This document shows, in pieces, positions 1 through 64,000 of a DNA stretch of 64,000 bases. This DNA is from Burkholderiales bacterium RIFCSPHIGHO2_01_FULL_63_240 (GTDB lineage: Bacteria > Pseudomonadota > Gammaproteobacteria > Burkholderiales > Burkholderiaceae_C). Position numbers and translations under genes: made by a program. Numbering within the stretch: the first letter of the stretch is position 1; every line of letters begins with the position of its first letter. The notes under the pieces were generated by a model. That model had not been told where the DNA came from. It searched no databases and worked only from the letters and a program-made list of their open reading frames with translations. The stretch spans positions 108,924 to 172,923 of the forward strand of contig MERU01000007.1 of NCBI GenBank assembly GCA_001770725.1, written 5' to 3'.

Positions 1-105
1 GATCCCGGAGGTGCGCTCACCGACTGCGAAGCTGACGGCGATGCCGACGACGAAAACAGCGGCTGCACTGATCGGCAGCATCCAGATTTTGGTGCGAAAG
101 TTCAT
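1..105 (-). CDS. N-terminal ~35 codons of a membrane-anchored protein running off the left edge (possibly a sensor or chemoreceptor)
   Basis: rc of 103-105 is ATG, preceded by GGAGCC. Translation MNFRTKIWMLPISAAAVFVVGIAVSFAVGERTSGI gives a short head plus one TM helix. Truncated by the window. Confidence 0.4.
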   Translation of the reverse strand, partial: MNFRTKIWMLPISAAAVFVVGIAVSFAVGERTSGI

Positions 106-257
106 CTTGGCTCCTGCGAGGGACGAGGGCACCCTGAGCGTCTGGCGTGCCCTTCACGGTGAGGCTATCGGCATGATGGCCGACCCTCTGAAGGGGAAAT
201 GCGCAAATAAGTCGCCCTTACCTGGCCGTTTGTGCGGGTGTTCCTACAATCCGCGCC

Positions 258-1784
258 ATGTCTGCCCCTTTGACCGCCGGACCGGCTTCGGCCTCCGTTA
301 CACGCCACCCGATGTTCTGGGTGGCCCTGCTGTACTTCTCCGAAGGGCTGCCGCTCGGGGTGTTCTACGACCTGTTCCCGGTGCACATGCGCCAGGCGGG
401 GGTGGGGCCGGCCGAGATCGGCCTGCTGAGCCTGCTGGGCCTGGCCTGGACGGTGAAGTTCCTGTGGGCGCCGCTGGTCGACGCCTGGCGCCACCACCGC
501 CGCTGGATCGCCGCCGCCAACCTGGGCATGGCCGCGGTGCTGGGGGTGCTGGCGACCCAGCCCGAAGCGCTGGGGCAGGGGGCCACCTGGCCCTGGGCCC
601 TGCTGGCGGCCTTCACGATGCTGTCGGCCACCAACGACATCGCCACCGACGGCTACACGATCGAGCTGCTGTCCAAGGGGCAGTACGGCTTGGCCAACGG
701 CCTGCGCATCGGCTTTTACCGGGGGGGCATGCTCACCGCTGGCGGGCTGCTGGTGGTGGCGGGCTGGCTCGGCACCCCCGGAGCGCCCGCCTGGTCGGCG
801 GCTTACGCGACGGGTGGTGCGCTGATGGTGCTCAACGCCGCCTTGATCCTGCTGGCGCCGGCCCAGCCGCCACGCCCACCTGCGCCGGCAACGGCCGCGG
901 TCGACGAGTGGCAGGTGCTGCGCAGCCAGCCACTGTGGTTGCTGGCCCTGGGCCTGGTGCTGGCGGGCCTGCTGTGGCCGGTGCTGGGGCCGGTGGGCAA
1001 AGCGCTGTCGTGGCCCGCCGTGCAAGCGGTCAGCGGCACCTGGTGGTTCAAGGGCGCCGTGCCGGTCGGCCTGATGCTGCTGGGCGCCAGCCTGATGGTG
1101 GTGGCGGCCCGCAGCCCGCAGGCCGCCCGCCTGACCGACGGGCCGGTGTTCGGCGCCTGGGTGGCGCTGCTGGCGCGCCCGGGCATGCTGGCCGTGCTGC
1201 TGTTCATCCTGCTGTTCAAGCTGGGCGATGCGGCCATGGGTTTCATGGTCAAGCCCTTCTGGGTGGACGCCGGCTTCACCCCGGCGCAGATCGGCCTGGT
1301 CAGCGTGAACGTGGGCCTGGGGCTGTCGATCGCCGGGGGGCTGGCAGGCGGCTGGTACGTGGACCGTGCCGGCATCTACAAGGGCCTGTGGGTGCTGGGC
1401 CTGGCCCAGGCCATGTCCAACCTGGGCTACGCCGCGGCGGCCTGGGTGGTGCCCGCTGCCTCACCTGGGGTGGAAGTGGGTGCCAACTATCAAATGATGG
1501 TTTACGCCGCCAGCGCGCTGGAAAGCTTCACCGGCGGCCTGGGCACCGGGGCCTTCCTGGCCTTCCTGATGGGCATCACCGACAAGCGCCGGGCCACGAC
1601 CGAGTACGCCATCCTGTCGTCCATCTTCGCGTTCTCGCGGTCGGTGGCGGGTTGGGCCGGTGGCCTGGGGGTCGAGCAGATGGGCTACGCGGCCTTCTTC
1701 CTGCTGACCTTCTTCCTGTCATTCCCGGCCTACACGCTGCTGCCAGCCGTGCGTCGTATGCTGTTGCGCGACGAGGCGCGTTGA
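258..1784 (+). CDS. ampG: AmpG-family MFS permease (muropeptide transporter-like)
   Basis: 508-aa ORF with multiple TM segments. The N-terminal motif FWVALLYFSEGLPLGVFYDLFPV...WTVKFLWAPLVD is typical of the AmpG/PAT family. Confidence 0.8.
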   Translation: MSAPLTAGPASASVTRHPMFWVALLYFSEGLPLGVFYDLFPVHMRQAGVGPAEIGLLSLLGLAWTVKFLWAPLVDAWRHHRRWIAAANLGMAAVLGVLATQPEALGQGATWPWALLAAFTMLSATNDIATDGYTIELLSKGQYGLANGLRIGFYRGGMLTAGGLLVVAGWLGTPGAPAWSAAYATGGALMVLNAALILLAPAQPPRPPAPATAAVDEWQVLRSQPLWLLALGLVLAGLLWPVLGPVGKALSWPAVQAVSGTWWFKGAVPVGLMLLGASLMVVAARSPQAARLTDGPVFGAWVALLARPGMLAVLLFILLFKLGDAAMGFMVKPFWVDAGFTPAQIGLVSVNVGLGLSIAGGLAGGWYVDRAGIYKGLWVLGLAQAMSNLGYAAAAWVVPAASPGVEVGANYQMMVYAASALESFTGGLGTGAFLAFLMGITDKRRATTEYAILSSIFAFSRSVAGWAGGLGVEQMGYAAFFLLTFFLSFPAYTLLPAVRRMLLRDEAR

Positions 1785-1813
1785 ACCCTCTCGTGCCCTG
1801 ATAGAAACCGACC

Positions 1814-2818
1814 ATGCCCCTGACCGCCGTTGCCCCTTCGTTCCGATCCACCCCGCGTGCCCTGGCCGCCAGCGTGTGCCTGGCGCTGGCCGCCAGCCTG
1901 GCCGCCCCCGCAGGCCAGGCCTGGGCCCGCGAAGGCGTGGAAGTCGACAAGCAGTCCTTCCTGGCGCGCCTGGTGCCGGCCGAGCAGCTCGAGCAGGCCG
2001 CGGCCCAGCAGTACCAGCAGATGGCCGTTCAGGCCCGCCAGCAGAACGCGCTGCTGCCTGACAACCACCCTCAGGTGATCCGCCTGCGCACCATCGCCAA
2101 GCGCATCATCCCGCACAGCCTGAGCTGGAACAAACGGGCCAATCAGTGGCAGTGGCAGGTCATCGCGATCAACTCCAAAGAGCTCAACGCCTTCTGCATG
2201 CCCGGCGGCAAGATCGCCTTCTACACGGGCATCCTGGAGCAGCTCAAGCTGACCGACGACGAGGTCGCCATGATCATGGGCCACGAGGTGGCGCACGCCC
2301 TGCGCGAGCACGCCCGCGAGCGCATCGGCAAGCAGTCGGCCACGCGCCTGGGGGCCAACGTGATCTCGGGCCTGCTGGGCCTGGGCGGGCTGGGCGACTC
2401 GCTGCTGAACATGGGCGGGCAGTTGCTGACGCTGACCTTCAGCCGCCAGGACGAGTCCGAAGCCGACCTGGTGGGCATGGAGCTGGCCGCGCGCGCCGGC
2501 TACAACCCGCAGGCCGGCATCACGCTGTGGCAGAAGATGGCCGCGGCCGCCAAGGGTGCACCGCCACAGTTCCTGTCCACCCACCCCTCGAGCTCGACCC
2601 GCATCCAGGACATCCAGGCCAACCTGCCCAAGGTGATGCCCTTGTTCGAGCGCGCGCCCAAGCCGCAGCAGCGTTGGGACGCACCGGCGCGTTCAGGCCT
2701 GAACACCGCCGATCCGCTGGAGCTGGCCTACTGGGGCCGTGGCGTGGCGACCCGCCCTGCGCAGACCGACCGGCTCGACCAGGGCGAACGCCGCGATCAC
2801 CACGATCACGGGCACTGA
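1814..2818 (+). CDS. M48-family zinc metallopeptidase (secreted or lipoprotein, LoiP/YcaL-like)
   Basis: Signal-like N-terminus, HEVAHALREH (HExxH) motif, a downstream E(A)D motif and STHPSSSTR. Confidence 0.85.
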   Translation: MPLTAVAPSFRSTPRALAASVCLALAASLAAPAGQAWAREGVEVDKQSFLARLVPAEQLEQAAAQQYQQMAVQARQQNALLPDNHPQVIRLRTIAKRIIPHSLSWNKRANQWQWQVIAINSKELNAFCMPGGKIAFYTGILEQLKLTDDEVAMIMGHEVAHALREHARERIGKQSATRLGANVISGLLGLGGLGDSLLNMGGQLLTLTFSRQDESEADLVGMELAARAGYNPQAGITLWQKMAAAAKGAPPQFLSTHPSSSTRIQDIQANLPKVMPLFERAPKPQQRWDAPARSGLNTADPLELAYWGRGVATRPAQTDRLDQGERRDHHDHGH

Positions 2819-2828
2819 GCCCGCGCCT

Positions 2829-4292
2829 TCAGCGGCTGGTGGCCATCAGCTCGCCGGCCAGCTTGCCCACGCGGGCCAGGGCGCGGCGCTCGGCGTCGCC
2901 CCACTTGCCGCCCAGGCCCAGGCGCATGCAGCGCTTGAAGCGGTCGTTGGTGCTGAACAGGCTACCCGGGGCGATGCAGATGTGCTCTTCCAGGCAGGTG
3001 TGAAAAAGCTCGACGGTGTCGACCTCGGCGGGCAGCTCCAGCCACAGGATGTAGCCCCCCGAAGGCGAGGTCATGCGCGTGCCCTTGGGGAAGTGGCGCG
3101 AGATGACGGCGCGGGCCTCGTCCATGCGCGCGGCCACCACGGCGCGCAGCTGCCGGTAGCCGGCTTCGATGCCGGGTTGGGTCAGCAGGTCGGCCAGGGC
3201 GCGCTGCAGCATCACGGTTTCGCTGCCTGAGGTGGATGCCTTCAGGCGTTGCAGCCTTTGCTGGCGCTCGCCTTGACCCGGCGCGGCGATCCAGCCCAGG
3301 CGCAGGCCCGGCGCGATGGTCTTGCTGAAGGAGCCGCACAGCAGCACCTGCCCACCGGTGTCGAAGGACTGCACCGCTCGGCGGCGGTCGTCGTCCTCGC
3401 ACAGGTCGTTGTAGAGCACGTCCTCGATCAACGGCACCTGGTGGCGCGCGACCATCTGCGCCAGGCGCTTGCGCTCGGACAGCGGCATGCTGCAGCCCAG
3501 GGGGTTTGACAGCGTGGGCACCACCAGGATGGCCTTGACGGGCTGGGTGTCGAGCGCCAGTTGCAGCGCGTCGAGCGACAGGCCGGTGCGCGGGTGGGTG
3601 GGGATCTCCAGCGCGCGCAGCCCCAGGCTCTCGAGGATCTCCAGGAAGCCGTAGTAGGTGGGCGACTCCAGTGCCACCACGTCGCCCGGCTTGGTCACCG
3701 TGCGCAGGCACAGCGTGATCGACTCCAGGCAACTGCCCGTGACGGTGATGTCCTCGGCATCGACGTGGCAGCCCATGCGCAGCGCGTGGCGCGCGATGGC
3801 CTTGCGCAGCGACTCGTCGCCGGGGCCGAAGGGGTACTGACACAGCGTGGCGCGGTGGCGCTGGGTGGCGCGGCTGACGGCCCGGCGAACGCGTTCTTGC
3901 GCGAACAGCGCGGCGTCGGGGCAGGCCGCGCCAAAGGAGACGTAGTCGGGGTGGTGGGCCAGGCTCATCATCTTGCCGGCCATGGCGCTGATGCCGACGC
4001 TGACCGAGCGCTTCGGGGGGCGCGAGGTGTCGGGCTCGGGCAACTGGGGCGGGCGCGCGGCGACGAAGTAGCCCGAGCGCGGTCGGGCCTCGATCAGGCG
4101 GGCGTCTTCGAGCGTGCGGTAGGCCTGCACGACGGTGGACTGCGAGACACCGTGCTGGTGGGCCAGGTTGCGCACCGAGGGGATGCGCTCGCCGCGCGAG
4201 AGCGTGCCGGTGCGGATCTGCCGCGCCATGGCGTCGGCGATGCGCAGGTAGAGGGTGTCGGGGGCTTCGGCCAGGGTCTGCATGAGCCCCAT
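2829..4292 (-). CDS. MocR-type regulator (GntR HTH fused to a PLP aminotransferase-like domain)
   Basis: From MGLMQTLAEAPDTLYLRIADAMARQIRTGTL..RIPSVRNLAHQHGVSQSTVVQAY (GntR wHTH), followed by a class-I aminotransferase-like body. The upstream 154 codons of the 641-aa ORF look like non-coding read-through. Confidence 0.85.
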   Translation of the reverse strand: MGLMQTLAEAPDTLYLRIADAMARQIRTGTLSRGERIPSVRNLAHQHGVSQSTVVQAYRTLEDARLIEARPRSGYFVAARPPQLPEPDTSRPPKRSVSVGISAMAGKMMSLAHHPDYVSFGAACPDAALFAQERVRRAVSRATQRHRATLCQYPFGPGDESLRKAIARHALRMGCHVDAEDITVTGSCLESITLCLRTVTKPGDVVALESPTYYGFLEILESLGLRALEIPTHPRTGLSLDALQLALDTQPVKAILVVPTLSNPLGCSMPLSERKRLAQMVARHQVPLIEDVLYNDLCEDDDRRRAVQSFDTGGQVLLCGSFSKTIAPGLRLGWIAAPGQGERQQRLQRLKASTSGSETVMLQRALADLLTQPGIEAGYRQLRAVVAARMDEARAVISRHFPKGTRMTSPSGGYILWLELPAEVDTVELFHTCLEEHICIAPGSLFSTNDRFKRCMRLGLGGKWGDAERRALARVGKLAGELMATSR

Positions 4293-4461
4293 TCTGTATG
4301 GAATGGTGGGCGGTTGACCAGCACAGATGGCGGCGCACACGACCGGCACAGTCCGCGCATGGGGGCGTCTGTGTGGGGGCGACCGGTGCCGGGCTGTGGC
4401 TGTCGGGGTGCGCAGTCGCGGCCTACCTTGGGTGGCCCGACCCGTGCCCGAGGAGGCCCCC

Positions 4462-4785
4462 ATGTCCCACCTGAATCGGCTGCCCGCCTTCGCCCTCATG
4501 ATGCGCCCCTTGCTGCGCGCCTTCCTGCGCCCCAAGCCGACCCGGGGGGCGACCTGCGTGAGCGCGACCCTGCCCGCCGGCCAGGCCGCCCGCCTGACGC
4601 TGCGCCGGGGTGAGACCCTGCTCGTGCGCCAGGGGCGCCTGTGGCTGACCCGCGAAGGTGACCCGGTGGACCATGTGCTGTGGCCGGGGACGGGCCACGT
4701 CGCCTCGGTGCCGCAGGAGGTGGTCATCGAGGCCTTCGGGCCCCAGGCCTGCAACTACGAGCGCCACCGCCTTCGGGGAGCGTGA
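4462..4785 (+). CDS. DUF2917-like small protein, divergent from the MocR regulator
   Basis: ATG at 4462 preceded by GAGGAGG. Sequence ...LRRGETLLVRQGRLWLTREGDPVDHVLWPG... matches the DUF2917 pattern as I recall it. Confidence 0.55.
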   Translation: MSHLNRLPAFALMMRPLLRAFLRPKPTRGATCVSATLPAGQAARLTLRRGETLLVRQGRLWLTREGDPVDHVLWPGTGHVASVPQEVVIEAFGPQACNYERHRLRGA

Positions 4786-4910
4786 TTCCGTTACGCATGT
4801 AAAAGGCGGGATTGCGCCTCATGAATGGGGCGCAGCGGTCGATAGCCTTCTGACCAACCATGCGTGTCTCCATAGGAAATGGGGTTGCGCCCGTCCCGAA
4901 GGAGATCATC

Positions 4911-6476
4911 GTGAATGCAATCAGGTCGGAAATGACCGTCACGGGCCGCCTGGCCCTGGGTTTTGGGGGCGTCACCCTCATCGGCTTGCTGATCGCCGCC
5001 ATCGCGGTGTGGATCATGCAGGACATGGGGAACCGGCTCGACACCATCGCCAAGGACCGCATGGTCAAGGTGGCGAAGTTCAATGAGCTCAAGGGCAACC
5101 TGAGCCTGATCGCGGCGGCGGCACGGGACATCCTGCTGTCCGAGGACCTCGGCTTCGAGAACGAGGCAAGCACCCGCATCCAGCAGCTGCGGGCCCGCAA
5201 CGCCGAGCTGATGGCCGAGCTGGACAAACTCGTGCTCATGCCCGGGGGGCGCGAGTTGCTCCAGGCGATCTCCGACAACCGGCCCGAATACAACCGCCTG
5301 ACCGATCAGGCGATCGAGCTGGACCGCAAAGGCCAGACCGCTGAGGCCGTGCTCATCTTAATGGTGCAGGCCAAGGAGAGGCGCCAGGCCATCTTCAAGG
5401 CGGTCGACGACTCCATCGCCATGCAGCAGGAAGCCACCCTGGCCTTGGTCACCGAATCACATCGTCAGGCCGGCATGGGCGTGATGGGCATGGTGCTGCT
5501 GGGCGTGCTGATGGCGGCCCTGGGCGCCGCCGTGACCTGGTTCACCGCGCGCAACCTGCGCCGTGCACTGGGGGCCGAGCCGCGCGAGCTGGGCGCCATC
5601 GCCCAACGCGTGGCCGACGGTGACCTGCATCCCATCGCCCATGGCCACCAGGCGCCGCAGGGCAGCGTGCTGGCCTCCCTGTCGGACATGCAGACCAAGC
5701 TGGCCACCATCGTCGGTCAGGTGCGCCACAGCAGCGAGAGCATCGCCACAGGGTCCGCCCAGATCGCCACGGGCAACGCCGACCTGAGCCAGCGAACCGA
5801 AGAGCAGGCGAGCAACCTGCAGCAGACGGCGGCTTCGATGGAGCAGATCTCCGGCACCGTGCAGAGCAACGCAGAAACCGCGACCGAGGCCAGCCAATTG
5901 GCCGGCGACGCGGTTTCGGCGGCCGAGCGCGGCGGCGCGCTGATGGGCAACCTGGTCTCGACGATGAAGGACATCTCGCTGGCTTCGGGCAAGATCTCCG
6001 AGATCATCGGCGTGATCGATGGCATCGCCTTCCAGACGAACATCCTGGCGCTCAACGCCGCGGTCGAGGCCGCACGGGCGGGCGAGGAAGGGCGTGGCTT
6101 CGCGGTGGTGGCAGGCGAGGTGCGCACGCTGGCGCAACGCTCGGCCGAAGCCGCCCGCGAGATCCGCACCCTGATCCACACCAACGTGGAGAAGGTCCGC
6201 CTGGGCGAGCAGCAGGCCGACGAGGCCGGCGGCTCCATCGGAGACATCGTCGGTCAGGTGCAGCGCGTCAATCAGATGATCGCCGAGATTTCGAACGCCT
6301 CGGCCCAGCAGGCCACGGGCGTGGGGCAGGTGGGCGATGCCATCACCCAGCTCGACCAGGTGACGCAGCAGAACGCTGCGCTGGTGGAGGAAAGCGCCGC
6401 CGCCGCGGAGAGCCTGCGCACGCAGGCGCACCGCATGGCGGAGATGGTCAGCGTGTTCAGGCTGGCTCAGGCCTGA
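4911..6476 (+). CDS. Methyl-accepting chemotaxis protein
   Basis: GTG at 4911 lies 6 nt after AAGGAGA. TM helix, periplasmic region, second TM helix, HAMP, and the conserved signalling hairpin ([41 protein letters not shown]). Confidence 0.9.
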
Positions 6477-6493
6477 TCGCCGATTGAGCCGTC

Positions 6494-7129
6494 TCAGCGC
6501 TTGAGGAAGGGGTTGAACCGGCGTTCTTCCCCGAAGGTGCTCTCGGGCCCGTGACCGGGCGTGAAGGTGATGTCGTCGCCCAGGGGCAGCAGGTGCTGCG
6601 TGATGGCGCGGATCAGGTCGCCGTGGTTGCCGCCGGGGAAGTCGGTGCGACCGATGCCGCCGTTGAACAGCACATCGCCCACGAAGGCGTGGCGCGTGCC
6701 ACCGTGGAAGAACACGACGTGGCCTGGCGTGTGGCCAGGGCAGTGCAGCACCTTCAGCGTCTGCTTGCCGATGCTGACTTCATCGCCATCGTGCAACCAG
6801 CGCGTGGGCGTGAAGGGCTCGGCTTGCGGAAAGCCGAACATCTGGCTTTGCTGGGGCAGGGCGTCGATCCAGAACTGGTCGCCTTCGTGGGGGCCGACGA
6901 TGGGCAAGGCCAGCGTGCGCGCCAGCGTGCCGGTGCCCCCCGCGTGGTCGATGTGGGCATGCGTCAGCCACAGCGCCTTGAGCGTCAGACCGCGCTCTTC
7001 GACGGCCTGCAGCAGCACGCCGATGTCGCCACCCGGGTCGATCAGGGAGGCCTCGTTGGTCTCGTCACACCAGACGAGGGAGCAGTTCTGTTCGAAGGCG
7101 GTGACGGGGAGGGTGAGGCGGTGGAGCAT
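6494..7129 (-). CDS. MBL-fold hydrolase (GloB/YcbL-like hydroxyacylglutathione hydrolase family)
   Basis: THAHIDHAGG metal-binding motif. Start placed at MLHRLTLPV (7129) because the 14 extra codons of the ORF are encoded by the AT-rich inverted-repeat element at 7141-7187. Confidence 0.8.
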   Translation of the reverse strand: MLHRLTLPVTAFEQNCSLVWCDETNEASLIDPGGDIGVLLQAVEERGLTLKALWLTHAHIDHAGGTGTLARTLALPIVGPHEGDQFWIDALPQQSQMFGFPQAEPFTPTRWLHDGDEVSIGKQTLKVLHCPGHTPGHVVFFHGGTRHAFVGDVLFNGGIGRTDFPGGNHGDLIRAITQHLLPLGDDITFTPGHGPESTFGEERRFNPFLKR

Positions 7130-7140
7130 GCCGTCTGCGT

Positions 7141-7187
7141 AGGAATCGGACAACAAAGTTTTAAAACTCAAAACATAGTCTCAAAAC
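7141..7187. repeat. Left terminal inverted repeat of the island
   Basis: AGGAATCGGACAACAAAGT + 20-nt insert + CTCAAAAC. The reverse complement of 13348-13375 is AGGAATCGGATAACAAAGTCTCAAAACC (18/19 plus 8/8 match). Confidence 0.6.
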
Positions 7188-7516
7188 GCTTTGATTTGAA
7201 ACGACTTTTGAGAGCGTAGCACTCTGTGGGCAGAGTGCCCATTCAAATGCGCCACTTCGGCCAGTGATCAGCCCCTTCCCGGTCAGATGGGATTTTCATC
7301 GGATGAAAGCGGGCTGAGGGCCTTTCCAGGCTGGGTGCGGTCATGCCCAGCTGACAGGCACCAAGCTCGTGTCACTGAACAGCTCGGCCACTGCGAGGCG
7401 AACCAAGGTGCATTGCTCCATTCTGGCCCGTCGCGAGTTGAGCAGGTCACAGCGACTTATCAAGATGCTGGGCATGACCTGGTCACCCTGACCGCCTGCC
7501 ACATTGAACATGTCAG

Positions 7517-7558
7517 CATCAAATAAAACGGGGCGTCCGTCTTGAAACGAACGCCCCG
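7517..7558 (-). terminator. Rho-independent terminator after rtcB
   Basis: On the minus strand, stem CGGGGCGT...ACGCCCCG is followed by GTTTTATTTGAT, immediately 3' of the rtcB stop. Confidence 0.7.
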
Positions 7559-7580
7559 GCTAGTGGGCACAATAGATCTG

Positions 7581-8798
7581 TCATCCCTTGACACACACCA
7601 CCTGCTTGAGCGTGTGCACCACATCGACAAGGTCACGCTGAGCCTCCATCACCGCATCAATGTCCTTGTACGCGGCCGGGGTCTCATCGATCACATCCTT
7701 GTCCTTGCGGCACTCGACGCCCTCGGTGGCCGTACGGTGGTCAGCCAGAGTGAAGCGGCGCTTTGCCTCGCCACGGCTCATGACACGACCGGCCCCGTGT
7801 GAGCAACTCTCGAAGCTCTCTGGGTTGCCCTTGCCACGCACGATGTAGCTGCGCGCGCCCATGCTGCCCGGGATGATGCCCAGCTGACCGGCCTTGGCGC
7901 TCACCGCACCCTTGCGGGTCACAAAAATTTCCTCGCCAAAGTGATGCTCGCGCTGCACGTAGTTGTGGTGACAATTCACGGCCTCGATGTGGCTTTGGAA
8001 GTTCTTGCGGATCACGGTCTTGGCAGCCTCGATCACGCGGCGCATCATCACCTCACGGTTGATGGCGGCGAACTTCTGCGCCCAGCCGACGCCGCGTACG
8101 TAGTCACCAAAGTAGCGGCTGCCTTCTTCGAAGTAGGCCAGATCGCGGTCGGGCAGGTTGGCGTTGTTGCGCATCGCATCTTGCTTGGCCAGTTCGATGA
8201 ACATGGTGCCAATGAAGTTGCCCACGCCACGCGAACCTGAGTGCAGCATGAACCACACGGCACCTTGCTCGTCCAGGCAGACTTCGATGAAGTGGTTGCC
8301 CGTACCGAGCGTGCCCAGGTGATTGCGGTTGTTGGTCTTGGCGATCTTGGGATAGTCGCGGCACAGTTCGGTGAACTCGGGCTCCAGTTGCGCCCAGGCC
8401 GTGTCGACCGAACCTGGCACCTTTTGCCAGGCACCTGGATCACGGTTGCCTGGTGCGCGACCATGCGGCACGGCACGTTCGATGGCGGCGCGCAGCGGGC
8501 CCAGGTTGTCAGGCAGGTCTTCAGCTGTCAGCGTGGTCTTGCAGGCCATCATGCCGCAGCCGATGTCCACACCCACCGCAGCCGGGATGATGGCCTTGAT
8601 GGTGGGAATGACCGAACCGACGGTCGCTCCGATACCAAAGTGCACATCCGGCATGGCTGCAATGTGTTTGAACACGACAGGCAGACGGGCCGCATTGATG
8701 AGCTGGCGACGGGCTTCGTCTTCCACGGGCACACCGCGCGTCCACATCTTCACCGGCACGCCACCAAGCGTGTCTTCTTCGATGTAATTCGTTTCCAT
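7581..8798 (-). CDS. rtcB: RtcB-family RNA 3'-phosphate/2',3'-cyclic-phosphate ligase
   Basis: 405 aa. Hallmark motifs AAMPDVHFGIGATVGSV, GCGMMA, GTLGTGNHFIE, HSGSRG and SCSHGAGR. Confidence 0.95.
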   Translation of the reverse strand: METNYIEEDTLGGVPVKMWTRGVPVEDEARRQLINAARLPVVFKHIAAMPDVHFGIGATVGSVIPTIKAIIPAAVGVDIGCGMMACKTTLTAEDLPDNLGPLRAAIERAVPHGRAPGNRDPGAWQKVPGSVDTAWAQLEPEFTELCRDYPKIAKTNNRNHLGTLGTGNHFIEVCLDEQGAVWFMLHSGSRGVGNFIGTMFIELAKQDAMRNNANLPDRDLAYFEEGSRYFGDYVRGVGWAQKFAAINREVMMRRVIEAAKTVIRKNFQSHIEAVNCHHNYVQREHHFGEEIFVTRKGAVSAKAGQLGIIPGSMGARSYIVRGKGNPESFESCSHGAGRVMSRGEAKRRFTLADHRTATEGVECRKDKDVIDETPAAYKDIDAVMEAQRDLVDVVHTLKQVVCVKG

Positions 8799-8862
8799 GA
8801 TTTATCTCATTCTTCCGTAAATGGAGGCGGCATGGCCGCCTCTGTGTAATGCCCTCGCTGAT

Positions 8863-10005
8863 CTAGGCCTTGAGCTTGACCAAGCCATTGAGGACCTGAT
8901 CCAGACCTCCGAACACGGAGATCTTGTCGATGCGCTCGGCAACACGCTCCAGCGTCTCCAGCTCCTTCATGCGCAAAGCGACAGGGTTGCCCTCCATCAC
9001 CTTGGCGGTGTTGAGCAAGGAACGCGTGGCAGCGGTTTCCTCACGGCGACGGATCACGTTGGCCTGAGCAGCCTTTTCGGCTTCAACGACTTGCGCCAGG
9101 ATGGTCTTCATCTCGCCGGGCAGTACGATGTCCTTCACGCCGGCTGTTTCCAGATCGATGCCATAAGCCACCAAGCGTGCCTTGACGTGTGCCATCACGA
9201 CCTCATCGATCACGGTCTTGTTCTCCAGCAGCTCATCGAGCGTGCGCGTACCCACGGCCGATCGCAAACCGAACTGCAGCTCACGGTACAGGTGTTCCGC
9301 GGGCTTTTGCAGCTGCGTGTAGGCCTTGAGTACATCGGTGAAGCGCCACGATGCCGACAGGTTCAGGCGCAGGCCGACCTTGTCCTTGGTGAGGATGTCC
9401 TGGCCGGACACCTCCACCACCTGCAGACGCAAGTCCACCAGCTCGACCGAAACGTTGCGGTTGTACTTCCAGAAGCCGTAAGAGCCCGGCTTCAGAAGCG
9501 AGTCCACCTTGCCGTCGACATGCAGCACGCCCACGCCGTACTCGGGCACCTGCACGGTCAGCACACCAATCAGACCAGCGACCTGGCGTTGACGCATCTG
9601 CGTCTGCGTCAGGCGCGCCACCAGTTCAGCAGGAAGCTCGGCGTGGTTGCTGATGTCCAGCACATCAACCTTGACCTCGTGCAGGCCCTTCCAGTACAGA
9701 CGGCGCGTGGTGGGCGCCAGCAACTCAACCAGTACACCGTTCTCATAGCGCAAGCCCACCTCGGTTTCCTTGAGGTCGACGCGCACGAACTCGGCTTCCA
9801 CCACAGCAGGCTCCTTGGCCATCAAATAGTCGGCCAGGCCGTGCGCGAAGGCGGACTGCTCCAGCGAGAATGTCTCGACACGCACATCGCTCAGTGCCGT
9901 GGCCAGCCAGTGACGGCCAGGCTGCAGCACGCGCTCGAAGTCGCCATTGCGCAGCAGCAGGCCACGCTCGTTCTTTTTGACAGTGAAACGTTTGAATCCC
10001 AACAT
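8863..10005 (-). CDS. SPFH/band-7 (slipin-like) protein with a ~200-aa N-terminal extension
   Basis: Start MLGFKRF at 10005 preceded by AAGGAGAAG. The C-terminal half carries an SPFH core and a coiled region (VVEAEKAAQANVIRRREETAATR...NPVALRMKELETLERVA). Confidence 0.8.
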   Translation of the reverse strand: MLGFKRFTVKKNERGLLLRNGDFERVLQPGRHWLATALSDVRVETFSLEQSAFAHGLADYLMAKEPAVVEAEFVRVDLKETEVGLRYENGVLVELLAPTTRRLYWKGLHEVKVDVLDISNHAELPAELVARLTQTQMRQRQVAGLIGVLTVQVPEYGVGVLHVDGKVDSLLKPGSYGFWKYNRNVSVELVDLRLQVVEVSGQDILTKDKVGLRLNLSASWRFTDVLKAYTQLQKPAEHLYRELQFGLRSAVGTRTLDELLENKTVIDEVVMAHVKARLVAYGIDLETAGVKDIVLPGEMKTILAQVVEAEKAAQANVIRRREETAATRSLLNTAKVMEGNPVALRMKELETLERVAERIDKISVFGGLDQVLNGLVKLKA

Positions 10006-10240
10006 GGGCTTCTCCTTCTTGTTTGTATGAGGGTGCCGATACAGCACTGGCTGCGGACAAGGAAGGCCTTGGCTCAGGCATGGCGGATTCGCGGTGTGTC
10101 TTCCTCCCAGATCGACACGTCGCTTGGCCACCTGCGCGAGCCACGCGTTTTCCTTGCACAAGCCACCAGCGCTGACAGATGGCAAGCCATCTGCGTTCGG
10201 CGGAGGTCTTTCGACCGGCTTTTTGGCAACCTTCGCAGGG

Positions 10241-10314
10241 TTGTTGGTACGGGAATCGAACCCGTGACAGACGCATTACAAGTGCGTTGCTCTACCCGAC
10301 TGAGCTAACCAATG
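10241..10314 (-). tRNA. tRNA-Thr(UGU)-like, with non-pairing 1:72 and 2:71
   Basis: Hand fold: D arm GCTC/GAGC, anticodon arm ACGCA-CTTGTAA-TGCGT, T arm ACGGG-TTCGATT-CCCGT. Acceptor CATTGGT/ACCAACA pairs at only 5 of 7 positions. No encoded CCA. Confidence 0.6.
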
Positions 10315-10516
10315 GGTGGCTGCTTGGGAATCGAACCCATCACCGTTGCCGGCGCTGACCACAGACAGCCCAATCAACCGTTTCCAACAGACGCGGCATG
10401 CACCGTGACAACAGGCTTGAACCTGGCCACAGCGCACCGGCGGGGCGGGCTTTCACCCAAACCCCTGACCTGTGAGCGCCCGCCTTTCACGGCAGACTCT
10501 TTGGCGCTTGAACCTC
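10313..10516 (-). ncRNA. Structured non-coding segment ending in a tRNA-like 3' module (T-arm + acceptor strand + CCA)
   Basis: 3' end reads ATGGG-TTCGATT-CCCAA-GCAGCCA-C-CCA (10313-10340). Internal T-arm-like hairpin CAGG-TTCAAG-CCTG (10412-10425). Two GTGAAAG hairpins. No local 5' tRNA half; the only complement (GTGGCTG) is at 10553-10559, inside the HNH 3' end. Confidence 0.3.
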
Positions 10517-11092
10517 TCAGTTCAAGCGCGATCCTTTTGGCAGGCGCGAAGCCAGCCACTCGTGTACATCGGCCCGGATGTGCCTGCCTTGCAGCAGGAA
10601 GTCTTCGAATCGACTGGGCACATAGGGCAGGTACAGCAATGGCATGCGGGCTTCCTCTGGCGTGCGGTTGGCCTTGGCAGCATTGCAGCCAGGGCAGGCC
10701 GTCACCAGATTCATCCACGATGTGGCACCGCCCCGAGAGGCCGGCACGATGTGCTCGCATTGCAGTACGCCCTCAGAGAAGCGATCACCGCAGTAGGCAC
10801 AAACACACCGGTCACGCCGAAAGAGCTTCAACCTGTTCAGCGACGGCGCAACCTCAAACAGGTTGATGCGCGAAGCGCCGTTGAGCGCCATGATGGGGAA
10901 GATTTCCATCACGGACGGGCGACCCGTTCGGGCATTGACGCCGCCCCGCAGACGGCGCAGCGGTCCGTCGCCGTCGACCCATGCCACCGAGGCACTGGCC
11001 AGATGGATGGCGGCCTGTTCGACCGTGATCCAGGCTTGTGGCGTGCCTTGAATGTCCAGTTGCAGGACATGCGTTGAGGTACTCGGTGACAT
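10517..11092 (-). CDS. HNH endonuclease (McrA/COG1403-like, ~191 aa)
   Basis: Start MSPSTS at 11092 follows AAGGAGGG by 6-7 nt. HNH core CAYCGDRF...CEHIVPASRGG..WMNLVTACPGCNAAKANRTPEEA. Confidence 0.85.
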   Translation of the reverse strand: MSPSTSTHVLQLDIQGTPQAWITVEQAAIHLASASVAWVDGDGPLRRLRGGVNARTGRPSVMEIFPIMALNGASRINLFEVAPSLNRLKLFRRDRCVCAYCGDRFSEGVLQCEHIVPASRGGATSWMNLVTACPGCNAAKANRTPEEARMPLLYLPYVPSRFEDFLLQGRHIRADVHEWLASRLPKGSRLN

Positions 11093-11119
11093 GGGGAGCC
11101 CTCCTTTCATGGGCAGGTG

Positions 11120-11272
11120 TCAGTGCATGGTGTCGTTGGATCGGCGCAGCTCACGCTTGAGGCGTTGCCGCTCTTGCTTGTTGTTGGGTTGATGATTGCC
11201 TGCTTTGCGTTGCATGGCAGGGGCGACGAGTGGGTTCCTCGGCTTGGAGGTGCCCCGTTTGGGTGTTCTCAT
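11120..11272 (-). CDS. Hypothetical 50-aa highly basic peptide upstream of the HNH gene
   Basis: ATG at 11272 follows AAGGGA. Sequence MRTPKRGTSKPRNPLVAPAMQRKAGNHQPNNKQERQRLKRELRRSNDTMH. No homology recognised; could be non-coding. Confidence 0.3.
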   Translation of the reverse strand: MRTPKRGTSKPRNPLVAPAMQRKAGNHQPNNKQERQRLKRELRRSNDTMH

Positions 11273-11306
11273 GACAAGATCCCTTGCGAACGCGTGGCGG
11301 AACGAA

Positions 11307-11383
11307 TGGCGTCTCGTACGGGAATCGAACCCGTGTTCCGACATTGAAAGCGTCGTGTCCTAGGCCAGCTAGACGAACGAGAC
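11307..11383 (-). tRNA. tRNA-Glu(UUC), CCA encoded
   Basis: GTCTCGT-TC-GTCT-AGCTGGCCTA-GGAC-A-CGACG-CTTTCAA-TGTCG-GAAC-ACGGG-TTCGATT-CCCGT-ACGAGAC-G-CCA. Resembles bacterial tRNA-Glu (TTCGTCTAG...GGAC). Confidence 0.9.
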
Positions 11384-11433
11384 GTAGATGGCTGTGGCTT
11401 CAATCACGCCAGTAGTCATGGCGTTGGCTGCCG

Positions 11434-11642
11434 TCAAAAGCAGCCCGATGTCAGGCAACAGCGCTTGAAATGATTTGGTCGATCCGCAAGGGCATGGGTC
11501 GTTGCGTCCCAGCTTCTCGTGCAGGTACTTGTCACCATGCACGATGCGCTGACCACGCTTGACGCCTGTCTCAGACGGATAGCCCTTACGACGCTTGCTC
11601 GTGACCTCGAAAGCAAGCCTGTTCTTGGCGGTTGAATTTCAT
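11434..11642 (-). pseudogene. Small SEC-C-motif protein gene disrupted by two +1 frameshifts
   Basis: RBS AAGGAG plus ATG at 11642 opens an 18-codon frame. The next frame reads ...[55 protein letters not shown] third frame finishes [10 protein letters not shown]. Removing one A from an AAA run and one T from a TTT run restores a 68-aa ORF. Confidence 0.55.
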
Positions 11643-11725
11643 TTTTGACTCCTTGTTGAGTTGCCCCTGTGAACGGCCAGGTGCCTACCGGATGACAGCG
11701 ATATGCGATGCCCAATGCGCTTGGG

Positions 11726-11796
11726 GGTGACCGGCCGGAGTCGAACCGGCACCATCGGAATCACAAACCGAGGCTCTGCCATTGAGCTACGGCCAC
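11726..11796 (-). tRNA. tRNA-His(GUG)-like lacking the encoded G-1
   Basis: GTGGCCG-TA-GCTC-AATGGCA-GAGC-C-TCGGT-TTGTGAT-TCCGA-TGGT-GCCGG-TTCGACT-CCGGC-CGGTCAC-C. Nucleotide -1 is T. The trailer is CCCAA, with no exact CCA. Confidence 0.75.
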
Positions 11797-11826
11797 ACCC
11801 AAGCGCACTGGGCGTTGAAATGGTTG

Positions 11827-11899
11827 TCTCGGAGGACGGGTTCGAACCGCCGACCTGATGCTCCCAAAGCACCCGCGCTACCAACTGCGCTACACCGAG
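11827..11899 (-). tRNA. tRNA-Pro(UGG)
   Basis: CTCGGTG-TA-GCGC-AGTTGGTA-GCGC-G-GGTGC-TTTGGGA-GCATC-AGGTC-GGCGG-TTCGAAC-CCGTC-CTCCGAG-A. C1-G72 and A73 as in bacterial tRNA-Pro. One U-U mismatch at 6:67. No encoded CCA. Confidence 0.8.
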
Positions 11900-11906
11900 A
11901 AACAAC

Positions 11907-11984
11907 TGGCGCCTCCTGCACGACTCGAACGTGCGACCCCTGGCTTCGTAAACCAGTGCTCTGAATCCACTGAGCTAAGGAGGC
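11907..11984 (-). tRNA. tRNA-Arg(ACG), CCA encoded
   Basis: GCCTCCT-TA-GCTC-AGTGGATTCA-GAGC-A-CTGGT-TTACGAA-GCCAG-GGGTC-GCACG-TTCGAGT-CGTGC-AGGAGGC-G-CCA. Confidence 0.9.
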
Positions 11985-12002
11985 AAAGCTGCAGAAACTG
12001 AT

Positions 12003-12078
12003 TGGTGCCGCAGGAGGGATTCGAACTCTCGACGCCCGGCTCTTCAGGCCGGCGCTCTACCAACTGAGCTACCGCGGC
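12003..12078 (-). tRNA. tRNA-Phe(GAA) with G37, CCA encoded
   Basis: GCCGCGG-TA-GCTC-AGTTGGTA-GAGC-G-CCGGC-CTGAAGA-GCCGG-GCGTC-GAGAG-TTCGAAT-CCCTC-CTGCGGC-A-CCA. A-C mismatch at 52:62. Position 37 is G. Confidence 0.8.
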
Positions 12079-12092
12079 ATGGGAATAGGTTG

Positions 12093-12168
12093 TGGCGCTT
12101 CGTGCGGGAGTCGAACCCGCGGCTTCCGGCTAGACAGGCCGGCACTCTGGCCACTGAGTTAACGAAGC
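12093..12168 (-). tRNA. tRNA-Asp(GUC) with U37, CCA encoded
   Basis: GCTTCGT-TA-ACTC-AGTGGCCA-GAGT-G-CCGGC-CTGTCTA-GCCGG-AAGCC-GCGGG-TTCGACT-CCCGC-ACGAAGC-G-CCA. Anticodon stem is identical to the neighbouring tRNA-Phe. Confidence 0.8.
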
Positions 12169-12401
12169 AAGGTATCCACTTCGGCTGTGCCCAAGCGCGA
12201 GCACTCATGGACGGCAGTCCAGAGTCGATGTCTCGCTGCATGTGGATCCGGGCCCGGACCACACACATCCCTTGCCACCGACACCAGCGTTACGCGTGTG
12301 ACTCGGAGTGCAAGGACACACCCGAAGTGGAGCGAACGGCGAACCATTCGCTACTTGTGCGAAATGTCTGCTTGCGTGTAGGCAAGACATCTCGCGGCAA
12401 A

Positions 12402-12414
12402 TTGTTAAAGAGCG
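12402..12414 (-). promoter_or_regulatory. rrn-type boxA (NusB/NusE antitermination element) in the leader of the tRNA array
   Basis: The minus strand reads CGCTCTTTAACAATTT. The E. coli rrn boxA, as I recall it, is TGCTCTTTAACAATTT. Confidence 0.65.
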
Positions 12415-12429
12415 ACACCTGTGAGGTGC

Positions 12430-12447
12430 GGCGATCCGTTGATCGCC
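12430..12447 (-). promoter_or_regulatory. boxB-like hairpin just upstream of boxA
   Basis: Minus strand GGCGATC-AACG-GATCGCC is a perfect 7-bp stem, 15 nt 5' of boxA. The boxB-then-boxA order matches rrn leaders. Confidence 0.5.
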
Positions 12448-12480
12448 AGGGTGCGTAACGAGCACGCAGTGAAGGTGGTG

Positions 12481-12523
12481 AGGAAAAGCGAAGAGGCCCG
12501 GATCCTTTTGGAATCCGGGCCTC
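12481..12523 (-). terminator. Intrinsic terminator or attenuator between the 66-aa ORF and the boxB/boxA leader
   Basis: Minus strand GAGGCCCGGAT(T)CC-AAAA-GGATCCGGGCCTC is followed by TTCGCTTTTCCT. Confidence 0.55.
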
Positions 12524-12553
12524 TGCTTGAGAGAGCTAGGAGGGGCGTGCGCC

Positions 12554-12754
12554 TTACGCGTCAACGACTCCCTCACCCGGTTGCACCTGATCCTCATGTC
12601 CACGGATGTACGCATCCCGCTTGGCATGGGATGGTTCAAACTGGAACGCGATCAAGCACGGGCGGCTGCCATACAACATCGCGGCAGCCGCACGCACGAA
12701 CGCGCTCTGGCCCATGAGGGGCAGGCGGTTGGTGGTGTTCAGTCTGGATTTCAC
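12554..12754 (-). CDS. Hypothetical 66-aa protein, divergent from the HTH regulator (Cro-like position)
   Basis: GTG at 12754 lies 6 nt after AAAGGA, and the ORF is followed by the hairpin terminator. No family recognised. Confidence 0.4.
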   Translation of the reverse strand: MKSRLNTTNRLPLMGQSAFVRAAAAMLYGSRPCLIAFQFEPSHAKRDAYIRGHEDQVQPGEGVVDA

Positions 12755-12835
12755 GATGTGTCCTTTGAAAATCTGCGTCAGTTGTTTGGTTTGATCTAGC
12801 CAAGCTTCATCTCGAAACTTGACAATGGATGAAAT

Positions 12836-12852
12836 GGTAAAGACTCTTTACC
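12836..12852. promoter_or_regulatory. 17-bp perfect palindrome (candidate operator)
   Basis: GGTAAAGA-C-TCTTTACC, in the divergent intergenic region. Confidence 0.45.
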
Positions 12853-12883
12853 GAGCTGTCAACGCCCTGCGACAATGGTGCTA

Positions 12884-12900
12884 TTGCCAATTTGTGGCAA
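12884..12900. promoter_or_regulatory. Palindrome TTGCCA-N5-TGGCAA abutting the regulator ATG (candidate operator)
   Basis: TTGCCAATTTGTGGCAA, whose last A is the A of the ATG at 12900. GACAATGG also occurs twice, 50 bp apart (12821 and 12871). Confidence 0.4.
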
Positions 12901-13286
12901 TGCTCACACCAGCCATCTTGAACAACATCACCGTGACACGCCGGCGTAACGCGCTGGCGCTATTCCAAAGCTTTGCAGAAGAAGCCTTGGCTTCGGGCAC
13001 GCCTCCCAAAGGGCTGGAGCAATCGTTCGCGCAAAAGCTGGAAATTTCCCCCAGCATGTGGAGTCAGATCAAGTCGTCCAGGCCTATCGGCGACAAGATG
13101 GCCAGGCAGATTGAACAGCACTGCATCAAGCCACCTGGGTGGCTTGATGAAGAGAGGGAGAGCGTCGGTCTCACGCCAGCGGAGCAACAGTTCCTGGCAT
13201 TGGCCTTACAGGCGTGGCGGTCCACTAACACGGCTGGCCGCAAGGCATTGCGTGAGCACCTTAAGAGCAGCTTGGCCAAGACCTGA
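12900..13286 (+). CDS. Phage-repressor-like (Cro/CI, XRE-type) HTH regulator
   Basis: ...FAQKLEISPSMWSQIKSSRPIGDKMARQIEQHCIKPPGWLDE is a typical XRE HTH plus the GWLD tail. An alternative TTG start at 12819 would place two palindromes inside the coding sequence. Confidence 0.7.
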   Translation: MLTPAILNNITVTRRRNALALFQSFAEEALASGTPPKGLEQSFAQKLEISPSMWSQIKSSRPIGDKMARQIEQHCIKPPGWLDEERESVGLTPAEQQFLALALQAWRSTNTAGRKALREHLKSSLAKT

Positions 13287-13347
13287 CGGCCCACTCGGTG
13301 CAGACCTAAATGAATACAAAAGACCTTCAGCAACCTCCCTAGGCACC

Positions 13348-13375
13348 GGTTTTGAGACTTTGTTATCCGATTCCT
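13348..13375. repeat. Right terminal inverted repeat of the island
   Basis: GGTTTTGAGACTTTGTTATCCGATTCCT is the reverse complement of the 7141-7187 element, allowing one mismatch and one 20-nt indel. Confidence 0.6.
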
Positions 13376-13426
13376 CTTCGTGGAGGTGAAATGACGTGGG
13401 GGGCGTACCGCCGCAGCCAGCGTGGG

Positions 13427-15619
13427 TCAGGCTGGTGGTGGATGGCTGAGCCACTTGAGCAAGGTCGCAAAGAGCTGGGCGCGATCGATGGGCTTGGCGA
13501 TGTGGTCGACCATGCCTGCAGCCAGGCAGAGCTGTTTGTCTTCCTCGAAGGCGTTGGCCGTCATGGCAAGGATGGGCGTGGCCTGATTGAGCCCACCGCC
13601 CAGGATCGCCCGCGTGGCGTCCAGCCCGTTGAGATGGGGCATCTGCATGTCCATCAGGATGAGGGCATAGCGGTTGCGGCGGGCCAGCTCGACGGCCTGC
13701 TCACCGTCTTCGGCCAGGTCGACCGTCAGCCCGACGTGCTCCAGCAGGCACCGCGAGACTTCCTGGTTGATGGGCTCGTCCTCCGCCAGCAGGACCTTGG
13801 CGGAGGCAAACCGCTGCCGCAGTTGGGCCTCGTCCGATGACTGGGCGAGTGGGGGCGTCGGTGCAAGCGATGTCGCGTCGGCTGGCGCCTTGTCGAGCCT
13901 CACGGTGAACCAGAAGGTGCTGCCTGAGCCCGTCTGGCTCTGGACCCCGATGTCCCCGCCCATCAGCCGCACCAGACGCTTGCTGATGGCCAGCCCGAGC
14001 CCGGTGCCGCCATACCTGCGGGTCATGGAGCCATCGGCCTGCTCGAAGTCCGTGAACAGCTTTGCCTGGTCTTCCGGGGCGATGCCGATGCCGGTGTCGA
14101 TGACCTCCCAGCGCAGCAGCAGGTCTTTGTCCGTGTCCTCCGCGATGCGGCAACGCAAGGTGACGTGGCCCTCCTGCGTGAACTTGATGGCATTGCTGAC
14201 CAGGTTGAGCAGCACCTGGCCGAGTCGAGTCGGATCGCCTGTGACACGGAGGTCGCCCAGGCCGGGGGAAAGGTCCACGCGCAGGCGCAGCCCCTTTTCC
14301 GTCGCCTTGTGACCAACGATGGTCAGCAGGTGGTCCACGACCTCCCTGATCTGCAAGTCCACGCGCTCCAGCACGAGGCGTTCGGCTTCGATCTTGGAGA
14401 TGTCGAGGATGTCGTTGATCAGGTGCAGCAGGTGCTGCGAGGCCTTGTCCGCCTTCTCGAGGTAATCGCGTTGCTTGGGATGGGTGGCGAGGTGCAGGGC
14501 CAGGCCGGTCATGCCCATGATCCCGTTCAAGGGCGTGCGCAGTTCGTGGCTCATGTTGGCCAGGAAGGTGCTCTTGGCGCGGCTGGCGGCTTCGGCGGCG
14601 TCCCTGGCCTGGATCAGTTCCAGCTTGGACAATCGCAACTCGGTGTTCGATGTTTCCGCGGCGTCCTTCGCGGCCTGCAGTTCGGCCGTTCGTTCGTGCA
14701 CAAGGGCCGCCAGGTGCTGGTGATAGGCCTGCAGCTCGATTTCAGCCAGGTTGCGTCGGTGGGCGTACTGAGCCAGCAAGAGCATCGGCCCCACGCTCAG
14801 CAGGAGCGCCAGCGCAAACCCGAGCCGGATGGTCCAGGTTTGGCCTTGGTCGTCGGGCCACCCGCCGCGAGGCCTCGCCGCGATCTGCCACGAGCCAGTG
14901 GGCAGGGTGATGGGCAGGGTCACGCCCTGGCCGGCAAAGAGGGTCGGGTCGCCGTGGAACACCTCGCCCTGCTCGCCTTTGCCATCCTTGCCGCGCAGGG
15001 CCACCTCGATCGGCAGGCTGTCGTCGTGCAGCCCGCTTTGTTGATACAGGCGATCGACCTCGAGGACGACGGACAGCAGCCCCCAGAAGCGGCGACCTTT
15101 CTCACCTTCGTCGAGGGTGACGGGGATGCGGGCGATCATGCCCTTGCCGCCTTGAACCAGGTCAAGGGGACCGGCGATGACGAGGGAGTTGGTGTCGCGG
15201 GCCAGTTCGGCGGCGGCCCGCTGGGCGGGGTTGCGGGCGTACTCGAGGCCGATCACCTTTTCGTTGCCGGCCAGGGGGTACACCAGGCGCACCACCATGT
15301 CCGGGGCCGCAGCGATGCTGCGCAGCACGTTGGGGCCTTCGAACAGGGGTTTGGCCGCCCTCTCGAAGTCACGTTGGGTCAAATCGGGTTTGGATGCGAT
15401 CACGGCCACCAGGCCGCGCGAGAGCAGGATGTTGCCGGTCAACTGGCTTTCGAGCCGGGCCTGCAGGATGAGCAGGTGTTCGCGCACCTGGGTCTCGGCC
15501 TCCACGCGCAGCGTGTGCTGGCGTTGCCGCTCGACGAAATAGGCTGCCAGCACCAGCACCACGGCTGTGGTGCATGCCGCCAGGACAATCTGCCAGACCC
15601 CTTTGTAGCGAACATGCAT
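13427..15619 (-). CDS. Hybrid sensor histidine kinase/response regulator with a periplasmic CHASE-like domain
   Basis: Start MHVRYKG at 15619. TM helix, CHASE-like region, second TM helix, coiled coil, HisKA ([16 protein letters not shown]), HATPase (GTGLGLAIS), and C-terminal REC ([10 protein letters not shown]...DMQMPHLNG). Confidence 0.9.
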
Positions 15620-15740
15620 CCGAGAGACCTCAGCCAGGAACCCGCCGTGATGGACCAAAGTCCATTCTAAGACTTGGGTTATCGGTCAGGGCTGATTTTT
15701 CGCGACGTCACCTCGGGGTGCGGCGCGGCTGAGACATGCG

Positions 15741-16433
15741 TCAATGCAGGAACCGGTAGCCCACCCCGACTTCGGTCAGCAGGTGCCTGGGCATCGACGG
15801 GTGGGCTTCGACCTTCTTGCGCAGGTTGGCCATGTGCACGCGCACGTAGTGGCTGTCTTCGGCGTGCCCTGGGCCCCAGACCGCCTTGAGCAGTTGGCTG
15901 TGCGTGATGACGCGGTCGGGCTGGCCCGCCAGGTAGGTCAGCAGCTTGTACTCGATGGGCGTGAGGTGCACGACTTCGCCACGCCGTGTCAGCTGCCGCT
16001 TGACGAGGTCGAGCTCCAGGTCGCCAAAGGCGATGAGGCTGTCGCCGTTGGGTGCTTGGTGCAGGTGCCGCCGCAGCTGAGCCCGCACGCGCGCCATGAG
16101 CTCGCCCGCGCCGAAGGGCTTGACCAGGTAGTCGTCCGCGCCAGCATCCAGGGCTTCGATCTTGTCGGTCTCGGCGCTGCGGGCCGACAGCACGATCACG
16201 GGTGTGGTGGACCAGTTGCGAAATTCGCGGATGAAGGTCACGCCATCGCCATCGGGCAGGCCGAGGTCGAGCACCACCAGGTCGGGCCTGCGCGTGCCGG
16301 CTTCGATCAGGCCGCGCCGCAGGGTGTCGGCCTCGTGGACTTCGTGGCCCTCGGTTTGAAGGGTGAGGCGAACGAAGTGCCGGATGGTCGGGTCGTCCTC
16401 GATGACCAGGATGTGGGCGTGCAGCTCGCTCAT
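15741..16433 (-). CDS. kdpE: KdpE response regulator (OmpR family)
   Basis: REC plus winged helix, overlapping the kdpD stop by 4 nt. Confidence 0.9.
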   Translation of the reverse strand: MSELHAHILVIEDDPTIRHFVRLTLQTEGHEVHEADTLRRGLIEAGTRRPDLVVLDLGLPDGDGVTFIREFRNWSTTPVIVLSARSAETDKIEALDAGADDYLVKPFGAGELMARVRAQLRRHLHQAPNGDSLIAFGDLELDLVKRQLTRRGEVVHLTPIEYKLLTYLAGQPDRVITHSQLLKAVWGPGHAEDSHYVRVHMANLRKKVEAHPSMPRHLLTEVGVGYRFLH

Positions 16434-19162
16434 GACAGGTGGGGTGTAGCGGTGTGTGCTTGGGCGATGGTGCTGGCGCCGTCATCGCTGGGTGGGGAGC
16501 CGGTGGGCAGGGTCACGGTGAAGCGGGCGCCACCGCCTTCGCGGTTCTCGGCGTGGATGCGACCGCCGTGGGCCTGGACGATGGCCCGGCAGATGGCCAG
16601 GCCCAGGCCCACGCCCGGCAGCGCGCTTTCGCGACTGCCGCGCTCGAACTTCTGGAACAGCGATTCTTCGCGACCGGGTGGCAGGCCCGGGCCGCGGTCG
16701 TCCAGGCAGATCATGACCTGCCCGCTGGCCTGTTCCGCGTGCAGCTCGATGGGCGAGCCGGGCGGGGTGTACTTGGCGGCGTTTTCCAGCAGGTTCACCA
16801 GCACGCGCTCGATCAGCACCGCGTCGAGGTGCAGCAGGGGCAGGTGCTCGGCCAGGCGAACCTCGATGGGGCGGCCCTTGAGCGCGGCCTGGCAGGCGGC
16901 CAGGGCGCTGCCCACCACCTCCTCCAGGGGCTGCCACTGGCGGTTGAGCTGCACGGCACCGGCCTCCAGCCTGGCCATGTCGAGCAGGTTGTTGACGAGC
17001 GCGCCCATGCGGACGGCGGACTGGCGCATGGCCGCGGCGATCTCGCGTTGCTGGTCGGGCAGGTCGTGGCCGGATGCTTCGAGGGCATCGGCCATGCCCA
17101 CCAGGCCGGACAGCGGTGTGCGCAGGTCGTGCGAGATGGCCGACAGCAGGGAGTTGCGCAGGCGCTCGGATTCGATCTGAACCGTGCTGGCCTGCGCGAC
17201 CTCGATGTAGTGGATGCGCTCGAGCGAAATCGCCAGCAGCGAGGCGCAGGTCTCGAGCAGGCGCTGCTGGGCAGGGTCCCAACTGGTTGCCTTGGGCGGC
17301 AAGATGACCAGCGCCCCCCTTGAGCGCATGGGGGCCTTCAGGGGCAGCACCAGCGTGGCGCTGGCGGGCAGGGTGTCGGTGCCCAGGCCAGCGGGCCGCT
17401 CCTTGCTGAAGGCCCACTGGGCCACGGCCAGATCGACCGCGCAGCCACCCTCGGGCACGGGTTGCAGTTGCCCGTTTTCATCGGCGATCAACAAAGTGCC
17501 CTTGGCCTGGAACTCGGCCGCCAGAAAGCGCTGGGCGATGCCCGAGACCTGCTCGACCATCAGCGCCGACGACAGGTCGCGTGCCATTTCATACAGGCTG
17601 CGCACGCGCTGCTCGCGGCGCAGCGCCGATTCGGCCTGGACCTTGAGCACGGCGGTGAGCTGGCCGATGGTCAGGGCCACCGCGAGCATGACCACGAAGG
17701 TCACCAGGTACTGGACGTCGCTGACCGCGAAAGAAAAGCGTGGCTTGACGAAGAAGAAGTCGAACAGGCCCACACCCACGAAGGCCGCCGTCACGGCGGG
17801 GCCACGACCGAAGCGAAGCGCCACGCCGACCACCGTCAGCAGGAACAGCATGACGATGTTGGAGAGCTCCAGGACCTGCATCAGCGGCGTGGCCAGCAGG
17901 GCGGTGAACACGCATGCCGCCATGGCGGCGCCGTGACCGGGCCAGTCGATGGCTCGTCGCTCTGCATCCGTGGGCGCTGCGTTGGCTTGACGGGACGGGG
18001 GCGTTCGCAAGGCCGCAGGCGTGGACACCTGCAGGACGTCGATGTCGCAAGCCATGTCGGCAATTTGATCGGACAGGGCAGCATCCCAGGGCCAGCGGCG
18101 GCCGTGTCGGCCCATCACCAGTCGCACGAGGTTGTGCTCGCGCGCATAACGCACCAGGGCCTGCGCAACGTCGGCACCGGGACGCACCGCGATGGTCGCG
18201 CCCAACTGTGCTGCCAGCTTCAGGGTGCGATCCACCTGGGGCGAGATGCCCGCGCCATGGGCCGAAGCCGCGATGGGCTCGATGTGCACCGCGTGCCAGC
18301 TCACGTCCAGCTGTGCGGCCAGCCGGGCACAGCTGCGCACCACCTTGTCGCCCTGCGTGCCGGAGCCCACGCAGGCCAGCAGGGCCTCCCGGTTGGGCCA
18401 GACCGTTTCGACGGAGGCGCGCTTGCGGTAGGCCAGCACCTGCTCATCGACGCGGTCGGCGGTGCGCCGCAAGGCGAGCTCGCGCAGCGCCAGCAGGTTG
18501 CCCTTGCGAAAGAAGCTGCCCGCCGCGCGTTCGGCTTGCTCGGGCAGGTAGACCTTGCCGGCCTGCAGGCGGGCAAGCAGCTCGTCAGGGGGCAGGTCGA
18601 CGACGACCACCTCGTCGGCCTCGTCGAACAGGCGGTCGGGCACCGTCTCCCAGACGCGGATGCCGGTGATGCCGCTGACCACGTCGTTGAGGCTTTCGAG
18701 GTGCTGCACGTTCATGGTCGACCACACGTCGATGCCGGCCTGCAGCAGCTCCTCGATGTCCTGCCAGCGCTTGGGGTGGCGCGAGCCTGGCGCGTTGCTG
18801 TGTGCCAGTTCATCGACCAGGACGAGGGCATCGTCGTGCGACTGCCCGAAGGCCAGGGCGGCGTCGAGGTCGAACTCCTGCAGCGTGCGGTCGCGGTGAT
18901 GGACCTGCCGCAGCGGCAGCCGCGGCAGCCCTTCGGACATGCGCTCCGTGTCGTGTCGGCCGTGGGTTTCCAGCAGCCCCACGATCAGGTTGCGGCCTTG
19001 GTTCAGGCTGGCCCTGGCCGCGGCCAGCATGGCCCAGGTTTTGCCCACGCCTGCGCAGGCCCCGAAGAAGATCTTCAGGCGGCCCCGGCGTGCGCGGACC
19101 TCGTCCTGCGTCACCTGCTGCAGCAGCTCATCGGGATCGGGTCGTTCTCGGCCAGCGTTCAT
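16430..19162 (-). CDS. kdpD: KdpD sensor histidine kinase
   Basis: 910 aa. N-terminal KdpD domain (GKLKIFFGACAGVGKT), Usp-like region, 4 TM helices, GAF-like region, HisKA and HATPase. Confidence 0.95.
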   Translation of the reverse strand: MNAGRERPDPDELLQQVTQDEVRARRGRLKIFFGACAGVGKTWAMLAAARASLNQGRNLIVGLLETHGRHDTERMSEGLPRLPLRQVHHRDRTLQEFDLDAALAFGQSHDDALVLVDELAHSNAPGSRHPKRWQDIEELLQAGIDVWSTMNVQHLESLNDVVSGITGIRVWETVPDRLFDEADEVVVVDLPPDELLARLQAGKVYLPEQAERAAGSFFRKGNLLALRELALRRTADRVDEQVLAYRKRASVETVWPNREALLACVGSGTQGDKVVRSCARLAAQLDVSWHAVHIEPIAASAHGAGISPQVDRTLKLAAQLGATIAVRPGADVAQALVRYAREHNLVRLVMGRHGRRWPWDAALSDQIADMACDIDVLQVSTPAALRTPPSRQANAAPTDAERRAIDWPGHGAAMAACVFTALLATPLMQVLELSNIVMLFLLTVVGVALRFGRGPAVTAAFVGVGLFDFFFVKPRFSFAVSDVQYLVTFVVMLAVALTIGQLTAVLKVQAESALRREQRVRSLYEMARDLSSALMVEQVSGIAQRFLAAEFQAKGTLLIADENGQLQPVPEGGCAVDLAVAQWAFSKERPAGLGTDTLPASATLVLPLKAPMRSRGALVILPPKATSWDPAQQRLLETCASLLAISLERIHYIEVAQASTVQIESERLRNSLLSAISHDLRTPLSGLVGMADALEASGHDLPDQQREIAAAMRQSAVRMGALVNNLLDMARLEAGAVQLNRQWQPLEEVVGSALAACQAALKGRPIEVRLAEHLPLLHLDAVLIERVLVNLLENAAKYTPPGSPIELHAEQASGQVMICLDDRGPGLPPGREESLFQKFERGSRESALPGVGLGLAICRAIVQAHGGRIHAENREGGGARFTVTLPTGSPPSDDGASTIAQAHTATPHLS

Positions 19163-19201
19163 GGAAGGCGCATCCTCGTTGCCCGGAGTGTGCGCCAGAA
19201 C

Positions 19202-19246
19202 GCATCAAGAAGGCATCAAGACGGATTCTTGATGCCTTCTTGATGC
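19202..19246. promoter_or_regulatory. 20/21-bp perfect inverted repeat built from 11-bp-phased direct repeats (candidate KdpE operator) in the kdpD / kdpF divergent region
   Basis: GCATCAAGAAGGCATCAAGA-cggat-TCTTGATGCCTTCTTGATGC. GCATCAAGA repeats with an 11-bp offset on each arm. Confidence 0.45.
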
Positions 19247-19324
19247 GGGCGTCCCCAAACTTGGCCCTGTCTTGACGAGCCACTTTCTACGATGCATTGC
19301 ATCTGTGGACGACAGGAGAAACAC

Positions 19325-19414
19325 ATGGACTTGGTGTTTGTCGCGCTGGGCGCGGCGTTCTGGCTGCTCACCGCCGGCATGGTGGTGGGTTGCGATCGTT
19401 TGGGCGGGCGGTGA
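19325..19414 (+). CDS. Hypothetical 29-aa hydrophobic peptide immediately upstream of kdpF
   Basis: AGGAGA lies 7 nt before the ATG. Sequence [29 protein letters not shown]. The TGA ends 2 nt before the kdpF ATG. Confidence 0.4.
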
Positions 19415-19416
19415 CC

Positions 19417-19509
19417 ATGAGCGGCGAGCTTTTGCTGTGTGGTGCCCTGGCCGCCGGGCTGCTGATCTACCTGATCGCGGCCCTGCTCAACCCGGAGGAC
19501 TTCTCATGA
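19417..19509 (+). CDS. kdpF: K+-transporting ATPase subunit F
   Basis: 30-aa single-TM peptide [30 protein letters not shown]. Its stop overlaps the kdpA ATG (ATGA). Confidence 0.8.
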
Positions 19510-21209
19510 ACACCCAAGCGTGGTCCTTGCTGGGCCTGTTTTGCGTGGTGCTGCTGGCGCTTTCGTGGCCGCTGGGGCGCTACCTTCACCTGGTGATGGA
19601 GGGGCAGGTGGGCTGGATGCGCCGCGTCGAGGCGGCCGTGCTGCGCGCCTGCGGTGTCCGGCCGGAAGACGACATGGGCTGGCGGTCCTATGCGCTCTCG
19701 CTGGTCCTGTTCAACGTGCTGGGCGTGATCGCTGTCTACGCCCTGCAGCGCCTGCAGCAGGTGTTGCCGTTGAACCCCCAGGGCATGGGCGCCGTCTCAC
19801 CCGATTCGGCCTTCAACACCGCGGTGAGTTTCGTTGCCAACACGAACTGGCAGGGCTACGGTGGCGAGTCGACGATGAGCTACCTCACGCAGATGCTGGG
19901 CCTGTCGGTGCAGAACTTTCTGTCGGCTGCCACGGGCATCTCGGTGGTGATGGCGCTGATCCGCGGCTTCGTGCGGCACGGCGCGCAGGGGCTGGGCAAT
20001 GTGTGGGCCGATCTGCTGCGCGCCACCCTGTGGGTGCTGCTGCCCATCTGCTGTGTGTACGCGCTGTTCCTGGTTCAGCAGGGCGTGATCCAGAACTTCC
20101 TGCCCTACGTCGAGCTCCAGACCCTGGCGGGCCAGCCTCAGACGCTGGCCATGGGGCCCGTGGCCTCGCAGGAGGCGATCAAGATGCTGGGCACCAACGG
20201 GGGCGGGTTCTTCAACGCGAACTCGGCCCACCCGTTCGAGAACCCGACGGCCCTGAGCAACTTCGCTCAGATGCTGTCGATCTTCCTGATCCCGGCCGCG
20301 CTGTGCTTCACATTTGGCCGCATGGTGGGCGATGCCCGGCAGGGCTGGAGCGTGATCTCGGTGATGTTTGTGCTGTTCATCGCCGGGGCCTGTGCCGCCA
20401 CGCACTTCGAGCAGCAGGGCAACCCGCTGTGGCAGGCCCAGGGGGTGAACCAGGCCGCAACGGCGGACCAGTCGGGCGGCAACATGGAAGGCAAGGAGGT
20501 GCGTTTCGGCATCGCCGCTTCGGCCCTGTTCGCCACGGTGACGACCGATGCCTCGTGCGGTGCGGTCAACGCCATGCACGACTCCTTCACGCCCTTGGGG
20601 GGCATGGTGCCCCTGGTCAACATGCAGCTCGGCGAGGTGGTCTTCGGTGGCGTGGGCACGGGCCTGTACGGCATGCTGATCTTCGCCGTGATGGCGGTGT
20701 TCCTCGCGGGCCTCATGATCGGGCGCACACCCGAGTACCTGGGCAAGAAGATCGAGGCCTTCGACATGAAGATGGTGTCGTTGGCCATCCTGGTCACGCC
20801 GACCCTGGTGCTGGCCGGCACGGCCCTGGCCGTCTCGCTTGACGCTGGTCGCGTGGGCGTGGCCAACCCCGGCGCACACGGCTTCTCCGAGATCCTGTAT
20901 GCGCTGACCTCGGCCGCGAACAACAACGGCAGCGCCTTCGGCGGGCTGTCGGCCAACACGCCCTTCTACAACGTGCTGCTGGCCGTCGCGATGTGGTTCG
21001 GTCGCTTTGGTGTGATCGTGCCCGTGCTGGCCCTGGCGGGATCGCTGGCCGCCAAGAAGCGACTGGCCGCTCACCAGGGGACCATGCCCACGCACGGGCC
21101 GCTGTTCGTGGCCTTGCTGATGGGCACGGTGCTGCTGATCGGTTTGCTCAACTACGTTCCCTCGCTGGCCCTGGGGCCGGTGGTGGAGCACCTGATGCTG
21201 TGGCGTTGA
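19506..21209 (+). CDS. kdpA: K+-transporting ATPase subunit A
   Basis: Starts [12 protein letters not shown]. 567-aa polytopic protein with KdpA motifs ([18 protein letters not shown]). Confidence 0.95.
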
Positions 21210-21219
21210 AGGAGTCCCG

Positions 21220-23286
21220 ATGACACGCTCTGCTTTCAAGTTGCTGGACCCCGCCTTGTTGCGGCCAGCCATGCTCGATGCCCTGCGCAAGCTCGACCCG
21301 CGCGTGCAGTGGCGCAATCCCGTGATGTTCGTGGTCTACGTGGGCAGCTGGTTGACGACGGGGTTGGCCGTCGAGGCCCTGTTCGGTGCGGGTGACGGGC
21401 AACCCGGTTTCGTGTTTGCCATCGCCATGTGGCTGTGGTTCACGGTGCTGTTCGCCAACTTTGCCGAAGCCATGGCCGAGGGGCGCAGCAAGGCCCAGGC
21501 TGCTTCGCTGCGCAGCCTCAAGAAGCAGGCCTGGGCCAAGAAGCTCGAAGCGCCCGATGCGAACGCGAAGTGGCACCCCATCGAGTCCTCGGCGCTGCGC
21601 AAGGGCGACCACGTGCTGGTGCAGGCCGCGGACGTGATCCCCGCCGACGGCGAGGTCATCGACGGGGTGGCCTCTGTCGACGAAAGCGCCATCACGGGCG
21701 AGTCCGCGCCGGTCATCCGCGAGTCCGGCGGCGATTTCTCGGCGGTCACGGGTGGCACGCGGGTGCTGTCCGACTGGATCGTGGTGCGCGTGTCGGTGAA
21801 CCCGGGCGAGACCTTCGTCGACCGCATGATCGCGATGGTGGAAGGGGCCAAGCGCCAGAAGACGCCCAACGAGATCGCGCTGACCATCCTGCTGGTGGCG
21901 TTGACGATTGTCTTCCTGGTTGTCACCGTCAGCCTGCTGCCGTTTTCTTCGTTCGGCGTGGCGGCCTCCGGTGCGGGCTCGCCGGTGTCGGTCACCGTGC
22001 TGGTGGCCCTGCTGGTCTGCCTGATCCCGACCACCATTGCCGGGCTGCTGTCGGCCATCGGCGTGGCGGGCATGAGCCGCATGATGCAGGCCAATGTGAT
22101 CGCCACCTCGGGGCGGGCGGTCGAAGCCGCTGGCGACGTGGACGTGCTGCTGATGGACAAGACCGGCACCATCACCCTGGGCAACCGCCAGGCCAGCGAG
22201 TTCATCCCGGCACCAGGTGTGCGCAAGGCCGACCTGGCCGACGTGGCGCAACTGGCGTCGCTGGCCGATGAAACGCCCGAGGGGCGCAGCATCGTGGTGC
22301 TGGCCAAGCAGCAGTTCGACCTGCGGGGGCGCGACCTGCAGGCGCTGCAAGCCAGCTTCGTGCACTTCTCGGCCCAGACCCGCATGAGCGGGGTCGACCT
22401 GGGAGCCCGCCAGATCCGCAAGGGCGCCGCGGAGGCCATCCGCAAGCACGTGCTCGCCCTGGGGGGGCACTTCCCCAGCGCCGTCGATGCCGCGGTGGAA
22501 AGCGTGGCCAACAAGGGCAGCACCCCACTGGTGGTGTGCGATGGCGCGCAGGTGCTGGGCGTGGTCGAGCTCAAGGACATCGTCAAGGGCGGCATCAAGG
22601 AGCGCTTCGCCGAGCTGCGCCGCATGGGCATCCAGACCGTGATGATCACCGGCGACAACCGCCTGACCGCGGCCGCGATCGCCGCCGAAGCCGGTGTGGA
22701 CGACTTCCTGGCCGAGGCCACGCCGGAGATGAAGCTGGCGCTGATCCGGCAGCACCAGGCCGAAGGACGCCTGGTGGCGATGACGGGCGACGGCACCAAC
22801 GACGCGCCCGCCCTGGCGCAGGCCGATGTGGCCGTGGCCATGAACTCGGGCACGCAGGCGGCCAAGGAGGCCAGCAACATGGTCGACCTCGACAGCAACC
22901 CGACCAAGCTCATCGAGGTCGTCGAGACGGGCAAGCAGATGCTGATGACGCGCGGATCGCTCACCACCTTCAGTGTGGCCAACGACGTGGCGAAGTACTT
23001 CGCCATCGTGCCGGCCGCGTTCGTGTCGACCTACCCGCAGCTGGCCGCGCTCAACGTGATGCACCTGGCCAGCCCGACCTCGGCGGTGCTGTCGGCGGTG
23101 GTCTTCAACGCGCTGATCATCGTCTTCCTGATCCCGCTGGCGATCAAGGGCGTGCCCTATCGCGCATTGGGGGCGGCCACGCTGCTGCGCCGCAACCTGC
23201 TGATCTACGGACTCGGTGGCGTGCTGGTGCCTTTCGTTGGCATCAAGCTGATCGACCTGGTCCTGAGTGCATCGGGCCTGGTCTGA
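21220..23286 (+). CDS. kdpB: K+-transporting ATPase subunit B (P-type ATPase)
   Basis: DKTGTIT phosphorylation motif and [16 protein letters not shown] hinge. Confidence 0.95.
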
Positions 23287-23301
23287 GGCCCCGACAAGGA
23301 G

Positions 23302-23922
23302 ATGAACATGACATCACACACGTACCTTCGTCCTGCCCTCAGCCTGTTCCTGCTGCTGAGCCTGGTCACTGGCGTGGCTTACCCGCTGGTCGTGACCGGG
23401 GTCGGGCAGGCGCTGTTCTCCGATCAGGCACAGGGCAGCCTGGTGCGGGGCGATGGGCAAGGGGTCGTCGGCTCCCGGTTGATCGGCCAGGCGTTCACCG
23501 ATCCTGGCCACTTCTGGTCGCGCCCCTCGGCCACGGCGCCCACGCCTTACAACGCCGCGAACTCGGGGGGCTCGAACCTGGGCCCGTTGAACCCCGCCCT
23601 GTCGGATGCCATCAAGGGCCGCGTCGAGGCCTTGCGCCAGGCCGATCCGGGCAATGTCCAGCCGATCCCGGTGGACCTCGTGACGGCTTCTGGCAGCGGG
23701 CTGGACCCCCACATCAGCTTGGCCGCGGCGCGCTACCAGGTGGCGCGTGTGGCGAGGGCCCGGGGCTTGCCGCGCGAGGCGGTCCAGGCCCTGGTCGAGC
23801 GCCACGCCGAGCAACCCTGGCTGGGGTTCCTGGGCGAGCCTCGGGTCAACGTGCTGGCCTTGAACCTCGAGCTGGATTCTCTGAACAAGGCCCCGGCTCA
23901 GGTGGGCAAGGCGGCTTCGTGA
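23302..23922 (+). CDS. kdpC: K+-transporting ATPase subunit C
   Basis: 206 aa, N-terminal TM helix, KdpC motifs ([19 protein letters not shown]). Confidence 0.9.
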
Positions 23923-26342
23923 CAGCGGTTGCGACCGGCGCGCTTGGCCGCGTACAGCGCCTGGTCCGCCCGCTCGAGCGTGGCCTCCCAGGTCTCGCCG
24001 CTGACGTGCATGGCCAGACCAGCTGAGAAGGTCACGCGCAAATCGGGCGCCTGCACGGACAAGGCCATGACCACCACCTCCTCGAGCAGGCGCTGCGGCC
24101 CCACGGGTGAGCCTGCGGGCATCACGATGAGGAACTCCTCACCGCCCCATCGCCCGACCGTGTCCACTTCGCGCAGGCTCTGCCTGGCCAACTGAGCGAA
24201 GTTGGCGAGGACCTCGTCGCCCACCTGGTGGCCCAGGGTGTCGTTGATGCGCTTGAAGTGGTCCAGGTCGACCAGGGCCAGGCACAGGCCTCGTTGGTGA
24301 AGGGTGTTGCGCTCGGATTCGTGGTCGAGCACCTCGTGCAGGTGCTGTCGGTTCGGCAGACCGGTCAGTGCGTCGGTGGTGCTCAGGCGGCGGACTTGTC
24401 CGATGGCCTCGTTGAGCTTCTTGCGCTCCAGCGTGGCCAGTTCGCGCATGCGGCTGAAGTGCTGAGATTGAAGGGTCAGCAGCAGCAACACGCTGCAGGC
24501 CATGGCGATGCGCAAGCCCTCGGTGGAAAGCTCGTTGGGGCTCAGGCCGCCCCAGGTGGCCAGCGCGACCCAGGCCAGCGCCAGCATGCCGATCACCGAG
24601 ACCCCCAACTGACGTGAGCGCTGCACCGACACCGAGCCGAAGCTGAACACCAGCACCTGACACAGCACGGCCAGAATGGCCCCCTTGGCCAGCGGCGAGA
24701 ACACGTAGCCGGCCACCAGCATGGCGCTGCTCCAGATGATCTGTTCGGCCATGAGCCCCGGGTCCTTGCAGCGCTGTGACCAGCCACTGCGGATCAGCAG
24801 CGGCGGAACGACGGCCCCGAGCGTGATGTGGGCCACCAGCAGCGCATTGAGCCAGGTCGGAAAGACCTGGTTGGGGATGGCGTGGAACAGCACCGCGCCC
24901 AACCAGAACAGGTACATGGCCGACGAGATCAGCACCAGCCTCAGCTGCTTGCGGATGGTCCGGTCCGGGCCCAGCAGCCAGGCGACCCAGCCGATGGGCT
25001 CCCGAGTGCCACGCAAGGGCGGGCGGGCTTTGGGGCGCGCATCCCGGGCCAGGGCATGTTGCCACAGGGCCGTTGCGGTGTCGGCGATGGGGGGAGAAGC
25101 CATCCGCTTTTGCGTGGCCAGCCTGGCGTGGGCGGCCCGGACACCTGCCAGGCTGGGGTCTGGCTCGATGTGGGGCACCACGCGGTCGCGGCCCTGGCGT
25201 TTGGCTTCGTACAGGGCCTGGTCCGCCTGGTCGATCAGTCGTGCGACCGGGCCTTCGCGGTGCTCGGCCAGGCCCGCCGAGAAGGTGATGCGCAGGCCCG
25301 GCCGGATGGCGGACCAGTCGAAAGCATGCACGCAGTCGCGCAGGGCCAGCAGACGCTGGCTCGCCAGGGCCGCCCCGGATTCCGGCATCAGCACGACGAA
25401 CTCTTCGCCACCCCAGCGTGCCGAGGTGTCGATGGGCCCGCCGAACTCGGCGGCCACCAGGCTGGCAAAGGCCTGCAGCACGGCATCCCCCGTGGCGTGG
25501 CCGTGTTCGTCGTTGACGCGCTTGAAGTGATCGATGTCGAGGATGGCCAGCGTGAATGGCCGATTGAATCGCAGGGCCTTGCGCGCTTCCTGCTGCAAGT
25601 CATCCAGCATGCGGCGGCGGTTGTGCAGGCCGGTGAGCGTGTCGTGCTCGGAGAGGAACTCCAACGCCTGCAGCGTCTGCTCCAGCGCCAGGTTTTGCTG
25701 CTTGCGTCGCTTCATCGTGGCACGCGCGCTGGCCGATACATAGACCAGCGTGGGCAGCAGCAGCGCCATGCAGCCCAGGTTCATCAGCTCGTTGATGCGC
25801 ACGTCCGGGTCGGGGGTGGCGACCCAGATGCTCGCGAAGTTCAGCAACTGGCAAGCGGTGGCGGTGGCGATGACCCAGACGATGTGCCGCGTGGGCAGGC
25901 GCCGCATGTCGTAGATCGCGATCACCGACAACCACAGCAGGGTCACGCTGCGGCTGACCTCGATGAGGTGGTAGGTCAAGGCAATGGTGAGCACGCCGAA
26001 GATGACCTGGGGCAACACCGCCATCGGGTCGCGCCAGCTCAAGGTGGCGCCGCTGCGCAACAGCAGCCAGAAGCCGCACAGGCCCGTGGCCATGAAGGTG
26101 GCGACCAGGTGCGCGCGCTCCCAGGGCAGCAGGCCCAGCCAGGCCCCGCCGTACATCAGCAGCATGGCGCCGGAGTAGGACGGCAGGGTCAGCAGCAGCC
26201 TGCGCAGGGCCTGCTGTTGCACCGCAGGCATGGCGGGTGGGTGGGCCGCCGCGGTGGGGCTGGCTGAAGGTGAAGTCAACAAGGGCAGGGGCCGATCGAT
26301 GCAGGAAACCCTTGTGATTTCGTCGCCTGTGCGAACGCACAT
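23898..26342 (-). CDS. Tandem double module [multi-TM + GGDEF] diguanylate cyclase, fused in one ORF
   Basis: Two complete copies of a ~6-TM region followed by a GGDEF domain ([13 protein letters not shown] and [14 protein letters not shown]) with no intervening stop. The start is uncertain; an alternative ATG is at 26231. Confidence 0.75.
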
Positions 26343-26469
26343 GACCCCCAGGGCGTGGCAGGGTGGGGCCAGTGCGTGAATCGGTCACGGGATGGGTGCC
26401 TGACAGGGATAGCATGGCGACTGCCGCACGAGGGCGACGACCGCGCCCGTTGCCACCGGTCCCTTTCCC

Positions 26470-27813
26470 GTGAACGAACATCCGCTTGACGTCCCCCCGA
26501 CGCCCCCCACCTTCTGGCAAGCTTTCCTCTACTGGCTTCGCCTGGGCTTTCTCAGCTTCGGGGGGCCGGCCGGGCAGATCGCGCTCATGCACGAGGACCT
26601 GGTCGAGCGAAAGCGCTGGATTTCGGAGCGCCGTTTCCTGCATGCCTTGAATTACTGCATGGTGCTGCCAGGTCCGGAGGCGCAGCAGCTGGCCACCTAC
26701 ATCGGCTGGCTCATGCACCGCACCTGGGGCGGCATCGTGGCGGGTGGCTTGTTCGTGCTGCCCTCGCTGTTCATCCTGATCGCGCTGTCGTGGGTCTACC
26801 TGGCCTGGGGGCACGTGCCGGCGGTGGCCGGGGCGCTGTACGGCATCAAGCCGGCGGTCACGGCCATCGTGGTGTCGGCGGCGGTGCGCATTGGCTCGCG
26901 GGTGCTCAAGAACGGCTGGTTGTGGGGCATCGCGGCGGCGGCCTTCGTGGCCATCTTCGCGCTGGGCCTGCCATTCCCACTGATCGTGCTGGTGGCAGGC
27001 GTGACAGGGTTCGTTGGTGGGCGCTTGGCGCCCGAGAAGTTCATGGTGGGGGGCGGTCATGGCGCGGCGCGAGCGTCCCACGCACCCGCCGTCATCGATG
27101 ACGACACGCCGACGCCGCACCACGCGCGCTTCACCTGGGGGCGCTTCTGGCGCCTGCTGGGGGTGAGCCTGGCCTTGTGGGCCACGGGCATCGGCGCGCT
27201 GACGTGGTGGCTGGGCTGGGACGCCGTGCTCACGCAGATGGCGTGGTTCTTCACCAAGGCGGCGCTGCTGACCTTCGGCGGTGCGTACGCGGTGCTGCCC
27301 TACGTCTACCAGGGCGCGGTCGAGCACTTCCAGTGGCTCACGCCTGCGCAGATGATCGACGGCCTGGCGCTGGGCGAGACCACGCCTGGGCCGCTGATCA
27401 TGGTGGTGTCCTACGTGGGCTTCGTGGGGGGCTGGACGAAGGCCTTGTTCGGGCCGGAGGCCTTGCCGTTGGCCGGCATCGTGGCGGCGGGTGTCGTCAC
27501 GTTCTTCACCTTCCTGCCCTCGTTCTGCTTCATCTTCCTGGGCGCGCCGTTCATCGAATCGACCCATGGCAAGCTGGGTTTCACCGCGCCACTGACGGGC
27601 ATCACGGCCGCGGTGGTGGGCGTGATCGCCAACCTGGCGGTGTTCTTCGCGTACCACGTGCTGTGGCCGCAGGGCTTCGGTGGGGCCGTTGAATGGGCGG
27701 CCGCCTTGATCGGTGCGGGGGCGGCACTGGCCCTGTTTCGTTTCAAGGTCGGCGTGATCCCGGTGGTGCTGGCATCGGGCCTGGCTGGGCTGGCGTGGCA
27801 GCTGCTGCGCTGA
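26470..27813 (+). CDS. chrA: Chromate transporter ChrA (CHR family, two-domain)
   Basis: GTG start. LSFGGPAGQIALMH and TFGGAYAVLPYV motifs, one in each half. Confidence 0.9.
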   Translation: MNEHPLDVPPTPPTFWQAFLYWLRLGFLSFGGPAGQIALMHEDLVERKRWISERRFLHALNYCMVLPGPEAQQLATYIGWLMHRTWGGIVAGGLFVLPSLFILIALSWVYLAWGHVPAVAGALYGIKPAVTAIVVSAAVRIGSRVLKNGWLWGIAAAAFVAIFALGLPFPLIVLVAGVTGFVGGRLAPEKFMVGGGHGAARASHAPAVIDDDTPTPHHARFTWGRFWRLLGVSLALWATGIGALTWWLGWDAVLTQMAWFFTKAALLTFGGAYAVLPYVYQGAVEHFQWLTPAQMIDGLALGETTPGPLIMVVSYVGFVGGWTKALFGPEALPLAGIVAAGVVTFFTFLPSFCFIFLGAPFIESTHGKLGFTAPLTGITAAVVGVIANLAVFFAYHVLWPQGFGGAVEWAAALIGAGAALALFRFKVGVIPVVLASGLAGLAWQLLR

Positions 27814-27834
27814 GCTGTCGCCACGCCCTGGCGC

Positions 27835-30963
<3,129 letters not shown>

Positions 30964-30976
30964 CGTGGGCTCCTTC

Positions 30977-32113
30977 TCAGCGGACCTGGTTGACCAGGCT
31001 CGCGCCTTGTGTGAGCACCTGCTCGCCGGCTTTCAGCCCGGCGGTGATGCGCACCCTCGAGCCGTCCAGGGGGGCGTGGGTGACCCAGCGCGGCTCGAAG
31101 CGTTCGGGCGCGGTCTGCACCCAGGCGATGTCCTGGTTGCCCGCACCCTTGACGAGCGCGGAGCGGGGCAGGGCCAGGCCAGGCAGGGTCTCGCGGGTCT
31201 GTGCGATCACCTTCACGGTCTGGCCCAGCACGAGGCCGCTCAGGGCCTGCGCGTCACCGCTGAAGGCGATGGGCAAGGCCTGGTCGCGCAGGCTGCGGGC
31301 GGCGCCGACCAGGCGCAGCGGCACGCTGGTGTCGCCGAGCGCGAGGTGGGCCGAGCCGATCTGCTGGGCCTGGGCCGGGTCGCGCACCAGGGCCTCGATG
31401 CGCTGGCGGCGCGGGTCGACGACCTCGTAGAGCACGTCGCCGGCCTGCACGACCTGGCCGGCCACCACGTGGGCCGAGGCGATGACACCGGAGACCGGTG
31501 CGACGAGCGCATCGCGGCGCGACAGGCCTTGTCCCAAGGCGACCACCCGTGCGCGCAGCCCCTCGACCTCGGCGGCGGCGGCTTCGATGTCCTTGCGGGC
31601 CACGGTGTCGGCGAGTTCGCGCAGCCTGGCCAGGCGACGCTCGGCCACCTGCAAGTTGGCGCGCAACTCGGCCTGCTGAGCGCGCAGGCCGGCCTGCTCC
31701 AGCGAGCCGGTGGTGGGCTCGATGTGGGCCAGCACCTGGCCCTGGCGCACGGCCTGGCCCAGCGATGGCAGGCCGCGCGGGCCGGCCACCACGCGGCCGG
31801 CGAGTGCGGCCTGCACGCGGCCGCCGGCATTGGGGTCCATCACGACCTTGCCGGGCAGCTCGAAGGCCTGGGGCCATGAGCCGGCCTGCGCCGCCTGGGT
31901 GCGCAGGCCCAGTTGCTGCTGGGCCGCCTTGGGCATGAGCACGCTGCCATCGGCCTGGCGCCGAGGGGCCTCGCGCAGCAGGGTGGCCGGCGGTGGGGTG
32001 TCGTCGTGATCGTGGTCGCCGTGAGCCCAGGCATTGGGCACCAGGGGCAGGGCGCCGATCAGGGCCAGGCCGATGCCGGCCAGGCGCAGTCGTGGGGTGA
32101 GCGTCTTGGACAT
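30977..32113 (-). CDS. RND periplasmic adaptor (CzcB/CusB-like)
   Basis: Start MSKTLTPRLRLAGIGLALIGALPLV (signal peptide), His-rich HGDHDHDD segment, and a barrel-sandwich/lipoyl-like body. Confidence 0.85.
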   Translation of the reverse strand: MSKTLTPRLRLAGIGLALIGALPLVPNAWAHGDHDHDDTPPPATLLREAPRRQADGSVLMPKAAQQQLGLRTQAAQAGSWPQAFELPGKVVMDPNAGGRVQAALAGRVVAGPRGLPSLGQAVRQGQVLAHIEPTTGSLEQAGLRAQQAELRANLQVAERRLARLRELADTVARKDIEAAAAEVEGLRARVVALGQGLSRRDALVAPVSGVIASAHVVAGQVVQAGDVLYEVVDPRRQRIEALVRDPAQAQQIGSAHLALGDTSVPLRLVGAARSLRDQALPIAFSGDAQALSGLVLGQTVKVIAQTRETLPGLALPRSALVKGAGNQDIAWVQTAPERFEPRWVTHAPLDGSRVRITAGLKAGEQVLTQGASLVNQVR

Positions 32114-32157
32114 GTGAAGGGGGCGTTGGATGCTTGTGAGGTGGGCGGACATGGCGG

Positions 32158-33426
32158 TCACTGCGGCAGCAGCCCCGCAGCCTGGCGCCAGGCGGACGCG
32201 GCGGCAGCCAGGTCGATGGCGGCCAGTGAGGCCTGGCGGGCGGCTTCCTGCGCTTCCTGCGCGATGCGCAGTCGCGTGGGCAGGTCGGTCTCGCCCAGGC
32301 GGAAGGACTTGTCGAAGAAGGCCTGGGTTTCGTGAGCGAGGGTGGCGCGCCGCTGTGCGGCCTCGTGCGCGCGCTGGGCGGCTCGCCATCGGGCTTGCGC
32401 GCCGTCGAGCGTGGCCTGGGCTTGCTGGTGCTGGCGCGCGGCCTGCACGCTCAGCTCGGTGGCGTCGGCGTGCGCGCGTGCCGCCAGGGCGCGCTGCGCG
32501 GGCGACTCGCCCCATGGCAGCCGCAGGCCGACGGTGAGCTGGCGTTGCCGGGGCTCGCCGCGCTGGTCACGGCTGTGCACGGTGCCCAGCAGCAGCTCGG
32601 GGTTGGCGCGCGATTGCGTGTCGGCCAGCTCGGCCGCCTGGCGGGCCGTGGCGGCTTGCTGGTCGAGGTCGCGCACCAGGGGGTGTTGGGCAAGGTCGGC
32701 CGAGACCTCACCCGGGGTGGGCTCGGCGCCGGTGGGACCCGGGGTGGATGGGGCGGCAGAGGGCCATGGTTGCGCGCTGCCCAACAGCCCTTGCAGGGCC
32801 TGCCACGCCTGCACGCTTTGTCCTTCGGCGCGGGCCTGGGCCGATTGGGCCAGCGCCAGCGCGCCATCGGCCTGGTGCGCGTCGGCGGGTGCGAGGTCGC
32901 CGGCGCGCACGCGGCGGTGCACGTCCTGGCTCAGCGCCTGCGCATGTTCGACCTGAGCGCCCGCCAGGGCCAGCTCGGCGCGTGCGCGCTGCCAGGCCCA
33001 CCAGGCTTCGCGCACCTGGCCAGCGAGCTGGAGCCGGGCGCTGTCCAGCCGCGCGTCCAGGGCCTGTTCCTCCTGCGTGACCAGGGCCTGGCTGCGTGAG
33101 CGCTGGCCGGGCAGCCACAAGGGCAGGGCCACGCCAACTTCCAGCTCCTGCGCGCCCCGGTCGGTGCCGGGGCGGTCGGTCTTTGTGCGCAATTCCAGCG
33201 CCGCGGGTTGGGCCGTCCAGGCGTCGGCGGCCTGGCGTGAAGCCGCCAGCGCGCTGCGCCGCGCGGACAGGGCCTGGGGCAGGGGTTGCGTGGCCCAGGC
33301 TTGCTCGAAGGCCTGGGCAAGGGTGTCGGGGGGCTGCGCGTGGGCGGCCATGGCAGCGCCCGCGAGGGCGAGGCAGGTGGCCATGCGCAGGGGCGCGCCC
33401 CACAGGGGGCGTTGGTGTCGGTGCAT
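32158..33426 (-). CDS. TolC-family outer-membrane factor (CzcC/CusC-like)
   Basis: Start MHRHQRPLWGAPLRMATCLALAGAAMAAHA. Two OEP repeats. Confidence 0.8.
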   Translation of the reverse strand: MHRHQRPLWGAPLRMATCLALAGAAMAAHAQPPDTLAQAFEQAWATQPLPQALSARRSALAASRQAADAWTAQPAALELRTKTDRPGTDRGAQELEVGVALPLWLPGQRSRSQALVTQEEQALDARLDSARLQLAGQVREAWWAWQRARAELALAGAQVEHAQALSQDVHRRVRAGDLAPADAHQADGALALAQSAQARAEGQSVQAWQALQGLLGSAQPWPSAAPSTPGPTGAEPTPGEVSADLAQHPLVRDLDQQAATARQAAELADTQSRANPELLLGTVHSRDQRGEPRQRQLTVGLRLPWGESPAQRALAARAHADATELSVQAARQHQQAQATLDGAQARWRAAQRAHEAAQRRATLAHETQAFFDKSFRLGETDLPTRLRIAQEAQEAARQASLAAIDLAAAASAWRQAAGLLPQ

Positions 33427-33589
33427 GCGATGCGTCTTTTGGTCAAGAGGTCGGACGGCATCGGCGAGGCACACCTGGCCTCACGCACGCAAGGCGTCAG
33501 GCGGTGTCCGTCACCCGCGAAGGGGCGCGGACACAGAGGTCAACGGTGTCCAGGGTGTTGAAAGGGGCAGGCCAGTGCCACCTCGCCGA

Positions 33590-33964
33590 TCAGGCGAGGG
33601 CGGGCCACTTGGGCCGTTCAGGGCGCTCGCCGGGCGGCGCCGGCAGGCCGTGGGCCACGGTGGGCACGGGCTGGGTGGTGGTGGACATCACCTGCGCAAG
33701 GCGCACTTCGTGGGCCAGCACCGTGCCGCCATGGCAGACGTGGCAGTCGCTGTGCTCGGCGCCGGCACCATTGGTGCCGTCGTGGTGGCCCTCGCCATCG
33801 GCAGACGAGGGCTGGGCCGCGTCGGCGTGCTGGTGTTCGGGCTGGTGGTGCCCGATGTGGTGGCTCGCGGCGCCGCCTTCGTGCTGGCAGTACGGCGCCG
33901 CCGCAGCCCAGACGGCTTGCAGCGGAAGCAGCACCAGCAAAAGGAGGGCGACGAAGCGACGCAT
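33590..33964 (-). CDS. Small His/Cys-rich periplasmic protein upstream of the RND genes (CzcI/DUF2946-like)
   Basis: Signal peptide MRRFVALLLLVLLPLQAVWA, multiple His residues, and a CHVCH motif. Confidence 0.5.
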   Translation of the reverse strand: MRRFVALLLLVLLPLQAVWAAAAPYCQHEGGAASHHIGHHQPEHQHADAAQPSSADGEGHHDGTNGAGAEHSDCHVCHGGTVLAHEVRLAQVMSTTTQPVPTVAHGLPAPPGERPERPKWPALA

Positions 33965-34101
33965 GGGGGCATCTTACCGTCCGCCCGGATGGGCGTGTCG
34001 CCACATTCCCCATCTCTGTCACGGTTTCCCTTGGCGGGGGCGGGGCGGGCTGCCTACAGTCGGGCAGTCAAACCCATCAGCCCGAACCATCAGGAGTCCC
34101 C

Positions 34102-35007
34102 ATGTCACCTCATCCACCCAAGCGCGCCTTGGTGACCGGCGGCAGCGCCGGCATCGGCAAGGAAACGGTGCGGGCGCTGGCCGCGCAGGGCTGCGAGGTC
34201 ATCGTGGCCGCGAGGGACGCCAGCAAGGGCGAGGCCGTGCTCGCCGCCATCCAGGCCGAGCACCCGGGGGCTCAACTGAGCTTTCATGCGCTGGACCTGT
34301 CTCAGCCCGATGCCGTGGTGGCCTTCGCGCAGCAGGTGCGGGCCCGTTGGGACCGCATCGACGCGCTGGTGCTCAACGCCGGGCTGTTCACACCTGCGCT
34401 GCGCACGGGCTCGACGGGGCACGAGTTCATGTTCGCCACCACGCACCTGGGGCACTTCATGCTCACGCACCAGTTGCTGCCATTGGTCGAGGCCGCCCCG
34501 GCCGGGCGCATCGTGGTGACCAGCTCGGTGGCGCATTTCTTTGGCGGGGGCTTGGACTTCGACAGCCTGCGCGAGCCTTCGCCCAGCACCTTCCTGATGG
34601 CGGCGCCTTTTCGGGCCTATGGCCGCTCCAAGCTGGCCAACCTGCTGTTCGTGCGCGAGCTGGCCCGGCGGCTCAAAGGCTCGAAGGTGCTGGTCAATTC
34701 CTTCCACCCGGGCTCGGTCAAGACCGAGATCTGGCGCGGCACGCCCAGCCTGTTCAACGCCCTCATCGCCCCGGGGCTGATTTCCGAGCGCGAAGGCGCG
34801 CAGACGCAGATCTTCCTGGCCACCTCGCCGGCCTTGACACAGTCAGGCCAGCACTGGTTCCGCAAGAAGGTGGAGCGGGGCAGCCGGCCCAGCCGCGACC
34901 CCGAGCTGGCGCGCCAGCTGTGGACCTACAGCGAGCAGGCGTTGGGCATCAAGCACTTTGGCCGACCGCAAGGCCCTGTGGACGTGGCCCAGGCGCGCCG
35001 GGCCTGA
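34102..35007 (+). CDS. Short-chain dehydrogenase/reductase (retinol-dehydrogenase-like)
   Basis: ALVTGGSAGIGKET Rossmann motif, NAG, and YGRSK catalytic motif. Confidence 0.85.
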   Translation: MSPHPPKRALVTGGSAGIGKETVRALAAQGCEVIVAARDASKGEAVLAAIQAEHPGAQLSFHALDLSQPDAVVAFAQQVRARWDRIDALVLNAGLFTPALRTGSTGHEFMFATTHLGHFMLTHQLLPLVEAAPAGRIVVTSSVAHFFGGGLDFDSLREPSPSTFLMAAPFRAYGRSKLANLLFVRELARRLKGSKVLVNSFHPGSVKTEIWRGTPSLFNALIAPGLISEREGAQTQIFLATSPALTQSGQHWFRKKVERGSRPSRDPELARQLWTYSEQALGIKHFGRPQGPVDVAQARRA

Positions 35008-35018
35008 TCCGCTGGGCC

Positions 35019-36131
35019 TCAACCGGCCTGCGCTTCAGCGGCTTGTGGTGCGGTGTCCGGCGGCGAGGCCATGCAGCGGTGCAGGCGGCGGAAGTCGCGC
35101 GGCGCCATGCCCGTCCATTGCTTGAAGGCGCGCGTGAAGCTGTTGCGGTCGGTGAAGCCCAGGGTCTCGCTCAGGGTGTCGATGTCGACCTGGCCGACCT
35201 TGAGCTGCGTGACCGCGTGCTCGTAGCGGCTGCGGGTCTGGATGTCGCCGTAGACCTGGCCTTCGTCCTTGAGGCGTCGCTGCAGCGTGCGCGGGTGCAG
35301 GCCCAGGTGCTCGGCCACGTTCTGGATGCCCTGGCCCATCCACTTCGGCTGCTGCCGAAACAGCAGCTCGATGCGCTCGGCCAGCGTGGTGAAGCGGGGC
35401 GCGGGCAGGCTCTGCTCGATCACGCCTTGCAGCTGGCGGTGCAACTCGGGCAGGGCCCCGGGCAGGCGCATGTCGAGCATCGCGGTGGGGAAGACGGCGG
35501 CGTTGCGCGACTGGCGGGTGCGCACGGGCACGCCGAACTGCATCTCGCAGACCGAGCGCAGCGGGCCGGGGTCGTGTTCGAACTCGACGCGCGTGGCCAT
35601 GCTGCGCCCGCCCAGCAGCATGCGGCTGAACTTGTTGAGGCTGGCCATGGAGACCTCGGCGAAGTAGCCGGCGGCCTTGGGCGGATCGCCATCGAGCTGC
35701 TCGACCTCGATGACGATGGCCGATTCATGCTTGCCCTCGACCAGGTGGATGTGCAGGCCGTGGAACAGCTGGCTGGTCCAGTTCAGCGCAGGCATGGCCT
35801 CGCGCACCGTGGGGCTGGTGGCCAGGAAGGTCTCGATGGCGGGCAGGGTGTCGAAACCATGGCATTCGCCGATGACCAGCGGAAAGTGGTGCGTCGGCGC
35901 CGCCTGGCCCACGCAGCGCATCATCATCTCGAGCATGCCGGCGCGGCGGATGTGGTGCGCCCCCTGGTGGTCGATGCCCAGGCCGGCCTGCTCCAGCAGC
36001 GGCGGCAGGTTGATGTGGCACAGGGCCGCGGCGCGCACCCAGGCGCTGGCGCACGGGAAGGGGATGAGCTCGTTGGCGGTGGCGGGCAGGGGGTGTCGCA
36101 TGGTCGGATTGAAAGCGATCGATCGCGACAT
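35019..36131 (-). CDS. AraC-family regulator with an arabinose-binding-like N-domain
   Basis: C-terminal double HTH (...LGFTDRNSFTRAFKQWTGMAPRDFRR). An alternative start is at 36101. Confidence 0.8.
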   Translation of the reverse strand: MSRSIAFNPTMRHPLPATANELIPFPCASAWVRAAALCHINLPPLLEQAGLGIDHQGAHHIRRAGMLEMMMRCVGQAAPTHHFPLVIGECHGFDTLPAIETFLATSPTVREAMPALNWTSQLFHGLHIHLVEGKHESAIVIEVEQLDGDPPKAAGYFAEVSMASLNKFSRMLLGGRSMATRVEFEHDPGPLRSVCEMQFGVPVRTRQSRNAAVFPTAMLDMRLPGALPELHRQLQGVIEQSLPAPRFTTLAERIELLFRQQPKWMGQGIQNVAEHLGLHPRTLQRRLKDEGQVYGDIQTRSRYEHAVTQLKVGQVDIDTLSETLGFTDRNSFTRAFKQWTGMAPRDFRRLHRCMASPPDTAPQAAEAQAG

Positions 36132-36213
36132 GAGAATGGCACATCGCGACAGGATGCGGTGAATCGCGACAGGGTTTGCGCCAGGTTCCTCGACAGGTTT
36201 TGCCGCACGGGCC

Positions 36214-37344
36214 TCAGCGTGGGGCGGCGTCGGCCTCCAGGCTGCGCCAGGCCCGGGGTGAGTGGCCCGTCCAGCGCTTGAAGGCGCGGGTGAAGGCGCT
36301 GACTTCGGCGAAACCCAGCAGGAAGGCCACCTCGCTGACGGAGTGCTCGCCTGCGCGCAGGTGGGCCAGCGCCAGGTGCTGCCGCGTCGCGTTGAGCACA
36401 TCGCGGAAGGTGGTCTGCTCCTGGGCCAGGCGGCGCTGGAAGCTGCGCTGGCTCAGGCCCAGGCGCTCGCACACGTCCTTTTGCTTGGGCTCGCCGCTGG
36501 GCAGCAGGTCGGGCAGCACGGCCGCAAGCCGCGCCGACAGGCCGCTGGCTTCGTGCCCCTGCTGGTGCTGCCAGTGGCGGTGGTGCCGGGCGTGGTGCCG
36601 CTCGACGGCTTCTTCGCTGGCGCGGGCCACCTCGTGGTTGGCGAAGGCCAGCGCTCGCGTCAGAGAGGCCGCGTCCACCAGCACGGCGTTGTCCTCGCAG
36701 TTGTAGACCGGCTGGCAGCCCAGCAGCTTTTCATAGCGGGCCGGCGACTGCGGGCGGGGGCGCTGCAGGCGCAACTCCAGGGGCGCGAAATCGCGGCCGT
36801 AGAGCAGTCGCGAGCCTCGCACCACGCTGACCATGGCGTAGTCGAACAGGCTCCAGGCGGTTCGCGCGTCCACCCCCGCGAGCAGGCGCTGGTCACCGCT
36901 GATGGCCAGCCGGCCCACCCCGTGGGGCTCGACGGTGAAGGTGATTTCGCAGGCGTCGGTGACGACGTGGGCGTAGCGCGCCACCCGGGTGTACATCTGC
37001 CCCAGGTTCTCCGAGGCCATGAAGGCGTAGCCGAGGGCGTTGAGGGTCATGGGCACCGACTGGAGGGCGACGTCCACGCCCAGCAGCTCGTCGTCGGCGG
37101 CGCGCATGGCCAGTTGCCAGAAGGCCAGGCCGCGGGCAGCGGACTGGCGCGACATCGGGTCGGGGCGGGTGTGCAGGTCCAGGCCCACCTCGCGCAGCAA
37201 GGCCTCGGCGTCGATGCCGCGTCGCTCGGCCGCGCATTTGCCGGCCAGCACCCAGGCCATCAGCGCCGAGGCGTCTGAATGGGGGGCTTTTGGGACGGGG
37301 GGCTTGGGGCGTGGCGGGGTGCCGGGCGGGGCATTTCGGGACAT
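36214..37344 (-). CDS. AraC-family regulator, paralogue of the preceding gene
   Basis: Same architecture. C-terminal LGFAEVSAFTRAFKRWTGHSPRAWR. Confidence 0.8.
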   Translation of the reverse strand: MSRNAPPGTPPRPKPPVPKAPHSDASALMAWVLAGKCAAERRGIDAEALLREVGLDLHTRPDPMSRQSAARGLAFWQLAMRAADDELLGVDVALQSVPMTLNALGYAFMASENLGQMYTRVARYAHVVTDACEITFTVEPHGVGRLAISGDQRLLAGVDARTAWSLFDYAMVSVVRGSRLLYGRDFAPLELRLQRPRPQSPARYEKLLGCQPVYNCEDNAVLVDAASLTRALAFANHEVARASEEAVERHHARHHRHWQHQQGHEASGLSARLAAVLPDLLPSGEPKQKDVCERLGLSQRSFQRRLAQEQTTFRDVLNATRQHLALAHLRAGEHSVSEVAFLLGFAEVSAFTRAFKRWTGHSPRAWRSLEADAAPR

Positions 37345-37476
37345 GGGGGGGCGGATGCGGCGCGGCGGGTCAAGTCGGCTGGCGCGTCGGGGCAAGTCTG
37401 GCCGGTCGCCGCTGAGGATGATAGCGGCTCGGTTTCCCTTGGTCCGTTCGGTTTCCAACCGCTTTTGAAGTCCCCC

Positions 37477-37686
37477 ATGGCCGCGTCACGCAACCTCCTT
37501 CAGCTCAGCTTCGTCATCCACGCCGTCGTTTACGCGGCGGTCATCGGTGGTCTGGTGTACATCAACCAGGCGACGTCGTCGCAGCACAACTGGGCCGGCA
37601 TCGTGGCCTGGGCCTGGGGCATCGGCCTGGCCGCGCACGGCGCGGTGTGGGTCATGCTGCGCAAAGGCTCGTCCAAGGCGCGCTGA
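37477..37686 (+). CDS. Small two-TM membrane protein (2TM-domain-like)
   Basis: 69 aa with two hydrophobic helices. ATG at 37477. Confidence 0.5.
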   Translation: MAASRNLLQLSFVIHAVVYAAVIGGLVYINQATSSQHNWAGIVAWAWGIGLAAHGAVWVMLRKGSSKAR

Positions 37687-37755
37687 CCTCCAGGGGCCGC
37701 GCGGCGCCCGGGGCGTGGTTCGGCGGGCCCGGTGCAGGACGCCGATCGAGCGGGC

Positions 37756-38367
37756 TCAGTTGCTCAGGCCGAGCAGCCGGTTGCGCAGATCCTCGGGCAC
37801 GCCGGGGCCCATGAACATGCGCAGGTAGATCTGGTAGGCCAGCTCGTTGTTGATGGGCTTGTCGTTGAGCTGGCGGTCGTTGAGCGAGGCGATGATGCCC
37901 GCGCCCGGCTGCCAGTCGATGTTGACCTTGTCGCCCTGCTCGACGCGCTTGACGTTGTTGTAGATGGCGCCGATCTCGGCCACCTCGTTGATGAGCGCCT
38001 TGAACTCGGTGTCGGTGGCCGCCTGTTTGAAGTCGGCCAGGAAGATGCGCGAGACGGTCGATTGCGAGAAGTCGCGCAGCAGCAGCATCTGGATGCGCCT
38101 GGGGCCGTCGAGCTTCATGATGGCGTCCAGCGTGGTCAGGCGCTCGGGCAGGTAGAGCGCGACGATGTTGGACTTGTAGTAGCCACGGCGGCGCACCCCG
38201 GCGCCGTTGAGCACCAGCTTCTTGCCGCGCACCACGCTCGTGGTGGGCACCTCGACGCCATCGACCTTGATGGTGGCCTGGGCCTGGGCCTGCATCGGCC
38301 AGGCGAGGGTGCCCAGCGCGAGAGCCAGCCACTGGCGGCGGTCGATGTGGGCTTGCGATGAGGGCAT
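37756..38367 (-). CDS. Chalcone-isomerase-like periplasmic protein
   Basis: Tat/Sec-like leader (DRRQWLALALGTLAWPMQAQA), then KLVLNGAGVRRRGYYKSNIVALYL, typical of the bacterial CHI-like family. Confidence 0.65.
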   Translation of the reverse strand: MPSSQAHIDRRQWLALALGTLAWPMQAQAQATIKVDGVEVPTTSVVRGKKLVLNGAGVRRRGYYKSNIVALYLPERLTTLDAIMKLDGPRRIQMLLLRDFSQSTVSRIFLADFKQAATDTEFKALINEVAEIGAIYNNVKRVEQGDKVNIDWQPGAGIIASLNDRQLNDKPINNELAYQIYLRMFMGPGVPEDLRNRLLGLSN

Positions 38368-38522
38368 GCGAGGGCTCCGCTGGGTTGTGGCGTCCGGACC
38401 CCGGACGAGGTGCGCCATTGTGCGCAAGCAGCCAGCTTCCCCCAGCCCGTGAGGTGGCGAATCGGTGCAAATCCTGATCGCCGAGGACGCCTGTGTGCCG
38501 GATTGCGCAGGTGCGCGACGGC

Positions 38523-40030
<1,508 letters not shown>

Positions 40031-40034
<4 letters not shown>

Positions 40035-40795
40035 GGGGCCACCACACAGGTCACGCCGGCGTCGGCCAGCAGTTGGGGGAAGGGCTCGGGCGGGGGCGCG
40101 TCGGTGAACAGCATGTCCACCTCGTCGAGGCGGGCCTGGTGCACCATGGCCTCGCGCCCGAACTTGCTCTGGTCGGCCAGCACCCACACCTGGCGGGCGT
40201 GCTCGATGATGGCGCGCGCCACCTTCACTTCGCGGTAGTCGAAGTCGCGCAGCGAGCCGTCGGCCTCGATGCCGCTGATGCCGATCAGCGCGATGTCGAC
40301 TTTGAACAAGCGGATGAAGTCCACGGTGGCCTCACCGACGATGCCGTGGTCGCGCGAGCGCACGACCCCGCCGGCGATGATGACCTCGCAGTCGGCGTTG
40401 TCGGCCAGGATGGCGGCCACGTTCAGGTTGTTGGTGATGACGCGCAGGCCGCGGTGGTGCATGAGCTCGCGCGCCACCGCCTCGGTCGTGGTGCCGATGT
40501 TGAGGATGAGCGAGCAGTTGTGCGGCACGCGTTCGGCCACCGCGCGCGCGATGCGCGCTTTTTCGTCGGCCTGCAGGGCCTGGCGCTGGCGGTAGCCGAT
40601 GTTCTCGGTGGTGGACGAAGGCAGGCGCACGCCGCCGTGAAAGCGCGTGAGCAGGCCGGCGTCGGCGAGCTGCTGCACGTCGCGGCGCACGGTCTGCAAG
40701 GTGACGCCGAACTGTTCGGCCAGGGCCTCGACGGTGGCCGAACTGCGGGCGCGGACCTCGTCAAGCAGGGCAGCGTGGCGGGCCTTGATGCTCAT
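40031..40795 (-). CDS. glpR: DeoR-family glycerol-3-phosphate regulon repressor
   Basis: DeoR HTH plus sugar-binding domain. ATGA overlap with glpK. Confidence 0.85.
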
Positions 40796-40952
40796 GTTCT
40801 GGGGCGTGGAAGGGGTTTTCGGAAACGAAACCCCCGCAGTCTACGCGTGCCCGCTTGACGCGGACACCCGGGATAACGAAAATGCGACAGCCTTAAAACG
40901 AGCAAAACGCGCATTCGTTTGATTTGCGTGTGTCCCAAAACGAAAGCTGTCC

Positions 40953-42581
40953 ATGGCCGCCTCCCGCCCCCTTCCCCCCGGTGAATTCGACGTGCTCGTG
41001 GTCGGTGGCGGCATCAACGGCGCGGGCATCGCGCGCGACCTGGCCGGCCGCGGCCTGTCGGTCTGCCTGGTCGAGCAGGACGACCTGGCGGCCCACACCT
41101 CGTCGGCGTCCACCAAGCTCATCCACGGGGGGCTGCGCTACCTGGAGCATCGCGAGTTCGGCCTGGTGCGCAAGGCCCTGGGCGAGCGCGAGGTGCTGCT
41201 CAAGAGCGCGCCGCACATCATGTGGCCGCTGCGCTTCGTGCTGCCGCACGACCCGTCCATGCGCCCCGCCTGGCTGATCCGCCTGGGCCTGTTCCTGTAC
41301 GACCACCTGGCGCGCCGCGAGGTGCTGCCGGGCTCGGCCGGGGTGGACCTGCGCCGCTCGGCCCTGGGCGTGCCGCTGCACCCGCACCTCAAGCGCGGCT
41401 TTGTCTACTCCGACGGTTGGGTCGATGACGCCCGCCTGGTCGTGCTCAACGCCATCGACGCGAGCGAGCGCGGCGCCAGCGTGCTCACGCGCACCCGCTG
41501 CGTGCAGGCCGTGCGGGGCGCCACGCACTGGCAGCTCACCCTGGCCGACACGGACAACCCGGGCGCCGTGCGGCAGGTGCGCGCCCGATCCTTGGTCAAC
41601 GCCGCCGGGCCATGGGCCGAGCGCTTCCTGCGCGACGTGGCCCAGGCGAAGTCGGGCGAACGCCTGGCCACGCGCAGCCTGCGCCTGGTCAAGGGCAGCC
41701 ACATCGTGGTGCCGCGCCAGTTCGACCACGATCACGCCTACATCTTCCAGAGCCCCGATGGCCGCATCGTCTTCGCCATCCCCTACGAGCGCGACTTCAC
41801 CCTCGTCGGCACCACCGACCAGGAGGTCACGGGCGACCCGCGCGACGCGCGTTGCGAGGCCGACGAAGTGGCTTACCTGTGCGAGCAGGCCAGCCGCTAC
41901 CTGGCCCGCCCCATCCGGCCCGCCGACGTGGTCTGGACCTACTCGGGCGTGCGCCCGCTGCTCGACGACGCCTCGGGCGACCCCTCTGCCGTGACGCGCG
42001 ACTACCTGCTCGAGCAGGACTCGCAGGCCGCGCCGCTGCTGACGGTGTGGGGCGGCAAGATCACCACCTTCCGCCAGCTGGCCGAGGATGCGTCGAACGC
42101 CATCTGCCGACAACTGGGCAGGCAGGACGAGGCCCGCGGGGCCTGGACGCGCGGGGCCAGCCTGCCGGGCGGTGACCTGTCCGAATGGGTGCGCGCCAAA
42201 GGCCGGCCGGACGAAGACTTCGCGGCCTTCGTGCTGGCCGTGCGGCAGCGCCACCCGTGGCTGCCGCCCGAGTTGGCCCACCGGCTGGCGCGCGCGCACG
42301 GCTCGCGCATCGCGATGGTGCTGGGCCGGGCGCAGCGCCTGGCCGACCTGGGCGAAGAGGTCGTGCCAGGGGTGCACGAAGCCGAGTTGCGCCACCTGCA
42401 GCGCCACGAATGGGCCCGCAGCGCCGACGATGTCCTGTGGCGGCGAAGCAAGCTCGGCCTGCACCTGACCGAGGCGCAGCGCGATGCCGTGGCCTGGTGG
42501 ATGGCCGGGCACCCCCTTGATGGCACATCGGCCTCATCGACCCCACACACCACACACCCCAGAGAGGAACTGCGAGCATGA
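40953..42581 (+). CDS. glpD: Aerobic glycerol-3-phosphate dehydrogenase (FAD)
   Basis: FDVLVVGGGINGAGIARD dinucleotide fold and a DAO domain. Confidence 0.9.
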   Translation: MAASRPLPPGEFDVLVVGGGINGAGIARDLAGRGLSVCLVEQDDLAAHTSSASTKLIHGGLRYLEHREFGLVRKALGEREVLLKSAPHIMWPLRFVLPHDPSMRPAWLIRLGLFLYDHLARREVLPGSAGVDLRRSALGVPLHPHLKRGFVYSDGWVDDARLVVLNAIDASERGASVLTRTRCVQAVRGATHWQLTLADTDNPGAVRQVRARSLVNAAGPWAERFLRDVAQAKSGERLATRSLRLVKGSHIVVPRQFDHDHAYIFQSPDGRIVFAIPYERDFTLVGTTDQEVTGDPRDARCEADEVAYLCEQASRYLARPIRPADVVWTYSGVRPLLDDASGDPSAVTRDYLLEQDSQAAPLLTVWGGKITTFRQLAEDASNAICRQLGRQDEARGAWTRGASLPGGDLSEWVRAKGRPDEDFAAFVLAVRQRHPWLPPELAHRLARAHGSRIAMVLGRAQRLADLGEEVVPGVHEAELRHLQRHEWARSADDVLWRRSKLGLHLTEAQRDAVAWWMAGHPLDGTSASSTPHTTHPREELRA

Positions 42582-43447
42582 ACACCCCCGACGGCCTGAG
42601 CCTGCACACGCGCCACTGGCGTGCCGTTTCCACCGCCGGCTCGCCGGCCTGGGGCACCGCCGTGCTGGTGCATGGCCTGGGCGAACACATCGGGCGCTAC
42701 GAACACGTGGCGGCCCACCTCAATGCGCAAGGCTGGGACGTGCGGGGCTTCGACCACCGCGGCCACGGGCGCTCGGGCGGTCGGCGGGGCGACATCGCCG
42801 CACCCGACAGCCTGTTGAGCGACCTGGGCGCCTTCCTGCGTGAGGTGCGCGGGGCCGATGCGGCCAGGCCCCTGGTGCTGATCGGGCACAGCCTGGGTGG
42901 CCTGGTGGCGGCGCGTTTCGTGGCCGAAGGGCTCGCGGCCAGGCCGGCCAGCTGGCACCTGCCAGTCGATGGCCTGGTGCTGTCGTCGCCCGCCATCGAC
43001 CCGGGCCTGAGCGCGGTGCAGAAGGCCTTGCTGGCAGTGGGCCCGCGCCTGTTGCCCCACCTGTGCGTGAACAATGGCCTGCAGCCCGAGTGGGTCTGCA
43101 GCGACCCGGCGGTGGTGCAGGCCTACTTGCAGGACCCGCTGGTGCACGACCGCATCAGCGGCCTGCTGGGGCGCTTCATCGCCGACGCCGGGCCCGTGGT
43201 GCTGGCGCGGGCGTCCGCCTGGCAGGTGCCGACCCTGCTGATGTGGTCGGGCCAGGATCGGTGCGTGAGCCCGCGAGGCTCGCAGCGGCTGGCGCAGGCG
43301 CTGCCACCGGCGCTGGTCGAGGCCAGGCCTTTCGAGCGGCTGGCGCACGAGATCTTCAACGAGCGCGAACGCGCCGAGGTGCTGGCTCGGTTGAGCAGCT
43401 GGCTCACTCGGGTCTTTTCGACGCTGGACGGCAGCCAGGCCGCCTGA
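42578..43447 (+). CDS. Alpha/beta hydrolase (lysophospholipase/monoacylglycerol-lipase-like)
   Basis: HGLGEH oxyanion region and GHSLGG nucleophile elbow. Overlaps the glpD stop. Confidence 0.8.
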   Translation: MNTPDGLSLHTRHWRAVSTAGSPAWGTAVLVHGLGEHIGRYEHVAAHLNAQGWDVRGFDHRGHGRSGGRRGDIAAPDSLLSDLGAFLREVRGADAARPLVLIGHSLGGLVAARFVAEGLAARPASWHLPVDGLVLSSPAIDPGLSAVQKALLAVGPRLLPHLCVNNGLQPEWVCSDPAVVQAYLQDPLVHDRISGLLGRFIADAGPVVLARASAWQVPTLLMWSGQDRCVSPRGSQRLAQALPPALVEARPFERLAHEIFNERERAEVLARLSSWLTRVFSTLDGSQAA

Positions 43448-43473
43448 GCCGGCATCAGGCGCGGCCGGGGTGG

Positions 43474-44019
43474 TCAGTGCTGGTGGTCGCCGTGGCCGTG
43501 ACCGTGGGCGTGGTCGTGCCCGGCGCCATCGGTGCCCTGTGCTGGCCCGGCCTTCTTGACCGGCACCTTGACGTCCAGGGTGGTCTGCTTCTTCTGAGCG
43601 TCCTCGATCACCAGCTTCAGCGGCACGCTGCTGCCGTCGGGCAGGGGCTTTTTCAGGCCCATCAGCATCACGTGGTACGAGCCCGGCTTGAGCGCCACGG
43701 CCTGGCCGGCCGGCAGGGCCAGCGACGGGATGGCGCGCATGCGCATCACGTCGCCTTCCATCTTCATTTCGTGCACTTCGACGGTGTGGGCAACGGGCGA
43801 GCTTGCGCCCACCAGGGTGCTGTCCTGCTTGGCGGTGAAGGTGCCGAACATGCCCGTGGCCTGCTGACCCGGCACGGTGGCGCGCACCCACGCGTTGCTG
43901 ACGGTGACCTGGGCGTGGGCGCCGCCTGCCAGGGTGAACAGGGCGGCTGCAAGCAGGGGGGCGGAGAAGGCGGAAAGGGCTGAGAGGGGCGGTAGGGCGG
44001 CGAGGCGGCGTTGGGTCAT
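43474..44019 (-). CDS. PCu(A)C-type copper chaperone (DUF461) with a His-rich C-terminal tail
   Basis: Start MTQRR at 44019 follows GGAGA. HEMKMEGDVMRMR motif. Tail GHDHAHGHGHGDHQH. Confidence 0.8.
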   Translation of the reverse strand: MTQRRLAALPPLSALSAFSAPLLAAALFTLAGGAHAQVTVSNAWVRATVPGQQATGMFGTFTAKQDSTLVGASSPVAHTVEVHEMKMEGDVMRMRAIPSLALPAGQAVALKPGSYHVMLMGLKKPLPDGSSVPLKLVIEDAQKKQTTLDVKVPVKKAGPAQGTDGAGHDHAHGHGHGDHQH

Positions 44020-44103
44020 GTCTGTCTCCATGCTGGCCGAGCGGCTGGGTGAGAACAAGGGGCCAGCCCCCATCCTGCCACCAAAGTCACCTGCCTGCCG
44101 CGT

Positions 44104-46215
44104 TCAGAACGACACCAGCAGGCTCACCCGCAGCGTGCGCGGCTCGGCCGGGTGCGAGTGCAGGTCGGTGGTGGCCTGGCCGCTGGGCTCGCTGGCCAGC
44201 CGCGACTCATAGAGGTAGTCGATGTCGCTGACCTTTCGGTTCAAGAGGTTGAAGACATCGATCCACACGCGTGTGCTGGGCGTGAGCTTGCGGCCCAGTC
44301 GCGCGTAGGCCAGCGTCGTGCCCTTCGAGCGCACGCTGCCGTCTTCGATCAGGTCGCGCGGGCCGAAGTGGCGCAGCTGGAGCTGGCCCGTCCAGGGGCC
44401 CTTGTCGTCGAAGGTGAGGCCGAACGAGGCCACGCGCTCGACGGCGCCCGGCACGCGCCGACCCGCATGGGGGACGTCGCCCTGCGCCTGACGGAACCGG
44501 GCCTTCGACCAGGCCACATCGAGGTCGAGCCACCAGCCGGGGACCGGTTGCCAGTGCTGACCGACCTCGATGCCATGGCGGCGCGAGGCCCCGCTGGCCT
44601 CGGTCTCGCCCGCGTCACCCACGAACACCAGCTCCGAGTCGAGGTCGAGTCGCCACAGCGCGACGTTGGTGTGCCAGCCTGGCAGCCATTCGCCTCGCAG
44701 GCCCAGCTCGTGGCCGCGCGTGCGCACGAGCGGCTGAGCGCGCTCGGTGGCGTCGCGGCTGCCCGTGTCGGGGTTGAGCTTGGCGCTCAGGCGCGAGGTC
44801 ATGCCGCGCGCGTCGTTGCTGTGAAAGCCCCAGCCGGTGTTGGCAAAGAGCTCGGTGTTCGCCCATGGCCCGAAGACCAGCGAGAACTTGGGGCTGGGTG
44901 CCATGTCGCTGCGCGAGCCGCCGTTGCCCGCGATGCTGCTGTCCACATCGACCGAGATGCGGTCGAGGCGCAGCCCGGCGATGCTGCGCAGCCATGGCAG
45001 CCAGCGTGTTTCGCTCTGGCCATGCAGGCCCACGCTGGTCTGGCGAACGCGGCTTTGTTGAAAAGGCGCACCGCGCTCACCTCCTTGCGCCGCGAAAAAA
45101 CCCAGCGGATCGATCCGGTCGTGGCGCCATTGCAGGCCCAGGGTGTGACGGCTTTCCAGGCCCGCCAGGGGGGTGGTCCAGCTGCGCTGCAGTTGGCCGC
45201 CCAGCGCCAGGCGCTTTTCGGCCTGCTCGAACTGGTCGCCGTTGACCTCGTCGTCGAGGAAGTAGGTGAAGTTGGAGAACAGGCTCAGGCGCGACTGGAT
45301 GGCGTAAAGGCCGGCCTGCCACTCACCGTCATCGGCGATGCGCGTGGCCTGCCATGACAGGCTGCCGCGCTGGCTGTGGCCGCCGTCGCTCGGGTCGATG
45401 GCGCCGAAGCGGCCGATCTCGCCGCTGTCGATGGCGCGCCGGGGCACCTGGTCGGTGCTGTCCCATCGCGCGCTGTAGAGCATGGCGGTGAAGCTGTGGC
45501 GCGTGGCGCCGTCCGGCACGCTGTGGCGCAGCAGCGCGTTCACCCGCTTGTGGTGCTGTGGCTGGTCCCAGGGGCCATCGCTGTAGGCGCCTTCGATGGC
45601 GTAGAGCAGCGGACCGGCGGGCAGCTCGGTGCTGTCGGCCACGAGGGTGCGCACGTGGTTGTGCTCACCCAGCGTGATGGCGGCCAGGCCCTGCTCCAGC
45701 GTGTCCTTGAGCTGGATGCGAGCGGAGCCGGCCGAGGAAAAGTCGCCGTCCTCGGCCGCGAAGGTGCCCTTGCGGTACTGGATGGCCTGCACCAGCTCCG
45801 GGATCAGGAAGTTCAGGTCGGTGTAGCCCTGGCCATGTGCGTGCGTGGGCATGTTCACCGGCATGCCATCGACCCAGGTGGCGAAGTCGGTGCCGTGGTC
45901 GAGGTTGAAGCCGCGCAGGTAGTACTGGTTGGCCTTGCCGTCGCCGCTGTGCTGCGAAACGATCACGCCGGGCACGAACTCCAGCACCTCGGCGGGGCGC
46001 AGCACCGGGCGGCGCTGGATCAGGGCACCACTGACGGTGCCTTCGCTGGCGCTGGTCTGTTCGCCAGCGGCGGCCAGGTAGTGGGCGCGGACCTCGGTTC
46101 CGGGAAGCTGAGCCTCGGGCGAGGCGGTCTGTGCGAGGGCGGGGGCGCCGCCCAGACCGGCGAGGGCAAGCAGGGCAGCGGTGCGAGCCGCGTCGGAATG
46201 GCTGAACAGGGGCAT
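44104..46215 (-). CDS. TonB-dependent outer-membrane receptor
   Basis: Start MPLFSH at 46215. Plug domain (EVLEFVPGVIVSQHSGDGKANQYYLRGF), beta-barrel, and terminal F. Confidence 0.9.
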   Translation of the reverse strand: MPLFSHSDAARTAALLALAGLGGAPALAQTASPEAQLPGTEVRAHYLAAAGEQTSASEGTVSGALIQRRPVLRPAEVLEFVPGVIVSQHSGDGKANQYYLRGFNLDHGTDFATWVDGMPVNMPTHAHGQGYTDLNFLIPELVQAIQYRKGTFAAEDGDFSSAGSARIQLKDTLEQGLAAITLGEHNHVRTLVADSTELPAGPLLYAIEGAYSDGPWDQPQHHKRVNALLRHSVPDGATRHSFTAMLYSARWDSTDQVPRRAIDSGEIGRFGAIDPSDGGHSQRGSLSWQATRIADDGEWQAGLYAIQSRLSLFSNFTYFLDDEVNGDQFEQAEKRLALGGQLQRSWTTPLAGLESRHTLGLQWRHDRIDPLGFFAAQGGERGAPFQQSRVRQTSVGLHGQSETRWLPWLRSIAGLRLDRISVDVDSSIAGNGGSRSDMAPSPKFSLVFGPWANTELFANTGWGFHSNDARGMTSRLSAKLNPDTGSRDATERAQPLVRTRGHELGLRGEWLPGWHTNVALWRLDLDSELVFVGDAGETEASGASRRHGIEVGQHWQPVPGWWLDLDVAWSKARFRQAQGDVPHAGRRVPGAVERVASFGLTFDDKGPWTGQLQLRHFGPRDLIEDGSVRSKGTTLAYARLGRKLTPSTRVWIDVFNLLNRKVSDIDYLYESRLASEPSGQATTDLHSHPAEPRTLRVSLLVSF

Positions 46216-46237
46216 GGTGAACCGATGCGGTCGGCTT

Positions 46238-46264
46238 GTATGATGAAATGTATAAACATCATAC
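46238..46264. promoter_or_regulatory. NikR operator
   Basis: GTATGAT-N13-ATCATAC is a perfect palindrome 23 nt upstream of the receptor ATG. The E. coli nik operator is GTATGA-N16-TCATAC as I recall it. Confidence 0.75.
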
Positions 46265-46309
46265 GCAAGACCGGTGCCAGGCCGGGGCTGCCTGTGGCGT
46301 TGCGTCGGG

Positions 46310-46780
46310 TCAGCTCGCGGGTTTGAGGTGCACGTGGCGCGCGCTGCCTGGGCCGTGGTCGTGCCGGTGGGGCTGGTGCAGCTCGACGCTGATGAGGTTG
46401 AGCTTGCCGTGGTGCACGCCGCGCTCGGCGCAGACCTGGTCGGCAAAGCGCTGCACGCTGGCCACCCGGCCACGCAGCAGCACCGTCTCGATGCAGTGCT
46501 CGTGGTCCAGGTGCGTGTGCATGGTCGACACCGCCAGGTCGTGGTGCTCGTGCTGCAGCGTCATCAGGCGCTCGGCCAGGTCGCGCGCGTGGTGGTTGTA
46601 GACGTAGGACAGGCAGGCCACGCAATGGCCCTTGGGGTCGGCGCTGAGCCGCTGGCGATCCATCTCGGCGCGAACGATGTCGCGAAAGGCCTCGGAGCGA
46701 TTGCCGTAACCGCGTTCGGCCGCCCAGTCGTCGAATTCGCGGGCCAGCTTGTCGTCCAGGGAAATGGTGAAGCGTTCCAT
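46310..46780 (-). CDS. nikR: Nickel-responsive regulator NikR
   Basis: Ribbon-helix-helix N-terminus MERFTISLDDKLAREFD plus a C-terminal ACT-like Ni-binding domain carrying His and Cys residues. Confidence 0.9.
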   Translation of the reverse strand: MERFTISLDDKLAREFDDWAAERGYGNRSEAFRDIVRAEMDRQRLSADPKGHCVACLSYVYNHHARDLAERLMTLQHEHHDLAVSTMHTHLDHEHCIETVLLRGRVASVQRFADQVCAERGVHHGKLNLISVELHQPHRHDHGPGSARHVHLKPAS

Positions 46781-46876
46781 GGGGCCACATTGTGCGCAGG
46801 TTGCGTGGGGGTGGCGTCATGGTTTCGTGTTCCACTGGCGTTTCTTGCGTGCAACCGACCCAGGAGTTGTGTGTCC

Positions 46877-47746
46877 ATGAAGTGCTTCGATGTTCCCCTG
46901 TCCGTGAGCCCGCTGCCCTGGTTGGCTGGCCTGCTGGCCGTCTCCTTGGGCGCCATGTCGCCCGCTCTGGCCCAGAACGAAGGCGAGGACGAAGGTCGCA
47001 AGCCGTTGTGGGAGTTGGGTGCCGTGGGGGTGGGGGTGTCTCAACTGGCCTATCCAGGGGCCGATCAGCAGGTGCGGCGTGGGGTCGTGTTGCCGTACGT
47101 CATTTACCGAGGTCGGGTGCTGCGCGCCGATCGCGATACCGCAGGCCTGCGCGCCATCCACACCGATGATTTCGACTTGGACGTGGGGTTCTCGGGCTCC
47201 TTCGGCGCCAGCTCCGACAAGATCGAAGCCCGCCGGGGCATGCCCAACCTGGGCACCTTGATCGAGTTCGGGCCGCGCATGCGCTGGAAGCTGGGGGACG
47301 GGCCTGGCGGTGGACGCTGGCGTTTCGACCTGCCCCTGCGCGGCGTGTTCGACCTCAGTGATCGCGCGGCGCATCGGGGCATGTCGCTGGAGCCCGAGGT
47401 GCACTTCCGCCGTGAAAGCCCGACCGGCTGGAACTACAGCATGAGCTTCGGGGTCATTTTTGCCGACCAGCGCCTGGCCGACACGTTCTACGAGGTGGCG
47501 CCCCGTTACGCCACCGCCGAGCGCCCCGCCTACGAGGCCAAGCCGGGCCTGGTGGCCTGGCGCGTGGGCACCACCGTGTCGCGCAAGCTCGGCCCTGACT
47601 GGCGTGTCTTCGGCTTTGCGCGGGTGGACCACCTCGCGGGCGCCGCCAACCGCGCCAGCCCGCTGGTGCGCAGAGACGCCGGGTTGACCGCGGGCATCGG
47701 GGCCAGCTACACGTGGCTGCGCTCAGGCACCCTGGTCGACGACTGA
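46877..47746 (+). CDS. MipA/OmpV-family outer-membrane protein
   Basis: Signal peptide, then WELGAVGVGVSQLAYPGADQ...VLPYVIYRG, typical of MipA. Confidence 0.8.
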   Translation: MKCFDVPLSVSPLPWLAGLLAVSLGAMSPALAQNEGEDEGRKPLWELGAVGVGVSQLAYPGADQQVRRGVVLPYVIYRGRVLRADRDTAGLRAIHTDDFDLDVGFSGSFGASSDKIEARRGMPNLGTLIEFGPRMRWKLGDGPGGGRWRFDLPLRGVFDLSDRAAHRGMSLEPEVHFRRESPTGWNYSMSFGVIFADQRLADTFYEVAPRYATAERPAYEAKPGLVAWRVGTTVSRKLGPDWRVFGFARVDHLAGAANRASPLVRRDAGLTAGIGASYTWLRSGTLVDD

Positions 47747-47756
47747 CGCGCCTGGC

Positions 47757-48392
47757 TCAGCCTGGTTCGTGGCCCTTGAGGAACAGGGCCACGTTGGCCT
47801 TGAGCAAGGCCTCGTCCTCCGGCTCCCCTGGCTTGCCCAGGTTGAGCAGGTGACGCAGTTGCCCCATCCCCAGGAACAGCCCCATGAACTGGTTGGCCGC
47901 CAGCGTGGGCTGCCTGACCTTCAGTGAGCCCTGGCGCGTGGCCTCGGCGAGGTAAGCGGCCAGCGCCTGGCACATGCGATCCGGGCCTTGGTCGTGAAAC
48001 GCCAGGCGAACCTCGGGGTGCGCGTCGCGCAGGCCGAAGAGGATGCGGTGATGCTGCACGACCTGGTCGTCGCGGATCAGCCTCAGGAAGGCCCGCCCGA
48101 TCGCCGTCAGGGCCTGTTTGGGCTTGAGCGGGTCCATCGCCGGCATGTCGGTGCCCATGAGTTCGGCCGTGCGCGAGGCCACGGCGGCGATGAACAAATC
48201 GCCCTTGGACGGGAAGTGGCTGTAGACCGTCATCTTGGACACCCCCGCCTCGGCGGCGATGGCGTCCATGCTGGTGCCAGACAGGCCGTGCTCATGGAAC
48301 TGCCGGGCCGCGGCCGCCACGATGCGCTGCAGGCGTTCCGGGTCGCGTGGGCGGCCTCGCCGGGTGGGGGCCGGGGATTTGTCCTGATTCAT
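47757..48392 (-). CDS. TetR-family regulator
   Basis: N-terminal HTH: [38 protein letters not shown]. Confidence 0.9.
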   Translation of the reverse strand: MNQDKSPAPTRRGRPRDPERLQRIVAAAARQFHEHGLSGTSMDAIAAEAGVSKMTVYSHFPSKGDLFIAAVASRTAELMGTDMPAMDPLKPKQALTAIGRAFLRLIRDDQVVQHHRILFGLRDAHPEVRLAFHDQGPDRMCQALAAYLAEATRQGSLKVRQPTLAANQFMGLFLGMGQLRHLLNLGKPGEPEDEALLKANVALFLKGHEPG

Positions 48393-48442
48393 TTAATGTA
48401 CTGATGGGTATTGAATGTGCGCATCACAAACAGGAAGGCATC

Positions 48443-49486
48443 ATGACACCGAAGGATCACGCTCGCACCTGGCTGGCCCTGGCCTGCCTGGCGACCCTGG
48501 CCGGGCCCACCCGGGCGGCCCCCTTGCTTTGCGTCTGGGACATCCTGGGCAAGGGCGGCGAGGTGCACACCCTGGCCCAGGACTACGCCGTGGCCATGGT
48601 CCGCGAAGGCGTGCACTTCGAGGTGCGCACCTTCACCGACGAGCGCGTGGTCGCTGAGGACTTTCGCGCCGGGCAGTGCGCGGCGGCCATCCTCACGGGC
48701 TTTCGGGCGCGGCCCTTCAACCAGGTCACGGGCTCGCTCGACAGCCTCGGCTCGGCCGTGGTGGTGCGCGACGGCAAGGTCGACCTCGCGGCCAGCTACG
48801 AGGTGCTGCGCAAGCTGATCCAGGTGTTTGCCTCACCGCAGGCCGCCGCGCTGATGACCGAAGGGCAGCACGAGGTGGGCGGCATCCTGCCTGTGGGGGC
48901 GGCCTACCCGATGTTGCGCGAGCGCTTCGAGATCACGCCGCACACGCTGGCGGGCAAGCGGGTCGCCGCGTTCGACCACGACCGCGTCCAGGCCATGCTG
49001 ATCCAGAAGATGGGCGCGCAGGCGATCTCGTCGGACATCACCAACGTGGGCGCCAAGTTCAACAACGGCCTGGTCGACCTCATCCACATGCCGGCGATCA
49101 CCTTCAAGCCCTTCGAGCTGGCCAAGGGCATGGGCAGCAAGGGCGGCGTGCTGCGCATGCCGGTCATGATCCCGACCTTGCAACTCGTCTTCAACCGCGC
49201 GCAGGTGCCGGCGACGCTGGGGGCGCCTTCGCGGGTGTACTGGGCCGGTCTGCACGAAGGGGCGATGAAGGCCATTCAGCGCGCCGAAGCCGAGGTGCCC
49301 GCCCGGCTCTGGTTCGACCTGCCGCCCGATCACGTCCAGCCCTATGTGGACGTGCTGCGGGAAGGGCGCATCGCGGGTGCGAAGGCCGGGCTCTACAGCT
49401 GGCGCACGCTCAACCTGATGAAGAAGGCGCGCTGCCAGGCCTCGCCTGCCATGGCCGAGTGCAGCGTGCCGACCGAGTCACCCTGA
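48443..49486 (+). CDS. Periplasmic solute-binding-like protein of unknown specificity
   Basis: ATG at 48443 follows AGGAAGG. Signal peptide present. The fold call is tentative (TRAP DctP-like/DUF). Confidence 0.5.
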   Translation: MTPKDHARTWLALACLATLAGPTRAAPLLCVWDILGKGGEVHTLAQDYAVAMVREGVHFEVRTFTDERVVAEDFRAGQCAAAILTGFRARPFNQVTGSLDSLGSAVVVRDGKVDLAASYEVLRKLIQVFASPQAAALMTEGQHEVGGILPVGAAYPMLRERFEITPHTLAGKRVAAFDHDRVQAMLIQKMGAQAISSDITNVGAKFNNGLVDLIHMPAITFKPFELAKGMGSKGGVLRMPVMIPTLQLVFNRAQVPATLGAPSRVYWAGLHEGAMKAIQRAEAEVPARLWFDLPPDHVQPYVDVLREGRIAGAKAGLYSWRTLNLMKKARCQASPAMAECSVPTESP

Positions 49487-50230
49487 TGTCCGGGCGCCTC
49501 GGCTGCGCAGGTCGTCCCAGGCCGGCACCAGGGCCAGCACGGCCAGCAGCACCGCCAGGGGCACCGTGGACACATAGCCCACGAATTTGAAGCCATAGGC
49601 CCCGATCACCCCGCCCCCGGTGAAGGCCAGCAGCAGGCCGCCCAGCACGGTCACGCGCTCGAGGCTGGCGCGCACGGGCGCCTCGCCTTCGCGGCGGTTC
49701 CAGTACAGCGCCTTGCCCAGCTCGATGCCCAGGTCGGTGACGATGCCGGTCATGTGGGTGGTGCGGATGACGGCGTTCGACAGCTTGGTCACCACGGCGT
49801 TCTGCAAGCCCATGATGAAGCACAGCAGCACCACGGTGAAGGGCACGAGCAGGCCCTCGAACTCGCTCAGGCGCGAGCCCAGCAGGCCGAAGCACAGGAT
49901 CAGCAGGGCCTCGAGCATCAGGGGCAGTGCGAACTCGCTGCTGAGCTGGCGCCGCCGCGCGAAGTTCACCATCACGGCGCAGCACATGGCCCCGGCCAGG
50001 AAGGACAGCACGCCCACCACGCCATCGACCACCAGGTCGAGGTGCCCGAGCGCCAGGTTGTCGGCCAGCGACGAGACGGTGCCGGTGACGTGCGAGGTGT
50101 ACTGGTGCACCGCCAGGAAGCCCCCGGCGTTGATGGCCCCGGCGACAAAGGCCAGCGTCCAGCCGAGCTGGCGGTTGGCGTGGACGCTGCGGTGGCGGCC
50201 GACGAGGTAGCGGGCGTAGTTCGCGGGCAT
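49478..50230 (-). CDS. YoaK-family (DUF1275) membrane protein
   Basis: AGAINAGGFLAV..YTSHVTG motif and 6 TM helices. Confidence 0.75.
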   Translation of the reverse strand: MPANYARYLVGRHRSVHANRQLGWTLAFVAGAINAGGFLAVHQYTSHVTGTVSSLADNLALGHLDLVVDGVVGVLSFLAGAMCCAVMVNFARRRQLSSEFALPLMLEALLILCFGLLGSRLSEFEGLLVPFTVVLLCFIMGLQNAVVTKLSNAVIRTTHMTGIVTDLGIELGKALYWNRREGEAPVRASLERVTVLGGLLLAFTGGGVIGAYGFKFVGYVSTVPLAVLLAVLALVPAWDDLRSRGARTSG

Positions 50231-50293
50231 GACCGTTCGATGTTAGCGCTGATTGCGCGCTGGGCAGGGCCTGGCTTGGGGCATCATGTCCGC

Positions 50294-50959
50294 ATGCTGC
50301 TGACCCTCATGCGCAGTTTGCGTGCGCGCCCCCGCCTTGGCTTGTCGGCCCTGCTGGGTGTCGGTGTTGCCCTGGCCTGGCCCTGGCTGGGCTTCGAGGC
50401 CCGGGACGTCACGCGCTGGCTGATCGCCTGGAACGTCGGGACGGTGAGCTACCTGGCGCTGACCACGGTCATGATGGTGCGCTCGACGCACGAGGACATC
50501 CACAAGCGGGCCCTGACGCAGGACGAGGGCGCCGCCGTGATCCTGGCCATGGTGGTGCTCGCGGCGCTGGCCAGCCTGGGGGCCATCGTGGCCGAGCTGG
50601 CCGTGGCACGGCACGAAGCCGATCCCTCGCGCTTGCTGCACATCGGCCTGGCGGCCATGACGGTGCTGACCTCCTGGACCTTCACGCAGGTGATGTTCGC
50701 GCTGCACTACGCGCACGAGTACTACCAGTCGCTGCACGCCAACGAGCCACCCGGCCTGGTCTTTCCCGACACGCGGCGCCCCGAGTACTTCGATTTCCTG
50801 TACGTGGCCGCGGTCATCGGCACCTCGGCCCAGACCGCGGACGTGTCCTTCGGCAGCGGCGAGATGCGCCGCGTCGGCCTGGTGCACTGCGTGCTGGCCT
50901 TCTTCTTCAACGCCACCTTGCTGGCGCTGATGGTGAACGTGGGGGCGGCCCTGCTCTGA
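50294..50959 (+). CDS. DUF1345 membrane protein
   Basis: Start MLLTLMRS. Motifs TQVMFALHYAHEYY and FDFLYVAAVIGTSAQTADV. Confidence 0.7.
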   Translation: MLLTLMRSLRARPRLGLSALLGVGVALAWPWLGFEARDVTRWLIAWNVGTVSYLALTTVMMVRSTHEDIHKRALTQDEGAAVILAMVVLAALASLGAIVAELAVARHEADPSRLLHIGLAAMTVLTSWTFTQVMFALHYAHEYYQSLHANEPPGLVFPDTRRPEYFDFLYVAAVIGTSAQTADVSFGSGEMRRVGLVHCVLAFFFNATLLALMVNVGAALL

Positions 50960-50977
50960 GCCGTCGGTGCTGAGCCG

Positions 50978-51685
50978 TCAGTAGCGGTAGCTCATGCCCA
51001 CCGCCACGTGCGGTAGCACGCGCAGCTTGCCCACCTTGTCCTTGAGCTGGCGGGTTTCGATGTCCACGTCTTCCTGGCTGATCAGGCCGGGGTGGTTGTC
51101 CGTCAGGTTCTGCTCGACCGTGACCTTGGGCTTGCCGATGGACACCCCCAGGTCGGCGACGAAGCCGAAACCGGTTTCGCGCGGCTGGTGGCCCCAGCCG
51201 ATGCCGAAGTAGGGCGTCAGGCGCGGGATCTTCACGTGGGCACGGAAGTAGTCGGCCGCCGAGGGGGTGATGGTGGTCTCGTTGACCGTCACCTCGGTGG
51301 CGCCGTCGAAGCGGCTGTCAAGTTTCATCGAGGCGTCGTTGATCGTCAGGCCGGCGGTCAGGCGAAAGCGCCCGCCGAAGGGGCGGTAGTCACCGAACAG
51401 CCCGACGCGGTTGTACTTCATGCGCGCGCGGTAGGGCACATCGGATTCGGTGCGATCGCGCGAGATGCTGCCCGTGGTGCCGGCGTCGATGCGCAGGCCG
51501 AGCTGGTCATTGACCGAGTGGGCGTAGCCCACCACGACGCCGGGCAGGCCGACCTTGACGTAGGACTCGCCGGCCAGCGCGCCAGAAGGCATGGCACACA
51601 GCATCAGGGTCGCCAGGACGCAGGAGGGCGACAGCGGAAGCTGCGGTGGGCGCAGGTTGAACGGACGGCGGCTGGGACGATGCAT
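50978..51685 (-). CDS. Outer-membrane beta-barrel protein
   Basis: Signal-like N-terminus, alternating beta-strand pattern, C-terminal ...VAVGMSYRY. Confidence 0.6.
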   Translation of the reverse strand: MHRPSRRPFNLRPPQLPLSPSCVLATLMLCAMPSGALAGESYVKVGLPGVVVGYAHSVNDQLGLRIDAGTTGSISRDRTESDVPYRARMKYNRVGLFGDYRPFGGRFRLTAGLTINDASMKLDSRFDGATEVTVNETTITPSAADYFRAHVKIPRLTPYFGIGWGHQPRETGFGFVADLGVSIGKPKVTVEQNLTDNHPGLISQEDVDIETRQLKDKVGKLRVLPHVAVGMSYRY

Positions 51686-51817
51686 GGTGGCTCCTCGGCG
51701 AGGCAGCCTGCATTTCCCTTCGGGGGCCGATTTGGCAAATCGGAGGGAAGACAGGCCACACGCCTCGTCTTCGGTCGGCCGGCTCCGACCTTGACCACCG
51801 ATGTGTGTGCAGCTGTA

Positions 51818-52084
51818 TCAGCGCTTGCGCTGGCCGGGGGTGAAACCCGGGGTGGGGCCGCGGTTCTCGATGTGGCGGTAGGTGATGCGGCCCTTGCTCA
51901 GGTCATAGGGCGACATCTCCAGCGACACCTTGTCACCAGCGAGGATGCGGATGTGGTTCTTGCGCATCTTGCCGCCGGAGTAGGCGATCAGCGTGTGGCC
52001 GTTGTCGAGGGTGACGCGAAAGCGCGAGTCGGGCAGCACTTCATCGACCTTGCCGCTCATTTCAATCAGTTCTTCTTTGGCCAA
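51818..52084 (-). CDS. infA: Translation initiation factor IF-1 paralogue with a 16-aa C-terminal extension
   Basis: [70 protein letters not shown] plus the tail [18 protein letters not shown]. Confidence 0.9.
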
Positions 52085-52352
52085 GGTGACTCCTGTGAGG
52101 GCTTGGTGGGTTAAAAGAGTTTAAAAGAGGTCATTCGGGCAACCTGCGATTCTACCCTTGGGCCCCTGGGAAGTCGATCACCCGAACCACCCAGGGCCAA
52201 GGGGGCTTCCCCTGGCTTCGTTCGATGAATTTGAAGGCCGGGTGCGAAGGCCTCGAACCTGGGCGAGGGGGTTCTCGGCCATGATGGGCCCATCCCAACC
52301 CGCTGCGAACCGCCGCCGCCGCCCCTGCCGGGCGCCCCCTGTGGAGACCTCC

Positions 52353-52772
52353 ATGACCATCGAAGCCACCCTGCACCGCGCCCACGGCGCCCTGACCACG
52401 CTGAGCAACGGCCGCCACGCCTGGCTGGCCGACGTCAACAAGACCCTGGGCTCGGGCGACCAGGCTCCCGACCCCCACGACCTGCTGGACTCGGCCCTGG
52501 CGGCCTGCACGGCGCTGACGCTGGAGCTCTACATCCGCCGCCGCCAGCTGCCCGTCACCGACCTGAAGGTGCGCGTCGAGCACACCGAGTCGCGGGGAGA
52601 GGACGGCCGGGTGCACTACCAGCTCGAGCGCACCGTGGGCATCGAGGGCGACATCGGCGATGCCGACCGCGCCAAATTGCTCGAAATCGCCAACAAGTGC
52701 CCCATCCACCGCATCCTGGAGGGCAACATCGAGGTGCGGACGGCGCTGGCCGAGCCCGGGGTGTCCGCATGA
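52353..52772 (+). CDS. OsmC-family peroxiredoxin-like protein
   Basis: Start MTIEAT follows GGAGA. OsmC motifs (DPHDLLDSALAACTALT, ANKCPIH). Confidence 0.8.
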   Translation: MTIEATLHRAHGALTTLSNGRHAWLADVNKTLGSGDQAPDPHDLLDSALAACTALTLELYIRRRQLPVTDLKVRVEHTESRGEDGRVHYQLERTVGIEGDIGDADRAKLLEIANKCPIHRILEGNIEVRTALAEPGVSA

Positions 52773-53686
52773 GCGCGCCGGGCGGGCCGTCCCGCATCAC
52801 CCGCCTGAGCGGCCGCGAGACCACGCTGGCAGGCGCCCTGACGGTGCGCCGGGTGCTGCCCGCGGCGGCCCAGCGCTCGGTCGGACCGTTCATCTTTTTT
52901 GATCATTTCGGGCCCGTGACCCTGCCGCCCGAGGTCGACACCGACGTCGGTGGTCACCCGCACATCGGCCTGGCCACGGTGAGCTACCTCTTCGAGGGCG
53001 GCTTCCTGCACAGCGACAGCCTGGGCACGGTGCAGACCATCGCGCCGGGTGCCATCAACTGGATGGTGGCGGGCCGGGGCGTGGTGCACAGCGAGCGCGT
53101 GCCCGAGGCCGAACGCGGCCACCCGCGCCGCCTGCACGGCCTGCAGCTGTGGGTCGCGCTGCCGCCGGAGCTGGCGCAGTGCGAGCCCTCGTTCCAGCAC
53201 GTGGCGGCAGCCGATTTGCCCCATGTGTCGCTGGACAGCGGCGAGGCGGGCCGGGTGTCCGTGCGCGTGCTGGTCGGTGAGGCCTTTGGCGTGCGCAGCC
53301 CGGTTCGCACCGCTTCGCCCACGCTCTACCTGGACATCACCCTGCCGCCGGGGGCGAGCTGGACGCTGCCACCGCTGGCCGATGAGCAGGCGATCTTCAG
53401 CCCCGAGCACGCACTCACCGTGGACGACGAGGCGCTGGCGCCCCGCGACATGGCCGTGCTGCCTGCGGGTGAAGCGGTGTCCCTGCAGGCCGGCGCCGAA
53501 GGGGCGCGCCTGGTCCTGGTCGGCGGCCAGCCACTGGCCCAGCCGGTGCGCATGTGGTGGAACTTCGTGTCCACCGACCCGGCGCTGATCGAGAAGGCGG
53601 CGGCCGACTGGGCGGCGGGGGGCTTCGATCCCATCCCGGGCGAAACCGACCGCATCCCCGCGCCGCCCTGGCGGGTCAGAGCTTGA
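52769..53686 (+). CDS. Pirin-family protein
   Basis: ATGA overlap with osmC. Cupin motif GPFIFFDHFGP...GGHPHIGLATVSY. Confidence 0.85.
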   Translation: MSAPGGPSRITRLSGRETTLAGALTVRRVLPAAAQRSVGPFIFFDHFGPVTLPPEVDTDVGGHPHIGLATVSYLFEGGFLHSDSLGTVQTIAPGAINWMVAGRGVVHSERVPEAERGHPRRLHGLQLWVALPPELAQCEPSFQHVAAADLPHVSLDSGEAGRVSVRVLVGEAFGVRSPVRTASPTLYLDITLPPGASWTLPPLADEQAIFSPEHALTVDDEALAPRDMAVLPAGEAVSLQAGAEGARLVLVGGQPLAQPVRMWWNFVSTDPALIEKAAADWAAGGFDPIPGETDRIPAPPWRVRA

Positions 53687-54485
53687 AGTCGTAGTCGATG
53701 GTCAGCGGCGCGTGGTCGCTGAACCACTGGTCCTTGTAGACGGCGGCGGCCCTGGCGGTTTCGGCCAGGGCCGGGGTGGCCAGGTGGTAGTCGATGCGCC
53801 AGCCCACGTTCTTGGCGCGGGCCTGGCCCCGGTTGCTCCACCACGTGTAGCACTCGTCGGTGGTCTCGGGGTGCAGGCCGCGGTAGACGTCGACCAGGCG
53901 GGTGGCGCCGTCGGCCGCCAGCAGCTTGGTCATCCAGGCGCGCTCTTCGGGCAGGAAGCCGGAGTTCTTGAGGTTGCCCTTCCAGTTCTTGAGGTCCCGT
54001 TCCTGGTGGGCGATGTTGACGTCGCCGACCAGGATGAACTCGCGCTCGCCGCGCAGGCGTGCCAGGTGGGGCTCGATCACGTCCAGGAAGCGGAACTTGG
54101 CTTCCTGGCGCTCTTCGCTGCTGGAGCCCGAGGGGAAGTAGCAGCTGATGACCGAGAGCTTGCGGCCGGGTTTGTCAAATCGCATCTCGACATAGCGGCC
54201 CTCGGCGTCGAACTCGCCATTGTCCGAACTGCCCAGGCCCACGATCACGTCGGAGGGCTCGGTGCGGCTGTAGAGCCCCACGCCCGAATACCCCTTCTTT
54301 TCAGCATGGTGGAATTGACCCGGCATGCTGCCCACATTTCGAAGTTCGGGGGTCAGGTCACCGGCCTGGGCCTTGAGTTCCTGCACGCCCATACAATCGG
54401 CGCCGTGGCTTTCAGCCCACTGCAACATGCCCTTGTTGGCCGCCGAACGGATGCCATTGAGGTTGAAAGAGACCAGTCGAAACAC
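53676..54485 (-). CDS. xthA: Exodeoxyribonuclease III
   Basis: MFRLVSFNLNGIRSA, QELK, and SDHAPL at the C-terminus. Confidence 0.9.
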   Translation of the reverse strand: MFRLVSFNLNGIRSAANKGMLQWAESHGADCMGVQELKAQAGDLTPELRNVGSMPGQFHHAEKKGYSGVGLYSRTEPSDVIVGLGSSDNGEFDAEGRYVEMRFDKPGRKLSVISCYFPSGSSSEERQEAKFRFLDVIEPHLARLRGEREFILVGDVNIAHQERDLKNWKGNLKNSGFLPEERAWMTKLLAADGATRLVDVYRGLHPETTDECYTWWSNRGQARAKNVGWRIDYHLATPALAETARAAAVYKDQWFSDHAPLTIDYDFKL

Positions 54486-54499
54486 AGCGCACCACCATC

Positions 54500-55177
54500 A
54501 TGAGCAACGCCCCCGCACAAGACACCCTGGCCCAGGATTTCGTGGCCTTCGCCGTTGAATCCAGGGTGCTGCGCTTCGGGGAGTTCAAAACCAAGGCAGG
54601 CCGGCTGTCGCCTTATTTCTTCAACGCCGGCCTGTTCGATGACGGCGCCAAGCTGGGCCGCCTGGCCGAATTCTATGCACGCCGGCTGATCGCGTCCGGC
54701 CTGCAGTTCGACATGCTGTTCGGCCCGGCCTACAAGGGCATCACCCTGGCCGCCGCCGTGTCCATCGAGCTGGCCCGCCTGGGCCACAACAAGCCGTTTG
54801 CCTACAACCGCAAGGAAGCCAAGGACCACGGCGAGGGCGGCACCCTGGTGGGCGCGCCCGTGCAGGGCCGCGTGCTCATCATCGACGACGTGATCTCGGC
54901 CGGCACCTCGGTGCGCGAGTCCATCGAGATGATCAAGGCCGCCGGCGCCACCCCTTGCGGCGTGACCATCGCCCTGGACCGCCAGGAAAAGGCGACCGCC
55001 AACGGGCAGGACGCCGCAGAGAGCGCCGTGCAACAGGTGCAGGGCCAGTACGGCCTGCCGGTGGTGGCCATTGCCACGCTGACCGACCTCATGGGCTTCC
55101 TGGACGTGCAGTCCGACGCAGCCCTGGTGGCGGCCCGCCCGGCCGTGCAGGCTTACCGTCAACGCTACGGCGTCTGA
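54500..55177 (+). CDS. pyrE: Orotate phosphoribosyltransferase
   Basis: PRPP-binding VLIIDDVISAGTS. Typical PyrE length. Confidence 0.9.
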   Translation: MSNAPAQDTLAQDFVAFAVESRVLRFGEFKTKAGRLSPYFFNAGLFDDGAKLGRLAEFYARRLIASGLQFDMLFGPAYKGITLAAAVSIELARLGHNKPFAYNRKEAKDHGEGGTLVGAPVQGRVLIIDDVISAGTSVRESIEMIKAAGATPCGVTIALDRQEKATANGQDAAESAVQQVQGQYGLPVVAIATLTDLMGFLDVQSDAALVAARPAVQAYRQRYGV

Positions 55178-55334
55178 GACGTTTTATGATGAACGATGTG
55201 AATGGGCCTGCTGTCAGATGGCCGCGCCGATGCCCGTTCACCTTCGCCCGCCAATGACCACGCCTGACGCCCACGCCACTTCGCCGCAGCCGACCCCTCC
55301 AGGGCACCGAAGGGTGCGCCCTGTCGCCGTGCCC

Positions 55335-55982
55335 ATGGTGATGGCGCGGGCCGTGCTCGCGGCGCTGTGCGGAGGTCTGATCTGGGGCAGCGCCATGGGC
55401 TCGACCCAGACGCAGGTCGGCGGCATCTACAGCTGCATCGACGCCCAGGGCAAGCGGCACACGTCCGATCGCCCCATCCCCGAGTGCCTGGACCGCGAGC
55501 AGCGCCTGCTCAACCGCGATGGCTCCGAGCGCCGCACCGTGCCGCCTCGCATGAACGCCGAGGAGCGGGCCCTGGCCGAAGAGCGCAAGCGCCTGCAGGA
55601 GCAGGCCGCCGCGGCCCAGAAGGACGCCGTGCGCCGGGACCGCAACCTGATGATGCGCTTCCCCGATGAGCCGGCGCACACCAAGGCGCGCGAAGCCGCC
55701 CTGGACGACCTGCGACGGGCCATCGTGGTCTCCGAGCGGCGCCTCAAGGACCTGGAGGAAGAGCGCAAGCCCCTCGTCGCGGAAACCGAGTTCTACAAGG
55801 GCCGCAAACTGCCCTTCAAGCTCAAGTCCAAGCTCGAGGCCAACGACGCCCAGCAACAGGCTCAGCGCGACATCATCCAGAACCAGCAGGCCGAGCTGGT
55901 GCGGGTCAACGCCCTGTATGACGCCGAGCTGGCCCGCCTCAAGCGCCTGTGGCATGGCGCGGCGCCGGGCGCGGCCGACTGA
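55335..55982 (+). CDS. DUF4124 domain protein with a coiled-coil tail
   Basis: Signal peptide, then IYSCIDAQGKRHTSDRPIPEC (DUF4124 motif). The start is uncertain (ORF opens at 55218). Confidence 0.65.
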   Translation: MVMARAVLAALCGGLIWGSAMGSTQTQVGGIYSCIDAQGKRHTSDRPIPECLDREQRLLNRDGSERRTVPPRMNAEERALAEERKRLQEQAAAAQKDAVRRDRNLMMRFPDEPAHTKAREAALDDLRRAIVVSERRLKDLEEERKPLVAETEFYKGRKLPFKLKSKLEANDAQQQAQRDIIQNQQAELVRVNALYDAELARLKRLWHGAAPGAAD

Positions 55983-55997
55983 CCCAGCCCTCGTGGC

Positions 55998-58325
55998 TCA
56001 CAGGTCGAACGACACCTCTGCCGAGTAGCTGCGCTGCGGGTAGGGGTGGAAGTTCCAGTGCTTCCTGTTGGTCAGGTTGTCGATGCCGAACGAGGCGCTC
56101 CACTGCTTGTCGAAGCGGTGACGCACGCGCAGGTCCACCGTGGTGAACTGGCTCACGCCCATGTAGGTCTGGCCGTTGACGTCGGCGTTGTTGAGCGTGC
56201 GGTACTGCTTGCCGCTGTGGCGCAGACCGAGCGAGGCGCTCCACTGGTCGTCGAAACGGTAGCTGCCCAGCAGGGTGGCACGCCAGCGCGGGATGTTGGG
56301 CTGCCAGCGGCCATCGGTGTCGCCTGGGGTGCTCACGAAACCGCGGTTGGACGTGATCTTCGAGTCGGTGTAGGTGAGGCTGGCCTGCAGGTCGAAGCCC
56401 TTGACGAGCAGGTCTTCGGAGGTCAGCGCGGCTTCCAGGCCCGAGGTGGCGATGCGGTCGACGTTCTGCACGCGCGAGATGTTCTTGTTGGCGCCGGCGT
56501 CGTAGAGGGTCTGCGAGTACAGCGCGTCGCGGGTGCGCTCGGTGAACCAGGTCAGGCGGGCCAGGGCCGGGCCCAGGTCCTTCTCGGCGGTCAGCTCGGT
56601 GGTGAGTGAACGCTCGGGGCGCAGGTTCGGGTCGTTGATGTACTGCGAATTGGTGGTGGACGTGGCGCCGTACAGCTCCTGCACCGTGGGCATGCGGACC
56701 GCGCGCCCGACCGATGCCTTGAGCACGGTGTCGTCCAGCCATTGCCAAGAGAGGGCGCCCTTGGGCGAGTACCAGGTCTCGCGCCGTGAGGGGTGGTTCA
56801 GCTGGCTGCTGGCCGAGAAGTTCGTCTTGCCGTCGGCGGCTTGCCACTGCTGGGCGCGCAGGCCCAGCACGGTTTTCCAGCGAGGGGCGATCTTCCAGGT
56901 GTCCTGCGCGTAGAGGCTTTGCAGCTGGGTGCGCCCGCCGACTTTCGAGGCGAGGGGGCCGGTGCTGTCGTGCAGGTAGTCCCCGCTCAGCGTGGTGGTC
57001 TGGTAGCGCAGTTGGTAGGTGTCGAGCTGGTAGCCGAAGTCGATCACGTGGGCGCTGCGGGCCCGGTCGGGACGCCAGGTGCCCTTGAGCGCGAGGTTGC
57101 GCCAGCCGGTGCCGCTGCCATCGGCCAGGGTGCCCGCGCCGCCGGTCAACGATGCCGGGTAGGCGCCGGTGCTCTGGCGTTTGTCGTCGCGCAGGTAGTC
57201 GTAGGCGCTGGCGGCCACTTCCCAGTCCCATTCGCCTTTGGTGTGCTGCTTGAGCGAGAAGCCGTGCATGACGTGCAGCAAGCGCTCGCGGGTGACGGAG
57301 AAGTCGCTGTTGGACAGGGCGAAGGAGCGCCCATCGATGTTGACGGTGCCGGTGGTCACGGTGTTGCCGTTGGCGTCGCGCAGGTAAGAGCGCGGGTTGC
57401 CGTCGGAGGTGTTTTGCCACAGGCCGAGCAGGTAACTGGCGCGCAGGGTCGAGCTGATGTCGTAAGCGAGCTTGACCTTGATGTGGTCCTGCACGGTGTC
57501 GTACTGCGTGCCAGAGCCCAGGATGTACCAGGGCTTGTTTTCGCTGTTGGCGTCGAGTCGGGCGCCGGTCACGGGGGTGCCGGCGTTGCCGACCGTGCCG
57601 GCGCTCACCAGGCGGTTGGCGAAGGTCTGTGGCTGGCCGCTGCTGTCGGTGTGGTTGGCGCTGAGCCACCAGGACCAGTCGCCAGATCGGTTGCCCACCG
57701 ACATGCTGGTCTGCCAGGCCCGGTAGGTGGTGTCGGTGCCGTAGAGCTTGAAGGGCTGGGCGGTGTAGCCGGCCTTGGCGTGCACCTCGAAGCGCTTGGG
57801 CATGCGGGTGACGTAGTCGACCACGGCGCCCACCGAGTTGCCCGGGTAGGTGGCCGAGAAGGGGCCGTACATCACGTCGGCGCGTTCGATCTCGTGGGGG
57901 CTGACCATGCCCCAGCGCGGCGGGAAGGACAGCCCGCCCACGCCGTTGCCCAGGAAGTTCGACAGCAGGATGCCGTCGGCGTAGACGGCCGAGCGCGCGC
58001 TGTTGCCGGTGCCCGAGGCGCGGCTGGAGAGGATGGCGTGGTTGTAGTCGCCGATGTAGCGCTTGCGCACCAGCAGGCTGGGGAAGTACTTGAGCACGTC
58101 TTCGCTGTCGGTGGCGTTGACGGTGCGCGCGATCTCGTCACGGGTGATGCCGTGCGTGGTGGTGGGGATCTGCGTGGGCAGCGAGGTGGGGCGCGAGGCG
58201 GTCACGGAGATGACGCCGAGCTCCTTGGTGTGGGTGTTGTCGTCTGAGGGCGAAGAGGCGCCTTGGGAGAGGGCGATGGCGGGGTGGGCGAGCGCGATGG
58301 CCGCCGCGATGAGTGATTTCTGCAT
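55998..58325 (-). CDS. TonB-dependent outer-membrane receptor
   Basis: Signal peptide, plug domain (DSEDVLKYFPSLLVRKR), barrel, and terminal F. Confidence 0.9.
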   Translation of the reverse strand: MQKSLIAAAIALAHPAIALSQGASSPSDDNTHTKELGVISVTASRPTSLPTQIPTTTHGITRDEIARTVNATDSEDVLKYFPSLLVRKRYIGDYNHAILSSRASGTGNSARSAVYADGILLSNFLGNGVGGLSFPPRWGMVSPHEIERADVMYGPFSATYPGNSVGAVVDYVTRMPKRFEVHAKAGYTAQPFKLYGTDTTYRAWQTSMSVGNRSGDWSWWLSANHTDSSGQPQTFANRLVSAGTVGNAGTPVTGARLDANSENKPWYILGSGTQYDTVQDHIKVKLAYDISSTLRASYLLGLWQNTSDGNPRSYLRDANGNTVTTGTVNIDGRSFALSNSDFSVTRERLLHVMHGFSLKQHTKGEWDWEVAASAYDYLRDDKRQSTGAYPASLTGGAGTLADGSGTGWRNLALKGTWRPDRARSAHVIDFGYQLDTYQLRYQTTTLSGDYLHDSTGPLASKVGGRTQLQSLYAQDTWKIAPRWKTVLGLRAQQWQAADGKTNFSASSQLNHPSRRETWYSPKGALSWQWLDDTVLKASVGRAVRMPTVQELYGATSTTNSQYINDPNLRPERSLTTELTAEKDLGPALARLTWFTERTRDALYSQTLYDAGANKNISRVQNVDRIATSGLEAALTSEDLLVKGFDLQASLTYTDSKITSNRGFVSTPGDTDGRWQPNIPRWRATLLGSYRFDDQWSASLGLRHSGKQYRTLNNADVNGQTYMGVSQFTTVDLRVRHRFDKQWSASFGIDNLTNRKHWNFHPYPQRSYSAEVSFDL

Positions 58326-58487
58326 GGTGGAGCGGGCCGCTGCGCGGGCAGGCGTCGGGGCCCATGGGGGGCCGAGCCTGCTCGCGTGTGCGGCGATGCG
58401 CGTCGTGGCGCGCGTGGGTGCGGGTCGGGCCTGCCGCCGGTGGTGGCGGCCAGGCGCGTCTGAGGCGTCGCGCGAGGCGACGGGGGC

Positions 58488-58871
58488 TCAGCTCAACCGG
58501 GGCGGGGCCCTGGAGGGGGCATGCCGCCACACGTGCCCGGTGCTGGGGGCCTGCAGGAAGGCCTGCGGCTCCATGAAGGCGGGCAGGACATCGCGGGGGA
58601 TGCCCGGGGCGTGTGGGGCGGGAGGCAGGGTGTCCGCGTGCAGGGCGCAGTAGGGGCAGTGGGCGTTCAGGTGCCCCATGCCTTCATGGGAGCCTGGGCG
58701 GCCTTGCTCGGTGGTGGCGCCGGCCAGCGACGCGGTGCGGCAGACGTTGACCCAGGCCGCGTAGTTCTCGCCGCGCATCACCGACGAGATCGCCGGGGCG
58801 AGCGCGAGCATCAGGATCGCCACCACGGCGACCCAGCAGATGCTTCGCAATGAAACGGCGCGCCGGTGCAT
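58488..58871 (-). CDS. DUF2946-like small membrane/periplasmic protein upstream of the receptor
   Basis: Start MHRRAV at 58871. One TM helix and a HCPYCALH Cys/His motif. Confidence 0.65.
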   Translation of the reverse strand: MHRRAVSLRSICWVAVVAILMLALAPAISSVMRGENYAAWVNVCRTASLAGATTEQGRPGSHEGMGHLNAHCPYCALHADTLPPAPHAPGIPRDVLPAFMEPQAFLQAPSTGHVWRHAPSRAPPRLS

Positions 58872-59015
58872 GCCTGTCAGTGTAAAGACAGTTTCGAGGG
58901 GGCTTAGCAAGTTTTTAGGGTTTCGCTAGCCAAGTCTTAGCAACGCGCATCGGGCCGTTTCCTGACACTGAAAACCTGTTCTCGCAACACGTTTCACATC
59001 AACAGGAGTGACCCC

Positions 59016-59720
59016 ATGAACGCCCCCCGACTCGACCTCTACGCACCCATCCACAAGGCCCTGCGCGCCTGGATGTTCGACACCATCGTGGCCGTCGGCC
59101 GCATCGACGGCCGCGACGAGCCGGCCCTGAAGGCCACGCTGCGCAAGGTCGAGGGCCTGCTGACCATCTGCGCCTCGCACATCGAACACGAGCACGATTT
59201 CCTGCACCGGGCGATGGAGCGGCACATGCCCGGCTCGGCCCGCGAGGCCGACCTGGGGCACCAGGCCCACCACCGGCAGATGACCCGCCTGCGTGGCCTG
59301 GTGGCGCAGGTGCAGGACGCCGAGGCCGCGGTGCGCTTTCCGCTGCTGATGACGCTCTACCGCGAGCTGGCCATGTTCGTGGCCGAGAACCTCACCCACA
59401 TGCAATGGGAAGAGACCGTGCACAACGAGGCCCTGTGGGCGCGCCACACCGATGCGCAGCTCGACGCCATCCACGACGAGCTGGTGCAGAGCATCCCCCC
59501 TCAGGAGATGGCCGAGGTGCTGCGCCACATGCTGCCTGCGCTGTCGCCGCTGGAGCGGCACGGCATGCTCGCGGACATGCGCGGCAAGATGCCACCGCAG
59601 GCCTTCGAAGGCGTGCTGCAGCTGGCCCACGAGGTGCTGGGCCCCCACTGCTGGGCGGACCTGCAGCGCGCCTTGGGCCTGCAACTCGAGCTGCCCGCCG
59701 GGCGCGCGATGGCCTGCTGA
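59016..59720 (+). CDS. Hemerythrin-like (HHE cation-binding) domain protein
   Basis: AGGAG RBS. His/Glu-rich helices (IHKALRAWMFD, SHIEHEHDFLH, LTHMQWEE). Confidence 0.6.
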   Translation: MNAPRLDLYAPIHKALRAWMFDTIVAVGRIDGRDEPALKATLRKVEGLLTICASHIEHEHDFLHRAMERHMPGSAREADLGHQAHHRQMTRLRGLVAQVQDAEAAVRFPLLMTLYRELAMFVAENLTHMQWEETVHNEALWARHTDAQLDAIHDELVQSIPPQEMAEVLRHMLPALSPLERHGMLADMRGKMPPQAFEGVLQLAHEVLGPHCWADLQRALGLQLELPAGRAMAC

Positions 59721-59729
59721 AACAGCGCC

Positions 59730-61190
59730 TCAGGCTTGCGACACCAGCAGCAAGGGGGTGTCGACCTGAAGGCGAAAGCGCCCACGCCCGGTCTTGACCA
59801 GTTGCACCGGGGCCTGGCGCTCGGCCAGGCGCTTGTGCAGCAGGATGAGTCGGGCCTCCAGGTTGTCGGTGACATCGGGCAGGCCCAGGCTGGCGTCCAG
59901 CCGCAGCTCGCGGTTGCTGAAGTCCTGGCGGCCCGTGTCCACCCAGGTGCGGATCAGCTTCCACAGGATGGCGCCGGCCACGCCCTTGATGACGTAGTCG
60001 TCGTTGAAGAAGACGCTGTCGGTGCGCCCGTGGTGGTGCACGACGATGGCGTCGGCGGGGGGCGTGTCCAGGGCCTCGCGCGCCGCATCAGGGGTGGCCT
60101 GGCCGAGCAGGGCCGGTGCCGTCGGCCCTTCGCCGAGCGGGGCGGGGAGGGGCTCGAGCGCCGGCTCGGGCGGCTGCAGCAGGGACAGCGCCAGCGCCAG
60201 CGGCGAGGCGATGCTCACAAGCGCGTCTTCGTCGTCGTGGCTGAAGTACTGGTCCTGGTCACTCTCGACCAGCAGCACACCGATGACGCGGCCCAGCAGC
60301 CGCAGCGGCACCACCAGCTGGCTGCGCGGCTCGGCCAGGCCGGGCAGGGGGATCTCTTCGGTCTCGCTGTCGCTCAGGCCCATGTCCTCCGTGCGCTGGC
60401 GGATGGCGCGTGCGTAGGTCTGCCATTGCGCCAGGTGGCCGATGCGCAGGGGCACGCCCTCGCGCGCGGCAATGCCGGCCAGGCCCTGACCGATCGGGAT
60501 CTCGGCGCCCACGCCCGAGGTCTCATAGCCCAGGCTGGCGATGGCGTAGAGGCAGTCGCGACCCGGATCGCTCAGCAGGATCATGCTGTGGTCGATCTGC
60601 AGGTGGGCCTGCAATGCGCGCAAGGTCTCGTCGAGCAACTGGTCCATGTCGGCGCAGGCGCTGATGCGCTCGATGACCGCGCGCGTGCCCCCGGGGATGT
60701 CGCAGCGCGCCTGAGGCGCCATCAGCGGGCGCCGGCCCGCGATCTCGCGCACCGAGCTCACCTCGTAGATGTCGGCGCCCAGCAGCCTGTAGACCTTGTC
60801 CATGCCGGTGTGCGCGGCGATGCCGGCCAGCTTGGCGCGCATGCGCTCGAACACCGGGCCGCTGCACTCGGTGCGCACGTAGCGCAGCTGCATGCGGATG
60901 CCGGCGGCGGTGTAGGGATCGTCCACGGAGACCATGCAGCGGCGCGTGGCCAGGATGTTCTCGCGGCTGCGGTTGAAGAACTGGAAGGACAGGGCCACGT
61001 GGCCTTCGTCGACGTACTCGACCTGCGACAGGAAGCACAGGTGGGGCATGCCTTCGGCCGAGACCGAGCACATCACCGCGGGGATCACGCCCTCGAACAT
61101 GCGGCGCACGGACCTGAGCGTGACGGCCTGGTCTTGCGAGACCGGTGCGCGCGAGGCCTGGGGTGAGGCTGGGCTCATGGCGGGGCTCAT
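59730..61190 (-). CDS. PNPOx-like (FMN-binding split-barrel) + GAF + C-terminal uncharacterised domain protein
   Basis: Start at 61190 overlaps the upstream stop (ATGA). N-terminal FEGVIPAVMCSVSAEGMPHLCFLSQV. The central GAF region has GQGLAGIAAREG...LVVPL. The C-terminal ~150 aa are unassigned. Confidence 0.65.
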   Translation of the reverse strand: MSPAMSPASPQASRAPVSQDQAVTLRSVRRMFEGVIPAVMCSVSAEGMPHLCFLSQVEYVDEGHVALSFQFFNRSRENILATRRCMVSVDDPYTAAGIRMQLRYVRTECSGPVFERMRAKLAGIAAHTGMDKVYRLLGADIYEVSSVREIAGRRPLMAPQARCDIPGGTRAVIERISACADMDQLLDETLRALQAHLQIDHSMILLSDPGRDCLYAIASLGYETSGVGAEIPIGQGLAGIAAREGVPLRIGHLAQWQTYARAIRQRTEDMGLSDSETEEIPLPGLAEPRSQLVVPLRLLGRVIGVLLVESDQDQYFSHDDEDALVSIASPLALALSLLQPPEPALEPLPAPLGEGPTAPALLGQATPDAAREALDTPPADAIVVHHHGRTDSVFFNDDYVIKGVAGAILWKLIRTWVDTGRQDFSNRELRLDASLGLPDVTDNLEARLILLHKRLAERQAPVQLVKTGRGRFRLQVDTPLLLVSQA

Positions 61191-61711
61191 CGGGCGGGTT
61201 CCTCGTGCAGCGGGATGGCCTGGCCGGCGCCGGGGCCGGGGGTCTGGTTCCAGGCGCCGGTGGGGGTGAAGGTCACCACGCGCCATTGCTCGGGGGGCAC
61301 GTCGAGCCAGGCGTCGGCGAAGGTTTCGTCGTAGCCGTAGGGCTCGATCTCGGCGAGGAAGCGGTGCTTGAAGGGCAGGCGTTCGGGCCACTGGGCCGGG
61401 TCGGCGGCGGAGAGTTCGGCCCCCCGCCCCTTGACCTGGATGGCCCGGTGCGTGGACGGCTGGCAGGCGGTGATGGCCACCACGGGCACCTCGCCGACGG
61501 CCGCCAGCAGGCCATCGGCCGAGGGGGTCGACAGCAGCAGCGAGAGCCGGTGGTCGGGCTCGATGCGCAGGGCCAGGGCCCGCACCACCTGGGGCTCGCC
61601 CGAGCGATTGCAGGCCCCGACGTGGATCGACAGCCCGCAGCCCAGGAAGTCCAGCAACTCGCCATGCAGGCGGGCCGGTGCGGGGGCGGGGTGCACGAGC
61701 TGGGTGGGCAT
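61187..61711 (-). CDS. Pyridoxamine-5'-phosphate-oxidase-like small protein
   Basis: Start MPTQLVH at 61711. The split-barrel-like assignment is tentative. Confidence 0.5.
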   Translation of the reverse strand: MPTQLVHPAPAPARLHGELLDFLGCGLSIHVGACNRSGEPQVVRALALRIEPDHRLSLLLSTPSADGLLAAVGEVPVVAITACQPSTHRAIQVKGRGAELSAADPAQWPERLPFKHRFLAEIEPYGYDETFADAWLDVPPEQWRVVTFTPTGAWNQTPGPGAGQAIPLHEEPAR

Positions 61712-61886
61712 GGGCACGATTGTGGCTGCCCCCGGGGCCACTCGGGAAGGGCCTGGTGACGGGCGCACCACGCGGCAGCGGGGCGGCGTCGCCGCCACCG
61801 GTTGGCGCAACGCCGAAGCCAGGGGCGAATCCACGTGTGAACCCGTGTGTTCAAGCCGGGGCAGGGCCATGGTCCTTGCCTTGGGT

Positions 61887-62462
61887 TCAGCCCAGCGCAT
61901 GCGGGGCTTGTTGTGCGCCGGCGTGCAGGCACGCGCGGATCTCGTCGTCAGAAAAGTGCGCCCACCAGGCCCGCGTGAGGGTCGATTCCTCTTCGACCAT
62001 GTGGGCCAGGCCGTCGGCCACGAACAGCGACAGGCGCAAGCGCAGCTCGCGGGCGATGGCTTCGGCCTGGTCGCTGGTGCGGGCGTCGCGCAGCCGCTGC
62101 AGGGTGTCGCGCAGGGTTGCCAGGCTTTGCTGCAGTTGCTCGTGGTCGAGATCGACGGCCATCAGGGCCCGGGGCGCGCGTGCGCGCAACGGCGCGTGGA
62201 ACAGGGCTTCTTCCAGCGCGAGGTGGCTTTCGCAGCGGCACAAGGCGTGCTCCGCCATCGCGGCGAAGGTGGCGCACTTGTGCGCTTCGCTGGCGTCGAG
62301 GTCCAGGGCCTGCAGCATCAGGCGCAGCAGCTGGCGGCGCAGGTCGTCGTGCATGCGCTCGTAGGGGCGGATGCGGGGGCTGTGGCAGACGGTGCGCAGG
62401 CCGTCGGGCGCGTCGGCGAGGACGTCGTCGTGATGGGGGGCGGGCAGGGGCGCTGCGGACAT
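61887..62462 (-). CDS. Hemerythrin-like domain protein, paralogue of 59016-59720
   Basis: CESHLALEEALFH and LAHMVEEES motifs parallel those of the other copy. Confidence 0.55.
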   Translation of the reverse strand: MSAAPLPAPHHDDVLADAPDGLRTVCHSPRIRPYERMHDDLRRQLLRLMLQALDLDASEAHKCATFAAMAEHALCRCESHLALEEALFHAPLRARAPRALMAVDLDHEQLQQSLATLRDTLQRLRDARTSDQAEAIARELRLRLSLFVADGLAHMVEEESTLTRAWWAHFSDDEIRACLHAGAQQAPHALG

Positions 62463-62561
62463 GGCCGGACCTCTTGGGGCACTCGGGTGCGTTGCTCGGT
62501 GGAGGTCGGCATCTTCGAGCGGCCGGGGCTTGGCGGACAGTCCCCTTTTAGGGCACCCGGC

Positions 62562-63521
62562 TCAGGGCGCAGGTGTGTAGGGGCGCAGCTCTTCCGGGTG
62601 GTGGCGCAGGTACATCAGCAGGCTGCGGCGGCGTTCGGGGCCGCGCGTGCCCGTGTCCACCTGCGTGACGGCGTCATCGAACAGCTGGGGCATGGTGTCG
62701 AGAGCGCGCTGGTGCACCGCTCGCCACTGCTTCTTGATGCCGTGCCCCGAGATGCCGAGTTCGTCGCCGATCTGCTCGTCGGTGAGCTGGGTGACGGCCA
62801 GGCGCAGCAGGCGGCGCTCGGACGCCGAGAACCCGATGCGCGGCGGCGTGAACTGGAAGGCATCGCGCACGGGCGAGCCGGGCAGCAGGCGAGAGGCTTC
62901 GTCGCGGCTGAGGCCGTAGAGCTCGGGCAAGGGCGTCGGGGGGCCGGCCTGGTTGCGCTGGGTTCGGGCCCGAAAGCCCATGCTTTCCAGGTAGGCGCCC
63001 TGCTCGCCGAGGCCTTCCTGGTAGAGGTGCTGCAGGCGGTAGCCCGCGTGGGCCTGGCGGAACAGGCCCATGGCCAGGGCCAGCAGCTCCATGGTGTCGG
63101 GGTTGGCCAGGTCGGTGAGCGCCTGTTCGTAGTGCAGCACCAGGAAGGTGACCTCGCCCAGCCCGCTGAGCCGCCCCAGCTCCTTGTCGCTGGGCGGCTG
63201 AAAGCGCCCGTCCAGGAGCTCTTCGTAGATCAGCGCGGGGGCGAAGGGTGGCGGATCGGTGGCCATGCGCTGGCGCCAGCGTTCATCCAGCGCGATGGCC
63301 ATGCCCAGGCCGACGATGCGCTGACCAGGCGGGCGGTTGAGGTCTTCGATGACGTCGGCGTTGAAGCCTGGGTGGCCCAGCAGCCGGGTCCAGATCACCG
63401 GCAGTGCGGCGCGCACCGGCTCGGGCAGGTTCAGCCACGCGGGCACGAAGGCCTGCGCCTCGCTCAAGTCTTTGTGCCCCAGCAGGCGACCGTGCAGTCG
63501 CTGCCCTGTGCCGTCCAGCAT
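62562..63521 (-). CDS. LuxR/GerE-type HTH protein with an uncharacterised ~230-aa N-domain
   Basis: C-terminal FSASERRLLRLAVTQLTDEQIGDELGISGHGIKKQW. Start MLDGTG at 63521. Confidence 0.6.
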   Translation of the reverse strand: MLDGTGQRLHGRLLGHKDLSEAQAFVPAWLNLPEPVRAALPVIWTRLLGHPGFNADVIEDLNRPPGQRIVGLGMAIALDERWRQRMATDPPPFAPALIYEELLDGRFQPPSDKELGRLSGLGEVTFLVLHYEQALTDLANPDTMELLALAMGLFRQAHAGYRLQHLYQEGLGEQGAYLESMGFRARTQRNQAGPPTPLPELYGLSRDEASRLLPGSPVRDAFQFTPPRIGFSASERRLLRLAVTQLTDEQIGDELGISGHGIKKQWRAVHQRALDTMPQLFDDAVTQVDTGTRGPERRRSLLMYLRHHPEELRPYTPAP

Positions 63522-63749
63522 GTTCCTGGCCTTGTGTGTGGTTTGACATGCCACTGCGACTGCCGCCCTGACACCGATGGAATTTTAGGCGCGCGGGCGC
63601 GGGGCGGCTTGCAGGGGGGGCGTCCCTCATGGCGGGGGGATGCAGACGGTGCCCTTTTTGAGGTCTGTGCGGCAAGGCAGGGCGCTGGAATCATCGCGCC
63701 CTGCTGCACGCACCCATTCAAACAAGCACATCCCATCCAGGAGCACGAC

Positions 63750-64000
63750 ATGTCATTTCATTTTCCCAAGGTCTTCATGGCCTTGTCTCTGTCCATCACC
63801 GCTTTGCACAGCCAAGCGGTGGTGCTGCAAGGCTCCAGTTTTGGGGCCACAGCCGAGGCCGGCGGTGTCAAGGCCGGAGGCTGGTACCAGTCCTCGGCCT
63901 CTGCCAGCGACGGCAGCGATGCGGGCAACACCCAAGCCCATGCCTGGGGTGATTCGGAGTCTTTCAGCGTTCATGCGCTGGCATGGACTTCCGAGAACCC
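63750..64000 (+). CDS. 5' part of a secreted protein gene running off the right edge
   Basis: AGGAG lies 7 nt before the ATG at 63750. Sequence MSFHFPKVFMALSLSITALHSQA has a signal peptide. The frame stays open to the window end. Confidence 0.5.
   Translation, partial: MSFHFPKVFMALSLSITALHSQAVVLQGSSFGATAEAGGVKAGGWYQSSASASDGSDAGNTQAHAWGDSESFSVHALAWTSEN

Follow-up and report, generated by a model that had tools for sequence, protein, structure and literature searches.

A horizontally acquired island uniting a tRNA array with a Band-7/RtcB RNA-repair operon in a Burkholderiales bacterium

The window analysed here, 64,000 nt of a Burkholderiales contig (MERU01000007.1), contains a 6.2-kb island that was acquired horizontally and is bounded by inverted repeats. 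It probably forms a composite operon of two accessory modules that serves a response to translation and tRNA damage by providing spare tRNAs and religating broken ones. The core idea of a preliminary description of this DNA, that a single regulated, acquired cassette combines spare tRNAs with a tRNA ligase to counter tRNA damage, is the best-supported reading in view of an empty site, a non-conserved locus and a foreign composition. The same description could assign the gene combination to no described system, which was wrong, since two described modules are fused: an L-type tRNA array with an HNH gene and the Band-7/b7a-tRNA/RtcB unit. All features that it listed were found on the minus strand and in the order given, and the sole plus-strand gene is phage-repressor-like. 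The features below lie on the minus strand unless stated otherwise, the terminal repeats having no strand.

The GC content of the island (7172-13426) is 0.595 compared to 0.693 in the remaining window, in agreement with the AT-richer block earlier judged by eye, and the lowest other 6.25-kb stretch reaches 0.673. GC3 is 0.71-0.80 in island genes versus 0.86-0.90 in flanking genes. The borders proposed before, 7141 and 13375, are exactly the outer ends of 27-nt terminal inverted repeats. The left repeat (7141..7167) adjoins the start of the MBL gene and is complementary at 24 of 27 positions to the right repeat (13349..13375), which adjoins the kinase gene stop. The hexamers ACGAAG and ACGCAG flanking them (5/6 identical) may represent a target-site duplication. 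A junction of the MBL gene to the kinase gene, suggested as a check for an empty site, is present in the related contig L097, where the two genes are separated by 60 nt, the flanks are 84-87% identical and the left repeat is missing; this repeat occurs only in contigs of the window's species. Islands of ∼91% identity reside in L014, L015 and L078, each in another genomic context, while the flanks in L011 show only 77-81% identity. Thus, the block is not kept at this locus with host-like composition. The empty site, the terminal repeats, the foreign GC and GC3 and the related islands in other contexts together show insertion and support mobility.

Both modules have been described previously, and their fusion with the control elements reported here is a variant of them. 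Module 1, an L-type tRNA array unit, contains a CI-like repressor, an operator in a sigma-70 promoter, a leader ORF with terminator, boxA, six tRNAs, a SEC-C gene and an HNH gene. It stands alone on the conjugative megaplasmid of Methylibium PM1, with a 61% identical repressor at the head of the array, a boxA, 27 tRNAs, an HNH gene and a terminator stem-loop that differs from that of the island only by a loop substitution. Module 2 is a Band-7/SPFH-RtcB RNA-repair operon with its cognate ∼440 nt structured RNA. It stands alone in Acidovorax in the order rtcR, sigma-54-type promoter, homologous structured RNA, SPFH, RtcB and RtcA, and in loci of this type the RNA-SPFH-RtcB unit is controlled by RtcR/sigma-54. 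Of 80 Burkholderiales loci, ∼30 have the full fusion, with repressor, array and HNH gene upstream of SPFH. Another three have lost or lack the array and the HNH gene but still encode the repressor; in L027, the one of these that was examined, leader ORF, terminator and a boxA-like element lie directly upstream of RNA-SPFH-RtcB. The combination of SPFH, RtcB and a tRNA-like RNA corresponds to the Band-7/b7a-tRNA system (Burroughs and Aravind 2016), as a passage in bioRxiv 10.1101/312249 refers to it. Cyanobacterial L-arrays are linked to an HNH gene, and in Anabaena rtcB is co-regulated with the array and translation inhibitors induce the L-array, its HNH gene and rtcB (PMC8421152). Deletion of trcR in Anabaena upregulates the L-array, the HNH gene, rtcB and a slipin gene (PMC10272220). 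The rtc locus of Pseudomonas aeruginosa also contains an SPFH gene. The papers searched and Rfam gave no account of the operator, the leader-ORF attenuator, the exact boxA, the ∼440 nt RNA or the SEC-C +1 frameshift.

The operon promoter (12834..12862) has the -35 element TTGACA (12857-12862) and the -10 element TACCAT (12834-12839), with 10/12 matches in a promoter scan. The palindrome GTAAAGAGTCTTTAC (12837-12851), a candidate operator, lies within this promoter; 33 of 34 loci have the palindrome in the spacer that separates the -35 from the -10 element. The divergent gene on the plus strand (12900..13286; 128 aa from ATG 12900, longest ORF from TTG 12819) matches phrog_12107 'transcriptional repressor' (E 2.6e-8), and its product shows weak similarity to phage CI (7nkv). 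Gene and divergent orientation are kept in ∼35 loci. The regulator of the island is CI-like and differs from the ribbon-helix-helix protein TrcR of cyanobacteria.

Downstream of the promoter, a leader ORF of 66 codons (12554..12754) begins with GTG behind an AAGGA ribosome-binding site. The spacing from the conserved ribosome-binding site and GTG to a conserved CCGGG is a multiple of three in 26 of 27 loci despite 14 different lengths, the peptide ends in a conserved xEDQVxPGEGxx-stop, and this stop codon precedes a terminator by 29-36 nt in 27/31 loci. Further towards the N-terminus and in its middle the peptide shows no third-codon-position bias, so that selection may act on translation itself rather than on the peptide. 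We consider the leader ORF, which ends beside a covarying terminator, a candidate translation-sensing attenuator (12483..12582; fold z -4.6). It would consist of the antiterminator strand AACCGGG (12576-12582), a hairpin H1 with the leader stop codon, a hairpin H2 (12521-12535) and an intrinsic terminator (12483-12524), a strong hairpin with T-run that is 97.4% paired with five covarying pairs. Covariation of H1 and H2 was judged by eye. Pairing of the antiterminator reaches 90.3%, and double-change cells number 8 versus 3.0 in shuffles; its core of five GC pairs is invariant and covariation is limited to two flanking pairs, each unpaired in 8-10 of 31 sequences. Further hairpins (∼12414-12482) precede the boxA antitermination element GCUCUUUAACAA (12402..12413), which in the window (GCTCTTTAACAA) matches the boxA consensus exactly. 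With up to two mismatches boxA is found in 25 of 34 leaders, 72-74 nt upstream of the first tRNA in full arrays.

ARAGORN and Rfam both identify tRNA-Asp(GUC) (12093-12168), tRNA-Phe(GAA) (12003-12078), tRNA-Arg(ACG) (11907-11984), tRNA-Pro(UGG) (11826-11899) and tRNA-His(GUG) (11724-11796), a block (11724..12168) with Rfam scores of 60-67 bits, as well as tRNA-Glu(UUC) (11307..11383; 54.4 bits). Longer arrays, which reach 20-27 genes, are homologous to the block in order and sequence, and the array of the window is a reduced six-gene remnant. Since array content among relatives varies from 1 to 20 genes, the six tRNAs are presumably not the sole genomic copies. Position 37 is G in the array tRNA-Phe and U or C in the array tRNA-Asp, compared to A37 in the out-of-array tRNA-Phe of L026.

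The SEC-C zinc-motif mini-gene (11434..11642; E 1.7e-5) is distributed over two frames. The frame break noted before is real and common to 12 of 13 loci, where a +1 shift at UUU CAA is required to complete CPCGSxKxFKRCC. The synonymous fraction of codon differences is 0.66 in frame A and 0.68 in frame +1, switching at the site UUU-C (11467-11470), and the +1 frameshift therefore looks programmed. In the window the gene is also broken a second time at UUU CGA, upstream of this site. Due to this extra break and the reduction of the array to six genes, parts of the island may be decaying. An ORF of 50 codons for a small basic protein (11120..11272) is of uncertain status; it is 88-96% conserved in Aquabacterium-type loci only and 70% in L087, and a search for a family match found none. 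The HNH_5 type endonuclease (10517..11092; Pfam E 9e-14) is 64-68% identical to array-linked HNH genes of Methylibium, Polaromonas and Variovorax plasmids and shares 44% identity over 78 aa with the HNH gene adjoining the Anabaena trn array.

The ∼440 nt RNA upstream of SPFH comprises domain A, two tRNA-like modules, an anticodon-arm-like hairpin and a three-way junction; the structured RNA with a tRNA-like 3' end described earlier is borne out by fold and covariation. Domain A (10372..10476) starts at the conserved CUCACAGG and forms three hairpins (fold z -2.15); in Acidovorax it follows the sigma-54-type promoter. The consensus for domain A, including its long hairpin, and both tRNA-like modules has 40 pairs, 25 with compensatory change. 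The first tRNA-like module (10313..10371) folds into a mini-cloverleaf; it has an acceptor stem, a GNRA-type hairpin, a T arm and an ACCCA tail. Its T arm covaries, it occurs in both array-type and RtcR-type loci, and its similarity to YrlA and mascRNA is weak and sub-threshold. The second tRNA-like module (10239..10314; tRNA model 58.8 bits) is called tRNA-Thr(UGU) by ARAGORN and had been counted as the seventh gene of the array. We reject it as a spare tRNA: the acceptor stem is truncated to ∼5 bp, relatives match only positions 4-67 of the Rfam model, and the conserved D and T arms form one scaffold with ∼20 anticodons among relatives. In RtcR-type loci a GNRA tetraloop replaces the anticodon loop. 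It is the band-7-associated tRNA-like RNA (b7a-tRNA).

A free anticodon-stem-loop-like hairpin (10228..10242; loop CUGCGAA) follows. Hairpins with 7-nt loops occupy this position in 24 of 72 loci; the loops mostly fit YU-NNN-RA and the 'anticodon' varies by locus. The three-way junction in the SPFH 5' leader (10032..10218; MFE -95.7 kcal/mol, z -5.1) consists of the GNRA hairpin P1 (10205-10216), a closing helix GCCG/CGGC, a variable hairpin and a long arm. Across 25 sequences its 58 pairs are 94.4% paired, compared to 33-45% in slid controls, with compensatory change in 33 pairs versus 18.6 in shuffles; a search of Rfam gave no match. A start of SPFH at TTG 10185 with an 'N-terminal extension' was rejected, since this region is conserved structured RNA.

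The SPFH/Band-7 ('slipin') protein (8863..10005; 380 aa from ATG 10005; Pfam Band_7 E 7e-29) has a stomatin-like region at residues 188-376, no membrane segment obvious by eye and >7900 homologues, annotated at source as slipin. Its gene adjoins rtcB in most of the 80 Burkholderiales loci. In some relatives further genes for RNA repair or for partners of SPFH are found between SPFH and RtcB, namely those for Ro60/TROVE, for a protein with a PNKP phosphatase domain and for an NfeD/ClpP-like protease. The RNA 3'-phosphate/2',3'-cyclic-phosphate ligase gene rtcB (7581..8798) matches Pfam RtcB over its full length (E 5e-128) and phrog_1075, and the protein is identical on 15 metagenome contigs. 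PADLOC families did not match RtcB, SPFH or the regulator. An intrinsic terminator (7519..7558, or 7529-7558 as first located; 13-bp stem with 9 GC pairs, then a T-run) ends the operon, and similarity to other Aquabacterium islands begins near it. A scan between 12483 and 7558 revealed no other strong promoters or terminators. Due to the tight spacing and these absent internal signals, the array through rtcB is probably a single transcription unit.

We propose that the repressor would hold the operon promoter off. On leader transcripts, a ribosome reaching the leader stop would mask AACCGGG, so that the terminator folds and transcription halts. If translation is impaired by depleted or cleaved tRNAs or by ribosome inhibitors, the ribosome would lag, leaving AACCGGG to pair with the terminator's left arm, and RNA polymerase would read through. 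BoxA may then recruit Nus factors, allowing transcription of the long untranslated array without Rho termination. The transcript would supply spare tRNAs, two of them with atypical position-37 anticodon loops, and further downstream the tRNA-like RNA, SPFH and RtcB. RtcB could reseal tRNA or rRNA breaks bearing 2',3'-cyclic-phosphate and 5'-OH ends, with SPFH and the tRNA-like RNA as putative scaffold or cofactor. The fusion of array and repair modules, together with the control elements, points to testable modes by which bacteria may detect damage to their translation apparatus and repair it.

The island between the genes for an MBL hydrolase and a CHASE hybrid kinase was singled out in the preliminary description as an AT-richer block, and the GC profile bears this out, dropping from ∼0.69 to 0.58-0.62 over positions 7000-13500. 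GC content is 0.595 in the island (7172-13426) versus 0.693 in the remaining window, where the lowest 6.25-kb stretch found by a window scan reaches 0.673, and GC3 is 0.71-0.80 for island genes versus 0.86-0.90 for flanking genes. The borders proposed at 7141 and 13375 coincide with the outer limits of two 27-nt terminal inverted repeats (7141-7167 and 13349-13375) that are complementary at 24 of 27 positions. An empty site joining the kinase directly to the MBL gene had been suggested as a check and exists in the metagenome contig L097, in which the kinase and MBL orthologues are 83% and 97% identical in amino acids to those of the window and the flanks are 84-87% identical to 68-7135 and 13420-18121. 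The gap between the two genes is 60 nt there, and neither tRNA nor RtcB genes lie in it. Since the inverted repeats are missing from this empty site (L097:7915-7978), they represent the ends of inserted DNA. The flanking hexamers ACGAAG and ACGCAG, identical at 5/6 positions, may be a 6-bp target duplication; the empty site of L097 has diverged at this point. ORF scan and Pfam revealed no recognisable transposase or integrase gene inside the island, and the inverted-repeat sequence had no further copy in any fetched locus.

The same island with identical proteins occupies the same locus in at least seven metagenome contigs. Islands ∼91% identical were found in unrelated contexts of other Aquabacterium genomes (L014, L015, L078), and at a further locus, L011, identity amounts to 92% in the island but to no more than 77-81% in its flanks. 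The window accordingly derives from an Aquabacterium species. Foreign GC3, the empty site and the other contexts in relatives thus agree with the earlier view that this is not a host-like block at a conserved locus. The ∼350 nt between the rtcB terminator and the left repeat (7168-7518) are absent from other Aquabacterium islands; a segment therein (7326-7359) is 76% similar to an internal rtcB segment (7859-7892) and perhaps represents a decayed gene fragment. A KdpD/KdpE-type two-component pair and the CHASE hybrid kinase adjoin the island (window 15741-16433 and upstream; gene table of L001), and no sign of a relation of either to the island was seen.

To place the island among its relatives, 80 Burkholderiales genome loci encoding SPFH relatives were fetched and typed. 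Thirty of them share one gene order: the regulator, divergently oriented, comes first, then an array of 1-20 tRNA genes, the HNH gene, a lone 'tRNA' and the SPFH gene. In most of these rtcB comes next, and truncated forms of this layout occur on additional contigs. Three loci have kept the regulator without array or HNH gene, and one of the three, L027, has kept leader elements as well. About 22-28 loci, mostly from Acidovorax and relatives, encode SPFH-RtcB without any part of the upstream module; in the Acidovorax locus L047 a divergent rtcR (RtcR CARF domain and sigma-54 AAA+) heads the unit, a TGGCAC-N5-TGGCA promoter follows rtcR, and rtcA lies downstream of rtcB. The array module without SPFH/RtcB was found on megaplasmids. 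RPME01, the conjugative megaplasmid of Methylibium petroleiphilum PM1, carries a 61% identical regulator, a terminator stem-loop that differs only in the loop, boxA, 27 tRNAs, and an HNH gene 64% identical to that of the window. Polaromonas and Variovorax plasmids harbor HNH genes of 64-68% identity, preceded on the Polaromonas plasmid by genes for hypothetical proteins, an interval with no gene listed and a small ORF. Because each module occurs alone, the island of the window is a fusion of two separable modules, and the ∼30 fusion genomes span many genera with the same gene order. The system fuses two known kinds and is not categorically new. The initial interpretation as a cassette for tRNA repair and replacement stands in part, but the combination is not unassignable as had been stated, since both modules are already in the literature.

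Individual loci deviate from this layout. Five of them (L034, L041, L053, L082, L086) possess a second, divergent RtcB paralogue (54-55% identity) between array and HNH gene, at ∼5630-6900 or, in L082, at ∼3230-4420, and typing detected no rtcB of the 72-99% type downstream of SPFH in these five. Between SPFH and RtcB, other loci contain genes for a Ro60/TROVE-vWA protein (L035:9167-10762), a PNKP-type phosphatase domain (L064:9150-9629) or NfeD/ClpP-like serine proteases (L021:9197-10225 and similar), the latter being a classical partner of SPFH proteins.

RtcB of the window covers the complete Pfam RtcB profile (positions 1-426 of 426, E 5e-128) and also matches phrog_1075. The SPFH protein matches Band_7 (E 7e-29) and its gene is co-oriented with rtcB at a distance of 64 nt, a pairing that holds in most of the 80 loci. 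An AlphaFold2 model of SPFH, built on a shallow alignment (23 sequences sharing 78% identity or more), reached a mean pLDDT of 46.8 and a pTM of 0.31, which is too low for conclusions on the fold. The nuclease is an HNH_5 endonuclease (Pfam) that shares 44% identity over 78 aa (BLASTP, E 3e-21) with the HNH protein encoded beside the 24-tRNA array on pCC7120delta of Anabaena. In IMG/VR and GenBank phages no close relative of SPFH or of the cassette was present; SPFH had one distant match in IMG/VR (29%), and phages, jumbo phages among them, encode homologues of the HNH protein with 38-43% identity. PADLOC returned no family for RtcB, SPFH or the regulator, and assignment to a known defence system was rejected, as its matches concern the generic HNH domain only (PtuB, Cas9-like).

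The array module appears to be governed by a stack of four control elements that about 30 loci share. A promoter/terminator scan identified one good sigma-70 promoter (12834-12862) and two strong terminators (12483-12524 and 7529-7558), all on the minus strand, and no further strong promoter or terminator between 12483 and 7558. Array, RNA, SPFH gene and rtcB would be co-transcribed in this arrangement. In 33/34 loci the -35 element TTGAC(G/A) is followed by a palindrome, GTAAAGA(C/G)TCTTTAC, that runs into the -10 element; the window copy of this candidate operator is GTAAAGAGTCTTTAC. The divergent gene encodes a 128-aa protein matching phage repressor families (phrog_12107, E 2.6e-8) with a weak match to CI in the PDB and no Pfam domain, and this regulator would repress transcription at the palindrome.

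Downstream, a leader ORF has a conserved AAGGA-N6-GTG start and ends with xEDQVxPGEGxx-stop. The distance from the start context to CCGGG, measured with a frame-blind pattern, is a multiple of three in 26/27 loci. As the frame is kept over 14 lengths (111-192 nt), translation of the leader ORF is under selection. The middle of the peptide is poorly conserved, and a codon-position test gave a third-position excess only in the C-terminal 14 codons. The leader stop codon precedes a covarying terminator by 29-36 nt in 27/31 loci and lies in the loop of hairpin H1, which is followed by hairpin H2 and the intrinsic terminator, the covariation of H1 and H2 being judged by eye only. The terminator is 97.4% paired with five covarying pairs, and the attenuator region folds with a z-score of -4.6. 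The ORF contains a segment, A(U/A)CCGGG, that could form 7 bp with the terminator's left arm (90.3% paired). For this antiterminator pairing, 8 double-change cells were counted versus 3.0 in shuffles; the five core pairs are invariant and the two flanking pairs are often unpaired. The leader region is thus a candidate transcription attenuator, set by translation of the leader ORF, that would open when ribosomes lag. Behind it, hairpins and a boxA (GCUCUUUAACAA) precede the array, with boxA 72-74 nt ahead of the first tRNA in full arrays and at a greater distance in arrays that, like that of the window, have lost their first tRNAs. BoxA equals the rrn consensus at 12/12 positions. By analogy to rrn antitermination it would make a long untranslated transcript Rho-resistant and allow Nus-dependent read-through of the array. 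Across the compared loci, operator, leader ORF, attenuator and boxA are by all signs under clear purifying selection.

Attenuation by leader peptides of the trp, his and pheA type and boxA-dependent antitermination in rRNA operons are textbook mechanisms. The leader shares with such attenuators a short translated ORF that ends beside an intrinsic terminator, together with a candidate competing pairing upstream. In contrast to them, it has no obvious run of regulatory codons, and tRNAs and an RNA ligase are controlled instead of biosynthetic enzymes. The idea that leader codons mirror the array tRNAs was dropped, as ∼14 of the last 30 codons in the window specify Asp, Phe, Arg, Pro, His or Glu, which is too weak. 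No described case of an attenuator followed by boxA ahead of a tRNA array was found in the literature searched.

Seven tRNA genes had been claimed for the array. ARAGORN and Rfam indeed detected seven minus-strand genes of tRNA type, and no tRNA gene elsewhere in the 64-kb window, but the seventh is a Band-7-associated tRNA-like RNA (b7a RNA, 10239-10314), initially called tRNA-Thr. The remaining six, closely spaced on the same strand, are a reduced form of arrays that reach 20 genes in genomes and, on the Methylibium plasmid, 27 genes, and that have a common ancestral order (Gly-Glu-Asp-Phe-Arg-Asn-Ile-Pro-His-Lys-Leu-Met ...). All six score as normal tRNAs in Rfam. We consider them accessory, since array content varies from 1 to 20 genes, none is present at the L097 locus, and tRNA-Phe is duplicated in the comparison locus L026. 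Here a canonical tRNA-Phe lies 3 kb outside the array on the same contig, which makes the array copy redundant. Position 37 is a purine in nearly all tRNAs, and the canonical counterparts of tRNA-Phe and tRNA-Asp have A37. Array tRNA-Phe (12003-12078) has G37 in chromosomal and plasmid copies, while the outside copy of L026 has A37; array tRNA-Asp (12093-12168) has U37 in most copies examined and C37 on the Methylibium plasmid. The atypical position 37 is therefore kept across chromosomal and plasmid arrays (including L026 and L091), reminiscent of the anticodon-loop changes by which phage tRNAs have been proposed to escape anticodon nucleases (PMC10264068). A very basic 50-codon ORF (11120-11272) separates tRNA-Glu from the HNH gene; it is conserved only in Aquabacterium-type loci and in L087 and matches no family.

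The array also encloses a mini-gene (11434-11642) in which Pfam recognised a SEC-C motif fragment. In 12/13 loci (the window, L018, L019, L025, L026, L034, L038, L041, L053, L078, L080 and L088) a +1 shift at UUU CAA(G/A), located at 11467-11470 in the window, is required to continue into KRCCLxSGCF-stop, which completes the canonical SEC-C zinc motif; L020 is the one locus in frame. Of the codons that differ between loci, 66% upstream of the slip site are synonymous when read in frame A, compared with 13% and 8% for the two other frames; downstream, the +1 frame reaches 68%, compared with 25% and 15%. Such a switch of the selected frame at the slip site is the mark of a conserved and probably programmed +1 frameshift, with a SEC-C zinc-motif peptide of about 36-70 aa as predicted product. 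A tRNA-Phe (GAA) in the P site would slip from UUU onto UUC; CAA, the codon that comes next, should be rare and hence slow at a GC3 of about 0.9, so that the frameshift could report the supply of tRNA-Gln(UUG). Programmed +1 frameshifts are established for prfB (CUU UGA C) and Ty1 (CUU AGG C), which likewise combine a P-site codon able to re-pair in +1 with a slow codon. A Shine-Dalgarno-like GAGG precedes the slip site in some loci only. In the window copy a second break lies farther upstream, at UUU CGA, and this copy may have decayed in part.

An ordinary tRNA can be rejected for b7a RNA, as its acceptor stem comprises 3-5 bp, the 3' CCA is missing and the anticodon varies freely. When the region upstream of SPFH was aligned on the T loop in 70-odd loci, the D and T arms were nearly invariant, and the scaffold is conserved in nearly all loci, array-less ones included. 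The Rfam tRNA model matches the window copy (10241-10314) with 58.8 bits and two relatives over positions 4-67 or 5-66 only. Thirty-seven loci parse with a 7-nt loop and yield ten anticodons; about a dozen further loci, over-extended by one closing pair by the parser and re-read by eye, add ∼ten triplets, giving about 20 anticodons in all. Even near-identical Aquabacterium copies differ at position 34 (UGU, AGU, CGU), and one copy has CAG, while U33 and purine 37 are mostly retained. A GNRA tetraloop replaces the anticodon loop in ∼19 loci, mainly of the RtcR type. Inspection of the locus typing gave no pattern of b7a anticodons complementing or duplicating the array content of the same locus. 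In 24/72 loci a free hairpin with an anticodon-like 7-nt loop follows b7a RNA (10228-10242 in the window), and its variable triplet again differs among close relatives (GCG, ACC and ACG in Aquabacterium).

These elements belong to a larger structured RNA. No coding sequence lies between the HNH stop (10517) and the SPFH start (10005). The structured elements of this stretch extend over about 440 nt (10476-10032), begin within ∼50 nt of the HNH stop in the window, are conserved in both locus types and accompany every SPFH-RtcB operon examined. The upstream part consists of domain A with three hairpins and, after it, a second tRNA-like module, a mini-cloverleaf that comprises an acceptor stem, a T arm and an ACCCA tail. 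For domain A and both tRNA-like modules a 40-pair consensus was obtained, with compensatory change in 25 pairs, the acceptor stem of the mini-cloverleaf being judged by eye only. The downstream part, between b7a RNA and the SPFH ribosome-binding site, forms a three-way junction of a GGUC-GNRA-GACC hairpin, a GCCG/CGGC closing helix, a variable hairpin and a long arm (-95.7 kcal/mol and z -5.1 in the window), and the same architecture appeared in independent folds of 14 divergent sequences. A 25-sequence alignment supports 58 pairs at 94.4% pairing (33-45% in slid controls), with compensatory change in 33 pairs versus 18.6 after shuffling and in 157 versus 44.7 cells; covariation was measured on plain MAFFT alignments, with RNAalifold on the 25-sequence subset. 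In searches of the window and two relatives, Rfam 15 contained no family for this RNA, only tRNA matches exceeding the threshold. An identity with YrlA was rejected (20-26 bits at the tRNA-like modules, gathering score 69), and mascRNA and chance matches remained below threshold. E. coli STEC639 (CP061233.1; L095:4680-4998) encodes a 57% identical slipin, with a sigma-54-type promoter and a shortened domain A/T-arm RNA upstream and a nucleotidyltransferase-domain gene downstream; the association of RNA and SPFH thus reaches Enterobacteria.

The second module has a known counterpart. Burroughs and Aravind (Nucleic Acids Res, 2016) reportedly described an RNA-repair system of Band-7/SPFH, b7a-tRNA and RtcB, and are said to have proposed that SPFH, together with the tRNA-like RNA, acts as scaffold or cofactor. 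Such a Band-7 repair system is cited in bioRxiv 10.1101/312249, according to which the tRNA-like RNA is sometimes exchanged with Ro60/YrlA. The window agrees with it in the SPFH gene directly upstream of rtcB and the tRNA-like RNA before SPFH, and relatives swap in or add Ro60/TROVE (L035) or a PNKP phosphatase domain (L064). However, the RNA of the window is, at about 440 nt, far larger than a single tRNA-like unit. Acidovorax has RtcR/sigma-54/RtcA versions, whereas the window lacks RtcR and a sigma-54 promoter (no TGGCAC-N5-TTGC was seen by eye upstream of domain A) as well as rtcA downstream of rtcB, where a terminator follows after 23 nt and 7172-7518 holds only short ORFs; the upstream tRNA-array module has control instead. 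An SPFH gene is also part of the Pseudomonas aeruginosa rtc locus (PMC13086221). In Salmonella, rsr-yrlBA-rtcBA combines Ro60, tRNA-like Y RNAs and RtcB/RtcA under RtcR regulation (PMC7790460) and likewise has a tRNA-mimicking ncRNA between regulator and RNA ligase. Here SPFH takes the place of Ro60, the RNA stays below the YrlA threshold and regulation differs. The window type appears to use a repressor and a translation-coupled attenuator in place of an RtcR-type sensor.

For the first module, the closest comparison is the L-array, a long, supernumerary, horizontally transferred set of tRNA genes (PMC8421152). The long same-strand run, horizontal spread and linked HNH gene of the L-arrays of Santamaria-Gomez et al. 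(2021) are all found here. In Anabaena, inhibition of translation switches on the array, the HNH gene next to it and rtcB, all of which are otherwise silent (PMC8421152). TrcR represses the Anabaena trn array, and rtcB, HNH endonucleases and a slipin family protein are more than 8-fold upregulated in a trcR mutant (PMC10272220). Judged from sequence, this is the gene set of the island. Both arrays are supernumerary, horizontally spread, on one strand and beside an HNH_5-type endonuclease (All8564 in Anabaena), which lies upstream of the array there but downstream here. The Anabaena genes are scattered over plasmid and chromosome, and a ribbon-helix-helix repressor links them through direct repeats over the -10 element, whereas those of the island form one predicted operon, in which a CI-like repressor with its palindromic operator, a candidate attenuator with leader ORF, and boxA would exert control, TrcR being compared by its description.

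From the observed anatomy, homology, insertion, conservation and covariation, a most likely course of action can be proposed. The array would supply spare tRNAs, RtcB would reseal breaks with 2',3'-cyclic-phosphate/5'-OH ends, the sealing of which is its established activity, and SPFH and the tRNA-like RNA would serve as scaffold or cofactor. The preliminary description suggested protection against exogenous anticodon nucleases (colicin D/E5, CdiA-CT, PrrC/RloC-like enzymes, phage-triggered tRNases). Sharpened by our data, such a counter-defence would use the array as nuclease-resistant isodecoders and b7a RNA and the free hairpin as decoys or baits, with RtcB resealing the cuts. This most interesting reading is compatible with the data, and we regard it as possible but on the doubtful side. 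It accounts for ∼20 anticodons on one conserved tRNA-like scaffold with changes at position 34 among near-identical copies, for free hairpins with variable triplets in anticodon-loop-like 7-nt loops, and for G37 and U37/C37 in array tRNA-Phe and tRNA-Asp across chromosomes and plasmid. It also conforms to the proposed nuclease evasion by phage tRNAs (PMC10264068) and to the induction of E. coli rtc by colicin D and VapC (PMC7790460). However, PADLOC has no match for RtcB, SPFH or the regulator, a toxin or immunity gene is absent from the island, and the anticodon variation could reflect relaxed constraint, given the GNRA tetraloop of RtcR-type loci. Moreover, the Anabaena counterpart also answers ribosome-targeting antibiotics and not nucleases alone (PMC8421152). 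Less probable, and in our view unlikely, is the reading as a self-contained device for surveillance and replacement of damaged tRNAs with three translation-coupled sensors. The leader-ORF attenuator would gauge overall decoding speed, the full-length SEC-C product, made only after the +1 slip, would report shortage of Gln-UUG tRNA, and the tRNA-like bait would have its anticodon in an arms race with anticodon nucleases. Bait and SPFH would present broken tRNAs to RtcB, and those array tRNAs that are atypical at position 37 would serve as substitutes resistant to nucleases.

Alternatively, the array could be selfish, a mobile HNH-linked and cryptic parasitic DNA that landed by chance upstream of a resident SPFH-rtcB operon, the linkage being without function. 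The array module alone on plasmids, the rapid decay of its content from 20 genes to 1 and the inverted repeats at the island ends suit this explanation, as do the spread of phage tRNA clusters by homing endonucleases and the poor transcription reported for L-arrays of other bacteria (PMC8421152). The same ordered fusion in ∼30 genomes, the purifying selection on operator, leader ORF, attenuator and boxA, and the window's lack of a promoter or terminator between HNH gene and RNA argue against it and make it quite improbable. In addition, repressor-bearing loci of the sample have no RtcR at the operon and L027 keeps leader elements without an array, which indicates that SPFH-RtcB depends there on the promoter of the array module. 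A phage remnant, in which the tRNA cluster, its repressor, the homing endonuclease and RtcB all stem from a phage, would explain the match of the regulator to phage repressor families, the existence of phage homologues of the HNH protein (38-43% identity, jumbo phages included) and the hit of RtcB to phrog_1075. Yet it is contradicted and very improbable, since ORF scan and Pfam show the island to be devoid of integrase, structural and lysis genes, IMG/VR has no close SPFH relative, the array module resides on a conjugative plasmid and the fusion unit in many chromosomes, and the ends are inverted repeats and not att-type direct repeats. An ordinary housekeeping tRNA operon of the core chromosome is scarcely credible: its boxA leader resembles those of rRNA operons and its six tRNAs score as normal, but the empty site in L097, the foreign composition, the variable gene content and the redundancy of array tRNA-Phe in L026 contradict it.

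The accessible literature, which does not include the 2016 paper, yielded no reference to a hypervariable anticodon or to the three-way junction. Likewise, neither the operator nor an attenuator with boxA before a tRNA array, the ∼440-nt RNA, the +1 frameshift or an insertion bounded by inverted repeats with a natural empty site was found there or in Rfam. The candidate attenuator, the ∼440-nt RNA, the tRNA mimic with its hypervariable anticodon and the +1 site provide handles on the system, cultured isolates of Acidovorax, Variovorax, Methylibium and Aquabacterium fontiphilum are among the carriers, and a relative with an empty site is naturally available for comparison. Many Burkholderiales hold RtcB, SPFH and a long tRNA array in one predicted operon with legible control elements, and this wiring supports the view that spare tRNAs and RNA ligation are one response to translation damage.

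Follow-up and report, generated by a model that had tools for sequence, protein, structure and literature searches.

The 64,000-nt stretch of DNA analysed here (the window), from Burkholderiales bacterium RIFCSPHIGHO2_01_FULL_63_240, contains an AT-richer block that begins and ends in imperfect inverted repeats, at 7141-7187 and 13348-13375, and the locus raises the question of whether these repeats are the termini of a mobile element and of what kind that element would be. The evidence assigns them, with a probability of about 0.88, to the two ends of a non-autonomous Tn7-like transposon of 6.2 kb. Tn7-like transposons as such are already known, and the element is part of a divergent, poorly annotated lineage among them. 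The proposal of the first-pass annotation, made from the sequence alone, that the repeats are true termini of a mobile island without a transposase of its own, moved in trans or anciently, is thereby supported, and what was an unexplained repeat pair can now be described as a mobile element whose exact ends and landing site are defined and which has an empty allele in nature.

The left repeat consists of AGGAATCGGACAACAAAGT, 20 nt and CTCAAAAC, and the reverse complement of the right repeat reads AGGAATCGGATAACAAAGTCTCAAAACC; reading both elements bears out the 18/19 plus 8/8 identities first noticed. They form the longest inverted pair detected by a repeat finder between 6500 and 14200 (27 nt, 89%, ungapped), and the same program matches a second left unit at 7172-7187 to the right arm, 13348-13375, at 94%. 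Position 7151 is T in a strain variant present in two metagenome runs (X10 and X11), and the terminal 19 nt therefore form a perfect inverted repeat in those strains. The reported placement of the repeats at both edges of the AT-richer block agrees with the G+C profile, which lies at about 0.68-0.70 left of 7000 and at 0.54-0.63 over 7000-13500, then stays at 0.62-0.67 to about 16 kb before returning to about 0.70, so that the left border is sharp and the right one softer, with a slow recovery. An Rfam search of 5000-16000 (E <= 1) returns seven tRNAs and weak chance matches only, none of them at the island ends.

The same ends recur across the genus. A 19-nt unit pattern, with up to two mismatches allowed, occurs in 29 of 76 congeners (the unpublished genome G026 included) and its reversed control in none of the 76, and at 9 of the 11 loci first retrieved the motif lies directly beside the start of an orthologous MBL-fold hydrolase gene. 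One unrelated match (L032, in G006) was dropped, as were matches to the 19-mer with three mismatches in other families of the order, which are no better than those of the reversed control. The ends are built from a 15-nt unit, AACAWAGTYTCAAAA, of which each has up to three, and the fixed spacing of the units distinguishes two types of end. In the A end, which is always the hydrolase-side end, the units stand at 0, +20 and +64, and a conserved 35-nt box comes next; in the distal B end the positions are 0, +59 and +113, and unit 1 is followed by a CCTAGG box. The repeated units are presumably the binding sites of the TnsB protein of the family, by analogy with Tn7. The 20-nt "insertion" in the left repeat, initially taken for a local duplication, is instead part of this family-wide arrangement, in which it is the second of up to three fixed-spacing units. 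A point against the Tn7-like assignment is that the termini begin AGG or GGG, since Tn7-type ends begin TG.

The landing site is equally regular. Of the 41 genomes examined, 25 have recognisable A-end units at a distance of 8-11 nt from the start codon of the hydrolase gene, a count that combines 17 genomes from the first unit mapping with 8 of 24 further genomes judged by eye; the other upstream regions comprise eight that keep the tail of the box only, seven with nothing and one contig break. The family inserts in one orientation, upstream of the start codon of a gene that is present in 72 of the 76 congeners and whose product, in the window, has GSH_gloB as its best NCBIfam match (100.6 bits, under the cut-off of 200.8). 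In the window the start codon is 11 nt from the transposon terminus. The open reading frame called for the hydrolase, 6494-7171, begins at a TTG (7171) inside the repeat, and similarity among relatives ends at the ATG 14 codons downstream (7129), so that the TTG start is spurious and the N-terminal extension is, as had been supposed, a product of the left repeat.

Full-length relatives supply the transposition genes. G063 has both ends on a single contig, separated by 43 kb, and a four-gene string between them encodes homologues of TnsA, TnsB, a TnsC-type ATPase (AAA_22/TniB) and TniQ/TnsD. The 761-aa protein of this string aligns in phmmer with Tn7 TnsB (7pik) at E 5.5e-17, residues 159-603 against 121-557, and its proposed identification as TnsB rests on this one match to solved structures together with gene order; it has no match in Pfam even at E <= 10 and none in NCBIfam. 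The 341-aa protein encoded upstream of it matches Tn7 TnsA (1t0f and 1f1z) at E 3e-6 and, weakly, the Pfam family Tn7_Tnp_TnsA_C (E 0.0016). TniQ genes also lie directly inside the B ends of G002, G068 and G070. Homologues of the family TnsB with 44-54% identity are found in five further congeners (G070, G068, G065, G026 and G021, where the gene is split in two), which makes 6 carriers among the 76 congeners and only 6 among the 29 with the end motif, so that non-autonomous elements and relics make up the majority of these copies. Three more congeners encode TnsB proteins of other lineages, 28-29% identical, and annotated TnsB proteins on plasmids are about 25% identical to that of the family. 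An Acidovorax plasmid carries a 47%-identical copy that is annotated, together with its TnsA- and TnsC-like neighbours, as "hypothetical protein", and has B-end-like units nearby.

The sequence behind the A end varies by genome and consists mostly of defence systems, so that the same ends are indeed found in relatives around different cargo. It includes a restriction-modification pair, CBASS-type cyclases with effectors and Xre, Fic and TIR genes, and further a JetD-like gene with metal efflux, a type I restriction subunit, RHS and nSTAND genes; the 43-kb element of G063 carries a Gabija-like OLD-TOPRIM and UvrD pair, Dpd-like genes and a second TniQ-type gene. At the other extreme, a 1.37-kb element in G099 comprises two full ends and little else. 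With the terminus placed where conservation begins, perfect 5-bp target duplications flank three of six end pairs (TCAAG in G063, CAGCT in G002 and AGAGA in G070); the pairs of G002 and G070 lie on different contigs and are taken as one element each because the duplications match. The end pairs of G099 and G068 are without a target duplication, and that of the window is not perfect either.

Measured against this anatomy, the element in the window is reduced (Table 1). Its second A-end unit is followed directly by the box that full ends carry after unit 3, so that about 44 nt of the sequence separating units 2 and 3 must be missing, while the B end is without units 2 and 3, which stand at +59 and +113 in full ends. 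A candidate decayed unit 2 in the B end agrees with the consensus at about 7 of 15 positions by eye and was not counted. Inner A-end matches in blastn reach to 7330 in G035, 7342 in G007, 7299 in G075 and 7244 in G002 (92%). Among the 15 open reading frames scanned with Pfam in 7141-13375 there is no Tns, transposase, integrase or recombinase domain, in keeping with the first reading that neither a transposase nor an integrase lies between the repeats. A tblastn search of the whole genome with the family TnsA, TnsB and TnsC and five TniQ proteins gives nothing at E <= 0.01, and a separate genome search with the family TnsB likewise finds no match. The element is accordingly classed as a non-autonomous derivative: with 2 + 1 units and no tns gene or homologue in the genome it cannot move by itself now, and its competence for transposition is doubtful because both ends are reduced, the A end being without the unit 3 spacing and the B end without units 2 and 3.

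Table 1. Features of the probable transposon, its cargo and its immediate flanks in the window
Feature	Coordinates	Strand	Basis or remark
Target gene: MBL-fold hydrolase, glyoxalase-II-like	6494..7129	-	Pfam Lactamase_B, E 2e-34
Left copy of imperfect target duplication (TGCGT)	7136..7140		
A end: terminus and unit 1	7141..7167	+	AACAAAGTTTTAAAA at 7152
A end: unit 2, followed directly by the box found after unit 3 in full ends	7168..7187	+	AACATAGTCTCAAAA at 7172
Conserved A-end box	7188..7222	+	minus strand ends in TGCTACGCT, extended -10-like, facing the hydrolase gene
Non-coding inner A end, common to other species	7223..7342		blastn
Intrinsic-terminator-like hairpin after rtcB	7529..7558	-	13 pairs and T run
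RtcB RNA ligase	7581..8798	-	Pfam RtcB, E 5e-128
SPFH/Band-7 protein	8863..10185	-	Pfam Band_7, E 7e-29
tRNA-like element called tRNA-Thr(TGT)	10239..10314	-	conserved family, anticodon varies
HNH endonuclease	10517..11110	-	Pfam HNH_5 and HNH
tRNAs Glu(TTC), His(GTG), Pro(TGG), Arg(ACG), Phe(GAA), Asp(GTC)	11307..12168	-	ARAGORN; Rfam 54-67 bits
Conserved 155-aa protein, divergent from tRNA array	12819..13286	+	
B-end remnant: terminus and unit 1 (13348-13375), CCTAGG box (13333-13347)	13295..13375	-	
Right flank CTTCGT	13376..13381		TTCGT against left TGCGT 4/5, after one extra C
Distal flank: CHASE-domain hybrid histidine kinase	13427..15658	-	Pfam

Natural populations contain the site both filled and empty. 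The segment 6000-14500 is found almost verbatim in 14 public metagenome runs, which come from 8 or more studies; nine of the runs are possible sources of this DNA and so give no independent support. Contigs of four runs were compared, and these show that both alleles are present rather than how frequent they are. In three of them (X11, X14 and X15) an exact empty-site joint runs from 7137 to 13379, skipping 6,241 bases, with three letters (CGT) that fit either side. The 8,419-nt contig from X15 passes straight from 6117-7137 into 13379-14500 with 19 differences over 2,143 aligned bases, and the empty-site strains are about 99% identical to the window. Island-bearing contigs come from X10, where both borders are bridged, X11, where one contig of 6,350 nt spans 7111-13460, and X14; the filled and empty alleles thus occur side by side in X11 and X14. 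The empty site reads GTCTG CGT GGAGG, and the filled site reads TCTGCGT before the element and CTTCGT GGAGG after it. The target-site duplication that the first-pass annotation had proposed to look for at empty sites is perfect in part of the family and imperfect in the window, where TGCGT and CTTCG agree at 4 of 5 positions only after an extra C is skipped and the three letters CGT are unambiguously duplicated. The exact empty site in near-identical strains makes the block a discrete, strain-variable insertion that reached this site as a whole, and its edges coincide with the outer edges of the repeats, with no remnant of an end in the empty strains. Empty sites could not be built across species because gene order on the distal side differs from one species to another; among 75 congeners the kinase gene of the distal flank has no full-length relative, all matches covering only residues ~280 to 742.

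This joint bears most directly on the best-surviving alternative, in which the repeats stem from two separate events, an old A-end remnant and an unrelated later end, and the block was never one unit. Such a history would suit several features of the genus. Solitary or decayed A ends are common beside the hydrolase gene, for instance in G012, G036, G005 and G080, each of which has a single unit and yielded no second end. In G070, G068 and G099 the B end is bordered directly on its outer side by an older A end in decay, a tandem stacking from which it follows that successive copies enter at one position and displace their predecessors outward; the window itself is without a clean target duplication. 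Near-identical strains nevertheless lack both ends and everything between them, joined at the outer repeat edges without a remnant, and two independent events are for that reason improbable. A single Tn7-like insertion remains the preferred reading.

Between the ends lies a cargo that is a conserved Burkholderiales module, a cassette of the known "L-array" type that occurs elsewhere without these ends. All credible island genes are on the minus strand except that of the 155-aa protein, which matches nothing in Pfam, NCBIfam or PADLOC. The seven cargo tRNA-type genes are 69-79% identical to host tRNAs with the same anticodons, all of which are present elsewhere in the genome; a 93-codon open reading frame separates tRNA-Glu from tRNA-His, and the five tRNAs after Glu occupy 11724-12168. 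The oddest feature of the cargo is the tRNA-like RNA with a variable anticodon, which changes between near-identical copies. RtcB is a single copy in the genome by tblastn. PADLOC gives generic HNH-domain matches only on the island, and in blastn against phage records only rtcB and the tRNA genes match, no record covering 80%. For the SPFH protein, 283 relatives were confirmed among species representatives, and at the 80 loci kept it is accompanied by RtcB in 73, by HNH in 48 and by a relative of the 155-aa protein in 41 (tblastn). HNH, SPFH and RtcB occur together at 43 of the 80 loci, 39 of which have at least two tRNA genes upstream, with up to 21. Other Aquabacterium genomes show 85-92% DNA identity to 7498-13294 of the window in other surroundings, in one case beside glmS, and the similarity of the module to other genomes stops at 13273-13294, at the inner border of the B-end remnant. 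The first-pass annotation had reasoned that an island without the repeats in relatives would mark the repeats as generic; the cargo is found in just this state at the 80 loci, within up to 8 kb fetched on each side, and the repeats are not generic on that account, since the occurrence of the module without the ends means that cargo and carrier are separable.

The distribution of this module also bears on whether the island was moved by its own HNH endonuclease, through homing, with the repeats as homing or recombination sites. The enzyme is, as first observed, the only nuclease inside the island, and passages of PMC8421152 describe HNH genes as generally linked to tRNA arrays. Its relatives (65-94% identical) are present at 48 of the 80 module loci, yet the transposon end unit is absent from all 80 within the stretches fetched, which extend up to 8 kb on each side; the same repeats flank unrelated cargo without HNH, and an HNH paralogue stands elsewhere in the genome without such repeats. 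Homing is thus very improbable, and the suggested part of the HNH protein in mobilisation gives way to membership in the conserved tRNA/RtcB module.

It is equally improbable that the repeats serve as attachment sites for an island of the integrase type or are generic palindromes between genes, of the REP or operator kind. In favour of this, the repeats are short and border a compositionally distinct block, yet they are inverted rather than direct, neither the block nor its immediate surroundings encode an integrase or recombinase domain, and the family has Tn7-type genes and 5-bp duplications. In addition, the search for further copies of the terminal 19-mer, which takes in the whole genome (4,119,648 bases, 99.99% complete) as well as the relatives with the end unit described above, finds just the two island copies in the genome and none of the reversed control, so that the repeats are not a REP-type element. 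The weakest alternative, chance similarity without function, has the short length of the repeats and nothing else in its favour, and it is effectively dismissed by the terminal 19-mer (up to three mismatches), which occurs at two places in the window, both of them the island repeats, where 100 shuffles expect 0.00, as well as by the recurrence of the ends at the same gene in many species and by the joint at the repeat edges; the original judgement that a chance match was improbable therefore holds.

Insertion a few bases upstream of a start codon severs the gene from whatever lay upstream, and in the window the consequence can be followed. In the empty strains the kinase and hydrolase genes share a strand, with about 60 nt from the kinase stop codon to the hydrolase start downstream of it, and the two genes are probably co-transcribed; in the filled strains 6.2 kb and the rtcB terminator separate them. 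The conserved A-end box ends, on the hydrolase strand, in TGCTACGCT, with the variants TAGGCT and TACCCT, and the TG, T, A and final T that remain invariant are the positions that an extended -10 element would keep. Of 41 genomes, 24 have the motif TGCTA[CG][CG]CT in the 300 nt that precede the hydrolase gene, against an expectation of 0.0004, at distances from the gene of 125-128, 76-83, 58-64, 28-29 or 6-7 nt, and this variety implies that the motif persists after the units have decayed or been deleted. A sigma-70 consensus scan of 7050-7650 calls no promoter, so that the idea of an outward promoter rests on motif conservation. Judged by that conservation, the A end may supply a promoter for the hydrolase gene, cut off by the insertion from the kinase gene.

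By analogy with Tn7, transposition within the family would begin with TnsB binding the repeated units and with TnsA and TnsB excising the element. TniQ/TnsD would recognise conserved coding sequence at the 5′ end of the hydrolase gene and, via TnsC, direct insertion to a fixed distance upstream of it. Two possible origins of the short form without tns genes are rated about equal: mobilisation in trans, with a helper copy supplying the Tns proteins, and the trimming of a longer element by internal deletions before it spread in the species. Full copies on plasmids exist (in Acidovorax), which is relevant to a helper acting in trans, and the imperfect duplication together with the missing inner units argues against an easy answer on the origin of the short form. 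A more far-reaching and rather doubtful reading joins these threads into a natural "mini-Tn7", moved by helper Tns proteins, that ferries a kit against tRNA damage and whose end has evolved an outward promoter. The helper could be a plasmid copy like that in Acidovorax, and the kit would consist of the spare tRNAs, the RtcB ligase and the putatively non-chargeable tRNA-like RNA, the last serving as a bait or sentinel for anticodon nucleases. The outward promoter would keep the hydrolase gene expressed once the element separates it from the upstream gene.

These results describe a Tn7-like lineage that would escape both gene-based surveys and standard annotation, with a TnsB that has no Pfam or NCBIfam match and with most copies free of tns genes. 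They also indicate that cassettes of spare tRNAs and RtcB travel on Tn7-like carriers into a defence-island hotspot, a carriage that fits the idea that such cassettes protect translation from tRNA-cleaving toxins. A landing site a few bases upstream of a start codon raises the question of how the selector and the ends keep the target gene expressed, and the filled and empty alleles, combined with this site, make the locus a good test case.

Compared with Tn7 and its known relatives, the family is alike in that the genes for TnsA, TnsB, TnsC and TniQ/TnsD homologues follow one another in this order in its full members, in that its ends are asymmetric, with several repeated sites each and 5-bp duplications, and in that it uses a fixed site in a single orientation beside a conserved gene, as Tn7 does at glmS. 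Parts of PMC8649781 describe the cargo of the Tn7-like group as rich in defence systems, and the cargo of the family is likewise; two TniQ-type genes in one Tn7-like element, as in G063, have a precedent in passages of PMC10293859. The family differs in its site, which lies 8-11 nt upstream of a start codon and not downstream of the 3′ end of a gene, and in its TnsB, which is about 25% identical to annotated TnsB and missed by Pfam and NCBIfam; the copy in the window differs further in having no tns genes and shortened ends. An attachment site at the hydrolase gene does not appear in the main text of PMC10293859 or PMC8649781 or in the portion covered of the PMC10293859 supplements, where Lactamase_B figures only as a gene within a Tn7 locus.

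With transposase-less Tn7-like islands and mini-Tn7 the element shares a make-up of ends and cargo only and a dependence on the Tns proteins of another copy for movement. Natural islands without tns genes are known at attTn7; the present case is distinguished from such islands by another attachment site and by filled and exact empty alleles in natural populations. The cargo, in turn, resembles the L-array tRNA operons, which in the sections of PMC8421152 concerned with them have linked HNH and rtcB genes, spread horizontally and are induced under translational stress. Extra tRNAs with host anticodons and divergent sequences, HNH and rtcB, and horizontal spread are common to both, whereas the array in the window is short, with 7 tRNA-type genes against up to 21 in relatives, the SPFH protein always precedes RtcB in the cargo module, and a tRNA-like element with a variable anticodon lies between HNH and SPFH, a difference from the L-arrays as presented in those sections. 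The cassette in the window differs above all in its means of transport, since it rides on a Tn7-like carrier.

The island's cargo string of tRNA, HNH, SPFH and RtcB genes is a widespread Burkholderiales module, represented by the 80 loci (L050-L129) kept from relatives of the SPFH gene. Its order is a divergent 155-aa protein, a variable tRNA array, HNH, one tRNA-like gene, SPFH and RtcB, and its hosts by record title include Aquabacterium, Piscinibacter, Rubrivivax, Ideonella, Ramlibacter and Ottowia, among others. The loci titled Acidovorax mostly carry SPFH and RtcB alone, with an RtcB that is 72-76% identical. In the island, a promoter-like site precedes the tRNA array (see the table), and the 144-codon ORF that contains a terminator-like hairpin is probably no genuine gene, with relatives in only 7 of the 80 module loci. 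A paralogue of the HNH protein (49% identity) is encoded elsewhere in the same genome at C6:137131-137673, where it lacks transposon repeats.

The tRNA-like gene is a recurrent component of the module, as a tRNA-type gene lies no more than 450 nt upstream of SPFH, mostly at 28-140 nt, in 40/80 loci. Alignment of 39 of these sequences with the window's copy reveals a single homologous family with a conserved D arm, T arm and acceptor stem of 4-5 bp, and with covariation in the anticodon stem. The triplets of the anticodon are highly variable (CAT 11, GAT 8, TGT 3, AAC 3 and a dozen others), and copies that are nearly identical nevertheless carry TGT, CGT, AGT or CAG, the difference being essentially confined to the anticodon. 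The top two pairs of the acceptor stem are mismatched and CCA is encoded in few copies. The RNA may be non-chargeable; as a matter of speculation, it could serve as bait for anticodon nucleases or as a processing signal.

Features of the island, its flanks and related loci
Feature	Location	Strand	Remarks
TGCTA[CG][CG]CT, resembling an extended -10 element	window 7214-7222	-	faces the hydrolase gene
tRNA-like gene, called tRNA-Thr(TGT)	window 10239-10314	-	between HNH and SPFH
Terminator-like hairpin, 14 pairs	window 12492-12524	-	within 144-codon ORF 12205-12639
Promoter-like site TTGACA, 17 nt, TACCAT	window 12862-12834	-	upstream of tRNA array
CHASE-domain hybrid histidine kinase	window 13427-15658	-	distal flank of island
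1.37-kb element	L036 (G099:C23) 6350-7740		full A end and full B end, three units each
Tpt1/KptA-type gene set	L075 10759-16787		adjoins RtcB module in Aquabacterium MAG
Tpt1/KptA-type gene set	L172 (NZ_AP029020.1) 20531-23556		adjoins the family's tns genes on Acidovorax plasmid

At the left terminus, window position 7151 is C in the window and T in the metagenome runs X10 and X11, in whose strains the terminal 19 nt of both transposon ends form a perfect inverted repeat. In 24 of 41 congeners the hydrolase gene is preceded by the motif TGCTA[CG][CG]CT, 6-128 nt from the ATG, and the motif persists where the transposon units have vanished. As this putative -10 motif lies 7 nt from the ATG in congeners G084 and G091, a leaderless hydrolase mRNA would result there. 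On the distal side, G+C stays below the left-flank level until ~16 kb, and the flank may therefore itself be accessory DNA. For its histidine kinase, no full-length relative is present in 75 congeners, the matches covering the kinase and receiver part only.

The short element of congener G099 contains no ORF with a Pfam match, lacks a target duplication and is directly followed by an older A-end remnant; it resembles a MITE-type derivative of the Tn7-like family. A gene set comprising an RNA 2'-phosphotransferase (Tpt1/KptA), an ADP-ribosylglycohydrolase and Macro or NUDIX domains recurs at two places, and may represent a second set, for RNA repair or for the reversal of ADP-ribosylation, that is carried along with these elements. 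In one genome titled Aquabacterium, the tRNA/HNH/SPFH/RtcB module (L053 403-10601) is situated downstream of glmS, where Tn7 classically lands, at a distance of ~3 kb.

Follow-up and report, generated by a model that had tools for sequence, protein, structure and literature searches.

The window analysed here is a stretch of 64,000 nucleotides from Burkholderiales bacterium RIFCSPHIGHO2_01_FULL_63_240 (contig MERU01000007.1, positions 108,924 to 172,923); coordinates below are window positions, and all features described lie on the minus strand. Along this strand, six tRNA genes were followed by an HNH gene, about 200 non-coding bases, a tRNA-Thr(UGU) call, a 235-nt spacer, an SPFH/Band-7 gene and rtcB. 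The absence of coding sequence from the ~200 nt between the HNH stop and the tRNA-Thr call agreed with an earlier, sequence-only reading of the region. The tRNA array and the protein-coding genes were located as follows.

12168-11724 and 11383-11307, minus strand: array of six tRNA genes (Asp, Phe, Arg, Pro and His in the first interval, Glu in the second)
10517-11092, minus strand: HNH endonuclease gene (Pfam HNH_5/HNH match), its last codons forming the 5' arm of hairpin P1
8863-10005, minus strand: SPFH/Band-7 gene (Pfam Band_7, 7.4e-29), encoding 380 aa with no obvious membrane helix
7581-8798, minus strand: RtcB RNA ligase gene (Pfam RtcB, 5.3e-128), located downstream of the SPFH gene and oriented like it

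All six array tRNAs were duplicates of chromosomal isoacceptors. The HNH protein (191 aa) carried an HNH domain only, without RuvC in the Pfam search, and its likeness to the HNH domains of Cas9, IscB and PtuB held at the domain level only. No RtcR was found in the organism's own genome, and PF05731 returned no Ro/TROVE (Rsr) gene from that genome (99.99% complete) in a search in which the controls gave matches. The locus was island-like, with composition borders already pointed out by the sequence-only reading.

The DNA between the HNH and SPFH genes is best explained as encoding one composite structured RNA of ~480 nt (about 10497-10035), directly upstream of and transcribed with SPFH/Band-7-rtcB. 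From its 5' end, this RNA consists of a core domain with a long-range helix, a tRNA look-alike ending in N-CCA (module 1), a second look-alike with a cloverleaf and a varying anticodon loop (module 2) and a 3' domain. At least 336 SPFH relatives were found in genome contigs, and 80 Burkholderiales loci were kept, spanning Aquabacterium, Piscinibacter, Ideonella, Acidovorax, Rhodoferax, Ramlibacter, Caenimonas, Ottowia and others. The fold is conserved and the SPFH gene is its constant partner, the RNA lying directly upstream of that gene in 80 of the 80 loci. Over the 390 bases around the element, identity was 93-97% in four genomes of the genus and 71% in a fifth genome.

The core domain was composed of the following elements.

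10373-10497, minus strand: 5' core domain (RNAalifold, covariation, model R1)
10497-10490 with 10380-10373, minus strand: P2, the long-range closing helix of the core
10470-10468 with 10441-10439, minus strand: P6
about 10465-10442, minus strand: P4, a hairpin capped by the GNRA loop GAAA
10438-10422 with 10415-10395, minus strand: P5, a long hairpin with the covarying tip CAGG-UUCAAG-CCUG

RNAalifold predicted 29 pairs in the core from 63 sequences, with compensatory change in 20 of them. When 86 sequences were scored, 95.0% of cells were paired and 23 of the 29 pairs changed on both sides; with slid partners, only 37-47% were paired. The covariation score was 0.513, compared with 0.218 in shuffles (0 of 500 reached the observed value) and 0.07-0.11 with slid partners. 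Invariant motifs were GCUCACAGG (in the junction), CCGGUG and AUGCCGC. No clean column-wise covariation was obtained for a further helix, P3 (10484-10478 with about 10392-10386). Two hairpins sharing a GTGAAAG loop and a T-arm-like hairpin had been proposed earlier in this region. The hairpin GGGU-GAAA-GCCC exists, but the GUGAAA of the first one is an internal junction beside P2. A local hairpin, CUGCC-GUGAAA-GGCGG, competes with P2 and may be an alternative fold; compensatory change was far greater for P2. The CAGG-UUCAAG-CCUG hairpin is likewise real, but is the tip of P5 and not a T-arm.

Immediately 5' of the core, the HNH gene ends in a hairpin that had been recognised correctly from the letters.

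10504-10529, minus strand: P1, a hairpin of 10-11 bp with arms GCGCUUGAAC / GUUCAAGCGC and the HNH stop codon UGA (10519-10517) in its loop (sequence)

P1 was restricted to HNH-type loci, and at least 10 uninterrupted base pairs were formed in 24 of the 50 loci having an HNH-like 3' end. Its arms covaried (CCUGAGC/GCUCAGG, CCUUUGC/GCGAAGG, GGUUGAAC/GUUCAACC). With the HNH frame ending within P1 at the 5' edge of the RNA, and with an HNH domain resembling that of IscB and Cas9 at the domain level, the element could be taken for an RNA that guides or accompanies the HNH nuclease, comparable to the HEARO/omega RNA of IscB; a nuclease-associated RNA had indeed been suggested. However, the RNA was kept in loci lacking HNH (G010/L005, L034 and L037, where only the last HNH codons were left), and also in all Acidovorax-type loci, from which HNH was wholly absent. 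This persistence excludes an HNH-bound RNA. Rfam gave no match to HEARO or, beyond tRNA, to another family, and the protein is short and without RuvC. This idea is refuted as a general explanation and retains hardly any probability. HNH is an optional neighbour, outside the RNA and dispensable. The earlier idea that GUGGCUG in the last HNH codons pairs with CAGCCAC to close a ~247-nt RNA was not supported either: the 5' strand is constant coding sequence and the 3' strand varies; across relatives, 60% of cells paired and 18 cells changed on both sides.

Module 1 follows the core directly and was resolved into these parts.

10313-10371, minus strand: module 1, a miniaturised tRNA look-alike (sequence, covariation)
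10370-10365 (GGCUGU) with 10323-10318 (GCAGCC), minus strand: acceptor, pairing 6/6
10364-10355, minus strand: D-loop without a stem, with a conserved GG
10354-10341, minus strand: GNRA-capped stem CGCCG-GCAA-CGGUG in place of the anticodon arm
10339-10325, minus strand: T-arm UGGG-UUCGAUU-CCCA
10317-10313, minus strand: 3' end, with A10317, C10316 and CCA at 10315-10313

The T-arm and the GCAGCC-A-C-CCA that follows it, ending at 10313, were confirmed in the sequence. The accompanying statement that there is no local 5' half was not upheld, since GGCUGU provides it: the six bases after the T-arm paired 6/6 with a segment at fixed position in 55 of 70 relatives. A per-sequence test was used for this acceptor because column-wise counts were blurred by indels; in the shuffle control, 19% reached 6/6, and this at any position. 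More than 15 different stem sequences were used, for example GGGUCA/UGACCC, GGCCAU/AUGGCC and GGCACG/CGUGCC. In the T stem, 96% of cells were paired and 41 cells were changed on both sides, and an N73-CCA tail was present on module 1 in about 85% of relatives. At this position, a full cloverleaf of 75 nt whose "anticodon" loop is tiny was present in Pseudomonas-like and more distant loci, also called as a tRNA-like gene with a 2-nt 'anticodon'. The covariation indicates that module 1 is under selection.

A T-arm, an acceptor strand and CCA in an island-like locus have the typical look of an att duplication, and module 1 had been read as a possible relic 3' tRNA half, that is, a copy of a chromosomal tRNA's or tmRNA's 3' end that island integration left behind. 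Yet no second copy was found in the 99.99% complete genome by blastn-short, where the longest other match was a chance one of 16 nt, and ARAGORN found no tmRNA in the window. Module 1 moreover has its own 5' strand, covaries across genera and occupies a fixed place in a larger conserved RNA. The lack of a second copy together with the covariation excludes an att relic; the proposal is refuted by the test that the sequence-only reading had itself set, and we give it practically no weight.

In its acceptor, T-arm, stem-less GG D-loop and N73-CCA, module 1 resembles the tRNA-like domain of tmRNA, mascRNA and viral tRNA-like structures, and the mascRNA model matched module 1 in relatives with 25-27 bits. 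Unlike these, it has neither a tag frame nor G3:U70, its acceptor sequence is unconserved, and its CCA is internal, with the next module beginning within 1-2 nt.

10241-10314, minus strand: module 2 (ARAGORN and Rfam tRNA-Thr(UGU) call at 10314-10239, 58.8 bits)

The D-arm, anticodon arm and T-arm of module 2 were canonical, and no 3' CCA was present. As had been noticed from the sequence, the pairs 1:72 (C/A) and 2:71 (A/C) are mismatched, so that a seven-base-pair acceptor is not formed; the acceptor has 5 bp (10312-10308 with 10248-10244), and 3-6 bp across orthologues. The CCA of module 1 overlaps the two unpaired first positions of module 2, and the CCA takes the place of these positions in relatives with a CCA-ended module 1. 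Both the shortened acceptor and the abutting CCA were conserved. The D stem was invariant, and covariation was seen in the anticodon stem (96.8% paired) and the T stem (100% paired). The anticodon loop held UGU, CAG or AGU in relatives 93-97% identical and a GCAA tetraloop in one relative (G014). Among 84 orthologues, at least 20 triplet identities occurred, about a third had a GNRA tetraloop, and the 7-nt anticodon-like loops were often CU-NNN-AA.

The perfect D, anticodon and T arms, the Rfam score and the position downstream of the six array tRNAs are what a working array tRNA-Thr(UGU) would show, with module 1 a decayed tRNA pseudogene alongside. Against this stand the two mismatched acceptor pairs and missing CCA, the conservation of the short acceptor with its abutting CCA, and the covariation of module 1. 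Elsewhere in the genome, on contig C9, lies a normal tRNA-Thr(UGU), whose acceptor is perfect and which carries CCA. Because this housekeeping tRNA is present, and because the anticodon varies among near-identical relatives and is replaced by a tetraloop in G014, module 2 is not decoding. The working-tRNA explanation is largely refuted and, in our judgement, very improbable. Neither module is kept as a decoding tRNA; module 2 is a second tRNA mimic, corresponding to the band-7-associated tRNA look-alike considered below.

Downstream of module 2, a further structured domain was delimited.

about 10035-10216, minus strand: 3' domain (RNAalifold, covariation)
10216-10205, minus strand: hairpin GGUC-GAAA-GACC
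10201-10198 (GCCG) with 10038-10035 (CGGC), minus strand: closing helix
10194-10173, minus strand: hairpin, one of the further elements of the domain, which also include a long multi-branched helix
10045-10031, minus strand: motif CUGUA(A/U)CGGCACC, found in 66 of 76 loci

RNAalifold predicted 61 pairs here, with 88.7% of cells paired and compensatory change in 47 pairs. Compensatory cells numbered 566, whereas shuffles averaged 182 and did not exceed 213, and sliding the partners gave about 100. The domain ends 18 nt ahead of the SPFH ribosome-binding site. When searched by sequence with nhmmer, it was recovered from same-family relatives only and from none of the Pseudomonas-like or more distant loci, where it may be absent or too diverged.

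Three studies (metatranscriptomes of river and sludge and the transcriptome of one organism) had isolated contigs of 368-376 nt in their RNA libraries, corresponding to 10484-10115 or 10480-10106 and spanning both modules; a fourth RNA library contained 10450-10230 at 100% identity. None of these contigs ran into the SPFH coding region; 10485-10560 and 10006-10105 were uncovered, which proves nothing. The contig ends (10484/10480 and 10115/10106) fall within the predicted fold, so that neither the 5' strand of P2 nor the distal 3' domain is included. These contigs, which give neither ends, strand nor level, hint at expression as a stable RNA.

The core model R1 matched once in the organism's own genome, with 125.8 bits. 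More distant matches were sought in loci that had been collected through the SPFH protein. Core matches of 37-47 bits were obtained in loci L105-L108, in which the SPFH proteins were 64-66% identical, and weaker ones of 14-18 bits in L110 and L115-L118, which belong to other classes and have SPFH proteins about 40-45% identical. Every distant match sat immediately 5' of two tandem tRNA-like genes, indicating that the core-plus-tandem plan predates Burkholderiales; core and tandem modules recur in other Pseudomonadota. A whole-genome search of 150 genomes (one per family across the class) returned the own genome only, a result that says little as 22 candidates per genome were scored. In an Acidovorax relative (L059), a divergent rtcR was followed by TGGCACG-N4-TGGCA with the canonical -24/-12 sigma-54 spacing, and the predicted +1 coincided with the first base of helix P2. 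In relatives, the RNA is accordingly predicted, from this promoter motif in L059, to begin at an RtcR/sigma-54 promoter.

Rfam 15 recovered only the tRNA in this region, besides a sub-threshold YrlA match, and comparative covariation was strong in the core, the modules and the 3' domain. The suggestion that a tRNA-mimic RNA accompanies RtcB here, such as a bacterial Y RNA, was essentially right in kind. YrlA (RF02553, from rsr-yrlBA-rtcBA) is likewise a tRNA-mimicking RNA co-transcribed with rtcB and, in some relatives, under RtcR and sigma-54. However, its model matched at 10289-10344 with 20.4 bits against a gathering score of 69, and the Rsr/TROVE gene is absent; on these two grounds a Y RNA is excluded. 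The weak match stems from the adjacency of a T-arm and a following D-arm, and similar ones arose between ordinary neighbouring tRNAs. The RNA described here also differs from YrlA in its partner gene, which encodes an SPFH/Band-7 protein, in having no Ro-binding terminal stem and in modules without circular permutation. A true YrlA (81 bits) lies downstream of this RNA in Albitalea (L045), showing that the two RNAs are distinct.

A tRNA associated with band-7 (b7a-tRNA) was reportedly predicted by Burroughs and Aravind in Nucleic Acids Res in 2016 and put forward as the RNA cognate to SPFH scaffolds in RtcB repair. The present locus agrees with it in having a tRNA-shaped, apparently non-decoding RNA gene beside Band-7/SPFH and rtcB, for which a role as SPFH cognate RNA was proposed. 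The Band-7/SPFH gene was found by Pfam to neighbour rtcB, with the RNA upstream of SPFH throughout the 80 loci, and strong likeness to authentic tRNA was found in module 2, with its Rfam score of 58.8 bits. The difference is that the look-alike here is one of two tandem modules in a ~480-nt RNA whose 5' and 3' domains covary, b7a-tRNA being taken as a citing preprint describes it. That description presents b7a-tRNA next to Band-7 and RtcB as predicted and unvalidated, after Burroughs and Aravind 2016 (bioRxiv 10.1101/312249). No Rfam family covers b7a-tRNA, the tandem modules, the CCA junction or the flanking domains, and no characterisation of this RNA was found in the literature on RtcB with SPFH/Band-7/tRNA-like RNA or on PA4582. 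GOLLD and ROOL are comparable as large, multi-domain, covarying RNAs of unknown biochemistry beside tRNA arrays or mobile elements; the RNA described here differs in being smaller, in its embedded tRNA mimics and in its fixed SPFH-RtcB context, and neither family matched in Rfam. Two further candidates were set aside. A group I intron in a tRNA with an HNH homing endonuclease was rejected: no 5' half of a tRNA precedes HNH, and Rfam gave no intron match. A permuted or two-piece tmRNA was found neither by ARAGORN (in the window) nor by Rfam, with no conserved tag frame by eye.

We consider it probable that the element is a stable RNA acting as partner of SPFH/RtcB, with tRNA mimics that recruit or position enzymes handling tRNA, binding being suggested by gene order. 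The RNA would be excised from the operon transcript as a stable species, as YrlA and YrlB are from rsr-yrlBA-rtcBA, and the cytosolic SPFH scaffold would have it as its RNA partner. During the repair of nuclease-damaged tRNA-like substrates, RtcB or other enzymes that handle tRNA would be recruited or positioned by the two L-shaped tRNA mimics. SPFH and its RNA would form the Band-7 counterpart of the Ro60-Y RNA pair.

Because the RNA fills the 5' UTR, its position is equally compatible with a purely cis-regulatory role. The element might be a damage-sensing leader, in which the look-alikes bait anticodon nucleases or other tRNA-directed toxins, and cleavage or binding remodels the leader and alters the stability or translation of SPFH-rtcB; such a role would matter most in islands without RtcR. 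The whole 5' UTR is occupied by the RNA, up to the short gap before the ribosome-binding site, and the own genome has no RtcR. The 20 or more triplets presented by module 2 on a constant body form a pattern fitting a diversifying bait, and the six spare tRNAs at the locus duplicate chromosomal isoacceptors. On the other hand, the GNRA tetraloop in about a third of orthologues is unable to mimic an anticodon, the ribosome-binding site was not visibly sequestered in the consensus fold, no terminator-like element was seen by eye in the sequence, and RNA contigs that end short of the coding region point to a separate, stable RNA. We regard a leader of this kind as possible but on the unlikely side; it and the stable RNA partner are not mutually exclusive. 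A more far-reaching reading, to which we assign a low likelihood, is that the RNA represents an uncatalogued class of large multi-domain RNA that forms a vault-like or Ro/Y-like particle with soluble SPFH, the CCA-joined mimics docking RtcB at broken tRNAs or serving as sacrificial baits that report ribotoxins.

To our knowledge, the substrates and cofactors of bacterial RtcB systems are still undefined, and the Band-7/SPFH branch is backed by computational prediction alone. The analysis places the predicted tRNA mimic within a much larger, strongly conserved and apparently expressed RNA, and defines its architecture as a core domain followed by two tRNA look-alikes and a 3' domain. Concrete constructs and boundaries can be taken from this for use in pull-downs, structural studies and genetics. 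For annotators, it means that "tRNA-Thr/Leu/Ile" calls upstream of SPFH-rtcB are not decoding tRNAs. If the particle reading is true, whether by docking or by bait, it would give a first function to a cytosolic bacterial SPFH protein and to the predicted b7a RNA.

In an Acidovorax relative (locus L059), a sigma-54-type promoter was found whose predicted +1 was the first base of helix P2, the long-range helix closing the 5' core domain of the composite structured RNA:

L059 2423-2441, downstream of divergent rtcR: sigma-54-type promoter, TGGCACG-CATC-TGGCA

Toward the other end of the RNA, the 3' domain contained GGGAGG, a conserved apical loop motif that is Shine-Dalgarno-like. The isolated RNA-library contigs ended at window 10115 or 10106, just before this motif (region 10100-10125); these ends could mark a place where the RNA is processed or one where the assembly broke off.

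The HNH-less variants L005 (G010; 300-400), L034 and L037 retained about 20 codons from the 3' end of the HNH gene, an optional neighbour of the RNA. Homology in these three loci began at one common point, between ...CACGA and (A/G)UGGCUGG, and the junction in L005 lay at an ACAC microhomology. Judged from these junctions, the HNH cassette looks to have been precisely lost or gained.

The SPFH protein encoded beside the RNA (window 8863-10005) had no obvious membrane helix, and its Pfam match covered residues 154-325. The N-terminal ~30 residues (FKRFTVKKNERGLLLRNGDFERVLQPGRHWL) appear to be of the kind with which an SPFH domain normally begins. Because this SPFH-like start lies well N-terminal to the Pfam match, the sequence points to an SPFH fold that is split or in tandem.

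The island also carried a tRNA array:

Window 11307-12168, minus strand: six tRNAs, Asp-GUC, Phe-GAA, Arg-ACG, Pro-UGG, His-GUG and Glu-UUC

The isoacceptor of every array tRNA (6/6) was also present elsewhere in the genome, showing that the island carries spare tRNAs. The array tRNA-His had U at -1, yet C73 was kept. A small reading frame with a SEC-C motif (DPCPCGS) was located between tRNA-His and tRNA-Glu (window 11434-11642); it was absent from the matching spacer in two relatives' genomes (G009 and G004), where the two tRNAs were about 40 nt apart.

An RtT RNA (RF00391) match in L051 (218-346) scored 53.9 bits, above the gathering score of 45; the array of tRNAs in which it sat lay upstream of the HNH/RNA/SPFH unit. 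In Albitalea terrae, the stretch downstream of the SPFH locus (L045 5915-6259) held a true YrlA scoring 81.1 bits, together with another element resembling YrlA, at 37.7 bits, and a weak match to YrlB; Y RNAs and the composite RNA therefore share one locus.

Follow-up and report, generated by a model that had tools for sequence, protein, structure and literature searches.

Unusual nucleotides of array tRNAs in a Burkholderiales chromosomal island appear to be conserved signatures of a tRNA-array operon with HNH, slipin and RtcB genes

The short tRNA array of Burkholderiales bacterium RIFCSPHIGHO2_01_FULL_63_240 contains tRNA genes that break canonical identity and structure rules, and comparison with related loci argues that the key departures are conserved properties of an array-type tRNA lineage. 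The window analyzed here is a stretch of 64,000 nucleotides of this genome (contig MERU01000007.1, positions 108,924 to 172,923). Across related arrays the unusual nucleotides are conserved and the stems covary, the array is linked to a recurring set of operon partners, the same genome holds canonical housekeeping twins, and the arrays of relatives are present in RNA libraries. The explanation that we somewhat favor for the whole is that selection maintains intact spare tRNAs in a mobile operon, with inherited signatures and a stress-replacement role, their putative purpose probably being to keep translation going when the normal tRNAs are damaged.

Results

A remnant tRNA array in a chromosomal island

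Detection of tRNAs combined ARAGORN with the Rfam model RF00005, and odd positions were checked on the ARAGORN folds and by direct reading. This analysis gives five minus-strand tRNAs at 11726-12168, together with a tRNA-Glu and a Thr-like element (Table 1). Each of the six array anticodons is also served by a housekeeping gene elsewhere in the genome, such that the array adds no new anticodon. The six tRNAs represent a remnant, given that relatives hold up to 23 in the same order. The operon runs from an XRE-type switch through a small ORF, an attenuator, the tRNA array, an HNH nuclease, a tRNA-like RNA and a slipin/Band-7 gene to an RtcB ligase. Island GC content is 58-62%, against 67-70% for the genome. 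Family searches with Pfam and PHROG reveal no phage structural or integrase genes in the island, and the encoding element is a chromosomal island and not a phage. Isotypes were compared by pairwise identity with anticodons masked, which is weakly informative. The island tRNAs are 68-78% identical to any housekeeping tRNA and are therefore foreign rather than recent duplicates.

Table 1 Features of the island, with positions in the window
Feature	Position	Strand	Remarks
tRNA-Asp(GUC), array type	12093..12168	-	A10:U25, U37 (12132), A38, G73, CCA encoded; Rfam 65.6 bits
tRNA-Phe(GAA)	12003..12078	-	G37 (12042), A52.C62; Rfam 66.8 bits
tRNA-Arg(ACG)	11907..11984	-	canonical loop; Rfam 61.1 bits
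tRNA-Pro(UGG)	11826..11899	-	U6.U67, CCA not encoded; Rfam 59.9 bits
tRNA-His(GUG)	11726..11796	-	U-1 (11797), C73 (11726), then CCC not CCA; Rfam 61.3 bits
tRNA-Glu(UUC)	11307..11383	-	A38 vs housekeeping C38; Rfam 54.4 bits
His helix, 5' leader strand	11798..11813	-	MFE fold and covariation
His helix, 3' trailer strand	11710..11725	-	contains C74-C76; MFE fold and covariation
tRNA-like RNA ('tRNA-Thr UGU')	10239..10314	-	C1.A72, A2.C71, no CCA; 58.8 bits; candidate band-7-associated tRNA
Divergent HTH (XRE/cI-like) regulator gene	12819..13286	+	PHROG transcriptional repressor families, E 2.6e-8 and 7e-7
Sigma-70-like promoter facing array operon	12834..12862	-	TTGACA-17-TACCAT, 10/12; consensus match only
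66-aa ORF, operon head	12554..12754	-	tblastn 71-86% identity in Aquabacterium loci
Hairpin and T-run (putative terminator/attenuator), between 66-aa ORF and tRNA leader	12492..12524	-	14-bp stem, 9 GC pairs, then TCGCTTTTCC
Frameshifted SEC-C-motif minigene	11434..11642	-	CPCGS...KRCC motif split over two frames
50-aa very basic ORF, upstream of HNH	11120..11272	-	tblastn 70-96% identity in six related loci; no family match
HNH nuclease, 191 aa, array-associated type	10517..11092	-	Pfam HNH_5 and HNH
Slipin / SPFH (Band-7) protein, about 380 aa	8863..10005	-	Pfam Band_7, E 7e-29
RtcB RNA ligase	7581..8798	-	Pfam RtcB, E 5e-128
Terminator-like hairpin after rtcB, operon end	7529..7558	-	13-bp stem, then TTTTATTTGA

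Array tRNAs differ from their housekeeping twins outside the anticodon

An earlier note, based on hand folding, had listed unusual nucleotides in these tRNAs, and inspection of the folds confirms that they are present. tRNA-His carries T at -1 together with C73 (11797/11726), and additionally has a U31.U39 mismatch and CCC in place of CCA. The tRNA-Asp loop reads CUGUCUA with an A10:U25 pair, where housekeeping tRNA-Asp has CUGUCAC and G10:U25; tRNA-Phe has G37 in the loop CUGAAGA, where the housekeeping loop is UUGAAAA. The U6.U67 mismatch of tRNA-Pro is likewise found, in a gene that does not encode CCA. The A52.C62 mismatch noted for tRNA-Phe exists as described; it is nonetheless unremarkable because housekeeping tRNA-Thr and tRNA-Pro of the same genome carry A52.C62 too.

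Among the tRNAs of this genome, a pyrimidine at position 37 occurs in array tRNA-Asp alone, and this U37 exceeds chance expectation. U33 is kept in all six array tRNAs, and the five other than Asp have a purine at 37. Relative to the housekeeping loops, differences fall at 37 and 38 in Asp, 32 and 37 in Phe, 38 in Glu and 32 in Arg, whereas the tRNA-His loop equals the housekeeping loop in this strain and is variable in relatives. Identity elements are kept in Glu (D stem U11:A24 and U13:G22), Pro (C1:G72/A73), Phe (A73) and Asp (G73). Overall, loop changes concentrate at 32/33/37/38, with the anticodons and most of the identity elements preserved. Under the identity rules of E. coli, G-1 is the major HisRS determinant and the determinants of tRNA-Asp include G10 and C38. 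By these rules, array His lacks the major HisRS determinant G-1, and array Asp lacks both G10 and C38.

Two shared segments had also been noted, and both are present. Phe and Asp have the anticodon stem G26-CCGGC-CUG...A-GCCGG in common and differ at 35-37 only, and Glu and the Thr-like element have CACGGGTTCGATTCCCGTAC in common. The accompanying proposal of intra-array duplication followed by anticodon switching stands in part: one relative carries a chimeric Asp/Phe/Arg tRNA, and the Thr-like body occurs with at least 14 anticodons. Against switching, the Thr-like element is a tRNA-like RNA and not a decoding tRNA, and the stem common to Phe and Asp is limited to Aquabacterium.

Signatures are conserved in related arrays

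Comparisons were made over 80 related Burkholderiales loci, chosen by their HNH gene from 348 loci found overall. The Asp loop CUGUCUA recurs in 39 of 41 related arrays and A10:U25 in all 41; among 594 array tRNAs of these loci, a pyrimidine at 37 is found in Asp only (41/41). Other isoacceptors carry signatures of their own, including Phe G37 (22/24 arrays), Leu-CAG A37 (43/43) and Gly-GCC C33 (16/22), with C33 seen in some Gly, Val and His array tRNAs of relatives. Glu carries a base other than the housekeeping one at position 38 in 98% of 43 arrays. Housekeeping-like loops are kept in the Arg-ACG, Arg-CCG, Pro, Asn, Lys-UUU, Trp, Tyr and Met array tRNAs of relatives, and the Arg(ACG) loop matches its housekeeping counterpart in 42 of 50 arrays. 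The array-type tRNA-Asp (A10:U25, U37, A38) and the isoacceptor-specific loop signatures (Phe G37, Leu-CAG A37, Gly C33) appear to be new here.

Array stems are 97.8-99.1% canonical by cell across the 80 loci, with compensatory double changes at 8-15 of 21 stem pairs; the Glu anticodon stem, for example, shows a compensatory swap in relatives G004 and G009. In the same two relatives tRNA-Pro has U6:A67 and an encoded CCA, and G025 has the U.U mismatch with CCA kept. The Pro mismatch and lost CCA of the present copy therefore read as local lesions.

The earlier note had considered decay equally possible and had suggested covariance-model scores as a check. These scores speak against decay: array tRNAs reach 54.4-66.8 bits, merely 4-5 bits under their housekeeping twins (58-71.3 bits) and well clear of the RF00005 gathering score of 29, and model positions 1-71 are matched in all of them. 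The idea that the tRNAs are decaying pseudogenes finds only local defects in its favor (Pro U6.U67 and missing CCA, Phe A52.C62, His U31.U39 and the frameshifted minigene), of which A52.C62 recurs in housekeeping tRNAs. It is contradicted by the high scores and by the conservation of each key oddity in 22-45 loci, spread over dozens of species, with stems held by compensatory change. Neither the loss of structure nor the absence of purifying selection that marks tRNA pseudogenes is seen, and we regard decay as very improbable. Still less credence, next to none, goes to the reading that every tRNA of the lineage shares the unusual nucleotides, which the earlier note had named as the outcome that would make them unremarkable. 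No support for it was found: this genome has canonical housekeeping copies of Asp, Phe, His, Glu and Pro, and across the genus a canonical Asp anticodon arm is present in 35 of 41 genomes, with the U37 arm only in four, all of them island carriers that hold a canonical Asp copy too, where assembled.

tRNA-His lies within a covarying leader/trailer helix

The MFE fold places a 16-bp helix of leader and trailer directly on the acceptor stem of tRNA-His (-65.5 kcal/mol, z -5.5). The helix abuts the acceptor stem with only -1/73 unpaired, and the CCA position is taken into the helix. Over 48 distinct sequences, 12 of the pairs are 97.7% paired, and both-side changes occur at four pairs along paths of the type G:C to G.U to A:U. 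The covariation score of the whole structure, tRNA stems included, was reached by 0 of 500 shuffles. In related arrays the -1 position is T in 45 of 58 cases, position 73 is C in 58 of 58, and the tail is CCC in 45 of 58; among 23 isoacceptors, the leader/trailer helix was found for His alone. The same genome retains a canonical G-1/C73 tRNA-His. Post-transcriptional addition of G-1 was considered and rejected, given that the genome contains no Thg1 family gene. A tRNA-His lacking G-1 within a covarying 12-16 bp leader/trailer helix appears to be new here.

Leader-trailer processing helices of bacterial rRNA operons are RNase III substrates. The His helix resembles these in that the flanks of a stable RNA pair in a long helix with compensatory change, and differs in that a single tRNA is clamped. 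The helix may replace G-1:C73 in steering 5'-end processing, either through an RNase P cut one nucleotide upstream or through a prior cut by a double-strand nuclease.

Operon partners and the tRNA-like RNA

The order of regulator, array, HNH and downstream slipin and/or RtcB is seen in most of the 80 loci. HNH adjoins the array in 80 of 80 loci, which were selected by HNH. A regulator homologue lies upstream of array/HNH in 54 of 80 loci, of which 25 have slipin and RtcB and 21 have RtcB only. For the 66-aa ORF, family searches gave no match. The SEC-C minigene segment is wholly missing from relatives G004 and G009.

The HNH protein has 1217 homologues at 70-77% identity, a level of conservation across genera that does not look like a fast-decaying homing gene. 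Its core resembles PtuB (E 1e-9), and it is 44% identical over the core (E 8e-19) to the HNH encoded beside the Anabaena trn array. Further relatives occur in tRNA-rich phages and plasmids; HNH relatives in Ralstonia phage RsoM2USA and Acaryochloris plasmid pREB6 have no nearby tRNA genes. The genome's core HNH paralogue is surrounded by unrelated genes. The AlphaFold model of HNH, built from 12 near-identical sequences, is unusable (mean pLDDT 39).

Slipin homologues of 378-380 aa are named slipin family, and Foldseek with a weak model (pLDDT 51.6) ranks stomatin and HflK/C on top, with major vault protein at rank 17. The N-terminal part gives an Atlas hint of vault-like repeats (0.81-0.84), a lead that has no Pfam Vault match. 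No second rtcB was found by tblastn of the whole genome, and RtcB, slipin, the regulator and the small ORFs were all without a PADLOC match.

Between HNH and slipin, a tRNA-like RNA is found in 28 of 80 loci, and its body carries at least 14 different anticodons over these 28 loci. A Ro60/Y-RNA (YrlA) module was tried and rejected: the genome has no TROVE match, and YrlA hits of 20-26 bits (gathering score 69) arise where a T arm and the D arm that comes after it together mimic a match.

Distribution and RNA-library coverage

Island flanks differ from species to species. Array size over related loci ranges from 0 to 23 tRNAs, from which it follows that arrays erode, and in one relative the array is collapsed and chimeric. 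Two viral contigs (with 12 and 27 tRNAs) carry array-type Asp, and one of the two has a homologous His with U-1 and a leader/trailer helix. RNA-library contigs from three studies cover the array, leader and 66-aa ORF at 93-97% identity; these derive from relatives and not from this strain, their strand, ends and level are not readable, and DNA carry-over is possible. One such contig (12093-12543) spans the hairpin upstream of the tRNAs. In run X16 the HNH and regulator stretches lack cover, and this was not taken as evidence.

Discussion

A spare tRNA set with a possible replacement role

The array tRNAs and tRNA-Glu would represent a shortened copy of a horizontally mobile Burkholderiales tRNA-array operon maintained by selection. 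Their odd nucleotides would be inherited from an array-type lineage, which for Asp and His includes the viral-contig type, and would not be damage; the signatures are A10:U25/U37/A38 in Asp, G37 in Phe, a base other than C38 in Glu, and the His without G-1 in its helix. We infer that the operon is normally repressed and turned on upon translation or tRNA damage, such that replacement tRNAs would come from the array and cut RNA would be resealed by RtcB. Through its changes at 32/33/37/38, the spare set may be insensitive to an agent that inactivates the housekeeping set; candidates are a nuclease or toxin that acts on the anticodon loop, and a dependence on position-37 modification (i6A in Phe, m1G in Leu). 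The earlier suggestion of nuclease-evading variants is plausible and fits the pattern, in that changes fall at 32/33/37/38, anticodons are kept, and the operon includes RtcB. The genome yielded no tRNA-targeting nuclease. Nor does the pattern map onto determinants of known E. coli anticodon nucleases, since the loops of Tyr, Asn, Lys-UUU and Arg-ACG show no change.

A stronger form of this reading is speculative, and we would give it a minor share of belief. Under this form, an insulated second tRNA set (Asp U37/A38, Phe G37, Leu-CAG A37, Gly/Val C33, Glu/Gln 38) would be hidden from nucleases, toxins and modification dependencies, and the His helix would set the 5' end of a tRNA charged without G-1, an undescribed bacterial route.

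Points counted against the spare-set explanation are the His without G-1, the Asp without G10/C38, the missing Thg1 and the missing nuclease. Array erosion (0-23) and the local lesions (Pro U6.U67, lost CCA, frameshifted minigene) are counted likewise.

Two other accounts deserve weight, each of which we consider unlikely. The array RNAs may not be decoders at all, and may instead act as decoys, sensors or cofactors, for instance as nuclease sponges or as slipin/RtcB partners in the manner of Y RNAs with Ro60. The operon does include a true tRNA mimic between the HNH and slipin genes; its acceptor end is open and its anticodon varies freely, as fits the predicted band-7-associated tRNA. The identity elements missing from His and Asp, together with the sponge role raised by the Anabaena authors, point the same way. 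Long arrays, however, contain up to 23 tRNAs whose anticodons are ordinary and which together make an almost complete set for decoding, 516 of 597 array tRNAs encode CCA, isotype identity elements are kept in Glu, Pro, Phe and Asp, and 23 of 26 Anabaena array tRNAs are aminoacylated in vivo.

The array may alternatively be a passenger of a phage-descended selfish element, its oddities being phage-shaped, tolerated and eroding without host benefit. Such an origin would suit the Asp and His types in viral contigs, the HNH relatives in tRNA-rich phages and plasmids, the spread in array size from 0 to 23, the collapsed chimeric array of one relative and the local lesions of this copy. It sits poorly with purifying selection and compensatory changes within Burkholderiales chromosomes, with stable linkage to a dedicated regulator and the genome's only RtcB, with an HNH conserved at 70-77% identity across genera, and with an island that carries no phage structural or integrase genes.

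Bacterial immunity and interbacterial toxins are now known to have tRNAs among their main targets, with phage tRNAs serving as counter-measures; the operon would represent the bacterial side, as regulated, mobile, spare tRNAs joined to an RNA ligase. Spare and housekeeping sets differ in concrete, conserved ways that are testable nucleotide by nucleotide. Two textbook rules are touched: the near-universal purine 37, with U37 fixed in one tRNA-Asp lineage (41/41 Burkholderiales arrays and two viral contigs), and the G-1 identity element of tRNA-His, with U-1 inside a covarying precursor helix instead. If the array tRNAs are charged, the known substrate range of AspRS, HisRS and RNase P would be wider, and the array would show how a cell translates on while its normal tRNAs are attacked.

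Relation to known systems

Known tRNA-His types without an encoded G-1 comprise an alphaproteobacterial group (PMC3064791) and the (8/4) tRNA-His of phages (PMC5389517). In these, position 73 is A (or U) and HisRS has co-evolved, whereas array His has an invariant C73 and thus does not show the alphaproteobacterial combination of absent G-1, A73 and adapted HisRS. Its acceptor and T stems are of the ordinary 7/5 kind, unlike the (8/4) phage type, and the leader/trailer helix belongs to array His and is absent from both systems.

Phage tRNAs have been proposed or shown to escape tRNA-targeting defenses (eLife 2023, PMC10264068), as with T5 tRNA-Lys versus PARIS (PMC11464382) and tRNA-Tyr versus the retron Eco7 PtuAB (PMC11555353). 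The island tRNAs resemble these as extra isoacceptors whose loops depart from those of the host outside the anticodon; viral contigs contain homologues of array-type Asp and His, and the island HNH core is PtuB-like. In contrast to phage-encoded evading tRNAs, they lie on the chromosome in an island free of phage genes, which joins them to an RNA ligase and a host-type repressor switch. Mycobacterial tRNA array units (PMC5966550, PMC12803027) are likewise mobile arrays with a neighboring HNH gene and have been discussed as a putative anti-defense device; they belong to another phylum and to plasmids and phages, and no slipin/RtcB operon partner is reported for them in these papers.

A close likeness is to the trn operon of Anabaena PCC 7120, an L-array that translation inhibitors induce and in which 23 of 26 tRNAs are charged in vivo, with a sponge role raised by its authors (PMC8421152). 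That array is co-regulated with HNH, RtcB and slipin genes by TrcR (PMC10272220). Both systems have same-strand supernumerary tRNAs that duplicate housekeeping isoacceptors, horizontal spread, an adjacent homologous HNH, functional linkage to RtcB and slipin, and repressor control; the PCC 7120 tRNA-Phe also has G37. Of the features by which L-arrays were defined (Santamaria-Gomez et al. 2021), the island shows same-strand tandem isodecoders, patchy horizontal spread and an HNH neighbor. The systems differ in that TrcR commands a dispersed regulon, whereas the island has all parts in one compact operon; TrcR is ribbon-helix-helix, whereas the island regulator is HTH (XRE-like). HNH precedes the Anabaena array and follows that of the island, which unlike the PCC 7120 array has six tRNAs only. 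Anabaena array His has G-1 and Asp has G37, in contrast to the island His without G-1 and Asp with U37. The only features that would speak to L-array-like silence and induction here are the repressor-like gene, the promoter-like site, the attenuator hairpin and the RNA-library contigs of relatives.

A Band-7/b7a-tRNA/RtcB repair system was predicted by Burroughs and Aravind (Nucleic Acids Res 2016;44:8525), as related in bioRxiv 10.1101/312249. As far as that account goes, the likeness lies in an rtcB that adjoins a Band-7 (SPFH) gene and a tRNA-like RNA directly beside the Band-7 gene, both of which the operon has; the prediction as described there comes without a spare decoding array, HNH or XRE-type switch, and the overlap may be larger. 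In the operon, the stress regulon of the cyanobacterial L-array and TrcR comes together with the Band-7/b7a-tRNA/RtcB repair system of that prediction.

Array tRNAs and their housekeeping twins

The array tRNAs form a mobile, conserved set of spares linked to an RNA-repair operon. On the minus strand, ARAGORN calls seven tRNA genes in the window (see table), and all seven match the Rfam tRNA model over their full length at 54.4-66.8 bits (gathering score 29). An earlier note had described several of them as breaking identity and structure rules, through decay or nuclease evasion. Inspection of the ARAGORN folds and raw sequence bears out all of these details: tRNA-His has T at -1 together with C73, tRNA-Asp has A10:U25 and the loop CUGUCUA (U37 at 12132, A38), and tRNA-Pro has a U6.U67 mismatch. 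The Phe and Asp anticodon arms are indeed identical save positions 35-37, and a 20-nt T-arm block is common to tRNA-Glu and the Thr-like gene. For tRNA-Phe, G37 stands (12042, loop CUGAAGA); A52.C62 is present but unremarkable, since housekeeping Thr and Pro of the source genome share it. The folds also reveal U31.U39 in tRNA-His, CCC in place of CCA at its 3' end, and a tRNA-Pro without encoded CCA.

Features of the island and its operon in window coordinates (tRNA genes called by ARAGORN)
Feature	Position	Strand	Remarks
Terminator	7529-7558	-	
RtcB	7581-8798	-	
Slipin/SPFH protein	8863-10005	-	
tRNA-Thr(UGU), Thr-like element	10239-10314	-	between HNH and slipin
T-arm-like module	10318-10370		beside Thr-like element
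HNH nuclease	10517-11092	-	
Basic ORF, 50 aa	11120-11272	-	directly upstream of HNH
tRNA-Glu(UUC)	11307-11383	-	
SEC-C-motif minigene	11434-11642	-	between His and Glu; broken by frameshifts
tRNA-His(GUG)	11724-11796	-	end of run Asp-Phe-Arg-Pro-His
tRNA-Pro(UGG)	11826-11899	-	
tRNA-Arg(ACG)	11907-11984	-	
tRNA-Phe(GAA)	12003-12078	-	
tRNA-Asp(GUC)	12093-12168	-	start of run
Leader, ~320 nt	12169-12491	-	between attenuator hairpin and first tRNA
Strong hairpin and T-run	12492-12524	-	
66-aa ORF	12554-12754	-	
HTH repressor-like gene	12819-13286	divergent	faces sigma-70-like promoter

The note had itself named a lineage trait as the reading that would make these nucleotides ordinary. That reading is rejected. 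Each island anticodon also occurs in a housekeeping gene elsewhere in the source genome (4.12 Mb, 67% GC), and these twins are canonical, with CCA encoded throughout: Asp has the loop CUGUCAC and G10:U25, Phe UUGAAAA, Glu CUUUCAC, and His an encoded G-1 with C73. Among 41 Aquabacterium genomes, 35 hold the canonical Asp anticodon arm and the U37 arm is confined to four island carriers. The island tRNAs share just 68-78% identity with any housekeeping tRNA and score 4-5 bits below their twins in the covariance model; they are therefore foreign, intact genes. Decay, given equal weight in the note, is likewise rejected on these near-twin scores, the conservation of the oddities and the compensated stems. 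Across distinct sequences from related loci, array tRNA stems are 97.8-99.1% canonical, with double compensatory changes in 8-15 of 21 stem pairs; for Aquabacterium taken by itself, compensatory changes have rebuilt the anticodon stems of His and Glu in otherwise identical tRNAs. Defects of local extent are Pro U6.U67 (otherwise in one relative only, G025), the loss of CCA from Pro, and Phe A52.C62, which is confined to Aquabacterium.

The unusual nucleotides are recurrent and specific to the isoacceptor. Array tRNAs of related loci keep the Asp loop CUGUCUA (39/41) and A10:U25 (41/41), G37 in Phe (22/24), A37 in Leu-CAG (43/43; housekeeping, G37) and C33 in Gly-GCC (16/22). Position 38 is changed in 98% of Glu, and Gln is changed at position 32 (100%) and at 38 (97%). 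Arg-ACG, Arg-CCG, Pro, Asn, Lys-UUU, Trp, Tyr and Met retain housekeeping-like loops, and a pyrimidine at 37 occurs in Asp only among 594 array tRNAs. By analogy with phage tRNAs (PMC10264068), the most economical reading is that the loop edits may serve escape from nucleases or from modification dependence.

Operon layout and related loci

The island (~7000-14000) has 58-62% GC within DNA of 67-70% GC. No phage or integrase genes were found in it, and no second rtcB was found in the source genome, where the island RtcB is the sole copy. Other Aquabacterium species have the block 7580-13290 at ~91% identity; its flanks differ, except that one species shares the left flank. Close homologues of the HNH protein number 1217. 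Scanning one genome per species gave 348 loci, of which 80 were fetched. Most of these follow the order regulator, tRNA array (0-23 tRNAs), HNH, an optional single tRNA-like gene (called in 28), then slipin and/or RtcB. The regulator lies upstream of HNH in 54 loci, 25 of which have slipin and RtcB and 21 RtcB only. Long arrays share the order ...Asp-Phe-Arg...Pro-His..., and the window array is a collinear remnant of it. The tRNAs that short arrays most often retain are His (80%) and Arg-ACG (69%), then Glu (63%), Asp and Leu-CAG (57% each), Gln (43%), Phe and Pro (37% each).

Several smaller features accompany this layout. The leader lacks an Rfam match and is ~90% conserved in sister species up to 12351; one RNA-library contig of a relative spans it. 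The very basic 50-aa ORF keeps 70-96% identity across six related loci, and no family match was found for it. The ~310-bp His-Glu segment holding the SEC-C minigene is wholly missing from two sister species. The first ~120 slipin residues are predicted to form two five-stranded beta units, and their language-model features suggest a weak likeness to major-vault-protein repeats, for which sequence and fold searches gave no confirmation. In Aquabacterium G010, the sole remaining array tRNA (locus L025, 104-179) is a well-folding three-way chimera that joins an Asp 5' portion up to G34, the G37-bearing anticodon loop of Phe and a T arm like that of Arg-UCU, which shows recombination between neighbouring array tRNAs.

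The island stretch is present in many groundwater metagenomes. RNA-library contigs from three studies represent close relatives (93-97% identity) and cover the array, the leader, reaching 12543 across the hairpin, and the 66-aa ORF, a hint that the array is transcribed in relatives.

A precursor helix around tRNA-His

The 131-nt His stretch folds at -65.5 kcal/mol (z -5.5); its flanks form a leader/trailer helix of 16 bp that stacks on the acceptor stem and leaves U-1 and C73 alone unpaired. At least 10 of 12 helix pairs form in 52 of 58 related-array His genes, and none of the other 22 isoacceptors of these arrays has such a flank helix. Aligning 48 distinct sequences shows 97.7% pairing over the 12-pair helix; both sides have changed in four pairs, two have changed via G.U intermediates, and the covariation score of the whole structure, tRNA stems included, was reached by 0 of 500 shuffles. 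Paths from G:C through G.U to A:U argue for selection on the RNA rather than on a DNA inverted repeat. In a minority of the arrays, His is ordinary, with G-1 and CCA, and lacks the helix. A Thg1 family gene was not found in the source genome, which has two PolyA_pol-family genes, the CCA-adding enzyme presumably among them. The helix may stand in for the G-1:C73 pair in positioning RNase P cleavage, perhaps after a double-strand-specific cut. Several long arrays (L040, L088, L092, L095, L097) have a ~1.2-1.3-kb insert between tRNA-Pro and tRNA-His, just upstream of the helix-clamped His.

A tRNA-like RNA and an HNH paralogue

The gene called tRNA-Thr(UGU) is a tRNA-like RNA, not a decoder. The window copy has acceptor-end mismatches C1.A72 and A2.C71 and no CCA, which is usually absent in relatives too. 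Across 28 related loci, at least 14 anticodons (UGU, CGU, CAG, CUG, CAU, GAU, CAC, AAC, UUU, CUC, GCA, CGC, GGA, CGG) occur on this one body. Its constant position between HNH and slipin fits the band-7-associated tRNA that Burroughs and Aravind predicted beside Band-7 and RtcB genes, as described in bioRxiv 10.1101/312249, and makes it a candidate for that RNA.

The array HNH has a paralogue in the source genome (contig C6, 137131-137673; locus L110, 6114-6737) at 52-55% identity, among unrelated neighbours (PhoD, TetR, fatty-acid oxidation). Of 301 genomes sampled from the family, 263 have array-HNH matches, mostly of the paralogue class, and the paralogue thus looks like a core gene; it is too strongly conserved to be a selfish homing nuclease.

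Viral contigs and known systems

Among viral contigs, pattern scans picked out two tRNA arrays of 49% GC, IMG/VR 3300025536_000028 (L119, 12 tRNAs) and 3300048930_000242 (L120, 27 tRNAs). Both encode a tRNA-Asp with A10:U25 and the loop CUGUCUA (U37, A38). The tRNA-His of L120 has the acceptor stem of the array His, a U-1:A73 pair and an encoded CCA that lies inside a leader/trailer helix of ~12 bp. The array-type Asp and His thus belong, as old members, to a mobile pool of tRNA genes shared with phage-like contigs.

In the literature searched, there appears to be no description of the fixed U37 of array-type tRNA-Asp, of isoacceptor-specific loop signatures, or of a tRNA-His that lacks G-1 and sits within a covarying precursor helix. 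The kind of island, spare tRNAs with RNA repair, is already known in outline. The trn L-array of Anabaena sp. PCC 7120 is silent and induced by translation inhibitors, with 23 of 26 tRNAs charged in vivo (PMC8421152), and in the TrcR regulon this array is joined by HNH genes, a slipin gene and rtcB (PMC10272220). Plasmid pCC7120delta has an HNH gene with 24 tRNAs directly downstream, and this HNH is 44% identical to that of the window over the core. The Anabaena array Phe has G37, as does the window array Phe, whereas its Asp has G37/A38 in contrast to U37/A38 in the window.
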